The notes beneath the pieces were generated by a model that was not told the DNA's origin, made no database searches, and worked only from the letters and a program-made list of their open reading frames with translations. Shown in pieces: positions 1 to 64,000 of a DNA stretch of 64,000 nucleotides. The DNA is from Alphaproteobacteria bacterium (GTDB taxonomy: Bacteria > Pseudomonadota > Alphaproteobacteria > MPNO01). Location: contig OZ220750.1 in assembly GCA_965117055.1 (NCBI GenBank), positions 3,501,440 through 3,565,439 of the forward strand. The letters run 5' to 3'. The position numbers and the translations under genes are program-made. Each line of letters opens with the position of its first letter. Position 1 is the first letter of the stretch.

Positions 1-1
1 G

Positions 2-3000
2 GACTCCGATGCGGTGTCGGCGAGCACGTTGGCCGCCGTGAACCCCGCCACCGGCGTCACGGCGTCGAATGCGACACCGACATCGGTCGATCTTGCGTGG
101 GCGCTTCCTGCACAGCCCGTGGGCGTGACGGTGACCAGGGTTCTGCTGCTACAGCAGGTGGTGGGCGATTCTCGGACCAAGATTGTGCCACTCGCGGCCG
201 ACGCGACCTCGCACACGGTGACGGGGCTAAGCGCCAACACGTCGTACAGCTTCCGCATCGAGATCGTTACGAGCAGCGGGAGCGCGGAGTCGGATGCGGT
301 CTTGGCCGACACGCTGGTGGCGCCGAATGCCGCCACCGGGCTCACGGCGTCGAACGTGACGTATACGACGGTCGACCTATCGTGGACGTTGCCCGAGCAG
401 CCCGAGGGCGTGACCGTGAGCGCGGTGGAGGTGGTCCAGTTACTTGACTACGGGGAGGAAGCCACGGTGGCGACGCTTGCTGCCGACGTGATGTCGTACA
501 AGGTCACGGAACTGGCTGCCGGTACGGATCACTTCTTCCGTATCCGCCTTGTCACCAACAGAGGGACCGCACTTACGCTGGCGGTGAGCGCATCCACGTT
601 GGCGGGTCCGAATCCGCCCACGAACTTCACCGCATCGAACGAGACGGAAACGACGGTCGACCTCGCGTGGACGTTTCCCGCACAGCCCGACGGCGTGACT
701 GTGACCGGCGTTGAGGTACGCCAGGAAAAGGCAAACCCATACGTGGTGGATGAACACCTTACTCGCCCCACAACGACGGTGGCGACGCTTGCTGCCGACG
801 CAACCTCGTACACGGTGACGGGGCTGACCGAGGTAAGGCGCTACACCTATCGCATCCGGCTCATCACCAACGGCCAAGGGCATGCGGATTCGCAGCCCGT
901 GACCATCTCGAAAATCCCTAATCCAAGACCGCCGACCGGACTCGCAGCGTCGAACGCAACATCGTCGACGGTCGACCTCTCGTGGACGCTGCCCGAGCAG
1001 CCCGAGGGCGTAAGCGTACGCGGCATCAGGGTATGGCAGGAGGTGGATCAGGAACCCGAACCACGGCCGTCATCATCCCACTCACCAACGGCGTTTGATT
1101 TTCCACATACCGCATGGCTGTCATCAACGATGCTTGGTGCCGACACGACCTCGCACACGGTGACGGGACTGACACCGGAGACGGAATACCGTTTCAAAAT
1201 TTCGCTCGACCTGGATATCGACGGCGCCACGAATGTCGACGGCGGGGGCCCGGCTAACAGATGGTCGAAGCCGGTGGGGGTGACCACGCTGGCGGCCGCG
1301 GACCCCGCCACCGGGCTCACGGCGTCGAACCCGACGCAGACCACGGTCGATCTCGCGTGGACGTTGCCTACGCAGGCCACGGGTGTGACCGTTACCAGCG
1401 TTGAGGTGCAGCAGCAGGCGGCGGACCAGTCCTGGACCACTGCCGCGACGCTCGCCTCCGACGCGACCTCGCACACGGTGACAGGGCTGACCGCAGGGAC
1501 GTCGTACACTTTCCGCATTCGGCTCGTCACGAGCAGCGGGAACGCGGACTCCGAGCCTGTCGAGACGCAAACCTTGCAGACGCTGCTCGAGGCGAAGATG
1601 GCGGGCAGCGTGCCGCCGGCGCAGGGAAGAGATGGCCTGGAGTTTTCACTGTCCCGCTCGACAGGTGGTCGACCTGGCGGCTGCGCGGTTGAGGTGACGG
1701 TGGAGTTCCTCGACGAGGACGGCACCGCGGTTGCGGTGAATGGGCTGGCGGCCTCGGACTTCACGGCGGAGAACGGGCGCGTGGGCACGCCGGTGGCGGC
1801 CGCCGACGGCCTGTCCTGGATGGTGCCGGTGCGGGCGACGACGGACAGGCGGGGCTTCCTGCGCGTGCGCCTGCCGGCGACGGAGCGCTGGCGCGCGGAC
1901 GAGCAGGTGTTCCACAATCGCGGCGCCGGGGTGTGCGCGCCGGCCGCGCGCTGGGAGCTCGCGGACCTGCGGCTCTACGACCTTCGAATCTCCCCGAGCT
2001 TCAGAAGCACCACGACGGAGTACACGGATGAGACCATGGATGCGGACGCGGAGGTGGTGGCCGAGGCGGTCTACGCCGACGCGACGGTGACCATCGCGCC
2101 GGCCGACGCGGACGAGGACACCGACGGCCACCAGGTGGCGTTGCCGGTGGGCGAGACCGAGGTGACGGTCACGGTGACGCCCGGGGACGGCAGCGCGGCG
2201 CAGACCTACACGGTGGCGGTGACCCGCGAGGCGGCGGTGCGCGCGCTGACCGGCTTCGTGCTGGTGGACGCCTCGACGGACACGGACCTGGGCGCGGTGG
2301 AGAGCGGCGCCACGGTGACGGTGGCGCCGGGCGGCTCCTACGGCATCCGCGCGGAAGTCGACGAGGACGCGGAGGTGGGCAGCGTGACGCTGATGCTGCG
2401 CGGCCCGGGCGCGGACGGCGCGGAGCACAAGCAGACCGAGAACGCCGCGCCCTACTCGCTCTACGGCGATGCGGGGGGCGCCGAGCACGGCCGGGCGCTG
2501 GCGGCGGGGTCGTACATGCTGACGGCGACGGCGTACTCGGACCGGTACGGCGCGGGCCGGCTGCTGAACACGCTGGTCCGGCGGTTCAAGGTGGCGGAGG
2601 ATGCGGCGGCGCCGCCCTCCGCGGGGGTGCTGACCGGCTTCACGCTGGTCGACGTGTCGGACCAGTCGACGGTGGCGGCGCTCGTGGACGGCGCCGAGGT
2701 GGACCTCGGCGCGCGCTTCGCCGGGAGCTTCGGCATCCGGGCCGAGGTCGCGCCGAACGCGGCGGTGGGCAGCGTGGCGCTGTCGCTGTCGGGCGCGAAG
2801 ACGGTGTCGCGGAGGGAGAACATCGCGCCGTATTCGCTGTGGGGCGACGTGAACCGCGGGGCCGGCTCGGCGCTCCACGGCGAGGCGCTGCCGGCGGGGT
2901 CGTACACGCTGACGGCGACGGCCTATGCCGAGCGCCGCGCCAAGGGCGCGGTGCGGGGGACGCTCTCGGTGTCGTTCGACATCCTCAGCCCCCCGGCGCT

Positions 3001-4936
3001 CTCGGTGGCGGACGCGAGCGCCGAGGAAGGGACCGACGCGGCGCTGGAATTCGCGGTGACGCTCGACCGCGAGGCGGCGCATACGGTGACGGTGGCCTAT
3101 GCCACGTCGGACGGGACGGCGACGGCGGGGTCGGACTACACGGCGACCTCGGGCACGCTGAGCTTCGCCCCGGGCGAGGTGGAGAAGACGGTTTCGGTGC
3201 CGGTGCTGGTGGACGATGTCGACGAGGGCAGCGAGACGCTGACGCTGCGGCTTTCGAGCCCCTCGGGGGCGGTCATCGCGGACGGCGAGGCGACGGGCAC
3301 CATCACCAACGACGGTCCGATCCCCGAGGCGTGGCTGGCGCGCTTCGGTCGCACGGTGACGGGGCAGGTGCTCGACGCGGTCGAGGCGCGTCTGGCGGCG
3401 CCGCGCGAGGCGGGGGCGCAAGCCGCCCTCGCCGGCCAGGCGCTGCCGTCCTGGCGCGCGGACGGCCCGGCCGGGTCGGACACCAGGGCAGCGGCCAAGG
3501 CGGAGCAGGCCGAGTTGGAAGACCGCGCGGCGCTGGCGTCGATGACCGCGTGGCTGACACAGGCCGGGCGTGATCCCGGAAGGGTGTCCGGGGCAGGCGG
3601 CCAGGGCACGGCCTGGTTCGGAGCGGCTGGCGACGGGATGGGACGCGAGAAAGAGTCTCGAGCGCTGACGCACCGCGACCTGATGGTCGGCACGTCGTTT
3701 GCACTGACCGGCGGGTCGGCGGAGGGCGGCGGCTTCGCCTCGCTGTGGGGCCGGGGCTCGATCGCGGGCTTCGACGGGCGCGAGGGCGCGCTCACGGTGG
3801 ACGGCGAGGTCACCACCGGCCTGATTGGCGCCGACTGGGCGAGCGCTCCGGGGTCCGGGGCAGGCCGCTGGACGGCGGGACTTGCGCTCGGGCACTCCAC
3901 CGGCACGGGCGGTTGGCGCCGGGGCGGCGGCTGCGACCCCAACTGCGGCGGCAGCATCGACGCGGTGCTGACCGGCCTCTACCCCTATGCGGGGATCGAC
4001 CTGACGGAGCGCCTCACGCTGTGGGCGGCGGCCGGCTATGGCGCGGGCGAGGTGACGGTGACGCCGAAGGGCGAGCCCGGCCTGACCGCGGACCTCTCCA
4101 TGTCGATGGGCGCGGCCGGGCTGCGTAGCAAGGTGCTGCAGCCGGAAGACGGCGACGGCCTGGCGCTCGCGGTCAAGGGCGACGCCCGCTTCACCCGGAC
4201 GTCCTCGGACGCGGCGCGGGGCGAGGGCGGAAACCTGGCGGCCGCCGAGGCGGACGTGTGGCTGCTGCGCACCGGCGTCGAGGGCTCGCGGCGCTTCGCG
4301 CTGGGTCGTGCGGATAAGGGCGCGAGCGTGACGCCTTCGTTCGAGCTGGGCGTGCGGCGCGACGGCGGCGACGCGGAGACCGGCATGGGCGCGGACCTGG
4401 GCGGCGGGATTGCGTTTGCCGACCCGAAGAACGGCGTTGCGCTGGACATGAAGGCGCGGGGCCTGGTGGCGCACGAGTCGAAGGGCTTCCGGGAGTGGGG
4501 CGCGAGCCTCGCGGCCTCCTGGGATCCGCGGCCCACCACCGACCGGGGGTTGTCGCTCACGCTGCGCCAGAGCTGGGGCGCCTCGCCCTCCGGCGGCATG
4601 GACGCGCTGCTGAGCCGGGAAACGCTGGCGGGCCTCGCGGCGAACGACCCCGGATCGGGGTCCGGGGCAGGCGGGAAGTTCGAGGCGTCGAGCCGGCTGG
4701 AGGGCGAGATCGGCTATGGGCTGCCTGCGTTCGGCGGCGCCTTCACAAGCACGCCGAACGGCGGCTTCGGGCTGTCGGACGGCGGGGCGCGGGAGTGGCG
4801 CCTCGGCTGGCGCCTGACCTCGGCGATCAGGGGCGATCCCGGCTTCGAAGTCAGCCTGGATGCGACCCGCAGCGAGCCCGCCAATGACGAAGAGCCCGAG
4901 CACGGGGTGACGCTGAAGGCCGCGATCCGCTGGTAG
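2..4936 (+). CDS. Autotransporter adhesin, 5'-partial, with FN3-like repeats, a Calx-beta-like module and a C-terminal beta-barrel translocator
   Basis: The reading frame is open from base 2, so the gene starts upstream of the window. At least six ~110-aa repeats carry TTVDLSW(T/A)LP..P.GVTV and SYTVTGL.....Y.FRIR motifs (FN3-like). A Calx-beta-like segment reads DGTATAGSDY..TSGTLSFAPGE..KTVSVPV..D. The C-terminal ~300 aa is Gly/Ala-rich beta-strand sequence ending in the aromatic terminal motif ...TLKAAIRW. Confidence 0.85.
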   Translation, partial: DSDAVSASTLAAVNPATGVTASNATPTSVDLAWALPAQPVGVTVTRVLLLQQVVGDSRTKIVPLAADATSHTVTGLSANTSYSFRIEIVTSSGSAESDAVLADTLVAPNAATGLTASNVTYTTVDLSWTLPEQPEGVTVSAVEVVQLLDYGEEATVATLAADVMSYKVTELAAGTDHFFRIRLVTNRGTALTLAVSASTLAGPNPPTNFTASNETETTVDLAWTFPAQPDGVTVTGVEVRQEKANPYVVDEHLTRPTTTVATLAADATSYTVTGLTEVRRYTYRIRLITNGQGHADSQPVTISKIPNPRPPTGLAASNATSSTVDLSWTLPEQPEGVSVRGIRVWQEVDQEPEPRPSSSHSPTAFDFPHTAWLSSTMLGADTTSHTVTGLTPETEYRFKISLDLDIDGATNVDGGGPANRWSKPVGVTTLAAADPATGLTASNPTQTTVDLAWTLPTQATGVTVTSVEVQQQAADQSWTTAATLASDATSHTVTGLTAGTSYTFRIRLVTSSGNADSEPVETQTLQTLLEAKMAGSVPPAQGRDGLEFSLSRSTGGRPGGCAVEVTVEFLDEDGTAVAVNGLAASDFTAENGRVGTPVAAADGLSWMVPVRATTDRRGFLRVRLPATERWRADEQVFHNRGAGVCAPAARWELADLRLYDLRISPSFRSTTTEYTDETMDADAEVVAEAVYADATVTIAPADADEDTDGHQVALPVGETEVTVTVTPGDGSAAQTYTVAVTREAAVRALTGFVLVDASTDTDLGAVESGATVTVAPGGSYGIRAEVDEDAEVGSVTLMLRGPGADGAEHKQTENAAPYSLYGDAGGAEHGRALAAGSYMLTATAYSDRYGAGRLLNTLVRRFKVAEDAAAPPSAGVLTGFTLVDVSDQSTVAALVDGAEVDLGARFAGSFGIRAEVAPNAAVGSVALSLSGAKTVSRRENIAPYSLWGDVNRGAGSALHGEALPAGSYTLTATAYAERRAKGAVRGTLSVSFDILSPPALSVADASAEEGTDAALEFAVTLDREAAHTVTVAYATSDGTATAGSDYTATSGTLSFAPGEVEKTVSVPVLVDDVDEGSETLTLRLSSPSGAVIADGEATGTITNDGPIPEAWLARFGRTVTGQVLDAVEARLAAPREAGAQAALAGQALPSWRADGPAGSDTRAAAKAEQAELEDRAALASMTAWLTQAGRDPGRVSGAGGQGTAWFGAAGDGMGREKESRALTHRDLMVGTSFALTGGSAEGGGFASLWGRGSIAGFDGREGALTVDGEVTTGLIGADWASAPGSGAGRWTAGLALGHSTGTGGWRRGGGCDPNCGGSIDAVLTGLYPYAGIDLTERLTLWAAAGYGAGEVTVTPKGEPGLTADLSMSMGAAGLRSKVLQPEDGDGLALAVKGDARFTRTSSDAARGEGGNLAAAEADVWLLRTGVEGSRRFALGRADKGASVTPSFELGVRRDGGDAETGMGADLGGGIAFADPKNGVALDMKARGLVAHESKGFREWGASLAASWDPRPTTDRGLSLTLRQSWGASPSGGMDALLSRETLAGLAANDPGSGSGAGGKFEASSRLEGEIGYGLPAFGGAFTSTPNGGFGLSDGGAREWRLGWRLTSAIRGDPGFEVSLDATRSEPANDEEPEHGVTLKAAIRW
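14..1560 (+). repeat. Tandem ~330-bp coding repeats (FN3-like modules) inside the adhesin gene
   Basis: Recurrent DNA and protein blocks (gtcgatctcgcgtgg.../TTVDL[AS]W) occur with a period of about 110 codons. Confidence 0.6.
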
Positions 4937-5022
4937 CGGCGGCGACGGTGAAGACCGGCCGGGGCCGGCGCGAGCCGGTCGTCCGCCGCACGGATCGCGG
5001 CTGACGGGGCGTCCGCGCGGGC

Positions 5023-5556
5023 ATGCGCACGGAGGACGGTCCGCGGGCGTGGCAGATACTCCGGCGCCTCCCGGCCTACCGTGCGGCCTGGCGCCGGCGG
5101 CGGCCCCAGCCGGGCCTGCCCGAGCCCGCGCCCTTCCCGGTCCGGCTGCAGACCGCTTCCGACCTCGCCGCCGCGCGCTTCGGCATCCTCGCCTGGGAGG
5201 ACCCCTTCGCCGAGGACGGGCCGGCCTCGCCCTTCTGGCGCGTTGCGCCGGCATTGCCTGCGGCGGTCGGGCCGCGGGCGACGCCGCTGATCGGCGAAGC
5301 GGCAGCGGCCGGGCTCGCCGTCTCGGGCCTCAGGCTCGCCGACGGCAGCCTGGCGCTCAAGCTGGAGCGCGGCGACCGGGCGATTCAGCTGTCGGTCGGG
5401 CCGGGGACCGGCTTCGGGCCCGGCGACGGGGTGCTGGCATTGCACGACCTGCTGGAGGAGCCGCGGCTGTTCGTCGCCCGGCTGCGCGAGGCGCGGGCGC
5501 TTGCGGCCGGGCCGGCCCCTCCGGGGGGCGGGGGTCGGGGGATGCGGAATTGCTGA
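5023..5556 (+). CDS. DUF6499-like N-terminal part of a putative frameshift-fused ICE transcriptional activator (FseA-like)
   Basis: It carries a W..LRR.PAYRAAWRRR motif. The ORF ends at TGA 5554-5556, just after a G-rich tract at 5521-5541. The overlapping frame continues into a DUF2285-like C-terminus. Confidence 0.5.
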   Translation: MRTEDGPRAWQILRRLPAYRAAWRRRRPQPGLPEPAPFPVRLQTASDLAAARFGILAWEDPFAEDGPASPFWRVAPALPAAVGPRATPLIGEAAAAGLAVSGLRLADGSLALKLERGDRAIQLSVGPGTGFGPGDGVLALHDLLEEPRLFVARLREARALAAGPAPPGGGGRGMRNC

Positions 5557-5756
5557 AGGCGGTGGAGGGGCTGGCGGCGAAGAAGAAGCTGCCGCAGATC
5601 GCGCTCGACGTCTACGGAGCGGACAAGGTCGCGGACAGGGGGCTGCACTCCGACGGCGACCTGCGCGCCGCGGCGCGCCGTCTGGTCAGGAAGGCGCGCT
5701 TCCTGATGAAGGGCGGCTATCTCGACCTCGCCGCCGGGCGCCGCCCCCGCCTCTGA
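5538..5756 (+). CDS. DUF2285-like C-terminal part, in the -1 frame relative to 5023-5556
   Basis: The alternate frame reads ...GDAELLKAVEGLAAKKKLPQIALDVYGADKVADRGLHSDGDLRAAARRLVRKARFLMKGGYLDLAAGR and stops at 5756. Upstream in this frame there is only GC-rich, protein-unlike sequence, so the segment probably depends on the upstream ORF for translation. Confidence 0.45.
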   Translation, partial: GDAELLKAVEGLAAKKKLPQIALDVYGADKVADRGLHSDGDLRAAARRLVRKARFLMKGGYLDLAAGRRPRL

Positions 5757-6099
5757 CTCCGGCGCGCCGCGGCCGCCGGCGCGGTTCTCCCGTCGGGTCC
5801 TCCCGGAACGCCGCCGCGGGACGCGAGCCGCCCGCGCCGCTGCACACGCAGGATCTGTTCGACTCCGCGCCGTGCGGGACGACGACTCCGGACGCCATCT
5901 CCCGCCCCCGCCGGTCATGCGCCAGTCGCCGTCCGGCGGTGTGCGGCGGCGCGGGTCGCCGTCTGCGGGGGACGGTCTCGCGATTCTGAAATCGTCCCTC
6001 CCGGCGCCCTCCCTTCTCCGCTTCGATGGCCCCGATCGCGACCCGGCGCGGGCCGGGCGCAGGCGCCCCGCCCCGGGGCGGCGGAGAAAGGGAAACGCG
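5757..6099 (+). promoter_or_regulatory. Intergenic region upstream of the HTH gene and the tra operon, a likely promoter/operator
   Basis: It is a 340-bp non-coding gap between the regulator module and the first gene of the co-directional T4SS operon. Confidence 0.3.
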
Positions 6100-6321
6100 A
6101 TGACCGGGACGATCTATCTCAACACGCGCGAGGCGGCGGCCCATCTGGGACTGTCGACGCGCACGCTGGACCGCTACCGGGTGTCGGGCGACGGGCCGGT
6201 GTTCCTGAAGTTCGGCGGAAGGGTGCGCTATCTGCGCGAGGACCTGGACGACTGGGCCAGGACCAGGCGGCGCAAGTCGACTTCGGACGACGGCACGGCG
6301 CTCGACGGAGCGGGCCGGTGA
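6100..6321 (+). CDS. AlpA/MerR-like helix-turn-helix DNA-binding protein in the TraY/TraJ position
   Basis: It starts MTGTIYLNTREAAAHLGLSTRTLDRYRVSGDGPVFLKFGGRVRYLREDLDDWA, a typical excisionase/AlpA-family HTH. The ATG at 6100 is preceded by GGAGAAAGGGAAA, and the stop overlaps the next start (ATGA). Confidence 0.7.
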   Translation: MTGTIYLNTREAAAHLGLSTRTLDRYRVSGDGPVFLKFGGRVRYLREDLDDWARTRRRKSTSDDGTALDGAGR

Positions 6322-6635
6322 GGGTGCCGGCGATGCGAAGCGCGACCCTGCGCACGGCGGCCGTCCTGGCCCTCGGCGCGGCCGCCCTGACGGCCGGCGC
6401 GGATGCGGCGCTGGCGACCACCGACACCACCTTCGGCGATCCGCTGGACACGGTGGAAGGGATCGTCGGCGGCACCGGCGGCCAGCTCGCCGCGGCGCTC
6501 GCCGTGGGCGCCGCTTTGGTCGGCTCGGTGCTGCGCTTCAACGCCATGCAGCTCATGGGCGCGGTCGGCGTCGGCATCGCAGCCGGCGCCGGCACCGGCA
6601 TCGTCACCGGCCTGGTCGGCACGGCGATCGTCTGA
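6318..6635 (+). CDS. traA: Pilin-like small hydrophobic protein (TraA-like)
   Basis: It is 105 aa with a signal-like N-terminus followed by two Gly/Ala-rich hydrophobic segments. It is the first gene of an operon in F order. Confidence 0.6.
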   Translation: MRVPAMRSATLRTAAVLALGAAALTAGADAALATTDTTFGDPLDTVEGIVGGTGGQLAAALAVGAALVGSVLRFNAMQLMGAVGVGIAAGAGTGIVTGLVGTAIV

Positions 6636-6646
6636 CGGGGCGTCCG

Positions 6647-6940
6647 ATGAACGACACCGCCCGCCATACCATCCCGCGCCGGCTGGACGATCCGGAGCGC
6701 TGGCTGTTCTGGACCGTCGACGAGGCGGCGGCCCTGATGGGTCCGGCCCTGCTCGGCCTGGCCGCGAACCAGTTCGTGCCGGGGCTGGTCGCCGGCGTGG
6801 GCGGCTGGCTGCTGCTGCGCCGGGTCAAGCGGGGCGGCGGCGCCAACATCGCGCGCTACGCCCTCTACTGGTTCCTGCCGGACTTCGTGCTGCGACTGAA
6901 GGCGACGCCGCCCTCCCACCTCCGGCGCTTCGTCGGCTGA
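6647..6940 (+). CDS. traL: TraL-like T4SS protein
   Basis: It is 97 aa (F TraL is 91 aa) with a hydrophobic core, in the position after the pilin gene. Confidence 0.55.
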   Translation: MNDTARHTIPRRLDDPERWLFWTVDEAAALMGPALLGLAANQFVPGLVAGVGGWLLLRRVKRGGGANIARYALYWFLPDFVLRLKATPPSHLRRFVG

Positions 6941-6950
6941 GGCGGGAACG

Positions 6951-7523
6951 ATGCGGCGCATCGAAATGGACTCCGCCTTCCGCCGGGTGCGGGACGTCCG
7001 CCTGGCGCTGGCCGGGCTGCTGGTGTTGTCGATGGTGGCGAACCTGGCGCTCACCATGAGCTTCGCCGGGCGCGAGACCGTCACCGTGCTGGTGCCGGCC
7101 ACGGCGGGACCCGCCTGGGAAATCGCCGGCGGCGGCGCCGGCACGGGGCTGGCCCGGGCGCGGTATCTCGAAGACATGGCGCGCACGGTGGCCGTCACGC
7201 TGCTGACGCTGACGCCCGAGAACGCGAGCCACGTCCGTCTCGCGTCGGCGCGGATGAGCCACGCGTCGGCGCGCGGTGCGATCGGCGCCTGGGTCGAGGC
7301 CGAGGCCGCCCGCCTGGCCGGGCGCGACATGGCGAGCGCCTTCTATCCGCAAGAGATCGAGGCCGATCCCGAACGGCTCCGCGTCGAGATCGCGGGCGAG
7401 CTGGTGACCTGGATCGGCCGCGAGGAGTCCTCCCGCGAGGACCGGCGCTACCGGCTCGCCTTCCGCATCGACGCGGGACGGATCGGGCTGCTGCGCTTCG
7501 AACAGATGGAGAGTGGAAAATGA
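6951..7523 (+). CDS. traE: TraE-like T4SS protein
   Basis: It is 190 aa (F TraE is 188 aa) with an N-terminal TM segment (LALAGLLVLSMVANLAL), in the expected position. Confidence 0.6.
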   Translation: MRRIEMDSAFRRVRDVRLALAGLLVLSMVANLALTMSFAGRETVTVLVPATAGPAWEIAGGGAGTGLARARYLEDMARTVAVTLLTLTPENASHVRLASARMSHASARGAIGAWVEAEAARLAGRDMASAFYPQEIEADPERLRVEIAGELVTWIGREESSREDRRYRLAFRIDAGRIGLLRFEQMESGK

Positions 7524-8308
7524 CACATACCCTCCAGAGGCACGCGCTGGCGGCGCTGGCTGCCGCACTCCTCGTCTGCATCGGCGCTATTGCGGCGCCG
7601 GGGTCCGCGCTGGCGATGCAGGTCCTCGACGCGACCGACCATGCCGAGCTGGCGGCGGAAATCTCCGCCACCAACGTGAACCGGATCGCATTGGCGGGCG
7701 ACCGGATCGCGAAGGTGGTGCGCGCGCCGGACGGATATGCGGTCGAGCACGACGCCACCTCGGGCGACCTCTATCTGCGGCCCCTGGCACCGGCCTCTTC
7801 CGGAGATGCGGCGGGCGAACCGGTCACGCTGTTCATCGGCACCGAGAAGGGGTTCACCTACCGGCTGACCCTGACCCCGGCCGCCAGGGACTCGGCGCAG
7901 ATCCTGATCCGCAACGGCGAGACCCTGCCGAACGTCGCGAAGCGCAGGATCGGCGCCAGGGACAGCGCGCGCATTGCGGCGCTGATGCGGCTGGTGCGCG
8001 CCGTTGCCCGGCGGGAGCCGCTGCCCGGCCACGAAATCCGGGCGGCCACCGGTCCCGAGCTCGTCGGATTGACTTTCATCGAGACCTGGCGGGGTCCGCG
8101 CTTCTCGGCGCATGTCCTGGAAGCGGACCGCGATGTGCCGGAAGCCGCGCGCCTCGCCGGGACCATCGAGGGGCTCCCCGGCGTCGGGCGCACCGCGGAC
8201 GGCGCCCGTCTCGCTGCGCTCTGGCTGGCGGCGCCCGGCACCGGCCCCTCGGGCGGCCGTCTCGCCGTGGCTGTCGTGGAAACCGCCCCGGCGGGAGAGC
8301 CGCGATGA
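7520..8308 (+). CDS. traK: TraK-like (VirB9/secretin-like) T4SS protein
   Basis: It is 262 aa with a signal peptide and overlaps its neighbours by 4 nt, in the expected position. Confidence 0.6.
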   Translation: MTHTLQRHALAALAAALLVCIGAIAAPGSALAMQVLDATDHAELAAEISATNVNRIALAGDRIAKVVRAPDGYAVEHDATSGDLYLRPLAPASSGDAAGEPVTLFIGTEKGFTYRLTLTPAARDSAQILIRNGETLPNVAKRRIGARDSARIAALMRLVRAVARREPLPGHEIRAATGPELVGLTFIETWRGPRFSAHVLEADRDVPEAARLAGTIEGLPGVGRTADGARLAALWLAAPGTGPSGGRLAVAVVETAPAGEPR

Positions 8309-9591
8309 GCGCGCGCTCGGACGGGCGCCCGGTCCGCGATCCCGGCGATGCCGATGCCGTGCGCCGGCGCCAGCTGCTGCTGTTCTCGGTCGTCGCGGCG
8401 GCGGTCCTGGTGGCGGTGGCCGCCTGGCTCGGCATGGGCGGCGGCAAGGAACGGGCGACCGAGGGCGGCATCGAGGCGGAGATCGCCGGGCCCGACGCGG
8501 CCGAGAAGGTGTGGACGCGGCGTTCCGAGGCAAGGCTCGGCGGGATCGAGACGCAGATCCGGGAACTGCGCCAGGAGGCGCGGACGCTCCGCGCCGACAA
8601 CGACCGGCTGCGCGCGAAGCTGGAGGGTGACGCCGCCAACGCGCGCGACGTCATCGACCGCCAGGCGGCGCTGATCGACGAGCTGCGGCGCGGCATGCAG
8701 CCGGCCTCCCCTTCCAGCCCCCCGTCCGGCACGGCGCCGGGTTCGGGGGACTATTTCCAGGCGCAGGGCAATGCCCCCTCGAACGGGGATCGATCGCAGC
8801 CGACCGCGATAGCGCCGGGCCGCATGATCGAAACCTTCGATCTGGAGGGATCGCCGCAATCTTCCGCCGCCGATCCCCGGACCGGTCCCGAACTGGTGGC
8901 CGATGCGGTGGCCAAGCCGGTCTCGTCCTGGCTGCCGGCGGGCGCCCATGCCGAGGCGGTGGTGCTGGCGGGCGTCGACGCCTCGGCCGGGGTCTCGTCC
9001 CAGGGCGATCCGCGCCCGGTGCTGATGCGCATAACGGGCCCCGCCTGGACCGCGGCGGAGGACGGCACGGCGATGCAGGTCGACGTCGACGGCTGCACGG
9101 TGACCGGCGCGGCCCATGGCGATCTCTCTTCCGAGAAAGTCTACGTCCGCTTCCGCACCATGACCTGCGCCGGGCCGGAGCCCGGCACCGTGATCGAGAC
9201 CGATGTCGCCGGCTTCGTCGCCGGCTCCGGCAAGACCGGGGTGCGCGGACCCGTCGTGAGCCGCGAGGGCGCGCTGGTCGAGAAGGCGTTCCTCGCCGGC
9301 GTGGTCTCCGGGCTCGGGCAGGGCGTGTCGCAGGCGTTCCAGCCCCAGGCGGTCGTGACGGGAACGGCCGCGGCCGTCGCCAACACCGGGCTCGGCGATA
9401 TCGGGCGCGCGGGCCTCGGCGCCGGCGCGTCGAGCGCGGGTCGGAAGGTCGCCGACTACATGATCCGCCGCGCCGAGCAGTACCAGCCGGTGGTCCAGCT
9501 CCAGGCCGGCACGAAGGTGACGCTGGTGTTTCTGGAAGGCGCGCGCATCGACGGCCGCGCGCCCGTCCGCACCGCGCAGAAAGGACAATGA
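8305..9591 (+). CDS. traB: TraB-like (VirB10-like) T4SS protein
   Basis: It is 428 aa with an N-terminal TM segment, a coiled-coil region (IRELRQEARTLRADNDRLRAKLEG), a Pro-rich linker and a C-terminal beta domain. Confidence 0.65.
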   Translation: MSARSDGRPVRDPGDADAVRRRQLLLFSVVAAAVLVAVAAWLGMGGGKERATEGGIEAEIAGPDAAEKVWTRRSEARLGGIETQIRELRQEARTLRADNDRLRAKLEGDAANARDVIDRQAALIDELRRGMQPASPSSPPSGTAPGSGDYFQAQGNAPSNGDRSQPTAIAPGRMIETFDLEGSPQSSAADPRTGPELVADAVAKPVSSWLPAGAHAEAVVLAGVDASAGVSSQGDPRPVLMRITGPAWTAAEDGTAMQVDVDGCTVTGAAHGDLSSEKVYVRFRTMTCAGPEPGTVIETDVAGFVAGSGKTGVRGPVVSREGALVEKAFLAGVVSGLGQGVSQAFQPQAVVTGTAAAVANTGLGDIGRAGLGAGASSAGRKVADYMIRRAEQYQPVVQLQAGTKVTLVFLEGARIDGRAPVRTAQKGQ

Positions 9592-9592
9592 A

Positions 9593-10249
9593 ATGACCCC
9601 TGCAAGCAAATCCTCGCCGTTTCGGACGGCGTTCCCCCCTGCGGTCATTGCGGCACTCCTGCTCGCCGGCTGTTCGTCGGGCAACATCGGCGAGTCCTGG
9701 CAGTGCCCGCTGGCCGCGGGCGGGTCGTGCGACAGCGTCGCCGCGGCCGATCCGGCGGTGCCGGACCCGAAGGCGGCGGGAACGGCGGTCCTCGCGGAGC
9801 CGCTCTGGCGGGTGCGCGACACCGGTTCGGCGTTGCCGGCGGAGACGGCCCCGGCTCGGGGACCGGGACGAGCCTGCGCGGCGGAATGCGATGGCAGCTT
9901 CGATCCCTTCGGCTGGCTGACGCGGCTGTTCGGGACCGACGCGCATGACGGCGAGGCGCGACCGGCCGGGGAGCCGGCACAGACGCCTTCCGCGACGGAC
10001 ATGCGGCTTTCGGACCCGGTGCCGGGCGAGGAAGCCGATGCGTCCGACGAACCGACCGACCCCCTTCCGGCCGAACCCGGCCCGTCGCACGCCGGCCCGG
10101 CGCCGGACGACCCGGCGGCCGACGATCTGCGCACCGGCGAGGTGGTGGCGCGGATCTGGATCGCGCCCTTCGTCGATGCCGACGGGGTCTACCGCGAGGC
10201 GAGCCACGTCCGGGTCGTGCTGGAGCCGGCCGGCTGGAGGCTGAAGTGA
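9593..10249 (+). CDS. traV: TraV-like outer-membrane lipoprotein
   Basis: It has the lipobox LLLAGC, a Cys-containing N-terminus, and sits immediately upstream of traC. Confidence 0.6.
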   Translation: MTPASKSSPFRTAFPPAVIAALLLAGCSSGNIGESWQCPLAAGGSCDSVAAADPAVPDPKAAGTAVLAEPLWRVRDTGSALPAETAPARGPGRACAAECDGSFDPFGWLTRLFGTDAHDGEARPAGEPAQTPSATDMRLSDPVPGEEADASDEPTDPLPAEPGPSHAGPAPDDPAADDLRTGEVVARIWIAPFVDADGVYREASHVRVVLEPAGWRLK

Positions 10250-12798
10250 TCGGCCGTCTCCTCGAACTCTTCGAGGGTCCGGAGGCGCCCGGTCCCTGGA
10301 CGCCGCCCGCGATGCCGGCCGCGCTCCACGCCCTGCTGCCCTGGCGCGCCTTCGACGAATCGAGCGAGCTCTACGTCAACGCCGGGAGCGCCGGGTTCGT
10401 CGTCGAGCTGCCGCCCTTCGCGGGGATCGACACCGAGACCCTGGGCGCGCTGGCGGGAACGCTGGCCGACGCCGCGCCGGAGCGCTGCACGATCCAGATG
10501 GTCCACTGGGCAAGCCCCCGCTTCGGCGCGGCCAGTCGCGCCTGGGCCGAACCGCGCAGGGAGGCCGGCGGCGCATTGGCCCGGATGGGTTCGCGGCGGC
10601 GGGACCTGCTTGAGCCGGGCGGCTGGCGACGGCTGCATGCGGGCGGCCCGCCGTTCACCCTCTCGGACTATCGGGTGTTCGTCACCGCCTGCCTGGCGGG
10701 CGGGACGGCGCGCTCCGCCACGCCGGGGCCGGCGGCGGAGACCGCTCTCGGCGCCTTCCGCCGGGCATTGGAGGGCACGCTGGCCTCGGCGGGCGCACGG
10801 ACCCGGCGGCTGGAGCCCGACGCGCTTCTGTCGCTCGCGGCGGAGCTGGTCGCGCCGGATATCGCAGGGATCCGCGACGGCGGGACCGAACGCCCGCCGC
10901 GGCGCTGGGCGCCGCGCGATCCCCTGCACGAGCAGTGCATCGCGCCGGGCCGGGCGCTCTCGGTCCATCCCACCGGCCTCACCTTCCACCACCCCGACGG
11001 CGACGACATCGCAGTTCGCGTGCTCTCCGCCATTACCTTCCCCGAGGTCTGGCCGGGCTGGCGCGGCAACGCGCTGATCGGCGACTTCCACCGCGACTTC
11101 CTCCAGCCCGGCTGCCCGGTGCTGACCTGCCTCACCGTCGTCACCGGCGACGAGGCCGCGGGCGAGAAGGCGTTCCTCAAATCCGCCCGTGCCACCCAGC
11201 AGGCGGGCACCGGCATTGCGAAATATCTCCCGGGCCTGCCCGAGAAGGCGCGGGACTGGCAGGCGGTCACCGACCGGATCAAAGACGGCGAGAAGCTGGT
11301 CCGCGCCTGCTACATGGCCGCCGTCTACGCCCCGCTGGATGCGCTCGACGAGGCCGAACAGGCGGTGCGCGCGATCTACCACGGCCAGGGCTGGCGGGTG
11401 AACGCCGAGCGCTACGTCCAGCTCCCCTCCTGGCTCACCTGCCTGCCTATGGCGTCCGCCGGGGGTCTCGACTCCGATCTCGAACGCATGGGGCGAATGA
11501 AGACCCTGCTGACGTCGAGCGCCGTCAATCTCGCGCCGCTCCATGGCGAATGGCGCGGCCAGCCGGCGAATCCCGACAACCCGCCCGCCCTGTTCCTGAT
11601 CGGCCGCCGCGGCCAGCCGGCCTGCTGGTCGCCCTTCGCCAACGAGGCCGGCAACTACAACGTGGCGGTCACCGGCAAGTCGGGCTCGGGCAAGTCGGTG
11701 CTGATGCAGGAGCTGGTGACCGGGCTGATCGGCGCCGGCGGCGAGGCGGTGGTGATCGACGACGGGCGCTCCTTCCAGCACACGGCGGAAGCCCTCGAAG
11801 GGGCCTTCATCGCCTTCGGCAAGGACCCGGCCTGCCTCAACCCCTTCGCCATGATCGACGCCGGGACGGCCGAGCATGACGGCGATTACCGCGAGGAGTG
11901 CTTCGCCATGCTCGCGGGCGTCATCGGGCGGATGGCCCGGCGGCGGGGAAGCATCGACGACATCGAGGCGGCGCTGATCGCGGAAGCCATCGCGGCGGCC
12001 TGGGACGAGGCCGGCAACGATGCCGATCTCGGGACGGTGCGGGGCCATCTCGCGAAACGCGACGACCGCCGCGCCGCCGACATGGCGACTTCCCTCGGCC
12101 CGTGGTGCCCCGACGGCGCCATGGGCCGGCTCTTCGCCGGCTCGAACGTCCCCGACCTGGAGAACGCGCTCACGGTGTTCGAGCTTGCCGAGCTCAAGGG
12201 CCGGGGCGACGTCCAGGCGGTGGTGCTGATGCTGGTCGTCTTCCTCGCCACCCAGCGCATGTATCACGGCCCCCGTACCCGTGCGAAGGCGATCGTCATC
12301 GACGAGGCCTGGGACCTGCTCTCGGGCGAGGACAGCCGCGCCTTCCTCGAAGGCGCCGCAAGGCGGGCGCGCAAATACCGCGGCGCGCTGGTCACCGGCA
12401 CGCAGTCGGTCAACGACTACTACGCCAACCCGGCCGCGCGGGCGGCCTGGGAGAACTCGGACTGGGTGATCTTCCTGGCCCAGAAGGACGAGTCGGTCGA
12501 GCTGCTCAAGTCCGAGAAGCGCATCCACTGCGACCCGGGCATGGAGCGGGCGCTCAAGAGCCTCACCACGGCCGACGGGCGCTATGCGGAGCTGGTGCTC
12601 CACGGCCCCGACGGCTGGCGGGTGGCGCGGCTCGTGCTCGACGCTTGGTCGGTGGCGCTGTTTTCGTCGCGCGGCCCGGCCTTCGCGGCGGTCGAAACCC
12701 TGAAGGCCGAGGGCCTGACCACGGTCGAGGCCATCGACCGGCTCGCCGGTGCCGCTACCGGCCATTCCGAACGGACAGAAACGGAGGAAACCGCATGA
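10246..12798 (+). CDS. traC: TraC/VirB4-family conjugative transfer ATPase
   Basis: It is 850 aa (F TraC is 875 aa) with a Walker A motif (VAVTGKSGSGKS) and a Walker B-like motif (VIDEAWDLL). Confidence 0.9.
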   Translation: MIGRLLELFEGPEAPGPWTPPAMPAALHALLPWRAFDESSELYVNAGSAGFVVELPPFAGIDTETLGALAGTLADAAPERCTIQMVHWASPRFGAASRAWAEPRREAGGALARMGSRRRDLLEPGGWRRLHAGGPPFTLSDYRVFVTACLAGGTARSATPGPAAETALGAFRRALEGTLASAGARTRRLEPDALLSLAAELVAPDIAGIRDGGTERPPRRWAPRDPLHEQCIAPGRALSVHPTGLTFHHPDGDDIAVRVLSAITFPEVWPGWRGNALIGDFHRDFLQPGCPVLTCLTVVTGDEAAGEKAFLKSARATQQAGTGIAKYLPGLPEKARDWQAVTDRIKDGEKLVRACYMAAVYAPLDALDEAEQAVRAIYHGQGWRVNAERYVQLPSWLTCLPMASAGGLDSDLERMGRMKTLLTSSAVNLAPLHGEWRGQPANPDNPPALFLIGRRGQPACWSPFANEAGNYNVAVTGKSGSGKSVLMQELVTGLIGAGGEAVVIDDGRSFQHTAEALEGAFIAFGKDPACLNPFAMIDAGTAEHDGDYREECFAMLAGVIGRMARRRGSIDDIEAALIAEAIAAAWDEAGNDADLGTVRGHLAKRDDRRAADMATSLGPWCPDGAMGRLFAGSNVPDLENALTVFELAELKGRGDVQAVVLMLVVFLATQRMYHGPRTRAKAIVIDEAWDLLSGEDSRAFLEGAARRARKYRGALVTGTQSVNDYYANPAARAAWENSDWVIFLAQKDESVELLKSEKRIHCDPGMERALKSLTTADGRYAELVLHGPDGWRVARLVLDAWSVALFSSRGPAFAAVETLKAEGLTTVEAIDRLAGAATGHSERTETEETA

Positions 12799-13451
12799 CT
12801 GTAAGGGCGCGGGATGCGCGCCGGCGCGCCGGGAATACCGACAGGCCGCTCAATTGGCCGGACGACCCGGAGAACGTCACGGTCGCCGATATCGACTTCG
12901 AGGCGCTGGCCCATGTGCTCGCCAACACCTGCCGCAGGGGCGGCTGCTGCCGGAACTACCACTCGGTTGCGGCCCATGCGGTGATCGTGTCGGAGGAAAT
13001 CGAGGCGCTCGACGGGCTCGGGGACGAGGACCGCCGGACGCTCGCGCTGCACGCGTTGCTCGCCGATGCGCCTTCAGCCTGGCTTCGGGGACGGCTGCCG
13101 GACTCGCAGCGCGCGGCGGATCGCGCCGGAAAGCTCGCCACCGGGATCGAGACCGCGGTGCGCCACGCTGCGGGGCTCGATGCCGTGCTGGAGGAAGAAC
13201 CGGCGGAACTCTTGCGGTTCGTGACGCGGATGGCGGCGGCGGCCGAGCGCCGGGACATCGTGGACGATGCCCCCGCGAGCGCCGGCGTCGCCTTCCCGCC
13301 GCTGAAGCGGCGCATCCGCTCGATCCCGCCGGACAAGGCGGCCGAGGGCTGGCTCGCCCGCTTCCGGGCGCTCGCCGGACCGGACGAAGAGCGGCAACGG
13401 CGCATCGTGGCGGTTGCCCGACCGGACGAATCGGATGCCGGCGAAGGCTGA
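12795..13451 (+). CDS. Hypothetical cytoplasmic protein with a possible degenerate HD-like fold
   Basis: It is 218 aa and overlaps its neighbours (ATGA). Motifs NYHSVAAHAVIV and LHALLADAPSAW are weakly reminiscent of YfbR-like HD hydrolases. Confidence 0.45.
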   Translation: MTVRARDARRRAGNTDRPLNWPDDPENVTVADIDFEALAHVLANTCRRGGCCRNYHSVAAHAVIVSEEIEALDGLGDEDRRTLALHALLADAPSAWLRGRLPDSQRAADRAGKLATGIETAVRHAAGLDAVLEEEPAELLRFVTRMAAAAERRDIVDDAPASAGVAFPPLKRRIRSIPPDKAAEGWLARFRALAGPDEERQRRIVAVARPDESDAGEG

Positions 13452-13452
13452 C

Positions 13453-13842
13453 ATGCACCGGAACGGGTCGAACTGGCCGGTCATGGTCTCCGCCGTGCTG
13501 CTCTCGGGCGCGGTAGCGGCTGCGGTCGCGGCCGCGACGCTCCGATACGGTATGGAAGAGCCGCCGCGCATCGCCGGCGTCCGGCTTGCCGAGATCACGG
13601 CGGCTTACACGACGCGCGCCGCGAGCGAAGGCAAGAGCGCGGAGGACGTTCGCGCCTGGGGCGCGGCGCTCGAAGCCACGCTCGGCAGCGTGGCGCGGCG
13701 CCACGGGGTCGTTCTGCTGCCCACGCGCGCGGTGGCCGCCGGGGCTCCGGACATGACGCGGCAGGTCGAGGCGGCGCTCGCCGGATTCCTCGCGCGGAGA
13801 ACGGGCGGGAGCGCCGGAGCCGGGCCGGGAGACGGGCGGTGA
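13453..13842 (+). CDS. Small membrane-anchored protein (TrbI-like in position and size)
   Basis: It is 129 aa with an N-terminal TM segment (WPVMVSAVLLSGAVAAAVAAA) and lies between traC and traW as trbI does in F. Confidence 0.45.
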   Translation: MHRNGSNWPVMVSAVLLSGAVAAAVAAATLRYGMEEPPRIAGVRLAEITAAYTTRAASEGKSAEDVRAWGAALEATLGSVARRHGVVLLPTRAVAAGAPDMTRQVEAALAGFLARRTGGSAGAGPGDGR

Positions 13843-14504
13843 CGGCGCCGCGCCCGATATTCAATCTGCGGACCTCACGCCCGCGCCGCCGGCATGTCGG
13901 TCTCGTCGTCATGGTCCTGCTGGCGGCGCTCTGGCTAGGCGCGGCCTCGCGCGTGCATGTCAATGCGAGCTGGTCCGACGGCGCCTGGGGCTATGCCGCC
14001 TTCCCGCTGTTCGGCGAGGACCCGCAGATCGGCGACCGGGTGCTGTTCGAGCCGCCGGCCTCTCTGGAATCTCCGGTGCCGTACCTCAAGACCGTGCGCG
14101 GCGTGCCGGGCATGGCCGTCGCGGTCGGGAAAGACGGGACGGTCCGGGTGGACGGCGAGCCGGTCGGCCGCGCCAAGACGCACGCGCTGGACGGCCGGCC
14201 CCTTCAGGCGATAGCGCCCGGGATCATCCCGCCGGACCGCTACTACCTGCACGCCGATCACGCCGACAGCCACGACAGCCGCTATGCCGAGATCGGCCTC
14301 GTGCCTCGCGAGCGAATCCTGGGGCGCGCCATCGTCATGCCGGACATTCCCTGGCTCGGCCTGAAGGGTCCGCTGGTCGGACAGGAGGATGCCGGCGACC
14401 GCGAGAGCACCGCCACGATCCTGCCGCATCCCCAGGACGGACCGCCCCCGGCTCGGGAAGAAGACGACGCGCTGTCCGGTCCGCCGATGCGAGGCAGGCA
14501 ATGA
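13839..14504 (+). CDS. traF: S26-family signal peptidase (conjugative TraF/LepB-like pilin-processing peptidase)
   Basis: It is 221 aa with an N-terminal TM segment and S26-type motifs (GDRVLFEPP ... DSRY). Confidence 0.7.
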   Translation: MTAPRPIFNLRTSRPRRRHVGLVVMVLLAALWLGAASRVHVNASWSDGAWGYAAFPLFGEDPQIGDRVLFEPPASLESPVPYLKTVRGVPGMAVAVGKDGTVRVDGEPVGRAKTHALDGRPLQAIAPGIIPPDRYYLHADHADSHDSRYAEIGLVPRERILGRAIVMPDIPWLGLKGPLVGQEDAGDRESTATILPHPQDGPPPAREEDDALSGPPMRGRQ

Positions 14505-15193
14505 CCCGGCCGTTGGTCGCAGCAGTCCTTTCCGTCGTTCTGGCGCTTGCCGCGCCAGCGTCGGCGAAGGATCTCGGCGTGCGCGGCGCGACCTGGCCGG
14601 TCGCGGAACCGGACCTGCTGGCTGAAATCGAGGCGCGGCTCGTCGAGATGGAACGGTCCGGCGCGCTGGCGCGGCTGGAGACGCAGGCCCGAGAGCGCGC
14701 CCGGATGAAGCTGGAAGAGCCGGACTCCGTGCCGGGCATAGCGCCCGCTAGGGAGGAACGCAGCCGCCTGTTCGACCCCGCCATCACGGTCGCGCGGGAC
14801 ATCCGCACCTCCGACGGTACGCTCATTGCTGCCGCCGGAACGCGCGTGAATCCGCTGGAGCGGACAAAGCTCTCGCGCGACCTGCTGTTGATCGACGGCC
14901 GGCGCAAGGCAGAGGTCGCCTGGGCGCTCGCCCATGACCGTCCCGCGAAGATCGTCCTGCTCGCCGGCCGGCCGCTCGACCTGATGGGCCGCCACCGCCG
15001 GCCCTTCTTCTTCGACATCGGCGGGCGCCTCGCTGCCCGGTTCGGGCTCAGCCGGACGCCGGCCCTGGTCGCGCAGGCCGGGGCGCAGCTCCGCATCACC
15101 GAAATCCCGGTCGAGGATCGGAAAGCTCCCGGATCGGGGCCCGGCCTGCCCCGGACTCCGATCCGGAGGACAAGCCCCGAAAAGGAGGACTGA
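14501..15193 (+). CDS. traW: TraW-like pilus assembly protein
   Basis: It is 230 aa with a signal peptide (AAVLSVVLALAAPASA), in the position before traU. F TraW is 210 aa. Confidence 0.65.
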   Translation: MTRPLVAAVLSVVLALAAPASAKDLGVRGATWPVAEPDLLAEIEARLVEMERSGALARLETQARERARMKLEEPDSVPGIAPAREERSRLFDPAITVARDIRTSDGTLIAAAGTRVNPLERTKLSRDLLLIDGRRKAEVAWALAHDRPAKIVLLAGRPLDLMGRHRRPFFFDIGGRLAARFGLSRTPALVAQAGAQLRITEIPVEDRKAPGSGPGLPRTPIRRTSPEKED

Positions 15194-15196
15194 ACC

Positions 15197-15571
15197 ATGC
15201 TGAACATGAACCGGGCGACACTGGTGGGCCATGCCGGCCGCGATCCGGAGGTCCGCGATCTGCAGAACGGCGGCAGGGCGGCGTCCTTCACGCTCGCCAC
15301 CACCGAGAAATGGAAGGACGCGGAGGGCAAGCCGGCGGAAGCCACCGAGTGGCACCGCATCGCGGTCTACGGCCCGACGGTGGACGCGGTGGAGACGATG
15401 CTGCGCAGGGGCGACCGGGTGATGGTGGAGGGCCGGATCGCGACCAGGGAATACCGGGACAAGGAGGACGTCGCCCGGACGGTCACCGAAATCGTGGTCG
15501 CGGGCCGGCAGGGGATGGTCAACGTGCTGTCGGCTCGCCGGGACGGCGGGGCGCCGGGCGCCGCGGCATGA
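15197..15571 (+). CDS. Short SSB-like (OB-fold) protein lacking the acidic C-terminal tail
   Basis: It starts RATLVGHAGRDPEVRDL...EWHRIAVYG (an SSB OB-fold signature), has an AGGAGG SD 9 nt upstream, and is translationally coupled to traU (ATGA). Confidence 0.6.
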   Translation: MLNMNRATLVGHAGRDPEVRDLQNGGRAASFTLATTEKWKDAEGKPAEATEWHRIAVYGPTVDAVETMLRRGDRVMVEGRIATREYRDKEDVARTVTEIVVAGRQGMVNVLSARRDGGAPGAAA

Positions 15572-16569
15572 AGCGCCTGCTCCTGCCCCTTGTCGCGGCG
15601 GCCGTGCTGGGGGTTGTGTTTCCCGGCACGGCATCGGCCCAGTCCTGCACCGGGCGCTTCGTCAACCCGATCTCGGACGTCTGCTGGGAGTGCCTCTTTC
15701 CCATCACCATCGGGCCGATCCGGATCGGCAGCGCGACGGGCGCGCCCGACACACCCAACCCGTCCTCGCCGATCTGCCTCTGCGGCTCGCCCATTCCCCG
15801 CATCGGCCTTTCGCTCGGAGTCTGGGAGCCGGCGCGCCTGATGGACGTGACCCGCACCCCCTGGTGCTTCCCCAACCTCGGCGGGCTCACCATCGACCCC
15901 GGCCTGCACGCCGCGCGGGGCCGCACCGGGTCCTCGGGCGGCGACGGCGCCAAGGGCTCGGTCTGGCACGCGCACTATTACATGTACCCGCTGCTCTCCT
16001 GGATCGGGGTGCTGCTCGACCTCGGCTGCCTCGAAGGCGGCGGTCTCGACATCGCCTGGACCTCGGAACTCGACCCGGCCTGGCTCGACGACGAGCTGTC
16101 GTTCCTGCTCAACCCCGAGGCCGCCCTGTTCGCGAACCTGCCCGCGCAGGCGGCCTGCGCCGCCGACTGCGCCGCGGCCTCGGCGGGGCTGCCGCTGGAT
16201 GCGATGTTCTGGTGCGCCGGCTGCCAGGGCGGGATGTATCCGCTGACCGGCAACGTCGCCGCCCATGTCGGCGGGGTCCAGGCCTCGCTGCTCGCGGCCC
16301 AGCGCCTGGTCTACCGCCTCCACCGGGCCGGGCTCGCCTGGGGCACCTCGGGATCCGCCGCACTCTGCGTGCGCTACCCGATGCCGATCATGAAGAAGAG
16401 CCAGTATCGCTGGCAGATGACGGAGCCGGTGCCGGCGACCTCGCCGATGACCGGCTGCAACCCGACCGGGCGGTCGTCCGTGCTCTGGGAGACGCTGCGC
16501 GAGCTGCCGGTCTCGGGCGAGAACTTCGGCTACCTGCTGTGGAGAAAACGCACGTGCTGCATGCTCTGA
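15568..16569 (+). CDS. traU: TraU conjugal transfer protein
   Basis: It is 333 aa with a signal peptide and is rich in Cys and Trp (CWECLFPITIGPIRIG...CLCGSPIPRIGL), typical of TraU. Confidence 0.85.
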   Translation: MKRLLLPLVAAAVLGVVFPGTASAQSCTGRFVNPISDVCWECLFPITIGPIRIGSATGAPDTPNPSSPICLCGSPIPRIGLSLGVWEPARLMDVTRTPWCFPNLGGLTIDPGLHAARGRTGSSGGDGAKGSVWHAHYYMYPLLSWIGVLLDLGCLEGGGLDIAWTSELDPAWLDDELSFLLNPEAALFANLPAQAACAADCAAASAGLPLDAMFWCAGCQGGMYPLTGNVAAHVGGVQASLLAAQRLVYRLHRAGLAWGTSGSAALCVRYPMPIMKKSQYRWQMTEPVPATSPMTGCNPTGRSSVLWETLRELPVSGENFGYLLWRKRTCCML

Positions 16570-17318
16570 ACCGGACCGGACGAGTCGTTGCCGGTTTCGC
16601 CTGCGCCTTGCTGACGGCAGGGTGTTGCGGTCCTGCCTTCGGGGATGAACGGCCGGCGGACGCCAATGCGGAAAAGCTGGTCGAGGAGGTTTTGCGCAAG
16701 GCGGGCGGGAACGACCGGGAGTCGCTCGGCGCCTGGTCCCGCTCGATCGTCGACCGCGCGCTGGAACGGGCCGGCGCGGCTGCGCGGCAGGGCGTACCCA
16801 GCAGCGCCGGCCAGTCCGCCGCCCCGCTCCCCGCCGAAACCCATGCCGGGACGTTAGGCGGATCGCACCCGCCAACGTCTGAAATCCTCATCTTCACGAG
16901 CCTCTCCGTCCCCGCCGCAAGCTGGCGGCAATGGGCGCGCGATGCCGCGACCACCGGGACGCCGCTGGTGCTGCGCGGCGTGGGCGCGGGCGGCCTGCCC
17001 GAGACGGCGAGGAGGATCGGCGAACGCCTCGGCCGCGCCAAGGCCGGGAGCCTGCCCCGGACCCGATCCGGGGTCGCCATCGACCCCCGGCTGTTCCGCC
17101 TGTTCGGCGTGACGCGCGTGCCAGCCGTGGTGGTGGTCCCCGGCGGTGTGCCGCCCTGCCGGAACCGGGGCTGCTCTGGCGACGCCGCGCCGCCGCACGA
17201 CCGGGTGACCGGGAACATCGGCCTCGCCGCCGCCCTCGAAGCGGTTGCGGAGGAAGGCGATGCGGGCGGCGCGGTCGCGAAGGCGCGTCTCGAACGCATG
17301 AATGGAGACGGGCGATGA
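16554..17318 (+). CDS. trbC: TrbC-like periplasmic protein, predicted lipoprotein
   Basis: A GTG start overlaps the traU end. Lipobox LLTAGC. 254 aa, in the position after traU. Confidence 0.6.
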   Translation: MLHALNRTGRVVAGFACALLTAGCCGPAFGDERPADANAEKLVEEVLRKAGGNDRESLGAWSRSIVDRALERAGAAARQGVPSSAGQSAAPLPAETHAGTLGGSHPPTSEILIFTSLSVPAASWRQWARDAATTGTPLVLRGVGAGGLPETARRIGERLGRAKAGSLPRTRSGVAIDPRLFRLFGVTRVPAVVVVPGGVPPCRNRGCSGDAAPPHDRVTGNIGLAAALEAVAEEGDAGGAVAKARLERMNGDGR

Positions 17319-18463
17319 CCGCGTGGCCTGCAATCCGGAAGGTGCTGGCGCCCATTACGACCCGTCTGGCTGCCCCCCGGATCAGAGTCCGGGGCAGGTG
17401 GGCGCTCGTCGCGGCCGTGTTCGGGTTCCTGCTTTGGATCGTCCTCGGCGGCGCTGCGCGCGCAGAAGAACCGAAGGCGGCGGCGCGCGCCATCGGCGCC
17501 GGAGGCAATGCGACGGCGGGTGCGCTGGCGCGCGAAGCGGCCAGCAGCGGCAAGGTGCCGGGCTATGCTGGGACCGACGTGCCGGAGCGGAGCCTCACCG
17601 CGTCGGGCATGGAAGACGCGGCGCGTGTCCGTCTCGCCGACCCGGACGATCCGGGCGGCAAGGCCGGGCGAGCGGTGGTCGAGGGAACGCTGACGCGCCC
17701 CGAACGGCCGGTGTGGGCCGGCGATCCTGAAATCGTCCGGGGCGACGCGATCGGGGAGAACCCGCAAGCTTCGGCCCACGGCGCCGGGGGACTCGCCTCG
17801 GGGTCTGTCTCCGACTGCGCCTCCGGGCTCCAGGACGCCCAGGACGGCGGCTCCTGCGGGCAGGTCACATATTGCGTCGGCGCGGACTGCGAGACCGTGC
17901 GCCCGCAATCCAACACCGGGTTCGTCGAAGCCACGACTCGGCTCAACATGGCGGTGGAGCTCGGCGGCGAGGAGTTCGACCGCGGCGACATGCGCTTCTT
18001 CAAGGGCACGCGCCGACGCTGCCACATCAAGCTGTTCGGTCTCGCCAACTGCTGCACGAACTCGGGGGCACTGATCGGCCTCGGGGACTGCTCGGCCGAG
18101 GAGCGCGAGCTCGCGGAGGAGCGCAATGCCGGCAACACCCACTATCTCGGCAAATACTGCTCGAAGCGCACCTTCTTCGGCACTTGCGTCCGCCGTTCGC
18201 GCGCCTGGTGCGTGTTCGGCTCGAAGCTCGGGCGCATCCTGCAGCAGCAGGGCCGCGCGCAGCTTGGGCTGGGCTGGTCGAGCTGCCGGGGGTTCACCGT
18301 CGCCGAAATCGAGGGCATCGACTTCGCCAGCCTCGACCTTTCGGAGTTCACCGAGAACCTGATGGACGGGTCCATGGAGCCCACGGTGTCGCTGCCTGAT
18401 GCCGGGGACACCGGGGACTCCATGCGCACCCGCATCCGCGACTTCTACAGCCGGGGCCGGTGA
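17315..18463 (+). CDS. traN: TraN mating-pair stabilisation protein (Cys-rich)
   Basis: It is 382 aa with an N-terminal signal/TM segment and many paired Cys (CASGLQ..CGQVTYCVGADCE...CHIKLFGLANCC..C). Confidence 0.75.
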   Translation: MTAWPAIRKVLAPITTRLAAPRIRVRGRWALVAAVFGFLLWIVLGGAARAEEPKAAARAIGAGGNATAGALAREAASSGKVPGYAGTDVPERSLTASGMEDAARVRLADPDDPGGKAGRAVVEGTLTRPERPVWAGDPEIVRGDAIGENPQASAHGAGGLASGSVSDCASGLQDAQDGGSCGQVTYCVGADCETVRPQSNTGFVEATTRLNMAVELGGEEFDRGDMRFFKGTRRRCHIKLFGLANCCTNSGALIGLGDCSAEERELAEERNAGNTHYLGKYCSKRTFFGTCVRRSRAWCVFGSKLGRILQQQGRAQLGLGWSSCRGFTVAEIEGIDFASLDLSEFTENLMDGSMEPTVSLPDAGDTGDSMRTRIRDFYSRGR

Positions 18464-18464
18464 G

Positions 18465-19307
18465 ATGGCCGCCGGAAGTCTTTCGGTGCGGCACGCCGTG
18501 ACGCGCGTCCTTGCTGCCATCGGCGTCTGGGCGGCGCTCGGCGCGTCCGCGGCCGGCGGGGAATGGCGCTCCTGGTGCGGGGATCCCGGATCGAACGCGG
18601 GCCAGGGCCTCGGATGGCACTTCTACTGCGACCGGGCCGAGGAGCCGGAACGGGCCGAACCCGCGCCAGGCCGGCCGGTTGCCACTTCCGGCCCCGCGCG
18701 ATCCGCGTCGGAACGCATCGACGCAATACGCAAGGCGCTGGAGGAGGCGCGCGCCGAGGCGATCCTCGACCCCACCACCGCCAACGTCACCGCCTATCTG
18801 CGCCTGCAGCAGGAAACCCTGCAACGTGCCGCGGCCTTCTCCGACGCCTTCCGCCGCACGGTCTGGGCGACGCCCGAGCTCGACTACACGCTGAAGCGCC
18901 CGGTCGGCGCGCTGGCCAAGCAGGTCTGGTCCGACGAGCGAAGGGCGGCGGTGGATGCTTCGCTGGCGAAGCTCGGCGAGCGCTACGGGCTGATCTATCT
19001 CGGCCACGCCGGCTGCGCGGGCTGCAAGGTGTTCGGCCCGCTGCTGCGCGCCTTCGCCGCCCGCCACGGCCTCGACGTGCTCGCCGTCTCGCTCACCGGC
19101 GCGGCGCTGGAGGGCTGGCCGGAGGCAGTGGCGGACAACGGCCGCGCCGCCCGGCTCGGGCTCGGCAATGCGCCGGTCCCGGCGCTGGTGCTGTTCGACA
19201 CCCAAACGAAACGCGTGGTCCCCGTCGGCTTCGGCGTCATGGCCGAGGACCAGATGGCCGAGCGGATCTTCGCGCTCACCGCGCTGGAGCCTGGCCATGA
19301 CTATTGA
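18465..19307 (+). CDS. traF: F-type TraF (thioredoxin-fold pilus assembly protein)
   Basis: It is 280 aa. The C-terminal thioredoxin-like region reads GLIYLGHAGCAGCKVFGPLL, and it sits before traH. Confidence 0.7.
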   Translation: MAAGSLSVRHAVTRVLAAIGVWAALGASAAGGEWRSWCGDPGSNAGQGLGWHFYCDRAEEPERAEPAPGRPVATSGPARSASERIDAIRKALEEARAEAILDPTTANVTAYLRLQQETLQRAAAFSDAFRRTVWATPELDYTLKRPVGALAKQVWSDERRAAVDASLAKLGERYGLIYLGHAGCAGCKVFGPLLRAFAARHGLDVLAVSLTGAALEGWPEAVADNGRAARLGLGNAPVPALVLFDTQTKRVVPVGFGVMAEDQMAERIFALTALEPGHDY

Positions 19308-20721
19308 GTGGAAGAGATATGCCATCGCGGCATCGGCATCTGCCGCGCTGCTGTTTTCGTCTCCGGCTTCCGCCGACGTGCTCTCGGAGATGAACCGCTT
19401 CTGGCAGGGCGCGGCGGTCAACACCACGGGCCCGACCGCCTTCCAGGGCCAGGCCTCCGGTCACTGGACGCTGGGCAACCTCTATCTGCGCGCCCCGGTG
19501 CGCTCGGAGCAGATCGCGACGGTGAGCCTGCCCTCCTTCCGGTCCGGCTGCGGCGGCATCGACGCTTTCGCCGGCGCCTTCTCGTTCATCGACTCGGACC
19601 AGTTGATCGCCTTCGGGCGCGCGGTCGCCCAGAACGCCGCCGGCTTCGCCTTCGAGCTCGCCCTGGAGACCATCTCGCCGGTGATCGCCGAGACCATGGC
19701 GAAGCTCCGGGCGCTGGCGCAGTGGGTCAACGGCCAGAACCTCAACAGCTGCGAGACCGCCCAGGCGCTGGTCGGCGCGCTCTGGTCGAAGAACGACCGG
19801 GCGAGCGCCGCGATCTGCGCCGCCATCGGCACCGGCCAGGGCATCTTTTCCGACTACGCCGCCGCGAAGCACGGCTGCGGCGCGGACGGAAAACGCAACT
19901 CGACGCTCGCCAGCGCGTCCGGCGCCATGGCCGACCAGGTGCCGGTCAACGTCAACTACGCCTGGAAGGCGATCCGTGCGTCGTCCTTCCTGTCCGGGGA
20001 TACGCAGCTGGCCGAGTTCGCCATGGCGGTGACCGGCACGCTGATCGTGACGTCGCCGACCTCCGATTCGGACACCTCCGGCCCGAGGGTGCGGATTCTC
20101 GAACCGCTGGCGCTCGACCGGCGGGTCACGGAGGTGCTGATGGAGGGCGGCGGCGCGCTTCCGGTCTATCGCTGCGACACGCCCGACCGCTGCCTCAACC
20201 CGAGCCTGGGCACGGTCACCATCCCCGCCAACCGCGGGTTCCGGGAGCGGGTGGCGTCGTTGCTGCGCGATCTTGTCGATGCGGTCAGGACGGATACCGC
20301 CCCGCCCGCCCCGGCGCTCGGCCTCGTGAACCTCACCACCCTGCCGGTCTACCGGGTCGCGAACACGGCTGCGGCGTACCGGGGCGCGGTGATCGATCAG
20401 GAGATGGACGCGCTCGCGGAGGCCGTTGCGCTCGACGTGATGCAGGTCTGGATCACCGATCTCCACCGCACCGTCGAGGAGCGCGCCGGCACCCTCGACA
20501 TCGCCGATGGCGAGCAGTTGCAGAGGTGGCGCGAGGGGCTTCGGTCCAATCGCGTCGCGCTGGCAAGGCATCGTCACCAGGGGCTCCAGCGGCTCAACAC
20601 CGCGCTCGCGGTAGTCGAGAAGCTGCGCCTGATCGAGACCGAGCTCGCGGGCGCCCTCAGCGCCGATCTCCGCGCCACGCTGGCGTTCGCGCGCGGCGGC
20701 GCCGGGGCCGGGTCGCGCTGA
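19297..20721 (+). CDS. traH: TraH pilus assembly protein
   Basis: It is 474 aa with a signal peptide (F TraH is 458 aa). It has a Cys motif (SFRSGCGGIDAF) and a C-terminal coiled coil. Confidence 0.8.
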   Translation: MTIEWKRYAIAASASAALLFSSPASADVLSEMNRFWQGAAVNTTGPTAFQGQASGHWTLGNLYLRAPVRSEQIATVSLPSFRSGCGGIDAFAGAFSFIDSDQLIAFGRAVAQNAAGFAFELALETISPVIAETMAKLRALAQWVNGQNLNSCETAQALVGALWSKNDRASAAICAAIGTGQGIFSDYAAAKHGCGADGKRNSTLASASGAMADQVPVNVNYAWKAIRASSFLSGDTQLAEFAMAVTGTLIVTSPTSDSDTSGPRVRILEPLALDRRVTEVLMEGGGALPVYRCDTPDRCLNPSLGTVTIPANRGFRERVASLLRDLVDAVRTDTAPPAPALGLVNLTTLPVYRVANTAAAYRGAVIDQEMDALAEAVALDVMQVWITDLHRTVEERAGTLDIADGEQLQRWREGLRSNRVALARHRHQGLQRLNTALAVVEKLRLIETELAGALSADLRATLAFARGGAGAGSR

Positions 20722-20743
20722 GCCATGGCGTGACACCTCGTAG

Positions 20744-23662
20744 ATGTACGAGCTCTTCACCCTTGGCGGCGGGACCTACCTCGTCGATCTGCTGAACGCC
20801 GTCGCCGCGATCACCGGCGGCGGCGCCTACATCACGCTGGCGCAGCTGGCGGGTGTCGCGGGTCTCGCCTGGGTGCTGTTCCGCACCGCCTTCGGCGGCT
20901 CGTGGAAGGACAACGCGAAGTGGATGCTGTTGTTCGTGGCGGTCTGGGGCGCCATGATCGTGCCGAAGGCGACCGTCCGGGTGGTGGACCGCCTCGATCC
21001 CACGCTTGCACCCGCCGTAGTCGCCAACGTCCCCATCGGGCTCGCGCTGTTCGCCTCCCTGACCAGCCAGGTGGGCGACGGGCTGACGCGCCTCACCGAA
21101 CAGGCGTTCACGCTGCCGAACGACCTCCAGTACCGGCGCCACGGGCTGATCTTCGGGGCCAGGCTCGCGGCCAAGACCACCCGGCTGGAAATCACCGACA
21201 CGGTGTTCGCGCGGAACGTGCGCAACTACGCCCGCCAGTGCGTGTTCCACGCGCTCCTGCTCGGCCACGTCTCGGCGGACGACCTCAGGGAGTCGACCGA
21301 CATCTGGGGCCTGGTCACCGCCGCCGGCTCGCCCTCGGCCGGGGCCTCGCCCGCGCGCATGTTCGAGTTCGCGAGCCGGGGCGCGGTGTCAGGGACCGGC
21401 GCGACGACGCTGGACCGGGAGATCGTCACCTGCCAGGCGGGCGCCGGGCGGCTGAACGCGCAGTGGAACGCGGAAATCCAGCGCGCCGGCACGGTGTTCG
21501 GCAGGCGCATCTTCCCCGACGCGAGGACCGAGGCGCTGGCGCGCGCCGAACTGCTCGCCGCTCTTCCGGCGGCCCACGACTTCCTGATCGGCGCGGCGCG
21601 CTCGGCGGCCGAGATCATGCGCCAGCAGATGGTGCTCAACGCCGTCCACGACGCCGGCGAGCAATGGGCGGCGGAAGCGGGCAATGCGGCGGCGCTTCGG
21701 GCCTACACGGAAGCGAGGGCCGAGGCGCAGACCGTCTCCGCCTACCGGGCGATCGGCAGGCAGGCGGAGACCTGGGTGCCGCTGCTGCGCATCGTCTTCG
21801 AATGCCTCTATGTCGGCGCTTTCCCGTTGGCGGTGCTGCTGATGCTGACGCCGGCGGGGGCGACGATATTCCGGTCGTATGTGACCGGGCTGATCTGGCT
21901 CCAGTCCTGGGGCCCGCTCTACGCCGTGCTACACCGGATCAGCATGGGCGAGGCGGCCGAGCGCATGCAGGCCGCGGCCGCGATGCCGAACGGCGATATC
22001 GGCATCTCGCTGGTAGCGCAGGCCGGGATCAGGGCGGTCGCCTCGGATGTGGCGGTCATGTCCGGCTATCTCTCCATGTCGGTGCCGTTTCTGGCCGCCG
22101 CCCTCGCCTACGGGCTCTCCAAGGCGACGGTGCTGGCGACCTCCGTCCTTGCGGTCGGCCAGGACGCGGCGTCCTCGGCGGCGCACGAGGGGACGACCGG
22201 CAACCTCTCGCTGGCCAGCTCCAGCTACGACGCCCACCGCTTCGCGACCCTGGAGGGGCGCCAGATCCGCACCTCGGCCCATGTCGATACCGACCGCTAC
22301 ACGGGCTATGCGCCCGCGGGCGCGGCGATGACGGTGACGGGAGACGGCACGGTGGTGGCCGATGCCGGCGCCGCCACCAGCCGCATTCCGGCGGCGGGCG
22401 TGCGTCTCTCCGAGTCCCTCGCCACCAGCCACGAGACCCGCGCGACCGAGGCGCGGACGCTCTCGCGCCACTGGTCGGCGGAAGCGGGCCAGGCGCGCAA
22501 CGCCGCCGTGACCGACGCGACGGGGCTGATCGAACGCTATTCCCACGACGTCTCCACGGGCGAAGCGTACGCGCGGGGCGTGACCGAGAGCGAGAGCAGC
22601 CAGGCCCAGGCGCTGCAATCGCACCACGAGAAGGTCGCGGAGATCGCCGGCATCGCGAGGGACCAGGCCGCGGTGCTGACGGGACAGGCGAGCGTCGGCG
22701 GCGGCTGGGACTTCATCGTCAAGGCGAAGGCGGACGGTTCCGTCATGTGGCGCGGCCAGACCATCGAGCAGGAGGCCTGGAATCGGATCAAGGAATACGA
22801 CCTCCGGCACGGCGTCACGGAGACCTGGTCGCAGGTCTCGGAGGCCTCGCGGCGGTATTCCGCTCAGACCGGAGAGTCGGAGCTGGCGAGCCTGGACGAG
22901 AGCCTGTCGGCCAACCTCACCCGCATGAGGACGTTCCAGGAACGCGCCTCGCTGGCCAGGCAGGAATCGGAGAGCTGGTCCGAGCAGGCGGCACAGGTCC
23001 GGAGCGATGCGCAGGCTATCGAGCGCGAGCTGGGCCAGCCCTTCTTCGCCTGGCTGTCCGAACGGAAGGGCACGGACGGGCGCGCCATCGGCGCCGCCGG
23101 CGCCATGCGCATCGCCTCGCCGCAGACGGCGGAGGATTCGGAGCAGCTCCGGGAATACGCCGCCGCCTTCATCGCCGAGAAATACCCCGCCCCCGCCGGA
23201 CCCGATCCGTCCACCGTCGGCGGCGCGGCCGAATACGAGGGTGCGACGGGGAAGTTGCGCACCGCCTATGCCGGCGAGACCGCGGCGGCCCATGCCGGCT
23301 GGTCGGCCGGCGTGCGCGACCGCGCGGCCGAAGCGGGGGCGCCCCGGCCGGGCGAGGCGCCGGCCAAGGCGACGGAGGAACGGGTCGAGACGAAGACCGA
23401 GATGACCATGAAGGGCGCGGCACGCGAGGCGCGGCAGACGGTGACGAAGGAGGAGGCCGCCGAGGGCAGAGCCGGGGTGGAGGCCGAGAGGAAGAAGCCC
23501 TTCGAGCGGCACGCGACGGAGAACCTGCCCGTGGTCGGCGACTGGCTCACCGGCAAGCTGTTCGGCTCGGCGAAGAACGCCGTGCCCGACGGCGCGCCCG
23601 GCGGCAAGGGCAAGGACAGACCGCTGACCGACGAGACCGGCTGGGGGGACTCCTCGCCGTGA
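20744..23662 (+). CDS. traG: F-type TraG (TraG_N) mating-pair stabilisation / entry-exclusion target protein
   Basis: It is 972 aa (F TraG is 938 aa) with multiple N-terminal TM helices and a long periplasmic C-terminal region with coiled coils. Confidence 0.85.
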   Translation: MYELFTLGGGTYLVDLLNAVAAITGGGAYITLAQLAGVAGLAWVLFRTAFGGSWKDNAKWMLLFVAVWGAMIVPKATVRVVDRLDPTLAPAVVANVPIGLALFASLTSQVGDGLTRLTEQAFTLPNDLQYRRHGLIFGARLAAKTTRLEITDTVFARNVRNYARQCVFHALLLGHVSADDLRESTDIWGLVTAAGSPSAGASPARMFEFASRGAVSGTGATTLDREIVTCQAGAGRLNAQWNAEIQRAGTVFGRRIFPDARTEALARAELLAALPAAHDFLIGAARSAAEIMRQQMVLNAVHDAGEQWAAEAGNAAALRAYTEARAEAQTVSAYRAIGRQAETWVPLLRIVFECLYVGAFPLAVLLMLTPAGATIFRSYVTGLIWLQSWGPLYAVLHRISMGEAAERMQAAAAMPNGDIGISLVAQAGIRAVASDVAVMSGYLSMSVPFLAAALAYGLSKATVLATSVLAVGQDAASSAAHEGTTGNLSLASSSYDAHRFATLEGRQIRTSAHVDTDRYTGYAPAGAAMTVTGDGTVVADAGAATSRIPAAGVRLSESLATSHETRATEARTLSRHWSAEAGQARNAAVTDATGLIERYSHDVSTGEAYARGVTESESSQAQALQSHHEKVAEIAGIARDQAAVLTGQASVGGGWDFIVKAKADGSVMWRGQTIEQEAWNRIKEYDLRHGVTETWSQVSEASRRYSAQTGESELASLDESLSANLTRMRTFQERASLARQESESWSEQAAQVRSDAQAIERELGQPFFAWLSERKGTDGRAIGAAGAMRIASPQTAEDSEQLREYAAAFIAEKYPAPAGPDPSTVGGAAEYEGATGKLRTAYAGETAAAHAGWSAGVRDRAAEAGAPRPGEAPAKATEERVETKTEMTMKGAAREARQTVTKEEAAEGRAGVEAERKKPFERHATENLPVVGDWLTGKLFGSAKNAVPDGAPGGKGKDRPLTDETGWGDSSP

Positions 23663-23688
23663 TGCCCGACTGGAAATCGGCTCCGGTT

Positions 23689-24036
23689 TCAGTCCCCGCG
23701 CATCAGCCGCTCGTTCTCCTCGGCAATCCGCATGTAAGCGTAAGGACCGGATTTGAGAGACCAGTTGAGATGGTCCTGGCCGCTGTCGGGAAGCTCGCAA
23801 CGGCGGAAGGCGGACCAGTCTCGGTGGCGCAGTCCCCGCCGGATCGCGAGCGCCAGCGACGAGACGAAGGCCCACGCGGCCGCGGCCAGCCAGGCGGCGG
23901 CGACCGTCTCGATACCGGCGTCGAGCGGGGCCGCAAGGGCCGTGCAGAACGCCGCGACGGCGAAGCCGCCGAGCACGAAGGCGCGCTCTGCAAGGGTGGT
24001 GCGGGCCGTCGCCGGTCCCGTGTCGCTGCGAGTCAT
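23689..24036 (-). CDS. Small inner-membrane protein, antisense to the tra operon (candidate entry-exclusion protein)
   Basis: It is 115 aa with two TM helices and lies between traG and traD, where F carries traS/traT. Confidence 0.4.
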   Translation of the reverse strand: MTRSDTGPATARTTLAERAFVLGGFAVAAFCTALAAPLDAGIETVAAAWLAAAAWAFVSSLALAIRRGLRHRDWSAFRRCELPDSGQDHLNWSLKSGPYAYMRIAEENERLMRGD

Positions 24037-24175
24037 GGCGATGTCCTCCGTTCGTCCTGGACGCCGATCCGGGTGCTGCCGTTCCGGGCGGCTCTCTCCG
24101 GCCCGGACCCCTTCGCCCGACCCCTGCCGGCCTTTCCTCCGGGGGGCGTTTCACGCTGAGAGAAGGAGAACGCGC

Positions 24176-26293
24176 ATGCGCGGCATCGGCGGCAGCACGC
24201 TCCGGGGCGGCCAAACCGTCTTCCACGGCATCCGGATGTGGGGCCAGCTGTTCCAGGCGGCCCTGCTGTTCGCCGCCTTCACGACCGTGGCCGTGCCGGC
24301 CTGGAACCTGTGGCGGTCCACCACGGGGGCGGAATGGTACGCCGCCGGCATGGCGACGCTGGCCGAGGCTAAGCTCGCGCTCGGCTACGACCCGGATTCG
24401 GGCCAGGAGGTCCGGTTCAGGGACGGCACGCGGCGCGTGCTGCGCATCCGCGATGTCGCCGCCTCGGTCCCCGCGCTGGAGGCGCGGGAGCGGATCAAGG
24501 CCGAGATGTTCGCGAGCGCTGGATTCGGGGCTGCGGCCGGAGCCGGGCTGATCGGCCTCTTCCTCGTCGCGTTCTGGGTCCGCGGCGCGCAGCTCGGGCG
24601 CCAGAAGCGGATCCGGGGCGCCGAGATGGTGACGGCCGCCGAGCTCCGCCGCCGCGTGCAGTCGCGCCATCTGCGCACGCTGGCGCGTTTGCCCGGCGGC
24701 AAACGGCTCCGGCCCTACGCCATCGCCGGCATCCCGTATCCGGAACGCACCGAGACCCAGCACACCATCGTCTCGGGCACCACCGGATCGGGCAAGACCG
24801 TGCTGATCTCCGATCTCGTCTCCCAGATCCGCGCCCGTGGCGAGCGCTGCGTCCTCTACGACAAGATGGGCTCCTACACCCGGTCATTCTTCGACCCCTC
24901 CCGCGACGTGCTGATGAACCCGCTCGACGCCCGCGCGCCGCGCTGGTCGCCCTTCCTCGAAGCCCGCGATCCGCGCGACTTCGACATGATGGCCGCCGCG
25001 CTGATCCCGCAGCAGAAGGACACGGTAGACCCGTTCTGGGTGACCGCCGCGCGCCAGCTGTTCTCCAACGGCGCCGGGGTGTTCTGGAAGCAGGGCGTCG
25101 AGGACAACAGGGTCCTGGTCGACCACCTGCTGAAGACCGAGCTCACGGCGCTCGCCGAGGCGATGCAGGGCACGGTCGCCCAGTCCATCGTCGATCCCGA
25201 GAACCCGAAGACCGCGCTCTCGGTCCGCGCCATGCTGACCGCCAACGTCTCGGTGCTGGAGCTCCTGCCGGACAGCGGCAGGCCGTTCTCGATCCGCAAA
25301 TGGATATCGGACGAGGACCGGGACGGGTTCCTGTTCCTCACGTCCAGGGGAGACCAGCATGCCAGCCTGCGCGGGCTGATCTCGACCTGGCTCGAGATCG
25401 CGGTCAACGCGATGCTGTCGCTCGCCCAGGACGAGGGAAGGCGGATCTGGGTGATCCTCGACGAACTGCCCACCCTCCACCAGGTGCCGTCCTTGCAGCC
25501 CGGCCTCGCGGAGTCGCGCCAGTTCGGCGGCTGCTTCGTGCTCGGCGTCCAGGTCGCCTCGGCCCTGCGCGACCTCTACGGGAGGAACGGCGCGGAGACC
25601 ATATCGGGGCTCTGCGGCACGAGGGTGGTTCTGGCCGCGCCCGACCGCGACACCGCGCAATGGTCGGCCGACAGCCTGGGCCGCAGCGAGATCGAGGAGG
25701 TCGCCGAAGGCTATTCCTACGGCGCCAACACGATCCGCGACGGCGTGAGCCTGACCCCGCGGCGCGAGCTGCGCGCCCTGGCGCTGCCCTCCGAGATCAT
25801 GCGGCTCGCCAACCTCGAAGGCTATCTCAAGTTCCCCGGCCCCTTCCCGGTCGCCTCGATCCGCCTTAAATACGCCGCGCGCCCGAAGGCGGCGGAACGG
25901 TTCGTGCCTCGCAAGGGCGACGGGACGGAACCCGGCGAGGCGGCTTCTGCGCCGCAACCCGGGGAAAAAGTCGCGAGGATTCCGGAGACGCCGGTCCCTG
26001 ATGAGGCGCGCCCCGCCGACGATCCCGGCGCGCCCGGCATGCCGCGTGAGCCGAAGGCATGGCAGGGCGAGCTGGACCTTGCGCCCCTGCCGGATGAGGC
26101 CGGAGGAGCCGAGTCCGGACCGGCGGCGAAGGCGGACACCGGGAAAAAGGGCGGCAAGCGCACGGCGGCGAACGGCAAGGCGCCGGCGGCCGAGCCCGGA
26201 CCCGAGGCAGATAACGCGCCATCGGAAGAGGGCCCGGAACCGGCTGATCCGTCGGCCGCCATGGCCGCCGGAGCGAAGCGCGAGTGGTTCTGA
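24176..26293 (+). CDS. traD: Type IV coupling protein TraD/VirD4
   Basis: It has an N-terminal TM pair, a Walker A motif (IVSGTTGSGKT), a Walker B-like motif (WVILDE) and an acidic, low-complexity C-terminal tail. A GAAGGAGAA SD sits 6 nt upstream. Confidence 0.9.
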   Translation: MRGIGGSTLRGGQTVFHGIRMWGQLFQAALLFAAFTTVAVPAWNLWRSTTGAEWYAAGMATLAEAKLALGYDPDSGQEVRFRDGTRRVLRIRDVAASVPALEARERIKAEMFASAGFGAAAGAGLIGLFLVAFWVRGAQLGRQKRIRGAEMVTAAELRRRVQSRHLRTLARLPGGKRLRPYAIAGIPYPERTETQHTIVSGTTGSGKTVLISDLVSQIRARGERCVLYDKMGSYTRSFFDPSRDVLMNPLDARAPRWSPFLEARDPRDFDMMAAALIPQQKDTVDPFWVTAARQLFSNGAGVFWKQGVEDNRVLVDHLLKTELTALAEAMQGTVAQSIVDPENPKTALSVRAMLTANVSVLELLPDSGRPFSIRKWISDEDRDGFLFLTSRGDQHASLRGLISTWLEIAVNAMLSLAQDEGRRIWVILDELPTLHQVPSLQPGLAESRQFGGCFVLGVQVASALRDLYGRNGAETISGLCGTRVVLAAPDRDTAQWSADSLGRSEIEEVAEGYSYGANTIRDGVSLTPRRELRALALPSEIMRLANLEGYLKFPGPFPVASIRLKYAARPKAAERFVPRKGDGTEPGEAASAPQPGEKVARIPETPVPDEARPADDPGAPGMPREPKAWQGELDLAPLPDEAGGAESGPAAKADTGKKGGKRTAANGKAPAAEPGPEADNAPSEEGPEPADPSAAMAAGAKREWF

Positions 26294-26294
26294 C

Positions 26295-29200
26295 ATGCTC
26301 TCGATCGGCGCTCTCTCCTCGGCCGCCCAGGGCGCGTCCTACTACGAGCGCGACGGCTACTACGCGAAGGACGATCCCGAGCACCGGGCGGCCAGCGCCT
26401 GGGCCGGCAGGGGCGCCGGAGAACTCGGACTGGAGGGGCCGGTCGACGCCGACACCTTCCGACAGGTCCTCGAAGGCCGCGTGCCGGACGGCTCCGGGCG
26501 GCAGCTCGGCAAGCGCAGCAAGGACGGCGAGATCCTGCATCGTCCCGGCCGCGACCTCACCTTCTCGGCCCCGAAATCCGTCTCGCTGGCCGCTCTGGTC
26601 GGCGGCGACGACCGGATCGTCGAGGCGCACGACCGCGCTGTGGCCGCGACGCTGGCGTGGATCGAGAAGAACGCAGCCGAGACCCGCATGAAGGACCCGG
26701 ATACCGGGCGCATGATGCGCACGGGCGGCCAGAAGATCGTCGCCGCCACCTTTCGGCACGACACCTCGCGCAACCTGGATCCCCAACTCCACACCCACGC
26801 GGTGCTCGCAAACATGGTCCGGGGCGGGGACGGCAGATGGCGCACGATGGCCAACGAGGGGCTCTATTCGCGCCAGAAGCTGATCGGGATGCTCTACCGC
26901 AGCGAGCTCGCCGCATCGCTGTCGCGCCTCGGCTACGACATCGAGAAGAGCCATGCCGACGGCCGCTTCGAGATCGCCGGCGTGCCGCGCGAAACGGTCG
27001 AAGCCTTCTCGACCCGGCGCGCCGAGATCGAGGCGGCGATGGCGGAACGGAATCTCGGGGACACCGCCGCCAATCCGCGTCTCGCGGAGCGCGCGGCGCT
27101 GATGACGCGCGCGGCGAAGCGCGACATCGACCGCGAGGAGTTGCGCGCCGTCTGGCACCGCCAGGCCGCCAATCTGGGGCTGGACGCGCGGGCGATCGCC
27201 GCGGACGCGATGGAACGGACCGCCGGCCAGGAGGCGCAGCCTGCACCGGTCGCCGCGGATCCCGCCGCCGGCGCCCGGTCCGCCGACCGGACTCCGGATC
27301 GCATGGACGGTCCGTCCGCTGCCGCAGGGCACGATCCGAACGCCGACGCCTCGCCCGAAGCGCCACCCCTGTCGCCCGCGGCGGAGGCCATGGCATGGGC
27401 GATGGCGCATCTCTCGGAGCGCGAGGCGGTGTTCGCCCGCGCCGATCTGCTCGCCGCCGCCCTCTCCCACCGGCCCGGCGCGGTCGCGATCGGCGAGGCC
27501 GAGCGCGAGGCCGCCGCCCTGGAGAAGGCCGGACTGCTGCACGCCGTGAACCTGCCCGGCGCGGAGGACTCGCTCGCGACCGCGAAGACCGTCGGCGAGG
27601 AACGGGAGGCGATCGCCGCGATGCGCGCCGGCGCCGGCCGCGGTGCGGCCCTCATGCGAGGCTGGACGGTACAGGGGCGCCTCAGCGGCGGGCCGCTCAC
27701 CGGGGGGCAGAAGGAGGCCGTGAAGCTGATCCTGTCGGCGAAGGACCGGGTGGTGGGCGTCCAGGGCTACGCCGGCACCGGCAAGACCGCCATGCTCAAC
27801 CGGGCGCGGGCGCTCGCGGAGAAGAAGGACTGGCGGATGATCGGCCTCGCGCCCTCCGCCTCGGCGGCGCAGACGCTCGCCTCGGAGGCCGGGATCGGGA
27901 CCGAGACCCTGCAGAGATTCCTCGCCCGCAACGCCGGGGTGGCCGAGGGGCGGTTGACCGAAGACGGCGCGAAGGCGATGCGCGCCGCCTTCGAGAAGAC
28001 GATCCTGGTGGTCGACGAGGGCTCGCTGGCCTCGACCGTCCAGACCCGCAACCTGCTCCGGATCGCCAACGAAATCCGCATCCCGCGCGTCGTGCTGGTC
28101 GGAGACAGCAAGCAGCTCGACGCGGTCGATGCCGGCAAGCCCTTCGCCCAGCTCCAGGCCGCCGGGATGAAGACCGCGACGATGGACGAGATCGTCCGCC
28201 AGCGCGATCCGGTGCTGAAGGAAGCCGTCGAGGCGAGCCTCAGGGGAGACATCGAGACCGCCTTCGAGAAGCTCGGCGGCAACGTCGCCGAGGTGAAGCC
28301 CGACAATATCGCCGGCGCCGTCGCCGCGCGCTGGCTCGCGCTCTCGCCCGAAGCGCGCGAGAACACCGGCATCATGGCGCCGTCGCACGAGCTCAGGCAG
28401 GCGATCAACGGCCACATCCGCGAGCGCCTGGCGCGCGACGGGACCGTCCACGGGCCCGCGCTACAGGCCGAACGGCTGGTCTCGAAGGGCTACACCAACG
28501 CAGAGAAGGCGCTCGCCGGCAACTACGCGGCCGGCGATGTCGTGGTATTCCACCGGCCCTACAAGCGGCTCGGGGTCGAGAAAGGCGACGAGCGCCGGGT
28601 CGCCGGAGTCGACCACAAGGCCCGGGAAGTGATGCTGGCGGGCGCCGAGGACGGGATCGCGCGCTGGAAGCCGGGCGAGATCGCCGGGCGGAAGGGCGGC
28701 AGCGAGGTTTACCGGACCGAGGACATCGAGCTGCGCGCCGGCGACCGCATCCGCTGGACCCGCAACCATGACGGGCTCGGCATCGTCAACAGCGCCACCG
28801 CGACGGTCGAATCGGTCGCGGGAAACCGCGTGACCTTCGCGCTGGAGGACGGCAGGAAGCTCGAACTCGGGCGCTTCGACCCGCAGCTGCGCCATCTCGA
28901 CCATGCCTGGGCGTCGACCGTGCACGCCTTCCAGGGCCGCACGGTGGACAGGGTGATCGCCGCCATGGAGGCCAAGCACAAGCATCTCACCACCCAGAAG
29001 AGCTTTTACGTCGAGATCAGCCGCGCCCGCGACCGGGCGGAACTGGTCACCGACAACGCCGATGAGCTGAAGGCGCAGCTCGAAGCCGCCACCGGCGAGC
29101 GCATCGCCGCGCTCGAAGGCATCGGCGAGACGACGCGCGGGGAGCCGCAGAAGACGGCGGAGGCCGGTGAGATGCCCGCTTCGGGCCGGGAACACGGTCC

Positions 29201-29309
29201 CGGCGAGGGCGCCGTCAAGGCTCGGGAGGGCACGAAAACGCCCGCGAAAGACCCGGAGATGCCCACGCCGGAACGCGGCCGCGGCGCCGGAATGGACCTC
29301 GGATTGTAG
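26295..29309 (+). CDS. traI: MOBF relaxase-helicase TraI/TrwC
   Basis: The N-terminal relaxase carries the 3-His motif (HDTSRNLDPQLHTHAVLANM). The C-terminal RecD-like helicase carries GYAGTGKT and VVDEGSL. Confidence 0.9.
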   Translation: MLSIGALSSAAQGASYYERDGYYAKDDPEHRAASAWAGRGAGELGLEGPVDADTFRQVLEGRVPDGSGRQLGKRSKDGEILHRPGRDLTFSAPKSVSLAALVGGDDRIVEAHDRAVAATLAWIEKNAAETRMKDPDTGRMMRTGGQKIVAATFRHDTSRNLDPQLHTHAVLANMVRGGDGRWRTMANEGLYSRQKLIGMLYRSELAASLSRLGYDIEKSHADGRFEIAGVPRETVEAFSTRRAEIEAAMAERNLGDTAANPRLAERAALMTRAAKRDIDREELRAVWHRQAANLGLDARAIAADAMERTAGQEAQPAPVAADPAAGARSADRTPDRMDGPSAAAGHDPNADASPEAPPLSPAAEAMAWAMAHLSEREAVFARADLLAAALSHRPGAVAIGEAEREAAALEKAGLLHAVNLPGAEDSLATAKTVGEEREAIAAMRAGAGRGAALMRGWTVQGRLSGGPLTGGQKEAVKLILSAKDRVVGVQGYAGTGKTAMLNRARALAEKKDWRMIGLAPSASAAQTLASEAGIGTETLQRFLARNAGVAEGRLTEDGAKAMRAAFEKTILVVDEGSLASTVQTRNLLRIANEIRIPRVVLVGDSKQLDAVDAGKPFAQLQAAGMKTATMDEIVRQRDPVLKEAVEASLRGDIETAFEKLGGNVAEVKPDNIAGAVAARWLALSPEARENTGIMAPSHELRQAINGHIRERLARDGTVHGPALQAERLVSKGYTNAEKALAGNYAAGDVVVFHRPYKRLGVEKGDERRVAGVDHKAREVMLAGAEDGIARWKPGEIAGRKGGSEVYRTEDIELRAGDRIRWTRNHDGLGIVNSATATVESVAGNRVTFALEDGRKLELGRFDPQLRHLDHAWASTVHAFQGRTVDRVIAAMEAKHKHLTTQKSFYVEISRARDRAELVTDNADELKAQLEAATGERIAALEGIGETTRGEPQKTAEAGEMPASGREHGPGEGAVKAREGTKTPAKDPEMPTPERGRGAGMDLGL

Positions 29310-29319
29310 GGCGCCGGGC

Positions 29320-29342
29320 TCCGCCGGGAGCTCCGGCGGAGG
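29320..29342 (+). terminator. Putative intrinsic terminator hairpin after traI, with no U-tract
   Basis: A perfect 9-bp inverted repeat (CTCCGCCGG ... CCGGCGGAG) with a 5-nt loop lies about 10 nt after the traI stop. Confidence 0.35.
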
Positions 29343-29392
29343 CGCGGGAACGGCTGTTCCTGGCGACAAGCAGGTAGCGCGGGAGGACCGGA

Positions 29393-29770
29393 ATGGACGA
29401 AAGGCAGCCAGAAACCGCCCCGGCCGGGGCCGGCGGGACGGAGAAACGCAACCCGCATTCGATCCGGTTCCACGATCCGGAGTGGGAGCGGATCGAGGCC
29501 GTGGCCGAACAGCGCGGCCTGACCGGCCCGGAGTTCGTCCGCTTCGCCGCGCTGGCGGCGGTGGCGGACGGTCCGCCCGCCGGCGCGGCGGCCGACCGGA
29601 TGGCGCCCTTGATCGAGCGGACCTTCCGCGCGGCCCATATCCTGGTGTCTAAACTGCGCCACGACATGCTCGACGAAGGCTGCGAGGCGGAGTTGGACGC
29701 GCTGATCGCCGGCGCCCAAGGGCACCAGGACGACCTGCTGGGCGGCGGTCCGGACGGGGAAGACCGGTAG
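29393..29770 (+). CDS. Hypothetical small protein downstream of the relaxase, possibly a relaxosome accessory protein or regulator
   Basis: It is 125 aa with reasonable codon usage. It has no recognisable motif beyond a helical N-terminal region. Confidence 0.4.
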   Translation: MDERQPETAPAGAGGTEKRNPHSIRFHDPEWERIEAVAEQRGLTGPEFVRFAALAAVADGPPAGAAADRMAPLIERTFRAAHILVSKLRHDMLDEGCEAELDALIAGAQGHQDDLLGGGPDGEDR

Positions 29771-30506
29771 ACGAAGACCGTCCCCGCGGTCGCCGGCCGG
29801 GCGACTTCGGGCCAACCGCCGCTCTTCCGGTCCGCCCGGAAAGAGCGATTCGCCGGCGTTTCGGGCGCTTCTCCAGAGAATTGCGCATCGGTCAGGACGG
29901 TTCTCCAGAGAACCGCGCCCCGAAAAAGCACGCGATTCCAACCAGTTCTCCGCAGTTCTCCGGAGCATCGACTCGCTCCAACAAGACACGGGCAGTGGAA
30001 GGTGCCCAAAGGCGCCCCGAGGCACGCAAAATGCATGCTCCACGCGCGCATGCGCCCTCTTGCAGCCCGCTGCGTGGGGTGTGACCCCGAAGCCCGCCCC
30101 GGCGGGTCGGAAGCCTGATTTGCGCTGAACGGGGGATCGGGAAATCGACGCCGGGGAACCCGGCGGAGGGGAGCCGCCGCGGCGATTGAGCGGACGGCTC
30201 TGCGGAGCGCACTGTGCGAGGCAGTGCCGGACGACGTGCAGGCGGGCTCCGCAGGAGCGCCTGCACGAGTGCCGCGAGCGATGCGAGCGGCGGCCGGTGC
30301 ACCCATGCGCAGCATGGTGCAGCGGCGCGTGATGCGGCAGCGGAATGCAACCGCGATCGGCGAAGCCGGAGCGGGCCGAGCGAAGCGAGGCGGCGAGCGC
30401 GGCGCGAAGCGCGCGCGAGGATGCGGTGGCCGCGTCTCCGATGTGCGCACGCGGAAACGGGCCGCGCCGCCGCCGGAGCGACGACGCGGCCCGCGATGCG
30501 CTGCGG
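29771..30506 (+). promoter_or_regulatory. Repeat-rich non-coding region (candidate oriT / operator region)
   Basis: Two copies of the palindrome TTCTCCAGAGAA lie 36 bp apart, with a related TTCTCCGCAGTTCTCCGGAG. A GCGCATGCGC palindrome follows. About 730 bp has no credible ORF. Confidence 0.4.
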
Positions 30507-31433
30507 TCAGGCCGCGACGCGCTGGACGGGGATGCCGAGCTGCCGCGCCTTGTCGACGAGGTTCTCGGTGATGCCGGAGCCGGGGAACGCGATGACGCCC
30601 TTCGGCAGGAGGTTGAGCAGTTCGTCGTTGCGGCGGAACGGGGCGGCGCGACCGTGGCGGTCCCAGTCCGGCTTGCAGACGACCTGGTGGACGCCGTTGC
30701 GCTCTGCCCAGCTTGCCGCGATCTTCTCGACGCCGGGGCCGCCGCCGTGGACGAGCACCATGTCGGCGTACTTCTCGCGGGCCTTGTCGAGCCGGGCGAT
30801 GACCGCCGCCGGGTTGGCGATGTCCTTGCCGCCGGCGATGGCGACGAGGGTGCCCTGCGGCAGGTGGGCCTGCGTCTTGCGGTCCTTCCGTGCGCGCTGG
30901 TAGTCGCGGGCGTCGATGGCTGCCGAGGTGAGCTTGCCGGTCTGCGACGTGTGCGATCCGCGCCGGGGCCGCCAGACGTTGCCGGTCTCGCTGCGGTAGG
31001 CGTCGGCGGCCTCGTCGCGCAGGATCTCGAAGGCGTCGCGCCGCGCGGTGAGGTTCTGTGCGCGGTCGGTGACCAGCTCCAGCTCGCGCGACTTGATCTC
31101 GGTGCCGTCCTGGGCGCGCTGGAGGTCGCGGAGGTCCGGCATCAGCTTGTCGGCGGCGCGGTCCAGCCTCTGGGTCTGGCTGTCGAGGCAGTTGACGAAG
31201 CCCCAGAGCAGGCTCTCGCGTTCGTCGGCGAGCTGGAACCCGTCCGGTCCGACGCCCTCGGCCAGGATGCGGAACGCCTCGCTCACGGCGTCCAGCGCAT
31301 CGTCGCGGTCCCAGACGTCGCGGCTGTCGAACTCGTCGCGCTCGGGGGTCGCGCCGAACAGCGCCGCGTGCTCGCAGACTGTCGCGGTGACGGACTGTCC
31401 GCCGTTCTCGATGGTGTCGATATCGAAGGTCAT
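30507..31433 (-). CDS. SLOG-superfamily (DUF2493-like) protein
   Basis: The C-terminal Rossmann-like core reads GTLVAIAGGKDIAN...VLVHGGGPGVEKIAASWAERNGVHQVV...VIAFPGSGITENLVDKARQLGIPV. The N-terminal ~170 aa is a charged, coiled extension. Confidence 0.6.
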   Translation of the reverse strand: MTFDIDTIENGGQSVTATVCEHAALFGATPERDEFDSRDVWDRDDALDAVSEAFRILAEGVGPDGFQLADERESLLWGFVNCLDSQTQRLDRAADKLMPDLRDLQRAQDGTEIKSRELELVTDRAQNLTARRDAFEILRDEAADAYRSETGNVWRPRRGSHTSQTGKLTSAAIDARDYQRARKDRKTQAHLPQGTLVAIAGGKDIANPAAVIARLDKAREKYADMVLVHGGGPGVEKIAASWAERNGVHQVVCKPDWDRHGRAAPFRRNDELLNLLPKGVIAFPGSGITENLVDKARQLGIPVQRVAA

Positions 31434-31439
31434 GTCGAT

Positions 31440-31975
31440 CTCCCTTGATCGGTTTCACGTTCGGGGCCGATCCCCGTTGTGATGTCCTGTTGGGGCACGC
31501 GCGCACAGGGCGAGCACCTGGCCCTAGAAGGTCTTGGGCGGAGTTGGTGCGGAAAGTTGCCGAACTTGGTGCGGAAGATCGCTCCGCGATCTTCACGGTC
31601 GGCAACTTTCACGGTCCGCCCTAGAGCTTCTTGGGTCAGGCCGCAGGGAGCGCAGCGACCGGAGGACCCTTCAGGGTTGCTGGCCCGAGCACGTGTGACA
31701 CAATTGGACAGCACAGCGGGGTGGCGTATCTCTCTCCACCTGCACGGACCCCATCGGCGTTGCCGCCTGGCGCGGCGTCCGAAAGGAACCGCCGGCCTGA
31801 CAGCCTTCCCTGCCAAGCGAAGCGCGGAGCGAGCTTGCGAGCGGAGGCGATAGGGATAGGAGCGGTTATCGGAGGGAGCGCCAGCGACCGGAGATTTGAG
31901 CGGATAGCCCGGGCCGAAGGCATCGCCCAAAACGCCTGCCCCATTCGATGCGTTGCGATTGACAGACATGGCCGT
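31440..31975 (+). promoter_or_regulatory. Non-coding region with nested inverted and direct repeats (candidate ssDNA promoter / oriT-proximal structure)
   Basis: An outer inverted repeat (AAAGTTGCCGA ... TCGGCAACTTT) encloses an inner palindrome (GAAGATCGC TCC GCGATCTTC). Direct repeats CCCTAGAAGGTCTTGGG / CCCTAGAGCTTCTTGGG and TTGGTGCGGAA (x2) are also present. Confidence 0.4.
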
Positions 31976-32203
31976 TCAACCCCAGAGCGGATGCGAGAGA
32001 ACCCGTTGCTCGGCCACCTCCCGGATCCGGTTGCGGTCATGGACGCGGCAGGGACCGCGCGGGTCCTCGTCGAGGTGCACCACGAAATACCGCGCGCCTT
32101 CGCGGAGCGGATCGTCGAGCGCGTAGACGTCGCCCACATGATCGCCATCCCAGAGAATGCGCGACGCGTCCGGGGCGATGCGGCGGAAGGCGACGCCGCT
32201 CAT
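31976..32203 (-). CDS. Small hypothetical protein translationally coupled to the DUF4326 gene
   Basis: It is about 75 aa (MSGVAFRRIAPDASRILWDGDHVGDVYALDDPLREGARYFVVHLDEDPRG...) and overlaps the upstream stop by 4 nt. Confidence 0.3.
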   Translation of the reverse strand: MSGVAFRRIAPDASRILWDGDHVGDVYALDDPLREGARYFVVHLDEDPRGPCRVHDRNRIREVAEQRVLSHPLWG

Positions 32204-32535
32204 GACGCGCCCCTGTCCGCCAGCTGCCGCGATGCCCAGGCCGCCGCGTGGGCGAGCACATGCCCGTGACAGGGCAGCGGATCGCACCAGCACGCGAGCC
32301 AGCATCCGTCCAGCACGGCGAGCTCCTCCAGCGAGACCTCGCCCGCGCGGATGCGGCGCCAGAGATCCGCACGGTAGCGCGCGATGGCCTGCTCGCGGTC
32401 CTGGCCCTTGCCGATCCTGAACGGGTTGCCCCACCGGGTGCGGCGGTCGATCAGCACGGTGTTGTCTACGACCTGCGCATATTCGAACTCCTCGCGCAGC
32501 CTGGGTTCGGTCCTCAGATTGACGACGGCGTCCAT
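32200..32535 (-). CDS. DUF4326 domain protein
   Basis: It is 111 aa with RWGNPFRIG and WLACWCDPLPCHGHVL motifs characteristic of DUF4326. Confidence 0.65.
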   Translation of the reverse strand: MDAVVNLRTEPRLREEFEYAQVVDNTVLIDRRTRWGNPFRIGKGQDREQAIARYRADLWRRIRAGEVSLEELAVLDGCWLACWCDPLPCHGHVLAHAAAWASRQLADRGAS

Positions 32536-33599
32536 GTTCTCCCTCCACTCCTCGGGTCGGCTTGCCCGACCCCTCGCTCTCCTCTTCCTCCCGCGCAGCG
32601 GAACAGCGGCGCGAAGCGGGCGCGGAGCGCCGCTGAGCCGAGCGCGACCAGGTCGTCGTTGAAGTCGTTGCCTGCGGGCACGACGACGGTGGCGGCGACG
32701 CCCGCCCGCGCGCAGCGCCGGGCGAGGCGTTCGGCCGCGAGCGCGCCGTCCTCGTCGTTGTCCCGCGCGATCACCAGGCGCGCGACGCCGGGCGGCGGCG
32801 CGAACGCGCCGAGGCTCCCGGCGGAGAGCGCGGCGGCGGCCGTGATCTCAGGCACGGCGGTGACCAGCGAGAGCACGGTCTCGATACCCTCGCCGACGAC
32901 GAGCGCAGCGTCGTCGGCGGGAACGCCGAAGCGCACCGCGAAGCCGTAGATGCGGCCGAGCGCCTTGCGCGGATCGGCGACGCCCGCCTTGGCGGGCCGG
33001 CGCGGATCGAGCCAGGTGCGCTGCACGCCGAAGATCCGGCCGCCGTCGCCGGTGACGGCGGCGACCAGCGCGGGAAACCGGCGCACGGTCGAGCCTTCGC
33101 GATAGCGAAGCTCGGGATGGAAGCGCAGCGCCGCGAAGCGGCAGCGCGACAGACCCCGCGCCTGGAGATAGCGTTCGGCATGGCTGCCGTCGACCGCGCG
33201 GCAGCGCCGCCAGAGGCGGCGCGCGGCCTCGGTCGCGTCGTAAGGCGGGTCCGGCGTCTTTGCCGGTGACGCCCCCGGAACGCAGTCCGGGGCAAGCGGC
33301 AAGGCGAGGAAGCGCCGCGCCTCGTCGAGCGCCGCGCGCAGCGTCGGCGCGTTGATGCGGTAGCGGATCAGGTCGAGCAGGTCGCCGTGCTCGCCGGTCG
33401 CTGCGTCGGTCCACTTTCCCGGCTTGCCGGAGCCGGAGAGTCGCACGAACAGCGAGCGACCGCGAGCGCCGCCGAGGTCGCCGCAGATCCAGTAGCGGCC
33501 GAGCCGGCGGCCGTTCGGCAGATAGCGCCGGCAGACGTCCTCGGCGCGCGCGGCGAGCGCCGCGGCGATGGCGGCGGCGGGAGACGGGCCGTGCTGCAT
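32514..33599 (-). CDS. Toprim-domain primase-like protein (DUF7146/Toprim)
   Basis: The N-terminus reads CRRYLPNGRRLGRYWICGDLGGARGRSLFVRLSGSGKPGKWTDAATGEHGDLLDLI. The C-terminal toprim region reads ALVVGEGIETVLSL ... ARDNDEDGA. A strong SD (GAAGGAGG) precedes the ATG at 33599. Confidence 0.7.
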   Translation of the reverse strand: MQHGPSPAAAIAAALAARAEDVCRRYLPNGRRLGRYWICGDLGGARGRSLFVRLSGSGKPGKWTDAATGEHGDLLDLIRYRINAPTLRAALDEARRFLALPLAPDCVPGASPAKTPDPPYDATEAARRLWRRCRAVDGSHAERYLQARGLSRCRFAALRFHPELRYREGSTVRRFPALVAAVTGDGGRIFGVQRTWLDPRRPAKAGVADPRKALGRIYGFAVRFGVPADDAALVVGEGIETVLSLVTAVPEITAAAALSAGSLGAFAPPPGVARLVIARDNDEDGALAAERLARRCARAGVAATVVVPAGNDFNDDLVALGSAALRARFAPLFRCAGGRGERGVGQADPRSGGRTWTPSSI

Positions 33600-33739
33600 A
33601 TGGGACCTCCTTCGAGCCATGCGGGACGCCCGATACCGGCCGGCCTCCGCCTCCTGGCGGAGCCAGGAAGCGAGCGCCCCGAGCGAAGCGCGGGCGCGAG
33701 GCCGGGCCGGCAGGCCCGAGGCCGGCGGCCATGCGCCGG

Positions 33740-34291
33740 TCAGGCGCTTGGCGGATCGGCAAGCCGGCCGACATCGATCCGGCCGGTCCAGGCGGCGGTC
33801 CGCGAAGCGGGATCGCCGTCGCGGAGCTGCCGGCGCAGCTCCATCCAGAGCCGCCCCAGCACGTTCTTGCCGCGGTAGCTGTCGCCGGCGGGCTTGGCGC
33901 CCCACCAGTCGTCGCGGGTCGAGACCTCGACGATCGGCCGGTCGCCGCTGCGCGCCAGCGCGGCGTCGATCGCGGCGGCATTGGCCTCGCGCTTCATGCG
34001 CAGCACCCAGCGCATCGCGTTCACGCGTTGCGCGTTCCAGTCCGGGTTCAAGCCTGCCGCCGTGCCGCGCCCGATGGCGGCTGCCTCGCGCGCCGTAGGC
34101 GCGCAGGCGATCCGGCGCTGCACGTCTGGGGCGGCGGCGAACTTGGCCGCCTGGTACAGGTGCTCGGACGTTGCAAACGTCCACGGGCCGGCGGCGATCG
34201 GCGCCGCCAGCGGGGCGAAGTTGCTGAACTCGCCCCACGCTTCGCGGGTGAAGCGAAACGGGCAGACCTCGTCGCGGTTGTAGACACGCAT
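33740..34291 (-). CDS. NADAR (YbiA-like) family protein
   Basis: GEFSNFA, TSEHLYQAAKF, DWWG and GKNVLGRLWMELR motifs match the YbiA/NADAR fold closely. Confidence 0.75.
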   Translation of the reverse strand: MRVYNRDEVCPFRFTREAWGEFSNFAPLAAPIAAGPWTFATSEHLYQAAKFAAAPDVQRRIACAPTAREAAAIGRGTAAGLNPDWNAQRVNAMRWVLRMKREANAAAIDAALARSGDRPIVEVSTRDDWWGAKPAGDSYRGKNVLGRLWMELRRQLRDGDPASRTAAWTGRIDVGRLADPPSA

Positions 34292-34381
34292 GCCGTCATC
34301 CTCCGTTGGCGGGCGGCGGGCTCCCTCGGCGCCGCCGCGATTCGACCGCGCGTAAGCGCACCTCCACTCCTGAGGGGCCGC

Positions 34382-34837
34382 CTACCGGCCGGTAGGCTCG
34401 TGGATGAGGATGGAGACCGCCTCGCAGGGCGCGAGGCGGGCGACCAGCAGGGAGCGGACGTCGGGCCAGGGCAGGCCGCCCAGGCCGCATCCGAGCGGCG
34501 GAACCGCGACGGAGCGGATGGTGCGGCGAGCGAGGATGCCGGCGAGATCGTCGAGGCCGGCGGCGATGTCCTCGATGCGGCTGCGGTCGCGCCAGTGGCG
34601 CTTGGTCGGGAAGTTGACGACGAAGCGCGGCAACCCGGCGCCGGCGTCGAAGACGAAGCAGCGCCCGGGCCGGACCTCCCGGCGCGCGCAGGCGTCCCGG
34701 TAGCCCTCGAAGTTGGCCGGGAAGCGGTGCCTGAACTGGAGGGCGAGGCCCTTGCCCATCACGCCGACGCAGTTGACGGGATTGACGAGGGCCTCGCAGC
34801 CGGAGGCGAAGAGGTCGCCCTGAACGAAACGGATCAT
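34382..34837 (-). CDS. Macro domain protein (ADP-ribose binding/processing)
   Basis: It starts MIRFVQGDLFASGCEALVNPVNCVGVMGKGLALQF..., with the Macro signature N..N..G.MG.G.A..F. It is 151 aa. Confidence 0.7.
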   Translation of the reverse strand: MIRFVQGDLFASGCEALVNPVNCVGVMGKGLALQFRHRFPANFEGYRDACARREVRPGRCFVFDAGAGLPRFVVNFPTKRHWRDRSRIEDIAAGLDDLAGILARRTIRSVAVPPLGCGLGGLPWPDVRSLLVARLAPCEAVSILIHEPTGR

Positions 34838-34887
34838 GACGCAGCTCCTGTCGAGAGAAGATCGAGACAAGACCGGCTCCGCCCGGC

Positions 34888-35472
34888 TCACGGGCGGCCG
34901 CCGGCGGGTGCGAGCGTCCGGAAGGTGGCCGAGAGGCGCGTCGCGGCCTGGCCGGCAGTGTCGGCGCGGTCGATGCCGTGCATCCACGCCGAGCGCGCGC
35001 GGCCCGCGAGGACGAGGAGCGAGCGGCGGGGGAGCACCGCCACCTCGTCGCCCGGCAGCCCGTCGCGGGCGTAGGGGCGCACCGAGCGCGGACGGAAGCG
35101 CATCGGCCAGTCGGCGGCGAGCGACAGGGAGGCCACCACGGGCCCGAAGTCCCGGTGGTCGGCGTGCATGCCGATGCCTTGGCCCGGTCGGTACTCGTTG
35201 ACGATGCACTGCACTGGAAGCGCCCCGCCGAAGTGTTCCCGCAGCCGGTCCGCCATCGCGTCAGCCCACCGCGGGAACGGCGTAGCCGGAACCGGGCGGC
35301 TGGCGCCCCGGTAGTCGTAGCGGTAGCCGTAGTGCTGCACGCGGCGACTGAGCTCGGTCATCCAGGGCGCCTGGGCGATGCGGAGCAGGATGCGCTCCTC
35401 CTCGGCCGGGGTGACGAAATCGGGGACGATGACGGCCCCCTGGGCGAAGACGCTCTCGGTGTCGCCGGTCAT
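34888..35472 (-). CDS. alkB: AlkB-like 2OG-Fe(II) dioxygenase (DNA/RNA dealkylation repair)
   Basis: It carries the HxD...H facial triad (MHADHRDF ... WMHGI) and R..S.T.R near the C-terminus. It is 194 aa. Confidence 0.8.
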   Translation of the reverse strand: MTGDTESVFAQGAVIVPDFVTPAEEERILLRIAQAPWMTELSRRVQHYGYRYDYRGASRPVPATPFPRWADAMADRLREHFGGALPVQCIVNEYRPGQGIGMHADHRDFGPVVASLSLAADWPMRFRPRSVRPYARDGLPGDEVAVLPRRSLLVLAGRARSAWMHGIDRADTAGQAATRLSATFRTLAPAGGRP

Positions 35473-35630
35473 GCTCTCTCTCCTCGCAAGTGCGAACGCC
35501 CCTTCCAGCGCTTCTCCCGAACTCCGGCGCCGGGATGGGGAAGAAAAGCTCCGGCCCGTCAGCAGAAAAAAGGGGACCGACGCCGAAGCGCCGGCCCCCG
35601 AGGCGGGAGGGAGGGACGATGACGGGCCGT

Positions 35631-36086
35631 TTAAAACGGGATTTCGTCATCCAGATCCGCGGGCGCCGAGGCCGGCACGGACCTGGTGTCGCCCGCCATG
35701 TCCGGGTCGGGCTGCATCTGCGAGCCGTTGCCGTTCGGCTTGTCGAGGAACTGCACCCGGCCGCCCGGGACCAGCAGGATCTCGGTCGAGAAGCGGTCGC
35801 CGTCCTCGCCGGGCTTCGACCAGCGCCGGGTCTGGAGCTTGCCGTCGACGTAGACCAGGCGGCCCTTGGTAGCGTGCTTCTCGAACATGTCGATCAGCCC
35901 GTCCTGGAAGGTGACGACCCGGTGCCACTCGGTCTTGTCGACCTTCTCGCCGGTCTGCCGGTTGATGTACGACTCGTCGGTCGCGATGCTCAGGTTGGCC
36001 ACGCGGCCGCCCGAGGTGAGGTGGTTGACGGTGACGTCGCCGCCGAGGCGGCCGATCAGCTGCACCTTGTTCAATCCGAATGCCAT
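35631..36086 (-). CDS. ssb: Single-stranded DNA-binding protein SSB
   Basis: It has an OB-fold N-terminus (LNKVQLIGRLGGD...TEWHRVVTF), a Gly-rich linker and the canonical acidic tail DLDDEIPF. Confidence 0.9.
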   Translation of the reverse strand: MAFGLNKVQLIGRLGGDVTVNHLTSGGRVANLSIATDESYINRQTGEKVDKTEWHRVVTFQDGLIDMFEKHATKGRLVYVDGKLQTRRWSKPGEDGDRFSTEILLVPGGRVQFLDKPNGNGSQMQPDPDMAGDTRSVPASAPADLDDEIPF

Positions 36087-36197
36087 GACGATTCCCCTTC
36101 ATGGACGAGTTGATGACGATGGGTTCCGAACGACCGGAGGCCGGGTCCTACTCCCCCGAACCCCCGACCGTTCAATCTCTTCAAGCCCTCCTCCCCT

Positions 36198-36449
36198 CTA
36201 TTCCGCCGGGGAGAGCGACGACGCCGGGTCCCAGGGTTCCGCCGGCGCCGCCTCGTGCAGCGCGTGCCCGAACGCCGGTTCCGGGTAGAGGCTCGCGAAG
36301 CCGTGTTCGGGATAGACCGCGCCCCGGTCGGGACAGCGGATGGCCCGCTCGTCCTCGGCGATCTCGCGGACGGTGCGGCGATCGACCCCGATTTCGGTCA
36401 GCAAATCGCTGCCAATCGGAAGGTCGAGGGATGTATCGGGACGAAACAT
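36198..36449 (-). CDS. Small hypothetical protein
   Basis: It is 83 aa with an AGGAGA SD upstream of the ATG. No motif was recognised. Confidence 0.3.
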   Translation of the reverse strand: MFRPDTSLDLPIGSDLLTEIGVDRRTVREIAEDERAIRCPDRGAVYPEHGFASLYPEPAFGHALHEAAPAEPWDPASSLSPAE

Positions 36450-36551
36450 GGGCGGGATCTCCTCTGGCCGTTGCCCTGCCCGGCATCGGCGCGGAGAAAC
36501 CACTCCCTCCGGCCTGCCGGACACTCGCCCGACAGGCGCTCTCCTCCTGCT

Positions 36552-37088
36552 CTACGGTGAAGGGACGGCGCGGCGGATCGCGGCCAGGCGCTCGCACACG
36601 GGCCGCAGCGTCATCGCTCCCAGGTTGAACACCGGGATGCCGCGGTCCTCGGCGATACGGATGCCCATGCCGGTGCCGCCCACCGCCTCGCCGCGTTCGC
36701 TCCACGCAACGACCGCATCGACCGGCCGGTCCAGCCCCTCCCCCAGCAGGATCGCGACGTTCCTCGCATGCAGCTTGCGGACGGCCGGCGAACACCGCTC
36801 CCACGCCGGATGCAGGGGCGCCGCGATCGCGATGCAGGCCGCCAGCTCAGCCGCCGACAGCACCCGGCAGTCCGGCCCGCCATGCCCGTTGTAGCCCCGC
36901 CACGGTAGCCAGATCGCCCGCTGATCCGCCGGCGCTCCCCTGGCAAACGCGCTGTCGGCCCCGTCCGCCCCGCCGCTCGACAGATGCCAGCCGGTCCGGG
37001 CCAGCCATCCCGCCATCACCGTCATGTCCGCCAACACGGCTGCCGGTGTCGCCCGCGCGCCGATACCTGCGTAGATCAATGTCGCCAT
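36552..37088 (-). CDS. SLOG/DprA-LOG-like Rossmann-fold protein
   Basis: It reads IYAGIGARATP...SGGADGADSAFARGA...IAEDRGIPVFNL, resembling DprA/LOG-type SLOG domains. Confidence 0.5.
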   Translation of the reverse strand: MATLIYAGIGARATPAAVLADMTVMAGWLARTGWHLSSGGADGADSAFARGAPADQRAIWLPWRGYNGHGGPDCRVLSAAELAACIAIAAPLHPAWERCSPAVRKLHARNVAILLGEGLDRPVDAVVAWSERGEAVGGTGMGIRIAEDRGIPVFNLGAMTLRPVCERLAAIRRAVPSP

Positions 37089-37212
37089 GTCCCGAGCTCC
37101 CGGATATCGAATACCGCCGCTCCCTCTCCGTCAGGGGCCTCGCTCCCCGCACGCTCTTCTCCGCCTCCCCGGCGACATGTAGACCGGCCGTCTTGAACGC
37201 CGCCCCGGCCTG

Positions 37213-37620
37213 GTGCATCGCTACGGCATGGACGGGCGCGGATGGATCGGACGGCACGGGTTCTGGCCGCTGGCGCTGCTCTGGCTGCCGGCCGGGATCG
37301 TCGCGCAGGCGGCGGTGCGGTTCGGGCCGGAGGCGCTCGCCGAGGGCACGCTGGGTCCTTGGCTGGCGGCGATGGCGATGGAGGGGCTGTCGCTGGCGCC
37401 GCTCGTGCCCTGCGGCCTGCCGCTCGCGCTCGGCTGCCGCCGCCTTTGGCGGCTCGGCTACCGGCGCGCGGCCTGGATGGCGGGTTTCGGGCTGGGCATA
37501 ACGACAATCCCGGTGGCGGTGTTCGCGGGGCTGCTCGGACCGCTCGCCCTCACGGCCGGGGCCGTGGTTCTAGGCCTGCCGGTCTGGATGGCTTGGTGGT
37601 GGCTCGTGCGGAGGGGCTGA
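37213..37620 (+). CDS. Hypothetical small membrane protein
   Basis: It is 135 aa with three or four predicted TM helices. It is the only + strand ORF here, and GC-bias artefact cannot be excluded. Confidence 0.3.
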   Translation: MHRYGMDGRGWIGRHGFWPLALLWLPAGIVAQAAVRFGPEALAEGTLGPWLAAMAMEGLSLAPLVPCGLPLALGCRRLWRLGYRRAAWMAGFGLGITTIPVAVFAGLLGPLALTAGAVVLGLPVWMAWWWLVRRG

Positions 37621-37808
37621 GCGGAGACGGCGACCGGCCGGCTGCGCAGCAGGCGGCCGGACGGCACGGTGGTTCTGGGACCCCGGCAAGACGGTGCCGG
37701 GCCGGCAGCGCAGCTAGAGCGCGACCTTAGTGATGGGGCCGTCCTGCTCGACGGGCATGGAGGCAGCCGTCATTGCTCTTTTGGATTCGGAGCAAATGTG
37801 GGGGACCG

Positions 37809-38672
37809 TTATCGGCGCCGCTTCTTCCCCGGCCAGGGGAGGATGCCGTCCAGCTCGGCAAGGAGCGGGTCTTCGTCCTCTACCTCACGCCCTTCATGCT
37901 GTAGAGGAGGCACCTCTTCATCCTCGAACCAGAGCAGCGTGAGCGTCTGATCCCACGACTTTAGATATCGAGCTTCCTCCAAGACCGTGCCACCCCGGCG
38001 CCAATCGCTGAACCACACGTCGGCAGCTACTTCGTCCGGCCCTGTTTCCTTGCCGCCTGTACGTAGAGCGGCGGACAAGGTTTGTGGTGGAGTCTGCATT
38101 CGGGGCGGAATCCAGGCTCCCGCATCGCGCAGCGAATTCGACCGAGACGCGTATCGCACAACGCCCTTTTCGGAGAGAACGAAGGCGCATGGAGCATCCA
38201 TCACCGTCGCATAACGGGAACCCGTCGCGGTGGTCGATGCAATGAAACGACTCGCAAGCTCGTCGATTGCCATGAATCCGATCTGTTCGTCCCTTACCAA
38301 GGGCTCGAACAACTGCTTCGGCAGCAGCAACTCCGCCGCGAAAACGTCACAGAGAACCTCGTTCTTCGGGCGCCTGGCATAGCTCCACCATGGCATCGAG
38401 GAGTGGTCGGACGGCAGCCCCAAGACGATGTGTGCGATCTCGTGACAGGCGGTGAACCGCCTGCGCTCCTCGCTGTCCTTTTCGTTGACGCAGATAAAGT
38501 GCTTGCCCTTGTTCTCGAACGAGTAACCGGGCTCGTCGTCCGGTAGGTCCGGCTCGTGACGAATGACCCCGCCGATGTGCTTTGCATAAGCCCTGACGCA
38601 CGGTGGAAGTCCGGGAGATCCGGCTTCACGCACGAAGTTCCGAGCGCGGAGGACGACCGAGAATTCATCCAT
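37809..38672 (-). CDS. ImmA/IrrE-family (DUF955) metallopeptidase, CapP-like
   Basis: It carries the HEIAH zinc motif (TACHEIAHIVLG) and is 287 aa. It overlaps the XRE gene by 8 nt. Confidence 0.8.
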   Translation of the reverse strand: MDEFSVVLRARNFVREAGSPGLPPCVRAYAKHIGGVIRHEPDLPDDEPGYSFENKGKHFICVNEKDSEERRRFTACHEIAHIVLGLPSDHSSMPWWSYARRPKNEVLCDVFAAELLLPKQLFEPLVRDEQIGFMAIDELASRFIASTTATGSRYATVMDAPCAFVLSEKGVVRYASRSNSLRDAGAWIPPRMQTPPQTLSAALRTGGKETGPDEVAADVWFSDWRRGGTVLEEARYLKSWDQTLTLLWFEDEEVPPLQHEGREVEDEDPLLAELDGILPWPGKKRRR

Positions 38673-39057
38673 TGCCGTTCTCTTCCGACAGGATTCTGCG
38701 CACCCTGGCAAGCAGCTGCGCATAGTTGGGCCGGGCGCCGCCTCGGAACGCTGCGCCGGCTGCGGCCGCGAACTCGTCATAGGTCACGGTCGGATCGTTC
38801 AGCGCCTCGGCCACCAGGTCATCGGCGGTCTCGGGGTGGGCGGCAAGGAAGCGGAGCATTTCGGTCTCGCGTCGGTCGGCCTTGAGCGCGCGGATGAGCC
38901 TGACGAGCACATCCTCCGAGGGCGCCCCCTTTTCCCCCTGCTCGAGCCGATAGATATAGGCATGGTCCGTTTGAGCGAGTTGACCGAGCTCCCGCAGCGA
39001 CAGCCCCCGTCGCTCCCGCAGGAGCCGGAGTAAAAACCCCAGCCCGTTTTTTTTCAT
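38665..39057 (-). CDS. XRE-family helix-turn-helix repressor, ImmR/CapH-like
   Basis: The HTH reads LRLLRERRGLSLRELGQLAQTDHAYIYRLEQG. It is 130 aa and lies directly upstream of the ImmA gene. Confidence 0.8.
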   Translation of the reverse strand: MKKNGLGFLLRLLRERRGLSLRELGQLAQTDHAYIYRLEQGEKGAPSEDVLVRLIRALKADRRETEMLRFLAAHPETADDLVAEALNDPTVTYDEFAAAAGAAFRGGARPNYAQLLARVRRILSEENGNG

Positions 39058-39261
39058 GCCGGCCCCATTGACATCGGTCGTGTGACTCCTTATCTGTTGT
39101 CTGAGTGAGCAACAGTGCCCGATTTTCCGGTCACGGACTTGGATCGGCCGTTGAGAATCCTGGACACCATGTTGTCGTCATAGACAACCGGGTCGCGGAT
39201 GGCAATGGGCGAATGCAGAAGCCCACGGCTGAATTTCGGGCCAACCGAGAAAGGAAATGGC
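39058..39261 (+). promoter_or_regulatory. Divergent promoter/operator region between the XRE gene and the ubiquitin-like operon
   Basis: A 200-bp gap separates the two divergent transcription units. AT-richer stretches (TGACATCGGTCGTGTGACTCCTTATCTGTTGTCTGAGTGAGCAACAGTG) contain a short palindrome. Confidence 0.4.
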
Positions 39262-39783
39262 ATGACTGCCACCGAACTCGAAGTCTTTCTTCACCTCCCC
39301 GGCAAGCGCCCGACCGTGGTGTCTGCCGAACCGACCGAGACTCTGCGCGCCCTCTTGTCCCGGGTCGACGTCGGGAACGACGCCGCCCATGACATCCTGG
39401 TCTTCGTCGGCGAATGCGATCACGCGCTCACGGAAGGCGAGGACTCGCACAAGCCGGTCGATCTCGACCTTACCCTGGCAGATCTCGAACTCGACAAGCT
39501 CCAGCATGTCCACTGCAGCCGCTGCCCGGAAATCGACACCTTCGTCCACTTCTCCGGGAAGGAGTTGAATCGGAAGTTCTCGCCAGCGACCACGGTCGAA
39601 GCGGCGACGCAGTGGGCTCGCGACAATCTACGCCTGGATGGGGCGGCGGCGTCGGAGTTCGTTCTGCAGCTCTCCGGCGCGCAGGACAAGCCGCGTTCGA
39701 GTCAGCACTTGGGCGAGCTCGTCCAGGGCAGCGAGTGCAAGCTGTCGTTCGAACTCGTCAAGGAGATGACGCCGCAAGGCTAG
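39262..39783 (+). CDS. Tandem ubiquitin-like (beta-grasp x2, multiubiquitin/BilA-like) protein ending in C-terminal Gly
   Basis: It is 173 aa with two ~85-aa halves of beta-grasp-like hydrophobic patterning. The C-terminus reads ...KEMTPQG-stop. An AGGAAA SD is present. Confidence 0.6.
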   Translation: MTATELEVFLHLPGKRPTVVSAEPTETLRALLSRVDVGNDAAHDILVFVGECDHALTEGEDSHKPVDLDLTLADLELDKLQHVHCSRCPEIDTFVHFSGKELNRKFSPATTVEAATQWARDNLRLDGAAASEFVLQLSGAQDKPRSSQHLGELVQGSECKLSFELVKEMTPQG

Positions 39784-39787
39784 TCGC

Positions 39788-40261
39788 ATGAAGTCACCGT
39801 CCCAGCGCCTATTCGAAGGCGACCTTCAGTCCGCGGAGTTCCGCAGCGGCGTCCTCAAGGAACACTGGGGCGTCGCTGCACTGGACTGGCCGCGAGTGAT
39901 CCTTTGGATCCGTGCGGCACCCAGAGCGGGAGCGCCGGACAGATACCATGTGGCCCTCGATCTTGAGGGATATCGCGCCGCAGCGCCGACGGGCACTTTC
40001 TGGGATCCTTCGACCGAGGCAATGCTCGACACGGCAAAGCGCCCGAAAGGCAAGGCGAACAGTCGCTTCGCGAAGGTTTTCCGAACAGACTGGAAGAAGG
40101 GCCGCGCCTTTTATCATCCATATGATCGTGTCGCTGCGGGGAGCCACGGTGAGTGGCGAACGCAGCAGCCGCACCTCGTCTGGACACCGGATCACACCAT
40201 CGTCGACTACCTGGAAGAGATCCGTTCCCTCCTGAATTCGGATGACTACGTTGGCCTCTGA
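39788..40261 (+). CDS. E2/UBC-like protein (cysteine-free variant)
   Basis: It is 157 aa and sits between the ubiquitin-like gene and the JAB/E1 genes. It has an HPY tripeptide where E2s carry HPN, followed by AAGSHG. The sequence contains no Cys at all. Confidence 0.5.
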   Translation: MKSPSQRLFEGDLQSAEFRSGVLKEHWGVAALDWPRVILWIRAAPRAGAPDRYHVALDLEGYRAAAPTGTFWDPSTEAMLDTAKRPKGKANSRFAKVFRTDWKKGRAFYHPYDRVAAGSHGEWRTQQPHLVWTPDHTIVDYLEEIRSLLNSDDYVGL

Positions 40262-40748
40262 ACCCGTTCCCGAAGAACTCTCCCTGTCCGTCTGGCTGTG
40301 GTTCCGTCTGCTCGGCGATTTGAGACGCCGTGGCGCGGGACGGCGCGAGAGCGGGGCGTTTCTGCTCGGTCGCAGCGATGGTCCACGGGGCCGCATAACG
40401 ACCTACCTGTGCTACGACGATCTCGATCCCGACGCCCTCCACTCCGGCGCCGTCACCTTTCATGCGAAGGGATACGCCGCTCTCTGGCAATTCTGCCGGG
40501 AGAAGGACCTGGAGATCTTGGCCGACGTGCATACCCATCCGGGCCGCTGGGTCGGGCAAAGTCCGATTGATCGGCGAAACCCGATGGTGCCGATAGTCCA
40601 CCACACGGCGCTTATCGTGCCTTGCTACGGGCGGGCCTCGCGCTGGTCGCTCAAGGGCGTCGGCGTCTACGAGTATCTCGGCGACTTCAAGTGGGCGACG
40701 CACAACCGTGCCGGCAAGCCGAAACGGGTCTCCCTCACCCTCTGGTGA
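40242..40748 (+). CDS. JAB/JAMM (MPN+) metallo-isopeptidase
   Basis: An upstream Glu (RESGAFLLG) and the JAMM motif HTHPGRWVGQSPID (H-x-H-x7-S-xx-D) are present. It is 168 aa. Confidence 0.75.
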   Translation: MTTLASEPVPEELSLSVWLWFRLLGDLRRRGAGRRESGAFLLGRSDGPRGRITTYLCYDDLDPDALHSGAVTFHAKGYAALWQFCREKDLEILADVHTHPGRWVGQSPIDRRNPMVPIVHHTALIVPCYGRASRWSLKGVGVYEYLGDFKWATHNRAGKPKRVSLTLW

Positions 40749-40753
40749 TAGGC

Positions 40754-42157
40754 ATGACGGACGAAAGGCCCAATCTCTCCCGGATATCGAAGCTGTTTGC
40801 CGACAGAGATTCAATGCCGACCTGGGACGGGCTCAGGAAACGGCAGCAATTCGGGGTGACGCTCGTTTGCGGTGGGGACGTGGCCGGTTCGTACATGCTG
40901 CAACTCTGCGTGCTCACAGCCGCGAAGATTGCCACGCGGTGCTTTCCCGGTGCGGTGCGTGTCGTACTGCCTGCACCGGACGACAGAGCAGCCTTGTTGC
41001 TCTGGCCGGAACTGAAGGGCCGCACTGCCTTCGGTGCTTTGCTCCGCCAAATCGTGGGCGACCAGAATGTCGTTGCCGACCTGGGCGGTCTGTCCGTCAG
41101 CAACGCGCTATTGTTTGGCGACGCGCCCGAGACCGCTGGCGGGTTGCGCGTCACCTTCGACGGATGGGTCGCGATGACGGGCCCGGCATCGCAGTTGGCC
41201 CGGCTGCAAGAGCGACCATACTGTTCGCTGGCTGCCGTTCTGGCGGGGGCACTGGGCGTTTCGGAGCTGTTCCTGTCGTTTGCCGATATCTCGATCCAAG
41301 CAACACGACGGGCGGTAGGGCTGTCGCTCTGGCGACCTGATCTCGATCCCGCCGATACCGATGCAATCGGTCCAGTTGTCGGGTGGTTGCCGGCCAATCT
41401 CTGGGTGCTGGGCCTCGGACACCTGGGCAACGCCTACCTGTGGGCGCTGGGGACGCTGCCCTACGCGACGCCAGGGAAGGCCCGGCTCTTCCTGAACGAC
41501 TTTGACTCGATAGAAGACGAGAATATCGAAACGGGGCTGCTCTTCACCGGCGCGGACATAGATCGTACCAAGGCGCGGACCTGTGCCGCATGGCTGGAAC
41601 GGCGCGGATTTCAGACCCGTTTGCTCGAACGTCGATTCGACAAGCACCTTCGCTGTCAGCGCGATGAACCAAGGCTCGCGCTATGCGGATTCGATTCCAA
41701 CCCTCCACGTCGCGAGCTGGATGAGGTGGACTTCGACCGGGTCATTGAGAGCGGTCTTGGCGGTACGTCCAACAACTTCGACACCATGAGCATCCACGCA
41801 CTACCGAACCCCCGTTGCGTTGCTGAGCTCTGGCCGGATCTCCCCGACGAAGAAGAGAAGATGCGCGAGGCCCACCAGGAGAGTGTTGCGCAAGACAACG
41901 AAGCGTACGTTCGCTCTGGACTGGACGCGTGTGGCCGGTTTGAGTTCGCCGGAAAATCGATCGCCGTACCCTTTGTGGGAGCGGCCGCAGGCTGTCTTGT
42001 CGTCGCGGAGGCGGTCCGCTTGTTCCACGACGGCCCAGCCTGTACGGACATCAAGCTGCGCCTGGGAACATTCGAGAAGCATTGCTTTCCGGCAAGTCGC
42101 TGGTACAGCCCGGAGGATACCGCCGTTCACAGCTTCACGGAGGCGCTGCAGCTGTAG
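40754..42157 (+). CDS. E1-like ThiF/MoeB-family adenylyltransferase
   Basis: It is 467 aa with a Rossmann motif (VLGLGHLGNAYLWAL), ThiF-like Arg/Asp motifs (TGADIDRTKA) and several Cys candidates (LCGFD, ACGRFE). Confidence 0.8.
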   Translation: MTDERPNLSRISKLFADRDSMPTWDGLRKRQQFGVTLVCGGDVAGSYMLQLCVLTAAKIATRCFPGAVRVVLPAPDDRAALLLWPELKGRTAFGALLRQIVGDQNVVADLGGLSVSNALLFGDAPETAGGLRVTFDGWVAMTGPASQLARLQERPYCSLAAVLAGALGVSELFLSFADISIQATRRAVGLSLWRPDLDPADTDAIGPVVGWLPANLWVLGLGHLGNAYLWALGTLPYATPGKARLFLNDFDSIEDENIETGLLFTGADIDRTKARTCAAWLERRGFQTRLLERRFDKHLRCQRDEPRLALCGFDSNPPRRELDEVDFDRVIESGLGGTSNNFDTMSIHALPNPRCVAELWPDLPDEEEKMREAHQESVAQDNEAYVRSGLDACGRFEFAGKSIAVPFVGAAAGCLVVAEAVRLFHDGPACTDIKLRLGTFEKHCFPASRWYSPEDTAVHSFTEALQL

Positions 42158-42371
42158 AGCGCTGCTTTCGACAGGACGCTCGCGGACGTGGCGGATCTCG
42201 GATGGCCGCAGCGCGCGTTCGGCGTAAATCGGACAGTGGCAGGGCGACCGGAATCAAGGTGAAGGCCAGGGATGGTAGAGGCGTTTTCGGTTGTTTCGTA
42301 ACGTCACCAGTGCGGCACGGGTCCGTTGAAGTCGGATTGGTCAGGACGCAATGCGCACCGCAGAAATGGCT

Positions 42372-42641
42372 TCAGTGCCAGGCGCCGCCCTCCGGATCGT
42401 CGTCCTCGGCCTGCATGGAGGCGGCGACCATGGCTTGCCAGGCCTCGCGGTCGAGCCCGAGCCGGCGGTTCAGCTTGTCGCAGATGTCGAGAGCATTTTC
42501 GAGGTCGAGGGTGACGAGAGCCGTGGGGACATGGCCGGCCATGCCCTCGATGACGATGCGGATCTGCTGCACCTCGGTCTCGACGTCGTAGGCCGGCGCG
42601 AAACAGAAGTTCGGATTGTCCGGCAGGGTCTGCGCGGTCAT
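42372..42641 (-). CDS. Small hypothetical acidic protein downstream of the methylase-helicase
   Basis: It is 89 aa (MTAQTLPDNPNFCFAPAYDVETEVQQIRIVIEGMAGHVPTALVTLDLENALDICDKLNRRLGLD...) with a GGAGAA SD. Confidence 0.5.
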   Translation of the reverse strand: MTAQTLPDNPNFCFAPAYDVETEVQQIRIVIEGMAGHVPTALVTLDLENALDICDKLNRRLGLDREAWQAMVAASMQAEDDDPEGGAWH

Positions 42642-42796
42642 GGCGTTTCTCCTTCGGGCGGCCGCCGCCCGGCCGGCAATATGTATCGCGGCGGGCGGCG
42701 GCGCGAGCGTGTCGTTGGTTGGTGTCGCCGACGGCACGCCCCCGCGCAGGGCTGCGCGGAGGACGGCGGGACGGCGATACGTATCGCGCTGGCCGC

Positions 42797-45700
42797 TCAG
42801 GCGGCGAGCGGCCAGCGGTCGAGGATCCGCTCCATGGCGCCGGCATTGGGCGCGAATATCCGGGCGCGGAACTGGACGATCTCCACCGTGCATCCCAGGC
42901 GCTTCAGCGCGTCCATGTCGGTGTCGGCCGGCCCCTCGATCTCGATGCGGTCGGCGCCCATCAGGCGGCGGCGCGCGAGCCGCCAGCCGTTGGCGAGCGC
43001 GAGCGCGTTGCCGCGTCCCATCACCGCCTCGAAGGCCTCCGCGCCGGTCATGGCGGGGCCGCCGCCGAGGCCGAAACTCTGGCGCACCGCCCGCACCTGC
43101 TCGGCGTCGAGCACGCGGCCGATGAGGGCGATGCCGTCGTCCGAGGTGAGCCGCCGGACCCGCATGTTCTCCTCCGGCAGGCGGTCCCAGACCGGCAGCA
43201 GCAGGCCGGTGGCGAGCCAGAAGCGCGAGTCCCGGTGCGACGGCAGGCCGGCGATCTCGGCGTCCCAGACGCGTCGCCATGCGGCCTCGTCGGCCCTGCG
43301 CCAGTTGGAGGCGTCGAGCTCGGCCCGCGCGATTGTCTCGGCCGTCGCTGGCCGGATCAGCCGGACCCGTTCGCGGACCCCGCCGTCGTCGAGCATGCGC
43401 GAGGTGGCCGGCAGGATGACGGCGGCGCGCTTGGAGCGGGCGTTCACGGCCAAGCGCGGCCTGCCGTCGGGGCCGGGGTCGCGTTCCCCGATCTCCAGCG
43501 CCGATTCCGCCGTGAGCGGCACCAGCCTGTCGCGGCGGACGATCTCGACCAGCTCGGTGGCCGCGCCGGTGCCGGGATGCTCGTAGAGCGTCTCCCGTCC
43601 GGCGACGATGAGAGAGTCCGCTGTGACCGTCTCGACCCCGACCTCGTAGCTGCCAGCCTCGATCGCCTGCTCGATGTTGGATGCGATACGTGCCTCCAGC
43701 TCGGCGAAGAGCTGGTTCTGCTCGGCGATGGGCAAGGCCAGCAGCCGGTTGAGGAACCGGGGCATGGGCGGCAGGTCCTCCTTGAGATTGCCCTCCCAGG
43801 TGAGCTTGAGGCCGGTGGCCTTCTCGAACCGCTCCAGGGTCCAGCCCTCGATGCTTCCCCGCCACAGCGCGCCGTAGAACTGGCGCAAGGCGGCTCTGGC
43901 GTAGACGCTCTCGAGGTTGTCGCTCTCGCGAAACAGCGCCGCGTCGCTGCCGCCCATGGCGGTCTGGCTGTCGCGCTGGCCCCGCGTGATTGCGCCGAGG
44001 CTATCCAGACGGCGCGCGATGGTGGCGATGAAGCGCCGCTCGCCCTTCACGTCGGTGGTCACGGGCCGGAACAGCGGCGCCGAGGCTTGGTGGGTCCGGT
44101 GGGTGCGGCCCAGCCCCTGGATCGCCTGGTCGGCGCGCCAGCCGGGCTCCAGCAGATAGTGGATGCGGCGTTCCGTGTTCCCGCAGGACAGGTCCGCGTG
44201 GTAGCTGCGCCCCGTGCCGCCGGCCATCGAGAACACCAGGATGCGCTTCTCGCCGTCCATGAACGAGGCGGTCTCGGCGAGGTTGGCGGAGGCCGGCCGC
44301 GAGCGCAGCGCCAGGCGTTCGCCCTTGGCGTCCGTGATCCTCAGCACCCGGCGCGACCGGCCCGTGACCTCCGCCACCGCCTCGTGCCCGAAATGCTGCA
44401 CGATCTGGTCGAGCGCGGTCGGCACCGGGGGCAATGCCGCGAGCTTCTCGATCAGTGCATCGCGCCGGTCCTCGGCCTCCTTGCAGATCACCGGGTTGCC
44501 GTCGCCATCCCTGGCGGGCCGGCTCAGCAGATTGCCGGCGTCGTCGGTGAAGGGTTCCTGCAACTGCACCGGGAAGGCGTGCATCAGGTAGGACAGGATC
44601 GCGTCCCGCGGCGTCAGGTCGATGTTGAGGTCGTCCCACTCGGATGCGGGAACGTCGGCGATCCGCCGTTCCATCAAGGCCTCGCCGGTGGAGACCAGCT
44701 GCACGACCGCCGACCGGCCGGCGGCGAGGTCGGCGTCGATCGCGCGGATGGTCGAGGGGCACTTCATGCCGGTCAGTAGATGGCCGAAGAACCTCTGTTT
44801 CGTCCCCTCGAACGCCGACAAGGCGGCCGCCTTGGCGTTCCTGTTCAGCGTGTCCTCGCCCTGGACGATGCCGGTCGCCTTCAGCGCCTCCTCGATGTTG
44901 GCGTGGATGACCTTGAAGGCGCCGGCATAGGCGTCGTAGATGCGCCGCTGCTCCGGGCTGAGCGGGTGCTCCAGGATGTCGACCTCGATCCCGTCATAAG
45001 CCAGCGCCCTCGCCTGGTAGAGCCCGAGGGCCTTCAGATCGCGGGCGACCACCTCCATCGCGGCGACGCCGCCGGCCTCCATGGCGACGACGAACTCGGT
45101 GCGCTTCTCGAACGGCGTCTCGCCGGCGGCCCACAAGCCGAGCCTGCCGGCATAGGCGAGGCCGGGAACGGTGGTGGCGCCGGTGGCGGACACATAGGCG
45201 ATGCGGGCGTCCGGCAGCGCGTTCTGGAGGCGCAGCCCCGCCCGGCCCTGCTGGGACGGCTTGGTCTCGCCGCGCTCCGACTTGGACCCGGCGGCGTTGG
45301 CCATGGCGTGCGCCTCGTCGAACACGATCACGCCCTCGAAGCCGTGGCGGTCCTCCTCGTCCAGCGAGCCGGCCAGCCATTCGACGATCTGCTCCAGCCG
45401 CGAGGGCCGGCCCTGGCGGGACGGCGAGCGCAGCGTGGCGTAGGTCGCGAACAGGATGCCTGCGTCGAGGGGGATCTCCATGCCCTGCCGGAAATTGCCG
45501 AGCGGGATGACGTCGCTCTCCAGCCCGCCGAGCGCGGTCCAGTCGCGGCGCGCGTCCTCCAGCAGCTTGTCGGACTGGGAGAGCCAGAGGGCACGTTTCC
45601 TCCCGCGCAGGCGGTTGTCGAGGATGATGGCGGCGACCTGCCTGCCCTTGCCGCAGCCGGTGCCGTCGCCCAGCATCCATCCCCGGCGGAAGCGCACCGG

Positions 45701-47296
45701 CTCCGACAGGGTCTCGCCTTCCTGGGTGACGAGGGAGGTATCGACCTCCTCCTCGTTTCCGTCATCGTCGAGCTTGCGGCGGTGGACGGTCTCCCACTGG
45801 GAGCCGATTCGGTATTCCGCCGCCAGGTGCCAGGAGTGCGCTTCGCCCGCGAGCACGACGCTCTCGAGCTGGGCGTCGGACAGCAGGCCGTCCGTGACGA
45901 TGCGCTCGGGCAGCATCGGCCTGTAGGCCGGCACGGGATGCGGCACGGCGGCCATGGCGGCGGACTGGACCAGCGGCGTCGGATGCTGGACGGCGCCCGG
46001 CACCCGCACCGCGCCCGGCCGCCATGGAGCGTAGGGGCCGGTGTCGCTGGTTGAGGAATCCGCTTCGTCGCCGGGCTCGACCGGGCCGCTCTCGACAGTG
46101 AGCTCGGAATCCGGCCCCCAGTCGTGGGACTGCCGCGTCTCGGGCGTGGATGCTGGCTTGGGGCCCCGGCGCTTCTCCGGCTTGGGCGTAACCGGCTTGC
46201 CGAACAGGTCGCGGGTGGGGCCGGACGGGGCAGGCGCGGGCGCGATCGGCTGCCTCTGCGGCACCTGCGCGATGACGGCATCGAGTAGCTCGGCGGCATC
46301 GGCGGCGCGTGCGGTGCCGTCCAGCTCGACGGCCGGTCCGTCGCCGCGCTCCAGCACGGTGAGGCGGGTGTCGAACCCGGTGCCGCGCCGTGCATAGGCG
46401 CGGCCGTCGATGGCCATGGTGAAGATGCAGCGGGCCGGGGGATCGAGGCGGCCGACGGCGTCGCCCAGGACGCAATGGGCCGAGGTGATCGTCACCAGCC
46501 GCCCGCCCGGCGGCAGCATCGAGGCGGCGGAGCGGACATGGCGCAGATCGGCATCGTGGCGGCTGCGGTCGACACCGGGCGTTGCCGAGAAGGGCGGGTT
46601 CATCAGCACGACAGTCGGCCGGACGTCGCGCAGCCGGTCGGCGATGGATTCGGCGTTGAAGGCGGTGACGACTGATCCGGGGAAGAGCTGCGTCAGCAAT
46701 CGGGCCCGGGTCTGGGCGTATTCGTTGAGATACAGCTCGCCGGTGGCGTCCGTGCCCAGCGCGCATTCCGCCATCACCGCCAGCATGCCGGTCCCGGCGG
46801 AGGGCTCCAGCACCACGTCGCCCGGCCGGATCGCGGCGGCCTGCAACGCGGCATAGGCGAGCGGCAGCGGGGTCGAGAACTGCTGGAGCCGGACCTGCTC
46901 CTCCGAGCGCCTGGTGTGGGAGGGCTCCAGCGCCGCGACCGCCTCCAGCATCGCCAGCATGCGGCGCGGCCCGTCCGTCCCGGCGCCGCAGGTACGGCGC
47001 ATGCCGCGGCCGTAGCGCTGCAGGAACAGCACGCAGGCGGCTTCGGCGGCCTCGTAGGCGTCCTTCCAGACCCAGCCGCCCCCGGTGTCGGACACACCGA
47101 ACGCCTCCGTCATGGCGTCCCGGAGGGTCGCGGCTTCGAGGGGCCGGCCGGCCTCCAGCACCGGCAGCAGGGCCCAGGCCGCAGCGAACAGGGCATCGCC
47201 CGGAGACGGGCGGGGTGGCGTTGCGGGCGGTTCGATTGCGTCGGTAGGAAGGGGCGGACGCGCGAGGGCGTCCGGCGCCGGGTTGGCGTCGAGCAT
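42797..47296 (-). CDS. N6-adenine DNA methyltransferase fused to an SNF2/strawberry-notch-like helicase (about 1500 aa)
   Basis: The N-terminal SAM-MTase has an FxGxG-like motif (LEPSAGTGMLA) and the catalytic MNPPFS motif. The central P-loop NTPase/helicase has GDGTGCGKGRQVAA and VIVFDEAHAM. The long C-terminus has MAGGTGRSYH. Confidence 0.85.
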   Translation of the reverse strand: MLDANPAPDALARPPLPTDAIEPPATPPRPSPGDALFAAAWALLPVLEAGRPLEAATLRDAMTEAFGVSDTGGGWVWKDAYEAAEAACVLFLQRYGRGMRRTCGAGTDGPRRMLAMLEAVAALEPSHTRRSEEQVRLQQFSTPLPLAYAALQAAAIRPGDVVLEPSAGTGMLAVMAECALGTDATGELYLNEYAQTRARLLTQLFPGSVVTAFNAESIADRLRDVRPTVVLMNPPFSATPGVDRSRHDADLRHVRSAASMLPPGGRLVTITSAHCVLGDAVGRLDPPARCIFTMAIDGRAYARRGTGFDTRLTVLERGDGPAVELDGTARAADAAELLDAVIAQVPQRQPIAPAPAPSGPTRDLFGKPVTPKPEKRRGPKPASTPETRQSHDWGPDSELTVESGPVEPGDEADSSTSDTGPYAPWRPGAVRVPGAVQHPTPLVQSAAMAAVPHPVPAYRPMLPERIVTDGLLSDAQLESVVLAGEAHSWHLAAEYRIGSQWETVHRRKLDDDGNEEEVDTSLVTQEGETLSEPVRFRRGWMLGDGTGCGKGRQVAAIILDNRLRGRKRALWLSQSDKLLEDARRDWTALGGLESDVIPLGNFRQGMEIPLDAGILFATYATLRSPSRQGRPSRLEQIVEWLAGSLDEEDRHGFEGVIVFDEAHAMANAAGSKSERGETKPSQQGRAGLRLQNALPDARIAYVSATGATTVPGLAYAGRLGLWAAGETPFEKRTEFVVAMEAGGVAAMEVVARDLKALGLYQARALAYDGIEVDILEHPLSPEQRRIYDAYAGAFKVIHANIEEALKATGIVQGEDTLNRNAKAAALSAFEGTKQRFFGHLLTGMKCPSTIRAIDADLAAGRSAVVQLVSTGEALMERRIADVPASEWDDLNIDLTPRDAILSYLMHAFPVQLQEPFTDDAGNLLSRPARDGDGNPVICKEAEDRRDALIEKLAALPPVPTALDQIVQHFGHEAVAEVTGRSRRVLRITDAKGERLALRSRPASANLAETASFMDGEKRILVFSMAGGTGRSYHADLSCGNTERRIHYLLEPGWRADQAIQGLGRTHRTHQASAPLFRPVTTDVKGERRFIATIARRLDSLGAITRGQRDSQTAMGGSDAALFRESDNLESVYARAALRQFYGALWRGSIEGWTLERFEKATGLKLTWEGNLKEDLPPMPRFLNRLLALPIAEQNQLFAELEARIASNIEQAIEAGSYEVGVETVTADSLIVAGRETLYEHPGTGAATELVEIVRRDRLVPLTAESALEIGERDPGPDGRPRLAVNARSKRAAVILPATSRMLDDGGVRERVRLIRPATAETIARAELDASNWRRADEAAWRRVWDAEIAGLPSHRDSRFWLATGLLLPVWDRLPEENMRVRRLTSDDGIALIGRVLDAEQVRAVRQSFGLGGGPAMTGAEAFEAVMGRGNALALANGWRLARRRLMGADRIEIEGPADTDMDALKRLGCTVEIVQFRARIFAPNAGAMERILDRWPLAA

Positions 47297-47518
47297 GGAC
47301 CGGTCTCCGTGCTGAAGGGCGGAAGCGGGCCGGCGGCGCGGCACGGAACCTCCCGCGCCTGCCCGCCGACCGCCCCCGGCCGGCTGACCGGACTCCCGCC
47401 GGCGCAACGCGCGCCCGGGAAACCATGCGCGGCCGCGGCCGGTGGATGCGTTCAGGAAGGTGTGGGGATGCCCAGAGGGGCGGCGTCTCTCAGGGCCGGC
47501 GCGGGATGTGCGGCGATG

Positions 47519-48163
47519 TCAGACGAAGTATTCGCCTGCCGCCGTGAACGCCCACGCATTGGCGGCGAGGGTCTCGTCGATCGCGTCGTCGGAGGTCAGA
47601 TGCTCGTACTCGGTGCGGAGCTGGCGGTAGAGCCAGCGTGCGAGATCGCGCATGGCCTCTGTCACCGTGTCCTCGGCATCGTCCGTGGGCGGCTGCCAGG
47701 TCGGGCTGTCGCGCTCGACCTCGACCGCCATCGTGTATTCGTGGTGGTAGCGCCCGCTCTGGCGGATGGACGCGTGGATCTGCCAGAAATTCCGCCGCTG
47801 AACGGCCTGCAACGAGTCGGCTATGCCGTGGAGCTCTTCGTCCTTCGGAGCATGGGCGCGGATCGCCCTGGCCGCTCCTCTGGCGTGGGAATACGAGCCT
47901 TCGAACGACGCGCCGTCGCCTTGCGACCAGAAGCCGGTCCACCAGAGATGCGGCTTGTCCCGCGTTCCGCCGCCATAGAGGCGCACGGGGCTGGTGCGGA
48001 GCGTCACGCCGAGAATGCCGCAGATCGTCTGGAAATCCTCGTAGACGAAGTCGTACCACTCGTAGTCCAGGCAGGACTCGCGATACCAGGCGCGGGCCGC
48101 TTCCTTCGCCGCGTCCGAAAGCTCGTCGATCGTGTAGACCGTGATCTCGACGATCCTGGGCAT
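47519..48163 (-). CDS. Hypothetical conserved protein
   Basis: It is 214 aa, acidic and W/Y-rich (WWTGFWSQGDGASFEG), and starts 4 nt after the upstream gene's stop. Confidence 0.45.
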   Translation of the reverse strand: MPRIVEITVYTIDELSDAAKEAARAWYRESCLDYEWYDFVYEDFQTICGILGVTLRTSPVRLYGGGTRDKPHLWWTGFWSQGDGASFEGSYSHARGAARAIRAHAPKDEELHGIADSLQAVQRRNFWQIHASIRQSGRYHHEYTMAVEVERDSPTWQPPTDDAEDTVTEAMRDLARWLYRQLRTEYEHLTSDDAIDETLAANAWAFTAAGEYFV

Positions 48164-48166
48164 GGC

Positions 48167-48688
48167 TCAACACTCCTTGGAAGACGGGCCGCGCCGGGCA
48201 AGCGGCGCGAAGCGGATGGCCTCGCGGACGCGCCTGAGCGCGACGCGGTCATGCTCGGGAATGGCGCGGAACCAGAAGGCAGGCTTGCGCGAGAAGAAGG
48301 CGCCGGAGTCCGCCACGAAACCGTCGCCGTAGGCCACGAAGTGATCGCTCGTCGCGATGGCCCAGGTTCCGGCGGGCGCGGGGTCGAGGAAGGTCCCGAG
48401 GGTGACGGCGCGCCGTTCGCAGGGAACGTCCGAGAGGCGGCGTTCCCAGGCCTCTTCGTCGTGGGCGTAGGGGCGTTCGCGGAGCCTGGGGTGGCGGAGT
48501 GCGCGGTCCGGCGCCCAGCCGAACTCGGCAAGCGCGGCGGCGAGCTCGTCCATGTAGACGCCGTTGACGGCGCGGCGGCCGGTAAGGCGGCGGATGACGG
48601 CGGCGGCTTCATGGGTCGGCACGCCGGCGATGGCGGAAATCGCGGCGGGGCCGCACTTCGTGGCGCGGCCGGTGATCCGGTGGAGCAT
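48167..48688 (-). CDS. Hypothetical protein, possibly a papain-like (C39-like) cysteine peptidase
   Basis: It starts MLHRITGRATKCGPAAISAIAGVP..., which resembles the Cys-box of C39-like peptidases, and has a downstream His (SDHFVAYGDG). The assignment is tentative. Confidence 0.35.
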   Translation of the reverse strand: MLHRITGRATKCGPAAISAIAGVPTHEAAAVIRRLTGRRAVNGVYMDELAAALAEFGWAPDRALRHPRLRERPYAHDEEAWERRLSDVPCERRAVTLGTFLDPAPAGTWAIATSDHFVAYGDGFVADSGAFFSRKPAFWFRAIPEHDRVALRRVREAIRFAPLARRGPSSKEC

Positions 48689-48912
48689 GGGCGGTCTCCG
48701 GGCATGGGGGGACGATCCCGGATTGCGGTCCGGGGCGGGCGGCGGGATATGCGGCGTGCAGCGGGTCCTCCCGCGCCGGCCCTCCGGCCCGCCCGACACC
48801 GGCTGGCCGGACTCCGGCCGGCGACAGGTGCGGCGGAGCGACAGGGAACGGCGGGGCCGTTCCGGAACGGGGTTGTCAGGGGTGGGGGTTCAGGCCGCCG
48901 GGCGGCGGGAAC

Positions 48913-49605
48913 TCAGAGGAGCGAGACCGGCTCCACGCAGCGCGCGTCGTCGTTGGCGGGCCGGTTGACGTGCGTGCTCACCGGATGGGCCGTCATGTCC
49001 TCTGCCGGGTACGGACCGAGGGGCACGGCATCGCCCGTGAGCCAGGCATCCCAGGCGTTCGGCGCCAGGATGACCGGCATGCGGCCGTGGACCGGCGCCA
49101 CCGTTTCGTTGGCGGCGGTGGTGAGGATGGTGCAGGTTTCGACCGCATCGCCGGGGCTGCGCTCGGCGAGCGATCCGGTGAGGGCAGCGCCTTCGGGAAC
49201 GGTCCAGCGATCCCACAAGCCCGCGAAGATCATGGGCGCGCCGTCCCGGAGGCCGAACAGCCAGGGTTGTCTGGTCCCGCCCCGGCGCTGCCATTCGTAG
49301 AAGCCGTCGGCCGGGATCAGGCAGCGGCGATGGCGGAAGGCCGAGCGGAAGGACGGCTTCTCGGCGGCGGTCTCGGACCGGGCGTTGATGAGCTTGTGGC
49401 CGATCGCATGGTCCTTCGCCCAGGACGGGATCAACCCCCACCGCAGCATGGCGAGCGTGCGGCCCTGCTCCGCGGCGCGAACGGCGGCCACGTCCTGGGT
49501 GGGCGCGACGTTGTAGCGGGGCCGCAGGTTGAGCGGCGTGCCGATGAGGTCGAGGCGCTCGTGCAGCTCTTTCCAGGTGAATCGGTTGCTGAAGCGACCG
49601 CACAT
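48913..49605 (-). CDS. SOS-response-associated peptidase (SRAP/YedK/HMCES-like abasic-site processing protein)
   Basis: It has an N-terminal MCGRF (catalytic Cys2) and YNVAPTQ, WGLIPSWAKD, PADGFYEW motifs. It is 230 aa. Confidence 0.85.
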   Translation of the reverse strand: MCGRFSNRFTWKELHERLDLIGTPLNLRPRYNVAPTQDVAAVRAAEQGRTLAMLRWGLIPSWAKDHAIGHKLINARSETAAEKPSFRSAFRHRRCLIPADGFYEWQRRGGTRQPWLFGLRDGAPMIFAGLWDRWTVPEGAALTGSLAERSPGDAVETCTILTTAANETVAPVHGRMPVILAPNAWDAWLTGDAVPLGPYPAEDMTAHPVSTHVNRPANDDARCVEPVSLL

Positions 49606-49680
49606 CCGAATAGCATTACCCGCATTGGCGGCGGTTTGTCACGCTTGTTCCTTAAATGTTCCCATGCCACCCTGCACGCC

Positions 49681-49947
49681 ATGGAGAGAAAACACACCTG
49701 TCCGGTGTCGCGGGAGGACCTGGTGTTCTCGGTCGACATGGCGCTGCGCAAGGCGGAGCGCTTCTGGCCGAAGAAGCGCGGACCGGGCGACCACGACCGT
49801 CTCAGGCCGTTTGCCGAGATGATCGTGGACCATCTCGAACTGTGCGGCATGAAGTGTTTCCGACGGCCCCTTGGCCGCGGCCACAGCATACCGGACCCCT
49901 GGGGCGGGCAGCGCCGGGGCGGGGAGTCGGACGGCGCGGACAGGTGA
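49681..49947 (+). CDS. Small hypothetical protein
   Basis: It is 88 aa (MERKHTCPVSREDLVFSVDMALRKAERFW...). It is the only + strand ORF in a minus-strand block, with low support. Confidence 0.25.
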   Translation: MERKHTCPVSREDLVFSVDMALRKAERFWPKKRGPGDHDRLRPFAEMIVDHLELCGMKCFRRPLGRGHSIPDPWGGQRRGGESDGADR

Positions 49948-49978
49948 AGCCGGGCTGCGGTGGCGGGAGCGAGCACGC

Positions 49979-50395
49979 TCAGTCGTCCTCCGGCCACATT
50001 ATGGTAATGACCGGCTCGCCCTGGTCGCCGCCGCTGATCGCCACGATGGGAAAGTGCTTGCGGGGTGGGCGGTGGCTGTCGCGAAGGTCCTTGCGGATGT
50101 CGCGCACCAGCACGCACATCCTCACGCGGTCGCTGTTCGAGGCGCGGACCGCGTAGTAATGCGCCATCCAGAGCACGTCCCAGAGGCGCCCGCTCTCCTC
50201 CTGGAAGCCCTGGTATCCCTCGGGCAATGCGACCAGCTGGTCCCAGACCGCGCGCGTGACGGCGACGGGGATCTTGAAGCCGGCCTCCCGCGCGGTCTTG
50301 GAGACGTCGACGAGGATGCCGTCCTCGATCGCCTTGGCGCGGGTGTAGACGGAGAGCAGGGGACCGAATGCGGCGGCGTCGGCGGGTTCGGGCAT
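49979..50395 (-). CDS. Hypothetical conserved protein
   Basis: It is 138 aa (MPEPADAAAFGPLLSVYTRAKAIEDGILVDVSKTAREAGFKIPVAVTRAVWDQLVALPEGYQGF...) and lies upstream of the SRAP gene. Confidence 0.45.
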   Translation of the reverse strand: MPEPADAAAFGPLLSVYTRAKAIEDGILVDVSKTAREAGFKIPVAVTRAVWDQLVALPEGYQGFQEESGRLWDVLWMAHYYAVRASNSDRVRMCVLVRDIRKDLRDSHRPPRKHFPIVAISGGDQGEPVITIMWPEDD

Positions 50396-50442
50396 GGTCG
50401 GGTTCCTCGCGGGCAAGAGTGGTAGACGGTCGCTGGGGCCTG

Positions 50443-51183
50443 TCAGAGCAGGCCGCGAGTCTGAAAGCTGACCGCGCCGGTCGGGGTGACGATGAGGTGG
50501 TCGAGCAGCGTGACCTCGATCGTCTTCAGCGCGTCCTTCATGCGCTTCGTCATGTCGATGTCGGCGCGGGACGGTTCGGGATCTCCGGAGGGGTGCGGAT
50601 GCACGGCGATGACCGCGCTGGCCTGAAGCTCCAGGCAGCGGATGCAGACCTCCCGGGGATAGACCGGGGTGTGGCAGACGGAGCCTTTCTGGAGGCACTC
50701 GTCGGCAATCAATCGGTTCTTCCGATTGAGATACAGAATCCTGAATTCCTCGACCTCGCGGTGCCCGGCGAGCGCGCGGCAGTACGCGATCACCTTGTCG
50801 TAGCTGCCGAGGGACGGACGCACGGTATCGGGCACGTCGGCCCGCGCCATGCGGATGCCGAGCGCCTCGGCGGCCTTGAGGGCGGCGATGGCGTCTTCCG
50901 ACAGGCCGGGCACGCCGCGCAGCCGGTCTGGCCGGGCCGCCAGGACGCGCGGTGCTGTGCCGAACACCTCGAGCAGGCTCGCGGCAAGCGCCTCGGCATC
51001 GTCCACCGCCCGGCGCCCCGAGAGCAGCAGCTCCAGCAGCTCGCGCTCGTCGACGGCCTCGCGCCCGGCGCGCAGGAAGCGGTGCTGAAGCCGGCGGCGG
51101 CCCGCGGCCTGCCGGACCGAGGCGGGCGCGGCGGGGATGTCGTAGAGCGGCATCTCTTCGAAACCCGGTACGGGATCGGGCAT
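50443..51183 (-). CDS. radC: RadC-like JAB-domain protein (UPF0758)
   Basis: It has the RadC signature VHPHPSGDPEPSRADIDMT and a helix-hairpin-helix-like N-terminus. It is 246 aa. Confidence 0.85.
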   Translation of the reverse strand: MPDPVPGFEEMPLYDIPAAPASVRQAAGRRRLQHRFLRAGREAVDERELLELLLSGRRAVDDAEALAASLLEVFGTAPRVLAARPDRLRGVPGLSEDAIAALKAAEALGIRMARADVPDTVRPSLGSYDKVIAYCRALAGHREVEEFRILYLNRKNRLIADECLQKGSVCHTPVYPREVCIRCLELQASAVIAVHPHPSGDPEPSRADIDMTKRMKDALKTIEVTLLDHLIVTPTGAVSFQTRGLL

Positions 51184-51225
51184 GGCGACATTCTCCAGAG
51201 GGTTGAAACCGAAGCGCCTGCGGGA

Positions 51226-51441
51226 TCAGTGGGCCGGGACCCCCGGCACCGGGACGGGCGGGCCGAGCTCGACCGCGACCTCGCCGCCGGTTACGGCGAT
51301 GGTGACCGTGCGGTCGGGCGGCATGAGCCAGAGCAGGTCGGTCCAGACGGCATTGGCGATGGCGCGCTTCTGGGCCTCGTCGTCGGGCCGGGGCGGCGCT
51401 GCGGGGACGGCGGCGGTGTCGGGAACTGCGGCAGGCTTCAT
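51226..51441 (-). CDS. Small hypothetical protein
   Basis: It is about 71 aa (MKPAAVPDTAAVPAAPP...TVTIAVTGGEVAVELG) with weak support. Confidence 0.25.
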   Translation of the reverse strand: MKPAAVPDTAAVPAAPPRPDDEAQKRAIANAVWTDLLWLMPPDRTVTIAVTGGEVAVELGPPVPVPGVPAH

Positions 51442-51667
51442 GAGTCTGACCTCCTGTTGCTGGATGCCGGACAGGCAGGACGGGGACGCTCCCGCGCCCC
51501 GACTCGCCTCGTCCGGACGCATGCCGGCCTCCGCTCCGGGCGGAGCGGGGCGGGCACAGGTGTGGAAGGATCGGCGGCGGCGAGTGACCCGCGGCCGGAT
51601 CAGCCGCCGAGGCTGACGGTGTTGCAGTGATGCGCGTTGCAGCCGACCTGCACGGTCCAGGGCCGGT

Positions 51668-53413
51668 TCATGGCGCGGCCTCCGCGGCGGCGCCGAGCGT
51701 CACCGTCACCTTGGGCCGGCGAATGCGGATGTCGACGGCGCGGCCGTCGGGAACGAACCACATCAGCTCGCGCCGCACCGCCTCGGCGATGGACTGCCGG
51801 CAGGCTTCGTCATCACTGAGCAGCAGTCGTGTCGCCAGGTGCAACGCGTCCTCGTCGAAGCGGGCGCGCTGGGTCTCCCAGCTGTCCGCCTCGACGTCGT
51901 CCGACGGCGAGAAGAAACCGTTGCGGAGCAGCACCGCGAGCTGGTGCGGCTGGATCGCGCTATCCGCGGCCACCAGCGGCAGGGCGTCGTCGAGGTGGGA
52001 CCAGGCCTCGCCCGCGAAGACGACATCGGCCGGCAGAAAGAGGGTGTCCGCCGGGCTGTCCGCCGCCCGGACGACGAGTTCGAAGCGCAGCGCTTCCGGC
52101 CTTGGCGGCAGCTCCGCGGCGGTCGGACCCGTCCGTTCCGGCAACGGAGCATCGTCCAGCGCATACGGCTTTCCGTCCAGCGTGACCTCGACGTCGATGG
52201 CGGTCGTCCGGTGGAGCCCGTCGTACCAGCCGTAACCTTCCAGCCTGACGTCGGCCTCGAAGAGGCGCGGCGCGGCGCCGTTGCGTTCGGCGGCCCGCCA
52301 CAGCGCCTGGGCCTCGTGAGGCTCGGGATCACAGTCCATGACCAGGGTGTCCCAGCCCACGGCGGCGAGCTTCGGCGGATCGCGCCAGTCGTCGACATGG
52401 GCGAGGGATGGCTGCCAGGGGCGCAGCACGGGCGGCGGCGGCGCGATGTCGATGCCGGCCTCCCGCGCCCGCGTCCAGTCCTCGAAGACGGGACGCGGGT
52501 TCGGATCGGCGGCCATGGCGCGGTAGACCGCGAGCCGGGCGGCAGCGCGCATCTCCTTCAGAAAGGCGTTCTCGACCGCCTCCTTGCGGGCCGGCAGCAC
52601 GAGTTCCAGGTCCGGGCAGTCGTCCACGTCCGCCAGCACGGTCCAGGTGGCGCCGTGGACGGTCTCGACCGTGGGCAGGCGGAGCGCCAGCGTCAGGCCA
52701 TGGAAATTGAGGTCCGGATCGTTGTAGCCGGCACGGCGGTTCTTGAAGACGCCGAACACGAGGCCGCGCCAGCGCTCGGCGTGGACGGCGCCGTCGAGAA
52801 AGGCGCGGCGCGGCAGCTCTTCCGGACCGGCGGTTTCGTCTTCGGTTCGGTCCTCGAAGATCACCGGCAGCGGGTAGTGCCGGGCGGCGTTCTCCGCCGC
52901 GTTGCGGATGGTGGCGGCGGATTCGGTCGCCTCGAACGAAATCGACGTCCCATGGGGACAGGGCGCCTCGTCGACGGCCTGCACCTCGGCGTCGGCCTCC
53001 CCGAGAAAATGCGCCGGTTCCAGCCCGACGCGCCAGCCAGGCAGGAACTCCCCGTTCGGCGAACGCGGCCGCGAGGATACGGCGCAGTTGCGGCGCGCCA
53101 GGCTGGCGAAGCCGAAGCCGGCGGCGTCCTCCCGGCGCACCAGGGCGTCGTCCCAGCCGTTCTCGCCGAAGCTCAGCAGCACGGCGGGATCGGCGATGCC
53201 GGCGCCGTCGTCGGCCACGGTAACGGTGAAATACGGCTCGCCGGCGTCCGGCGCGCCGACGGACCCGGAAACCGCGATGCGGACGCGGGCGGCGCCGGCG
53301 CGGCGGCTGTTCTGGAAGGTCTCTGTGAAGATGTCGGCGAGGGTTGCGGCGTAGATGCGGGTGACGCGCTTGACGGCGCTCTCGTGGATGCGGGCGCGGA
53401 TCGTGCGGTTCAT
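51668..53413 (-). CDS. GHKL-type (histidine-kinase-like) ATPase domain protein
   Basis: An N-box-like (ADIFTETFQNSRRAGA) and a G1-box-like (VTVADDGAGIADP) motif lie near the N-terminus. It is 581 aa with a large C-terminal region of unknown function. Confidence 0.55.
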   Translation of the reverse strand: MNRTIRARIHESAVKRVTRIYAATLADIFTETFQNSRRAGAARVRIAVSGSVGAPDAGEPYFTVTVADDGAGIADPAVLLSFGENGWDDALVRREDAAGFGFASLARRNCAVSSRPRSPNGEFLPGWRVGLEPAHFLGEADAEVQAVDEAPCPHGTSISFEATESAATIRNAAENAARHYPLPVIFEDRTEDETAGPEELPRRAFLDGAVHAERWRGLVFGVFKNRRAGYNDPDLNFHGLTLALRLPTVETVHGATWTVLADVDDCPDLELVLPARKEAVENAFLKEMRAAARLAVYRAMAADPNPRPVFEDWTRAREAGIDIAPPPPVLRPWQPSLAHVDDWRDPPKLAAVGWDTLVMDCDPEPHEAQALWRAAERNGAAPRLFEADVRLEGYGWYDGLHRTTAIDVEVTLDGKPYALDDAPLPERTGPTAAELPPRPEALRFELVVRAADSPADTLFLPADVVFAGEAWSHLDDALPLVAADSAIQPHQLAVLLRNGFFSPSDDVEADSWETQRARFDEDALHLATRLLLSDDEACRQSIAEAVRRELMWFVPDGRAVDIRIRRPKVTVTLGAAAEAAP

Positions 53414-53500
53414 GGGCGAACCTCCATCGAATTGCGGAAACGGAAGCGCCCCGCCAGCGGTGGTGCGCCGGCGGGGCGTTCCGGTCAGGCGTGCGGCCTG

Positions 53501-55942
53501 CTAGTGGACGCGGCGGAGGAACTCGGGGATCTCCATCGGGTCCGGATGGGTGTCGTGCCCGTTGACCGGTCCGGTGACCCCGATGCCGTCCGGCCCGCCC
53601 GCGACGGCCGGGTCGGGATCCGTCTCCCCGGCCTCGGCGCGCTCGGCATCCGGACCGGGGTCGACCGTGTCGGCGGCGCCGTTGCCGTCATCCGCCGCCG
53701 CGCCGTCCGACGATGCGGGATCGGCCTCCGTCGCATGGCCGTTGCCGACCGGTGGCGCCTCCGCCGGATCGGTCCCGGCATCGGCGGCCGGTTCCGCGGG
53801 CTCCGGCTCGATGGCCGGCGCGGTCCCGGCGGTCTCGGTCACCGCATCGCCGGCACCGACGTCCGGCCGGCCGGTGTCGAACGCCGCGAACCCGGGCGGC
53901 ACCCAGGCGAGCGCCTTGGCGTGCATCGTGGCGCTCACGCCGACCGGCGGCTCGCCGGCGGCGAAGGCGGCCTCCATCGCCTCGGCCAGCGCCGGCTTCT
54001 TGTACTTGGACCGCGCGGACGCCCAGGCGAGGCCGAACACTGTGCGGGCGATGTCGAGGACGCGGCTCTTGTTGATCCGCGACCAGTACATGGCCGCCGT
54101 GGGCCGGATGTGCTTCGCGAAGTCGATGTCGAGCCGGGCGATGGTGGCTTCGAGCTCGGGACGCGCCTGGGGCTCGAAGGCGAGCTGGCCCTTCACCGTG
54201 CGGGCGACGCAGGCCGCGAACAGCGCTTCCTTGTCTGGCTGGGGCAAGGCCCGCAGCGCGGCGAAGGACTCGCCGTCGTCCTCGATCTCCAGCCAGTCGA
54301 ACGGCAGGTGCGAGCGATCCGCCAGCATGGCTTCGCCCGGCGACCAGTCCGCGAAGTCCTCGTCGTTCATCCGGGTGTTGGGCCGGTCCGGGGTCTCCTT
54401 CACCGCGATGTCGAGGGCGTGGTCGTGGTAGCCCGGCGCGAAGACTGCGCGTCCCATCTGGAACAGCATGAGGTCGAAGGCGGCCTCGAAGTCCCCGGCG
54501 AGATATGCCTTCACCAGCGCCGTGCGAATGGAGCGCTGATCGTCGGCGAGCCCGATGCCGACCCCGGCCTCCTTGCGCGCCTCGGCCTCGCGGTCCCTCG
54601 GCCCGGCCACGGGCTGGGCGACGGCCGGCATGGTGGTGTGAACGCCATGACCGGCGGTGTGGACCCCGGCGGCGGCGGGATCGTGACCGTTGCCGGCCTG
54701 CGCTGCCGCGTCGGCGGACTCATCCGGCTTCGGCATGTCCTCGGGCTTGACCAGACCGGCGATGACCTGGAGCGAGCCGTCATTGCCGATCGTGGCGATG
54801 CAGCCGGCCATCGCGAAGTCCTCGCGGCGCCACATGGCCCGCGCCTCGACGGCGCCCTCGATCTCGTCGAGCCGGGCCTCGATGCGCCCGGCTTCCTCCA
54901 TGAGAGCCTCGGTCCACGCGTCGTCGTCGAGGCCGCGGAGCTCGTCGTAGCGAGTCTCCAGCTTCTCGATCTCGGCCCGCTCCTCGTCGGTCGGCGTGCC
55001 GGGCTGGGGTTCGACGCGGCCGTAGGAGGCGGTGTCGCTCCACGCAACCTCGATCATTGGGACCGCCCACTTCCACCGGGTCGCCAGCTCGTCGGCGGCG
55101 GCCTGGAGCTTGTCGGTGGCCAGCTTCTCCAGCAGCACCGGGTCCTCGAACCAGACGCCGTGCTCGTGTTCGTCGGCGAACAGGTCGCGCATGACAGCAC
55201 CGCCGGCGGCCTCATAGGCCTCCACGCCTACGAACCTGGCGATCACGGTGCCGCCGGGCACGCGCTCCTCGGTCAGGAGCCGCTTCACCTGTGCGGCCGA
55301 GGGGCGGTAGCCCTGGGCCGAGACCTGTTCCCAGACCGCCATCTGGCGCTCACGGTCGGCGGTGACGGCGAAGGCCTTCAGCACTTCGAGGCCGATCTCG
55401 TCCGCCCGGTAGGCGTCCAGCAGCTCGGGTGCGGCGTTGCCGAGGCGAAGCCGCTGCTCGACGATGCGCTCGGACGCGCCGAAACGCGCGGCGATGGCGG
55501 AAACCGACTGGCCGGCCGCGACCAGCTCCGCGAACGCCGTCACCTGGTCCGCCGGGTGCATGGCGATGCGGACGACGTTCTCGGCGAGCGAGAGCTCGGA
55601 GGGCTCGGCGTCGCCGGTTCTGACCTGGCAGGGCACCGGATGGTTGGCGTCCAGCACCTCGTCCTGGACCAGTGCCTGCATGGCCCTGAGGCGGCGCCCG
55701 CCGGCGACCACGGCGTAATGCTCGGCGTCCGGGGCAGTCTCCGCCGATCCGGGATCGGCAGCCGGCTCGTCCGGCCGGACCACCAGGTTCTCCAGCAATC
55801 CGAGGGCGGCGATCGAGGCCTTGAGCGAGGCGTCGGCCTGCGAATCGGGCGGGGTCTTGCGGACGTTCTCGGGCGCGAGCGCGAGCCGGGAGAGCGGGAT
55901 CTCCCGGATGAGCGGTTCGGCCCTGGGGGCGATGAAGTTCAT
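53501..55942 (-). CDS. ParB/Srx-like nuclease-domain protein with a long acidic C-terminal extension
   Basis: The N-terminus reads IREIPLSRLALAPENVRK...YAVVAGGRRLRAMQ (ParB N-domain), with an HTH-like region (SVSAIAARFGASERIVEQRLRLG). It is 813 aa with an AGGAGG SD. Confidence 0.75.
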   Translation of the reverse strand: MNFIAPRAEPLIREIPLSRLALAPENVRKTPPDSQADASLKASIAALGLLENLVVRPDEPAADPGSAETAPDAEHYAVVAGGRRLRAMQALVQDEVLDANHPVPCQVRTGDAEPSELSLAENVVRIAMHPADQVTAFAELVAAGQSVSAIAARFGASERIVEQRLRLGNAAPELLDAYRADEIGLEVLKAFAVTADRERQMAVWEQVSAQGYRPSAAQVKRLLTEERVPGGTVIARFVGVEAYEAAGGAVMRDLFADEHEHGVWFEDPVLLEKLATDKLQAAADELATRWKWAVPMIEVAWSDTASYGRVEPQPGTPTDEERAEIEKLETRYDELRGLDDDAWTEALMEEAGRIEARLDEIEGAVEARAMWRREDFAMAGCIATIGNDGSLQVIAGLVKPEDMPKPDESADAAAQAGNGHDPAAAGVHTAGHGVHTTMPAVAQPVAGPRDREAEARKEAGVGIGLADDQRSIRTALVKAYLAGDFEAAFDLMLFQMGRAVFAPGYHDHALDIAVKETPDRPNTRMNDEDFADWSPGEAMLADRSHLPFDWLEIEDDGESFAALRALPQPDKEALFAACVARTVKGQLAFEPQARPELEATIARLDIDFAKHIRPTAAMYWSRINKSRVLDIARTVFGLAWASARSKYKKPALAEAMEAAFAAGEPPVGVSATMHAKALAWVPPGFAAFDTGRPDVGAGDAVTETAGTAPAIEPEPAEPAADAGTDPAEAPPVGNGHATEADPASSDGAAADDGNGAADTVDPGPDAERAEAGETDPDPAVAGGPDGIGVTGPVNGHDTHPDPMEIPEFLRRVH

Positions 55943-56135
55943 GCGAACCTCCTTCGATGGTGTGTGGAAATGCACGGAAGCGGGGCGCGGGGAACGGCTC
56001 CCGCCGGCCCCGTCCGCTTCGCTCGGACCGCCGCCCCGCTCCGCCTCCGGGCGGCGTCGCGGGCAAGGATGGGGCGCGGCGGTGGTGTGGGACGTGTCCT
56101 GGACGAACGGGATCAGGGCTGAAGCGACAGCAGGC

Positions 56136-56381
56136 TCAGGGGCTGGCGCCGCGCCCGACCTCGTCACGCTCGTCGGCCTCGGCCCGGTCGGCCGCCTGGT
56201 CCAGCAGGTCGGCGGCCTTGCGCAGCGCGATCGCGGCGTCCCGGATGCAACGCACGCTCACATGCCTTTCGGGCGCGAGGTCGGAGTCGGCCGTCCAGGC
56301 GATCCAGAACGAGAGCTCGGACAGCGCCTTGAGCGCCTGCCTGAGCGCCTCGGCGGGAGCGCCGTGGATCGCGCGCGTCAT
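56136..56381 (-). CDS. Small hypothetical protein translationally coupled to the VWA gene
   Basis: It is 81 aa, and its ATG overlaps the VWA stop (ATGA). Confidence 0.3.
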   Translation of the reverse strand: MTRAIHGAPAEALRQALKALSELSFWIAWTADSDLAPERHVSVRCIRDAAIALRKAADLLDQAADRAEADERDEVGRGASP

Positions 56382-57784
56382 GGCCGGGCTCCCCGACCGG
56401 GGGCGATGTCGATGCGCTCCCCCCAGGGCTCGCGGTTCCAGTCCTCCGGCGCCGGTCCCCAGTTGACCCAGGCAACCGGAAACCCCGGCTCGGCATCCGG
56501 GTAGTCCGAGCACTCCATATCGGTGAAGTAGAGGCAGACGGCGGGCCGGATGCCCTGCTCGTCGAGCCATTCGAACCCGGGCCGGAAGTCGGTGCCGCCC
56601 CGGCCCTTGACGACGATCTCCTCGGGCAGATCGTCGGGCGGGTACTCCGCCGCGTCCTGCACGATGGTGTCGACCTGGAGCACGAAGACGCTTTCCGGCT
56701 TGATCTCGGACGCGACCTCGCGCAGCTCGGCCCAGAACTCCGCCAGCGTCTCCGCCGGCAGGGAGCCCGAGGTGTCGACGATGACGGCGATGGTCTCGAT
56801 GCCCTCCGAACGGATCGAGGGCAGGTAGAGGCCGGAGTCGATGAAGCGCCGGTTGGGCAGGCTCCAGGAATAGTCGCTCTTCGCCGCGTCGGTCATGTAG
56901 CGGCGCAGCAGCGTGCGCCAGTCGAGCGTGCTGGCATGGGCGCCCTTCACCGTCTCCTCGACCCGGCCAGGCACCTTGCCTTCGGCCCTCGCGATGTTGA
57001 GGGCCTGGTGCATGGCCTCGTCCCACGCCTGTTCCTCGGCGGCGGCGTCCACCGGCGTCTCGGCGGAATCGCCGTCGTCGCCCGCGCGCGCATTCGCGTC
57101 CATGACCTCGCCGGTGCCGGAAGGATCGTGGCTCGGAGGGGCATCGGATCTGGCATCCTCGCCCTGGTCCTGGCTGGCCTCGCTCTGGCCGTCCCCGTTC
57201 CCTTCGTCCGGGTGGTCATCGCCCCCGTGCTCGTCCCGGGGGTCCTCGCCATTGCCGGAATCGGACGGGTCGCCGGCGTCATCGTCATCGTCGTCGGGCG
57301 AGGACGAGGCGTCGGCGGCAGCGCCGGCACCGTCCGCACCGGACGGGGCGTCGCCGTCGTCCTCGGAATCGCCGTCCTCGGGCGTCGGCAGGCGGTCGTA
57401 GGCCTGCTCGACGCTGAGATCGTCCCAGGCTTCCGCGTCGGGCGGCAGCGTGAACCCGGCGTCGCGGATGAGCGCATGGGTGACGAGCTGCGAGGCCATC
57501 TGCCAGCGCTCGGGATCGCGCTCGCCCCGCCGCGTGTGGTGCTTCAACGCGCACGCCATCACCACCCGCGCCATCGCGGTCTCGATCAGGTGCGCCTCGG
57601 TCTCCGCGATCCACTGGGGCGAGTAGCGGATCTCGTGCCCGTCGGTCGCCAGCGTCTCGCGGGTGGGATCGGGCCGGAGTGGGAGCCGCAGCACGAGGCT
57701 CCCGAAGAAGGGCTGCTTGCGCAGCAGCTCGGTCACGCAGTCGCTGACCCGGAGCGCGGACTCGCCGAGCACGCGGGGGGCCAT
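56378..57784 (-). CDS. VWA-domain protein (DUF2201/CoxE-like) with a highly acidic Asp/Gly-rich linker
   Basis: The C-terminal VWA MIDAS-like region reads VIVDTSGSL...ELREVA. The central ~120 aa is D/E/G/S-rich. The N-terminus has a putative metallopeptidase-like helix. Confidence 0.7.
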   Translation of the reverse strand: MAPRVLGESALRVSDCVTELLRKQPFFGSLVLRLPLRPDPTRETLATDGHEIRYSPQWIAETEAHLIETAMARVVMACALKHHTRRGERDPERWQMASQLVTHALIRDAGFTLPPDAEAWDDLSVEQAYDRLPTPEDGDSEDDGDAPSGADGAGAAADASSSPDDDDDDAGDPSDSGNGEDPRDEHGGDDHPDEGNGDGQSEASQDQGEDARSDAPPSHDPSGTGEVMDANARAGDDGDSAETPVDAAAEEQAWDEAMHQALNIARAEGKVPGRVEETVKGAHASTLDWRTLLRRYMTDAAKSDYSWSLPNRRFIDSGLYLPSIRSEGIETIAVIVDTSGSLPAETLAEFWAELREVASEIKPESVFVLQVDTIVQDAAEYPPDDLPEEIVVKGRGGTDFRPGFEWLDEQGIRPAVCLYFTDMECSDYPDAEPGFPVAWVNWGPAPEDWNREPWGERIDIAPGRGARP

Positions 57785-58683
57785 CAGGCCGCCTCCCGCA
57801 CCGGCTCGTCCCGCGTCCCGAAATACCCCGCGAACTTCTCCGCGAGCGCGTCGGCGTCGCGCTTGACCTGCGCGCGGGCCGCAGGGTCGAAGGTCTTGGA
57901 CGGCCTGAGCGCGTCCGGCTCGACGCTCGCGATCTTCTCCTTCACCTGCGCGCAGAGCTGGGCCAGGGTCTCGTCGCCGAAGATGTTGAGCCGGGGCACC
58001 ACGTCCACCAGGTCCCGGATGTTCGAGATCATCGTGTCGCGGAACACCAGCGGCTTGCCCTCGTCGTCCTCCCGCAACCGCTCCGAGACCCGCTCGACGG
58101 CTTCGCCAAAGCGCCGGTAGAGGTCGCCCACCGCGCCGTGGAGCTGTTCCTCGACATGGCGCTCGATGTCGCGCTTCACCCGCTCGGTGTCGTCCGAGGC
58201 GAGCTGGGCGATGAAGTGGTCGGCATCCGGCACCGGCGTGATGCGGTAGCGGATGGCGAACTTGCCCTGGAGAGCTTCCTTGGAGGGGTAGTCCTCGATG
58301 CGGAAGAGCTTGCCGAGGTCGAGGCGGGCCTGGTCGATGTAGTCGTCGTAGTCCTCGATAAAACGGGCGCGCTGGCGCACGACGCGCTCGCGCAGCCCGT
58401 CCATCAGCTCCGTGTAGTGCTCGTAGTTGGCGACGGTGAGGAGCCGGGCGCCCTTGTCGTCCCAGGGCAAGGAGTTCGAATAGTGCTTCGTCCTCGCCTC
58501 GCTCATGGTGGCGGTGAGCGCGGCGAAGGCGGCCTTGGGCAGAAGGCGCTTGTTGTAGCGCCCGGCGCCGGTCGAGGCTTCGTGGGCGACGGCGACGTGA
58601 TCGCTCGCCTGGCGGTCGTAGAGCCGGCCGGACCAGGCGGCGATGTGCAGGCCGACCAGCATGGCGTCGCGGTTGAGGTCCAT
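57784..58683 (-). CDS. Hypothetical protein between the MoxR and VWA genes
   Basis: It is 299 aa and helical. A GAGGAGGAA SD is present, and the stop overlaps the VWA start. Confidence 0.5.
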   Translation of the reverse strand: MDLNRDAMLVGLHIAAWSGRLYDRQASDHVAVAHEASTGAGRYNKRLLPKAAFAALTATMSEARTKHYSNSLPWDDKGARLLTVANYEHYTELMDGLRERVVRQRARFIEDYDDYIDQARLDLGKLFRIEDYPSKEALQGKFAIRYRITPVPDADHFIAQLASDDTERVKRDIERHVEEQLHGAVGDLYRRFGEAVERVSERLREDDEGKPLVFRDTMISNIRDLVDVVPRLNIFGDETLAQLCAQVKEKIASVEPDALRPSKTFDPAARAQVKRDADALAEKFAGYFGTRDEPVREAA

Positions 58684-58747
58684 CGGTTCCTCCTCTCGGG
58701 TTAGCGGAGCGTCCACAGGGGGACGCGAAGGGCGGCGGTGGCGTATT

Positions 58748-59779
58748 TCACTGGGTCTTCGCCGCCGCCCAGCGGATGAAGGCGGGCGAGCGCTGGAGCG
58801 CGGGCTCGCGGCGCACGCAGGCGCCGACCAGCGACTCGCCCACCTCGCGCCGGAGCCGGGAGGCGTAGGTGACGATCGCGTCCAGGTTGACGTCGGTGGC
58901 CATGCGGTAGAGCGATCCGCAGAGCGCCATCAGCGTGCTGGCGTTCTCCGGGATGTCGGCGTTGCCGGGGTCGTCGAGGACGGCCCTCGGGTGGGGCAGC
59001 TCGCGCCACACCTTCAGGAACGCGGTGAACTCGACGGCCGCGGCCTCGCCCACCGTGCCCCGGAACAGCGCCCGCTCGACCTCGGGATCGAGGCCGTTGC
59101 GGTGCTTGACGATGTTGCTGGCGAACTCCCAGCTCCGGGGGGTCGGGAAGGCGTGCTCCTTGGACTGGGCATCGAAGTCGTGAAGCAGGTCCGGTTCGAG
59201 CTCGATGAAGAACAGCACTTCCGGCGCGATCCCGTGCGCTGCACCCCAGGCAAGCCAGTCCCTCGCATCGACCCGGATCTCCAGGTGGACGAAGCGGTTG
59301 GCGAGGGGGGCGGGCATGCGGTGCACGATCGAGCGGTCCTGCTCGCGGTTGCCGCAGGCGATGATCGCGGCGCCCGGAGGCAGTTCGTACTCGCCGATCC
59401 GGCGTTCCAGGCAGAGCTGGAACAGGGCGACCTGCACCATGGGGACGGAAGAAGGAAGCTCCTCCAGGTTGATGAGGTATTGCTCGGCGCTGTCGGTCGG
59501 GGGAAGGAACGCCGGCGGCGCCCAGCGGGTGCGGCCGAACTCGTCGCGCCAGGGGATACCGCGCAGGTCCACCGGGTCGAGGAGCGGGCCGCGGATGTCG
59601 AGATAGGTGTATGCGAGGCTGTCGGCCGTCTGGTTGGAGACCTGGCTCTTGCCGGTTCCGGGCCCGCCCCAGACCATGGTCGGCTGGCGCGCCTCGACCA
59701 GGGTGGCGAGGACCGCGGCGAGCTCGCTCGGGCGCAGCGTGTAGTCGGCGGAGATGGTGTCGGGAAGCGTCATGGGCAT
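58748..59779 (-). CDS. MoxR-like AAA+ ATPase
   Basis: It has a Walker A motif (VWGGPGTGKSQV), a Walker B-like motif (LINLEELP) and sensor motifs. It is 343 aa. Confidence 0.8.
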   Translation of the reverse strand: MPMTLPDTISADYTLRPSELAAVLATLVEARQPTMVWGGPGTGKSQVSNQTADSLAYTYLDIRGPLLDPVDLRGIPWRDEFGRTRWAPPAFLPPTDSAEQYLINLEELPSSVPMVQVALFQLCLERRIGEYELPPGAAIIACGNREQDRSIVHRMPAPLANRFVHLEIRVDARDWLAWGAAHGIAPEVLFFIELEPDLLHDFDAQSKEHAFPTPRSWEFASNIVKHRNGLDPEVERALFRGTVGEAAAVEFTAFLKVWRELPHPRAVLDDPGNADIPENASTLMALCGSLYRMATDVNLDAIVTYASRLRREVGESLVGACVRREPALQRSPAFIRWAAAKTQ

Positions 59780-59832
59780 GCTCCGGAATGGCAGGGAGGC
59801 GGCGCGGACGGCTCCCTCCGGGCGCCCGGCCT

Positions 59833-60747
59833 TCACCCCGCCAGGGCCCCCTTTTCCTCCATTTGCAGGGCGGCGCGTCGGCGTCGCAGCCGGCTGGATT
59901 CGGTGAATTCGCACCCTGATGGCCTCGTGGGCTGCGCCCGGAAGATTGGCGGCGCGTTGAGAGGACCGTCGGACGGCACGGAAATGCCGGTCAGTTCGGG
60001 GAGTGGGCGGCCGGACGGCGAGAGCGTGTGGCCGATGCGCTCTTCGAGCTCGACGTAGCGCGCATAGAGCGCCGGTTGCAGCATTGCGGCGGTGCGGAGA
60101 TCGGCACGCGAGGCCATGATGCAGAACACGCAGGAGAGCCTCGACATGCCCATCCCGTAAGCCGGATGTGGCGACTGGCCGGCGTCGCGGATGATGCGGA
60201 ATACCTCGTCGGTCGAGAGCTCGAACACCGGCAGCCAGTCGAAGACCTCGCGGCCCGCGACGCTCATCCGGTCGTTGCGCTTCCACGGCGTTTTCCGGGC
60301 GCGCGCCGGGCTCTCCTCGGCGCGCATGCCCATGGCGTTGACCATCCGCCCGGCGAAGCGGGGGTTGGTCTTGAGAAAGCGGCGGAGCTCGCGCTCAATG
60401 GGTCCCCGCTTCGTCGAGCTGGTGCACCATCGAACCGACGGCGAAGGAAACCGGCCCCGTTCCTCGATGCTGTCGAGCAGCGTCTTGCCGGACGCTACGG
60501 GCGCGAGGATCATGGGCACGCCGGGCGGGAGGGTCGCCCGGATGAACTCGATCGTGCCCGGCCACTCGACGTCGACAAGCGGAGCGTGAATCGCCACGAT
60601 CTGGTCTCGGGGGACGATCCGCGACAGCAGGATCGTCATGGACTGGCTGTCCTTGCCGCCGCTGGTATTGACCGCCACGAGCGCGCCGGCGCGGATCATC
60701 TCCCGGCATTCTCGGGGAACGCGAACATCGGCGTGGTTGACGGCCAT
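59833..60747 (-). CDS. PAPS-reductase-like (PP-loop ATP pyrophosphatase; IbrA/DUF3440-like) protein
   Basis: It has the PP-loop SGGKDS (LVAVNTSGGKDSQSM) and is 304 aa. Confidence 0.75.
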   Translation of the reverse strand: MAVNHADVRVPRECREMIRAGALVAVNTSGGKDSQSMTILLSRIVPRDQIVAIHAPLVDVEWPGTIEFIRATLPPGVPMILAPVASGKTLLDSIEERGRFPSPSVRWCTSSTKRGPIERELRRFLKTNPRFAGRMVNAMGMRAEESPARARKTPWKRNDRMSVAGREVFDWLPVFELSTDEVFRIIRDAGQSPHPAYGMGMSRLSCVFCIMASRADLRTAAMLQPALYARYVELEERIGHTLSPSGRPLPELTGISVPSDGPLNAPPIFRAQPTRPSGCEFTESSRLRRRRAALQMEEKGALAG

Positions 60748-61121
60748 GGACGGATCTCCCGGTTGGCGGCGCAGGACCCGCTCTCCGGCCCCTGACTGCA
60801 CCCGGAAAGAGGCCGGCCACCGCCTCCTGGCGCCGCACCGCACGCCAGCGGCGGAAGAACGAACGGGCGTGCTAAAGCGGGCTGCGGCCGGCGGGAAAGC
60901 GAGGTCTCCGGCCAGGCCGTCCAGGGAACGGTCAAGGCGTCGGAGGCATCTGCCCGCTTGCCGGGCGATGGGGAAAGCGGCGGTCGCGTCGGCGTACGGC
61001 GCGGTCCGCGCTTGACCCTGCCGGAGGCATTGCGCGCGGCGACGCGGGCGGGCTAGACAGGTAGGGAGATGCGGGCGTTCGGATGGAGAACGGCCGGCGT
61101 CGCAAAATCCGGGAGATCGAG

Positions 61122-61553
61122 ATGGTCAGCGAAACAATGGTGCTCCGGGGGGCAGGCAGCGCGGCAAGAATGATCGGACTGTTGTGCGTCGCGGACTCGA
61201 AGCTGGGAGAGTTCGGGGAGGGAGAGTGCCCGGTCACCAGGACGGGCGACTATTCCGATGTCGTGGTCGTGGATGCTGACGGCCGCATCATCCCGTGGCA
61301 GCGCGTGGCCCGCCTGGACCGTACCGAGATGGAGCGCACGATGCGCGAAATCGTCGACAGGCTGTACACCTATCTTCGGAACATGGAAGCGGCGGAGCTG
61401 GCAGAGCTCCGGAAACACCGGGAGGACGAAACCTCGCAATGGAGCAGGCCCAGGGAGAATCCAGGCCTGAAGAAGCAGCTTGAGGTGATCGCGAGCGGCA
61501 TCGTCGAGAGTGGAGGGAGGCGGGGAGCGAAGGACGGGGCGACAAAGGGCTGA
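61122..61553 (+). CDS. Hypothetical protein upstream of dndB
   Basis: It is about 143 aa (MVSETMVLRGAGSAARMIGLLCVADSKLGEFGEGECPVTRTGDYSDVVVVDADGRIIPWQRVARLDRTEMERTMREIVDRLYTYL...). GC is lower than the ICE backbone. Confidence 0.3.
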   Translation: MVSETMVLRGAGSAARMIGLLCVADSKLGEFGEGECPVTRTGDYSDVVVVDADGRIIPWQRVARLDRTEMERTMREIVDRLYTYLRNMEAAELAELRKHREDETSQWSRPRENPGLKKQLEVIASGIVESGGRRGAKDGATKG

Positions 61554-61900
61554 CCGGAGCAGTTTCGGCAATGCGCCCGGACCGGCAACGCTCGCGTGAT
61601 GGGACCGCCTCTCACGATCAATAGTGCAGTATGCTATTGGTGGTGTGCAACGCGGCCACCGTAAGATGGAGCGACGGAAGGTCGAGAGCCACGGGCGGAC
61701 AGACATGTCCTCGAGTTTGAGGCAGCGCGCTTCAGGCGCGATGACGGTTGGCTGGTGCCGTGAGGCGGGAGACCATGGCAATCTCAAGGCCCAGAGTGGC
61801 GACCGAATACGGTCGGCGTCGGTCTAAGGCCCCGATAGGCTACAAATTCACTTGACTTCCCAACAGACTTCCACAAACTTCCAGCCAGGAAGGGAAGTCC

Positions 61901-62989
61901 ATGAGCAACTTCTATTCTTTTTCGGCAATTCGCGGGATGCAGGCAGGTCATCCGTATTACACAGTGATGATCCCGCTATGCCAGGTGCCGCGGATTTTCA
62001 GTTTTGACGATGAGACATTGCCACCGGACCTGCGAAGCCAGCGAGTGCTCTCAAAGGCTCGGGTTCCCCAGATCGCCGACTATCTGTCGGCCAACTGGGA
62101 CAACTATATTCTCTCGTCACTCTGCGCGTCGGTGGATGGAGACCTGAGTTTCAAGCCGGCGTCCGATGATCTCTCGCTGCGCAATGTGGGAGTTCTGACC
62201 ATTCCAATGGACGCTCGCATTCTCCTGAACGATGGACAGCATCGCCGGGCCGCGATCGAAGAGGCGCTCAAGACGCGGCCCGAGCTTGAAAACGAGACTA
62301 TCTCGGTTGTCCTGTTCGCCGATCGCGGGCTGGGGCGTTGCCAGCAAATGTTCGCGGATCTCAACAAGAACGCGGTGCGTCCATCAGGCTCACTGAACGT
62401 CCTGTTCGATCACCGCAATCCGCTGGCCCGTCTGTCGGCGCATGTCCTGAGCGAAGTTGAGTTTTTCAGGCGCTTTACCGATCTAGAACGCAGTTCTATA
62501 CCGAACCGGGGGACGGCGCTCTACACGCTTTCGAGCTTCAACCGTGCCAATGAATGGCTCGCAGGGAGGACCGCAGACCGCTTTGGTGAAGACACGCCCG
62601 CCCTGGCAGCGGCCTATTGGGGTGCTCTCTACCAAGCGATGCTCGACTGGCAGCGACTCGACGCAGGGACTCTGAAATCCTGTGATCTGCGCCAAGCGAC
62701 GGTCCACGCCCATGGCGTGATGCTACAGTCCCTCGGGCTGCTTGGCGGACGACTCCTAGCGGAAGAACCGCAAACGTGGCGCAAGCGTCTACCGAAGCTC
62801 AAATCCTTGGACTGGTCGCGGCGGAATGCGGAACTCTGGGAGGGCCGGGTGATGAATGGCGCGCGGATAAATGGTCAAAAGCGGGCGGTCCTGCTCGGCG
62901 CCAATGTACTCTGCCAAACTGTTGGTCTGCCACTCGACGAACGGGGCCGCCACGCCGAGTCCAGTTTAGATGAGAAGGAGGCGGCATAA
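61901..62989 (+). CDS. dndB: DndB (DGQHR-domain DNA phosphorothioation regulator)
   Basis: It has the DGQHR motif (ILLNDGQHRRAAIEEA) and is 362 aa. The region is of lower GC. Confidence 0.8.
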   Translation: MSNFYSFSAIRGMQAGHPYYTVMIPLCQVPRIFSFDDETLPPDLRSQRVLSKARVPQIADYLSANWDNYILSSLCASVDGDLSFKPASDDLSLRNVGVLTIPMDARILLNDGQHRRAAIEEALKTRPELENETISVVLFADRGLGRCQQMFADLNKNAVRPSGSLNVLFDHRNPLARLSAHVLSEVEFFRRFTDLERSSIPNRGTALYTLSSFNRANEWLAGRTADRFGEDTPALAAAYWGALYQAMLDWQRLDAGTLKSCDLRQATVHAHGVMLQSLGLLGGRLLAEEPQTWRKRLPKLKSLDWSRRNAELWEGRVMNGARINGQKRAVLLGANVLCQTVGLPLDERGRHAESSLDEKEAA

Positions 62990-64000
62990 GTTGGCGACTC
63001 TGTTTGACGGACTCGATCCGACCTCGGAACCTGAAACTACCGGCCGCTCCGTTGCGGACGTCGAAGACGAAGTGCGCTGGCTCTATGGCAACGACGATCG
63101 CCCTTGGGTGATAGGTTATAGTGGCGGCAAGGATTCTACCTGTGCGCTGCAACTCATTTGGTCGGCCTTGTCGGGATTGCCGAAGAAAAAGAGAAAGAAG
63201 CCCGTATATGTCTTGAGTTCCGACACGCTGGTCGAGACGCCGGTCATCGTCGACTACATCGACAATTCTATCTCCAACATCAATAAGGCGGCCAAGGCGC
63301 AATCGATCCCCGTTGCGGCGCGCAAGGTGGTGCCGGACATTTCCGATAGTTTCTGGGTCAACTTGCTGGGCCGCGGCTACCCGGCACCGTCCAAGAGGTT
63401 TCGTTGGTGTACGGAGCGGCTGAAGATCGACCCCGCAAACGCGTTCATCAAGGAGAAAGTGGCGGAGTTCGGCGAAGTCGTCATGGTGCTGGGCGTACGC
63501 CGCGCCGAAAGCGCGACCCGAGCCCAAGTTATGTCACTTCATCGGATCAGGAACAGCGTTCTCTCGCGCCACACGACATTGCTCGGCGCTTATGTCTACA
63601 CGCCGATCGAAGCATTTAGTATCGATGATGTGTGGAGCTATCTTTTGCAGAACGATAATCCTTGGGGAGGAGATAATCGGCAGCTCCTAGCAATGTATCG
63701 GAATGCCCAAGCAGGAGAATGCCCACTCGTAGTGGATAAGAACACCGATAGCTGCGGAAACTCCCGATTTGGTTGTTGGGTCTGCACTGTGGTCACCAAG
63801 GACAAGGCCATGGAGGCGATGATCGACAATGGCGAAGCGTGGCTCGAACCGTTGCTTGACCTTAGGGATGAACTCGCGGCAACCCAAGACCCGGCGGAGA
63901 AGTTGAAGGTCCGCGATTTTCGTCGGAGGGACGGACGTGTGGCCTTTAAGGCGGGCAGCAACGAAACAGTCCCGGGACCCTATCGGATATCCTTCCGACA
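62970..64000 (+). CDS. dndC: DndC (PAPS-reductase-like sulfurtransferase of the Dnd system), 3'-partial
   Basis: It has the PP-loop SGGKDS (VIGYSGGKDSTCALQLIW) and a Cys cluster (CGNSRFGCWVCT). It runs off the window end. The start is either ATG 62970, which overlaps dndB, or TTG 62991 with an AAGGAGG SD. Confidence 0.8.
   Translation, partial: MRRRRHKLATLFDGLDPTSEPETTGRSVADVEDEVRWLYGNDDRPWVIGYSGGKDSTCALQLIWSALSGLPKKKRKKPVYVLSSDTLVETPVIVDYIDNSISNINKAAKAQSIPVAARKVVPDISDSFWVNLLGRGYPAPSKRFRWCTERLKIDPANAFIKEKVAEFGEVVMVLGVRRAESATRAQVMSLHRIRNSVLSRHTTLLGAYVYTPIEAFSIDDVWSYLLQNDNPWGGDNRQLLAMYRNAQAGECPLVVDKNTDSCGNSRFGCWVCTVVTKDKAMEAMIDNGEAWLEPLLDLRDELAATQDPAEKLKVRDFRRRDGRVAFKAGSNETVPGPYRISFR

Follow-up and report, generated by a model that had tools for sequence, protein, structure and literature searches.

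The window, that is, the whole stretch of 64,000 nucleotides analysed here, carries a locus that, judged by profile matches and gene order, is an intact type I Bil operon (BilA-BilB-BilC-BilD) with divergent CapH and CapP regulators in front of it. Bil is a bacterial ubiquitin-like (bacterial ISG15-like) anti-phage system. The genes and residues concerned are as follows.

37809..38780, minus strand: CapP-like IrrE/M78 metallopeptidase regulator (Pfam Peptidase_M78, 6.4e-14; PADLOC capP, 5e-56)
38665..39057, minus strand: CapH-like XRE-family HTH repressor, divergent from the Bil operon (HTH_31, 7.8e-16; PADLOC capH, 1.2e-13)
39262..39783, plus strand: BilA, ubiquitin-like protein, 173 aa (PADLOC BilA, 2.3e-39)
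39788..40261, plus strand: BilB, UBC-fold E2-like protein without Cys, 157 aa (Pfam PF24702, PADLOC, AF2, Foldseek)
40109..40156, plus strand: active-site stretch F108-W123 of BilB (FYHPYDRVAAGSHGEW; column statistics of family alignments)
40121..40123, plus strand: Tyr112 codon TAT, in the catalytic-Cys column (MAFFT alignment with five validated BilBs; family alignments)
40242..40748, plus strand: BilC, JAB/JAMM peptidase, 168 aa (PADLOC BilC, 4.1e-57; Pfam Prok-JAB, 4.4e-4)
40754..42157, plus strand: BilD, E1, 467 aa, with GLGHLG adenylation loop and LDAC393GRFEF Cys loop (PADLOC BilD, 3.2e-131; Pfam ThiF, 6e-5)
41930..41932, plus strand: BilD Cys393 codon TGT (aligned to Collimonas BilD C385)

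An earlier note, made from the sequence alone, had placed the 157-aa protein in the E2 slot of a Ubl/E2/JAB/E1 operon, and the PADLOC matches to BilA-D together with the gene order, which is common to all 80 related genome loci, confirm this. BilA ends in EMTPQG directly before the stop codon; thus, its C-terminal Gly is already exposed. Its PADLOC match spans residues 26-194 of the long ORF, it shares 43% identity and the TPQG end with the validated BilA of P. caffeinilytica, and its ortholog in a closely related operon, L081, was predicted to be 173 aa long and matches PF27055 (BilA_UBL_2). The JAMM site of BilC is intact, with HTHPGRWVGQSPID at residue 97 and the upstream Glu of ESGAF at residue 36. 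NCBIfam provided no model for BilA, BilB or BilC, and a phmmer search of BilD against the PDB returned ThiF alone, weakly. The ORF list contains no second E2 in the operon, and bilD is followed directly by the convergent helicase gene. On the regulatory side, the PADLOC capP match covers residues 45-286 of the 37809..38780 ORF, and the true start of CapP is probably the Met at 38672, overlapping the CapH stop.

Translation of 39788-40261 gives a full-length protein of 157 aa with an ATG start, a TGA stop and not a single cysteine, as the earlier note had stated. The reading frame is also as clean as described there, beginning 4 nt downstream of the BilA stop codon and sharing 20 nt with the JAB gene. 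It matches Pfam PF24702 (DUF7665 / BilB-like) at 5.7e-43 and the PADLOC BilB profile at 9e-54 (positions 3-155 of 159). According to its AF2 model (pLDDT 83, pTM 0.80, with the active-site loop 101-112 below pLDDT 50), BilB of the window is a UBC-fold protein. The best Foldseek matches of this model are the E. aridi BilB chains 8tz0_D/C and 8tyz_C (probability 0.99-1.0, TM 0.47-0.58), followed by the eukaryotic E2s Ube2k, Ubc12, UbcH5c and UbcH7. A phmmer search of BilB against PDB sequences gave no match even at E = 10.

The possibility of a frameshift or read error behind the missing cysteine can be excluded because 120 homologs, 156-181 aa long and 60-94% identical to BilB, align with it over its full length (coverage 100%), and its motif is near-invariant: FYHPYDR occurs in 119 of the 121 close sequences and FYHPFDR in the remaining two. 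Its dN/dS ranges from 0.10 to 0.23. At this size, a protein without cysteine is nothing unusual; CapH (130 aa) and SSB (151 aa), encoded nearby, also have no cysteine, and neither do 61 of the 120 close BilB homologs. What goes beyond chance is the loss at the catalytic column, which has become fixed across a large clade evolving under purifying selection. By its alignment, BilB of the window is a member of this large FYHPYDR clade, which has Tyr in the catalytic-Cys column.

The position of this column was established by a MAFFT alignment with the five validated BilBs, from Collimonas, Cupriavidus, P. caffeinilytica, Caulobacter and Thiomonas, in which Y112 aligns with C113 of Collimonas BilB (LYIPCDR). 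The type I BilABCD system of Collimonas sp. OK412 resembles that of the window in its Ubl-E2-JAB-E1 order, in its sequence (35% identity for BilB and 36% for BilD) and in the shared active-site frame Y-x-P-[C]-D-R-x5-H-xx-W. It differs in having Cys113 where the window has Tyr112 and Ile111 where the window has His110, and the window protein contains no Cys at all. The canonical HPN motif located 7-10 residues before the Cys is absent from the window protein. The HPY tripeptide had been read as an HPN-like motif preceding the catalytic Cys; instead, H110-P111-Y112 occupies the x-P-Cys columns of Cys-type BilBs, so that Y112 itself lies in the Cys column, and H110 is not kept in the Cys-type proteins, where this column holds Leu, Ala or Ile. 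The Ser of the downstream SHG was likewise put forward as a nucleophile, and a Bub-like Ser/His pair was considered for it. This candidate was rejected, as the S119 column has 54 Gly and 53 Ser among the 121 close sequences, and the Cys-less class has no conserved Ser, Thr or Lys column. The adjoining H120 is the invariant His of the family.

Among structurally characterised proteins, the E2 of the type II Bil system of E. aridi (CEHH/6C; PDB 8tz0/8tyz) is the closest to the AF2 model. As in the window protein, beta4 and the active site are separated by a long flexible loop, and the conserved His151 of this E2 is equivalent to H120. It differs from the window protein in having no similarity to it detectable by phmmer and in its catalytic Cys138, which is required for conjugation, and the E. 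aridi E1 has a Zn site that the window E1 does not. The correspondence of Y112 to type II C138 rests on two links, namely the window-Collimonas alignment and the Collimonas-E. aridi alignment of Chambers et al. A direct hhalign comparison of the family profile with the single E. aridi BilB covered 26 columns, in the beta3-beta4 'PP' region alone, with a probability of 1.5%.

A wider view of the family places the Tyr in context. Across 148 diverse members, column 112 is Tyr in 48, Cys in 44, Phe in 17, Trp in 13, Leu in 8, Val in 6, Met in 5, Ile in 4, Thr in 2 and His in 1. In other words, 104 of 148 (about 70%) have a residue other than Cys, and a rough neighbour-joining/Fitch count gives at least 21 switches between Cys and non-Cys states. 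The surrounding residues are conserved throughout: Y109 in 99%, D113 in 93%, R114 in 95%, H120 in 98% and W123 in 97% of members. Y109 is kept in 98% of Cys-type BilBs as well, which indicates that its conservation is independent of the identity of the nucleophile. BilB itself has no compensating Cys column, with no alternative Cys column above 20%. Within the active-site stretch, Y109 and H120 are the only potential nucleophiles that the Cys-less class conserves; the one further conserved candidate, Y62, lies outside this stretch. In 36 of the 48 Tyr-type members, Tyr112 is paired with His110.

The hydroxyl group of Tyr112 looks dispensable. It is not generally required, since Phe, Trp, Leu, Val, Met or Ile stands in this column in 53 of 148 members, including Trp-type systems proficient in defence and an intact Phe112 operon. 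The latter, L081, is 85-93% identical to the window operon across four intact genes (omega 0.13-0.38), and its BilB has Phe112 and no Cys; from this intactness and purifying selection, we infer that it is functional. Another Phe112 locus, L011, was set aside as evidence owing to a frameshift in its BilC, and L081 was used instead. Damage is seen in a few related loci, namely this BilC frameshift and, in L003, a Trp at the E1 Cys. Most Cys-less operons keep the BilA Gly, the JAMM site and the E1 Cys.

Cysteine at this column is not a family-defining feature of BilB, as it is missing in three of the five validated systems and in 104 of the 148 family members. P. caffeinilytica CF1 BilB has Tyr within an identical FYHPYDR, and the BilBs of Caulobacter Root343 and Thiomonas FB-6 have Trp. 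All three operons defend E. coli against phage, a property measured at the level of the whole operon (10.1101/2022.05.11.491447, Table S2). Defence through conjugation of BilA to phage proteins is known from homologs (Millman 2022; Hor 2023). In the Cys-type Collimonas system, the BilB C113A substitution abolishes defence, and a Ubl~E2 thioester was undetected even for the Cys-type Collimonas BilB (Hor et al., 10.1101/2023.09.04.556158); Ala is not a naturally seen residue at column 112 in the family. Cys138/C113 has been called 'highly conserved' across types I and II, and the His adjoining it, which corresponds to H120, was suggested to act in catalysis (Chambers et al., 10.1101/2023.09.26.559546). 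The papers searched contain no mention of a Cys-less or UEV-type BilB. The refuting condition set in the earlier note, that active homologs also lack Cys, is thus largely borne out by the three defending operons without Cys at this column, but these do not represent a known variant in the sense of having been described as such.

The E1, for its part, has retained its cysteine. C393 of the window BilD aligns with C385 of Collimonas BilD (LDAC393GRFEF with IDAC385GLTQ), and GLGHLG aligns with GLGNLG; this comparison was made among type I BilDs, as the MAFFT pairwise alignment with E. aridi BilD was unreliable in the Cys loop and was replaced. In Collimonas BilD, G219 belongs to the adenylation loop and C385 is the catalytic Cys, experimentally required. 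The corresponding Cys is present in 70 of 75 E1s, in every E2 class. In the Cys loop, the Tyr type has CGR where the Cys type has CG[MV]T. A search of BilD for compensating cysteines gave clade-specific ones only. In type II Bil, the E1 Cys comes within about 2 A of the position of the E2 Cys (10.1101/2023.09.26.559546).

An E1-to-E2 thioester relay, judged from these sequences, cannot apply to Cys-less systems if these conjugate, and conjugation would then proceed without an E2 thioester. The reading favoured here, to which roughly an even chance may be given, is that BilB works non-covalently, as an E3/UEV-like catalyst and target adaptor through which a target lysine receives the Ubl from the E1 thioester. 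The failure to detect a Ubl~E2 thioester for Collimonas BilB and the closeness of the E1 Cys to the E2 Cys position in type II Bil are consistent with this reading. BilD would adenylate BilA and form a BilD(Cys393)~BilA thioester, which the mobile Cys domain would dock into the active-site cleft of BilB, as seen for type II Bil. BilB would hold the target, whose lysine would attack the thioester by direct aminolysis, so that the Ubl would never be covalently bound to BilB. In such a scheme, His120, Asp113, Arg114 and Tyr109 may position the thioester and activate the lysine, and a bulky residue 112 (Tyr, Phe, Trp or Leu) may pack against the thioester. Some findings count against the adaptor reading. 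C113A eliminates Collimonas defence, so the residue matters in Cys-type members, and the prevalence of Tyr among non-Cys states, together with His110, would equally fit an activated Tyr nucleophile.

The earlier note had itself suggested a UEV-like adaptor with direct transfer from the E1. This idea is the reading preferred here, although the likeness to UEVs looks partial. UEV proteins (Mms2/Uev1a, TSG101) have a UBC fold without the catalytic Cys and position their partners non-covalently; their active-site motifs are lost, and they work beside an active E2 (Ubc13). In contrast, the active-site flanks of the window BilB are near-invariant (93-99%), and its operon has no further E2. Conjugation that starts at an E1-like enzyme and involves no E2 thioester has a precedent in archaeal SAMP/UbaA and Thermus TtuB/TtuC; those systems have no E2-fold partner at all, whereas in the operon of the window an E2-fold protein is strictly conserved.

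The main rival explanation is an oxyester relay, in which BilA would move from the BilD thioester to a BilB Tyr acting as nucleophile, be held there as an aryl ester and then be passed on to the lysine. This role would fall either to Tyr112, with activation by His110 or His120, or to the invariant Tyr109. The relay is a serious possibility, although an unlikely one. It fits the placement of Y112 exactly in the Cys column, the rank of Tyr as the commonest state there, the frequent Tyr112-His110 pairing and the status of Y109 and H120 as the sole conserved potential nucleophiles of the active-site stretch, and a Tyr carrier has a precedent in Bub pathways, which use E1-Tyr370 and E2-Ser333/His335 oxyesters (10.1101/2024.11.21.623953). 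It is opposed by the residues without a hydroxyl in 53 of 148 members, with Caulobacter, Thiomonas and L081 among them, and by the equal conservation of Y109 in Cys-type proteins, which points to a structural or aminolysis role rather than a replacement nucleophile. The Bub parallel is itself incomplete. Bub (6E/DUF6527) shares with the window an E2 fold without catalytic Cys, a Ubl with C-terminal Gly and frequent association with CapH/CapP. However, the Bub E2 relies on an invariant Ser with His/Asp or Lys/His, where S119 of the window is not conserved, and the Bub E1 has a crossover-loop Tyr and no Cys, whereas the window E1 keeps its Cys. Bub loci also have fused genes and the BubE serine protease, which are absent here, and neither PADLOC nor Pfam gave a Bub match.

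The remaining alternatives have less in their favour. A transient acyl-imidazole between His120 and BilA would draw on the conservation of H120 and on its match to the His that Chambers et al. placed near the catalytic Cys, but H120 is kept just as strictly in Cys-type BilBs, which have a Cys nucleophile available, and a general-base role accounts for this more simply; the idea is thus very improbable. To our knowledge, there is no precedent for an acyl-imidazole in E2-fold proteins. Only slightly better placed, and still quite improbable, is compensation by cysteines elsewhere, such as C39, C63, C157 and C277 of the Tyr-clade BilD, which would support an intramolecular Cys-to-Cys relay within the E1 with BilB as a scaffold. 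Each of these four is found in 31-39 of the 41 Tyr-type operons and in none of the 23 Cys-type ones, and C63 and C157 are common to P. caffeinilytica BilD. However, the Phe-, Trp- and Cys-type clades have Val, Ala, Ile, Met or Phe at these positions, as is typical of buried sites, the Phe and Trp types mostly lack these cysteines too, and shared ancestry of one clade would be expected to produce the pattern. Moreover, the alignment appears to place the four outside the mobile Cys domain, in the Rossmann core and in the inactive adenylation-like region at the N terminus. It is hardly credible, finally, that BilB is a dead or decaying E2 pseudoenzyme, or that its missing Cys is an artefact. The canonical nucleophile is gone and the two damaged loci noted above exist, but the full-length alignment, the invariant motif, the low dN/dS, the four intact genes with their retained catalytic residues and the three defending operons argue against it.

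Bil has been described as the bacterial equivalent of the E1-to-E2 thioester cascade of eukaryotes, and this is where the absence of Cys from about 70% of the BilB family, with the E1 Cys and the other active-site residues kept, has its significance. With a likelihood near the midpoint of the scale, the E2-fold proteins of most type I Bil systems may never be Ubl carriers but E3-like dischargers of the E1 thioester, or may work by a mixed relay, from the E1 thioester to an E2 aryl ester through the invariant Tyr109/His120. The former, if true, would describe a ubiquitination-like cascade of two enzymes and a single thioester, in which the Cys of Collimonas BilB would be an evolutionarily interchangeable accessory. 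The question bears on how E2 folds catalyse aminolysis and on how E2, UEV and E3-like functions diverged. P. caffeinilytica CF1 (construct Ub12) is the closest tested relative of the window system, with identities of 43, 46, 47 and 45% for BilA, BilB, BilC and BilD, respectively. Its BilB differs from that of the window in having two C-terminal cysteines (LNCEDYLGC) at non-conserved columns; more broadly, 13% of Cys-less BilBs have Cys at column 151.

Taken by itself, the bilB gene of the window is nothing out of the ordinary: it falls in a validated subgroup within a known defence system. It exemplifies a variant in which a cysteine-less E2 is combined with a cysteine-bearing E1; this variant is widespread, undescribed in the literature searched, and apparently functional. 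PADLOC, Pfam and fold matches together identify the encoded protein as an E2 homolog with a UBC fold and the operon as type I Bil. The operon genes and the regulator pair upstream are as follows.

CapH and CapP, 37809-39057, minus strand, divergent upstream pair (PADLOC 1.2e-13 and 5e-56)
BilA, consecutive plus-strand gene (PADLOC 2.3e-39)
BilB, 39788-40261, plus strand (PADLOC 9e-54)
BilC, consecutive plus-strand gene (PADLOC 4.1e-57)
BilD, 40754-42157, consecutive plus-strand gene (PADLOC 3.2e-131)

BilB belongs to Pfam PF24702 (5.7e-43), a family named DUF7665, or 'BilB-like' in precomputed annotations. Its AlphaFold2 model, built from 26 homologs (pLDDT 83, pTM 0.80), is confident except in loop 101-112, which leads into the active site. 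The top Foldseek matches in the PDB are 8tz0_D/C and 8tyz_C (probability 0.99-1.0), the E2 chains in the E1-E2-Ubl complex from Ensifer aridi, followed by Ube2k, Ubc12, UbcH5c and UbcH7. Apart from the BilB cysteine column, the operon is intact. BilA ends in TPQG directly before the stop, BilC carries the JAMM motif HTHPGRWVGQSPID, and BilD has the adenylation loop GLGHLG and the LDAC393GRFEF stretch, in which C393 is aligned to Collimonas BilD C385, a residue whose mutation abolishes both the Ubl~E1 adduct and defence (10.1101/2023.09.04.556158; 10.1101/2022.05.11.491447).

The bilB frame is clean from ATG to TGA (157 codons); it starts 4 nt past the stop codon of the Ubl gene ahead of it and shares 20 nt with the JAB gene that follows. 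Translation confirms the report in the earlier note that the product contains no cysteine; residues 108-123 (40109-40156) read FYHPYDRVAAGSHGEW. The frameshift considered there is excluded, since 120 database proteins (156-181 aa; 60-94% identity) match BilB along 100% of its length and the FYHPYDR motif is kept in 119 of 121 sequences, the remaining two having FYHPFDR. The same full-coverage alignment rules out a read error as the source of the missing cysteine. Purifying selection acts on the gene relative to close relatives (dN/dS 0.10-0.23), and a dead gene or an artefact is extremely improbable. A protein of this size without cysteine is not statistically odd here, as CapH and SSB nearby are cysteine-free too, and so are 61 of the 120 close homologs; what matters is the column without cysteine.

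This column can be located from the proteins of five Bil operons that scored positive for defence in E. coli, whose sequences Millman et al. 2022 list in Table S2 (10.1101/2022.05.11.491447). There, the Collimonas BilB stretch is NCLYIPC113DRISIQGH121TAW; C113 is the residue mutated by Hor et al. (10.1101/2023.09.04.556158). In the MAFFT alignment, AFYHPY112DRVAAGSH120GEW of the window protein falls unambiguously on this stretch, so the Tyr of 'HPY' occupies the cysteine column itself, and the tripeptide is not an HPN-like motif preceding a cysteine, as had been proposed. In the AlphaFold2 model, Y112 lies at the N-terminal end of a short helix (114-118), after a long flexible post-beta4 loop, the same topological setting as Cys138 of Ensifer aridi BilB (10.1101/2023.09.26.559546). 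H120 corresponds to the conserved His described by Chambers et al. as adjoining the catalytic cysteine (His151 in type II; 10.1101/2023.09.26.559546). The Ser of 'SHG', previously suggested as a nucleophile, is rejected because the 121 close sequences have Gly (54) about as often as Ser (53) at position 119.

Searching 1.84 billion cluster representatives exhaustively with HMMER yielded 354 BilB relatives, and column 112 was tallied in 148 diverse full-length members: Tyr in 48, Cys in 44, Phe in 17, Trp in 13, Leu in 8, Val in 6, Met in 5, Ile in 4, Thr in 2 and His in 1. Only 30% thus have Cys, and its loss is family-wide rather than peculiar to the window gene. When column 112 is left out of the neighbour-joining tree, Fitch parsimony gives, as a rough figure, at least 21 changes between Cys and non-Cys. 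Two of the five defending systems, Collimonas and Cupriavidus, have Cys at this column; the validated Caulobacter Root343 and Thiomonas FB-6 proteins have Trp, and that of P. caffeinilytica CF1 (46% identity to the window BilB) has Tyr within an identical FYHPYDR motif. Near-invariant in every class are Y109 (99%), D113 (93%), R114 (95%), H120 (98%) and W123 (97%). Among Cys-less BilBs, no compensating Cys column above 20% of members was found in the family alignment, nor any conserved Ser, Thr or Lys column; only Y62, Y109 and H120 are both conserved and potentially nucleophilic.

The other pathway components are retained. Of the 75 alignable E1s from 80 loci in GTDB species genomes, where the gene order is always Ubl-E2-JAB-E1, 70 keep the 'CG' cysteine, and they come from all classes of operon defined by the residue at column 112 (Tyr 36/41, Phe 7/7, Trp 4/4, Cys 23/23); E1s without it are truncated or visibly damaged copies. 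In L003, a related locus whose BilB is 84% identical to that of the window, the E1 (at about 4961-6368) has Trp at the catalytic position (LDEWGRFEF), a one-base change from TGY, which may mean that the copy is inactivated or misassembled. Tyr-, Phe- and Trp-type operons have a BilA C-terminal Gly in 53 of 57 and an intact JAMM motif in 53 of 57. Their BilA ends exactly at Gly; in the alphaproteobacterial Cys-type loci L054-L080, 1-3 residues usually follow it (e.g., GAGA, GGDA), and JAMM spacing differs in Cys-type operons. Judging from these sequences, Ubl pre-processing may correlate with E2 type. Nine database relatives of 302-355 aa with a C-terminal BilB domain (P0122, P0125, P0132, P0171, P0177, P0211, P0219, P0247, P0264) are presumably natural BilA-BilB fusions requiring JAB cleavage, like BubAB of Bub systems.

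The most likely mechanism is that BilB acts as an E3/UEV-like catalyst and adaptor rather than a Ubl carrier, a model to which we give roughly even chances. BilD would adenylate the BilA Gly and form BilD(C393)~BilA, and its mobile Cys domain would bring the thioester into the cleft that holds the BilB active site; the E1 Cys and the position of the E2 Cys are about 2 A apart in the type II structure (10.1101/2023.09.26.559546). A target bound by BilB would then undergo direct lysine attack catalysed via H120, D113, R114 and Y109, with a bulky side chain at 112, hydrophobic or aromatic, packing on the thioester. The Ubl~E2 thioester was undetectable even in Cys-type Collimonas (Hor et al., 10.1101/2023.09.04.556158), consistent with a non-carrier BilB, and direct target recognition by BilB, proposed by both Hor et al. 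and Chambers et al., is consistent with an adaptor; against this model, Collimonas BilB C113A is null (10.1101/2023.09.04.556158). The adaptor idea is the part of the earlier note's interpretation that stays plausible, its HPN and Ser readings being wrong and the frameshift excluded.

Because Tyr and Ser oxyesters can stand in for thioesters in Bub pathways (10.1101/2024.11.21.623953), an aryl ester on Tyr112 is the obvious alternative, and 36 of the 48 Tyr-type members combine Tyr112 with His110. Such a relay is nevertheless rather unlikely. The related operon L081, 86, 88, 93 and 85% identical to the window in BilA, BilB, BilC and BilD, encodes a BilB with FYHPFDR and zero Cys; it lies in the same mobile-element context, with four full-length genes (omega 0.13-0.38). 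L082/L083 is a second intact Phe-type operon (67% BilB identity), and column 112 is Phe, Trp or aliphatic in one third of the family, two defence-proficient systems included; with L081, these observations make an obligatory hydroxyl at this position unlikely. The Phe112 operon L011 was dropped as evidence, since its BilC is frameshifted directly after the HTHPGAWIGQSS motif (4469-4916). About 1 kb downstream of the L082/L083 operon, on the opposite strand, there is a second ThiF and Prok-E2_D gene pair (7323-8501, minus). Y109 is a possible nucleophile, but it is just as conserved in Cys-type BilBs (98%), which argues for a nucleophile-independent role. Compensation by a BilD cysteine is improbable: C39, C63, C157 and C277 are present in 31-39 of 41 Tyr-type operons, but these clade-specific residues alternate with hydrophobic ones elsewhere (Val/Ala/Ile/Met/Phe in Phe-, Trp- and Cys-type clades), and they may mark buried positions or a clade-specific site. 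A His acyl-imidazole is very improbable.

By the order of its genes, the homology of each of its four proteins and the paired regulators, the locus belongs to the type I Bil family; it departs from the family description only in the BilB catalytic Cys, which most members lack. Chambers et al. (10.1101/2023.09.26.559546) call this Cys highly conserved across types I and II, and a full-text search covering part of the literature on Bil systems found no mention of a Cys-less BilB. A Bub system is ruled out by the kept E1 Cys and the lack of an invariant Ser, BubE and fusion genes. The retained active-site residues and the absence of a partner E2 from the operon do not fit a classical UEV.

The divergent CapH (HTH) and CapP (M78 peptidase) pair suggests DNA-damage or phage-induced expression; the true CapP start is probably the internal Met at 38672 of the annotated ORF. 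The flanks (34382-36086 and 42797-47407, both minus) look like an ICE or plasmid. Their genes, and one ORF closer to the regulators, are as follows.

34382-34822, minus strand, macro-domain protein
34888-35472, minus strand, 2OG-Fe(II) oxygenase
35631-36086, minus strand, SSB
36552-37088, minus strand, 178-aa ORF (MATLIYAGIGARATP...) between SSB and the regulators, without a match in a Pfam search
42797-47407, minus strand, Strawberry-notch-type helicase of 1536 aa (AAA_34 + Helicase_C_4), convergent on bilD

The L081 operon sits in the same frame between SSB and helicase, with a HicB-like gene in place of CapH/CapP.
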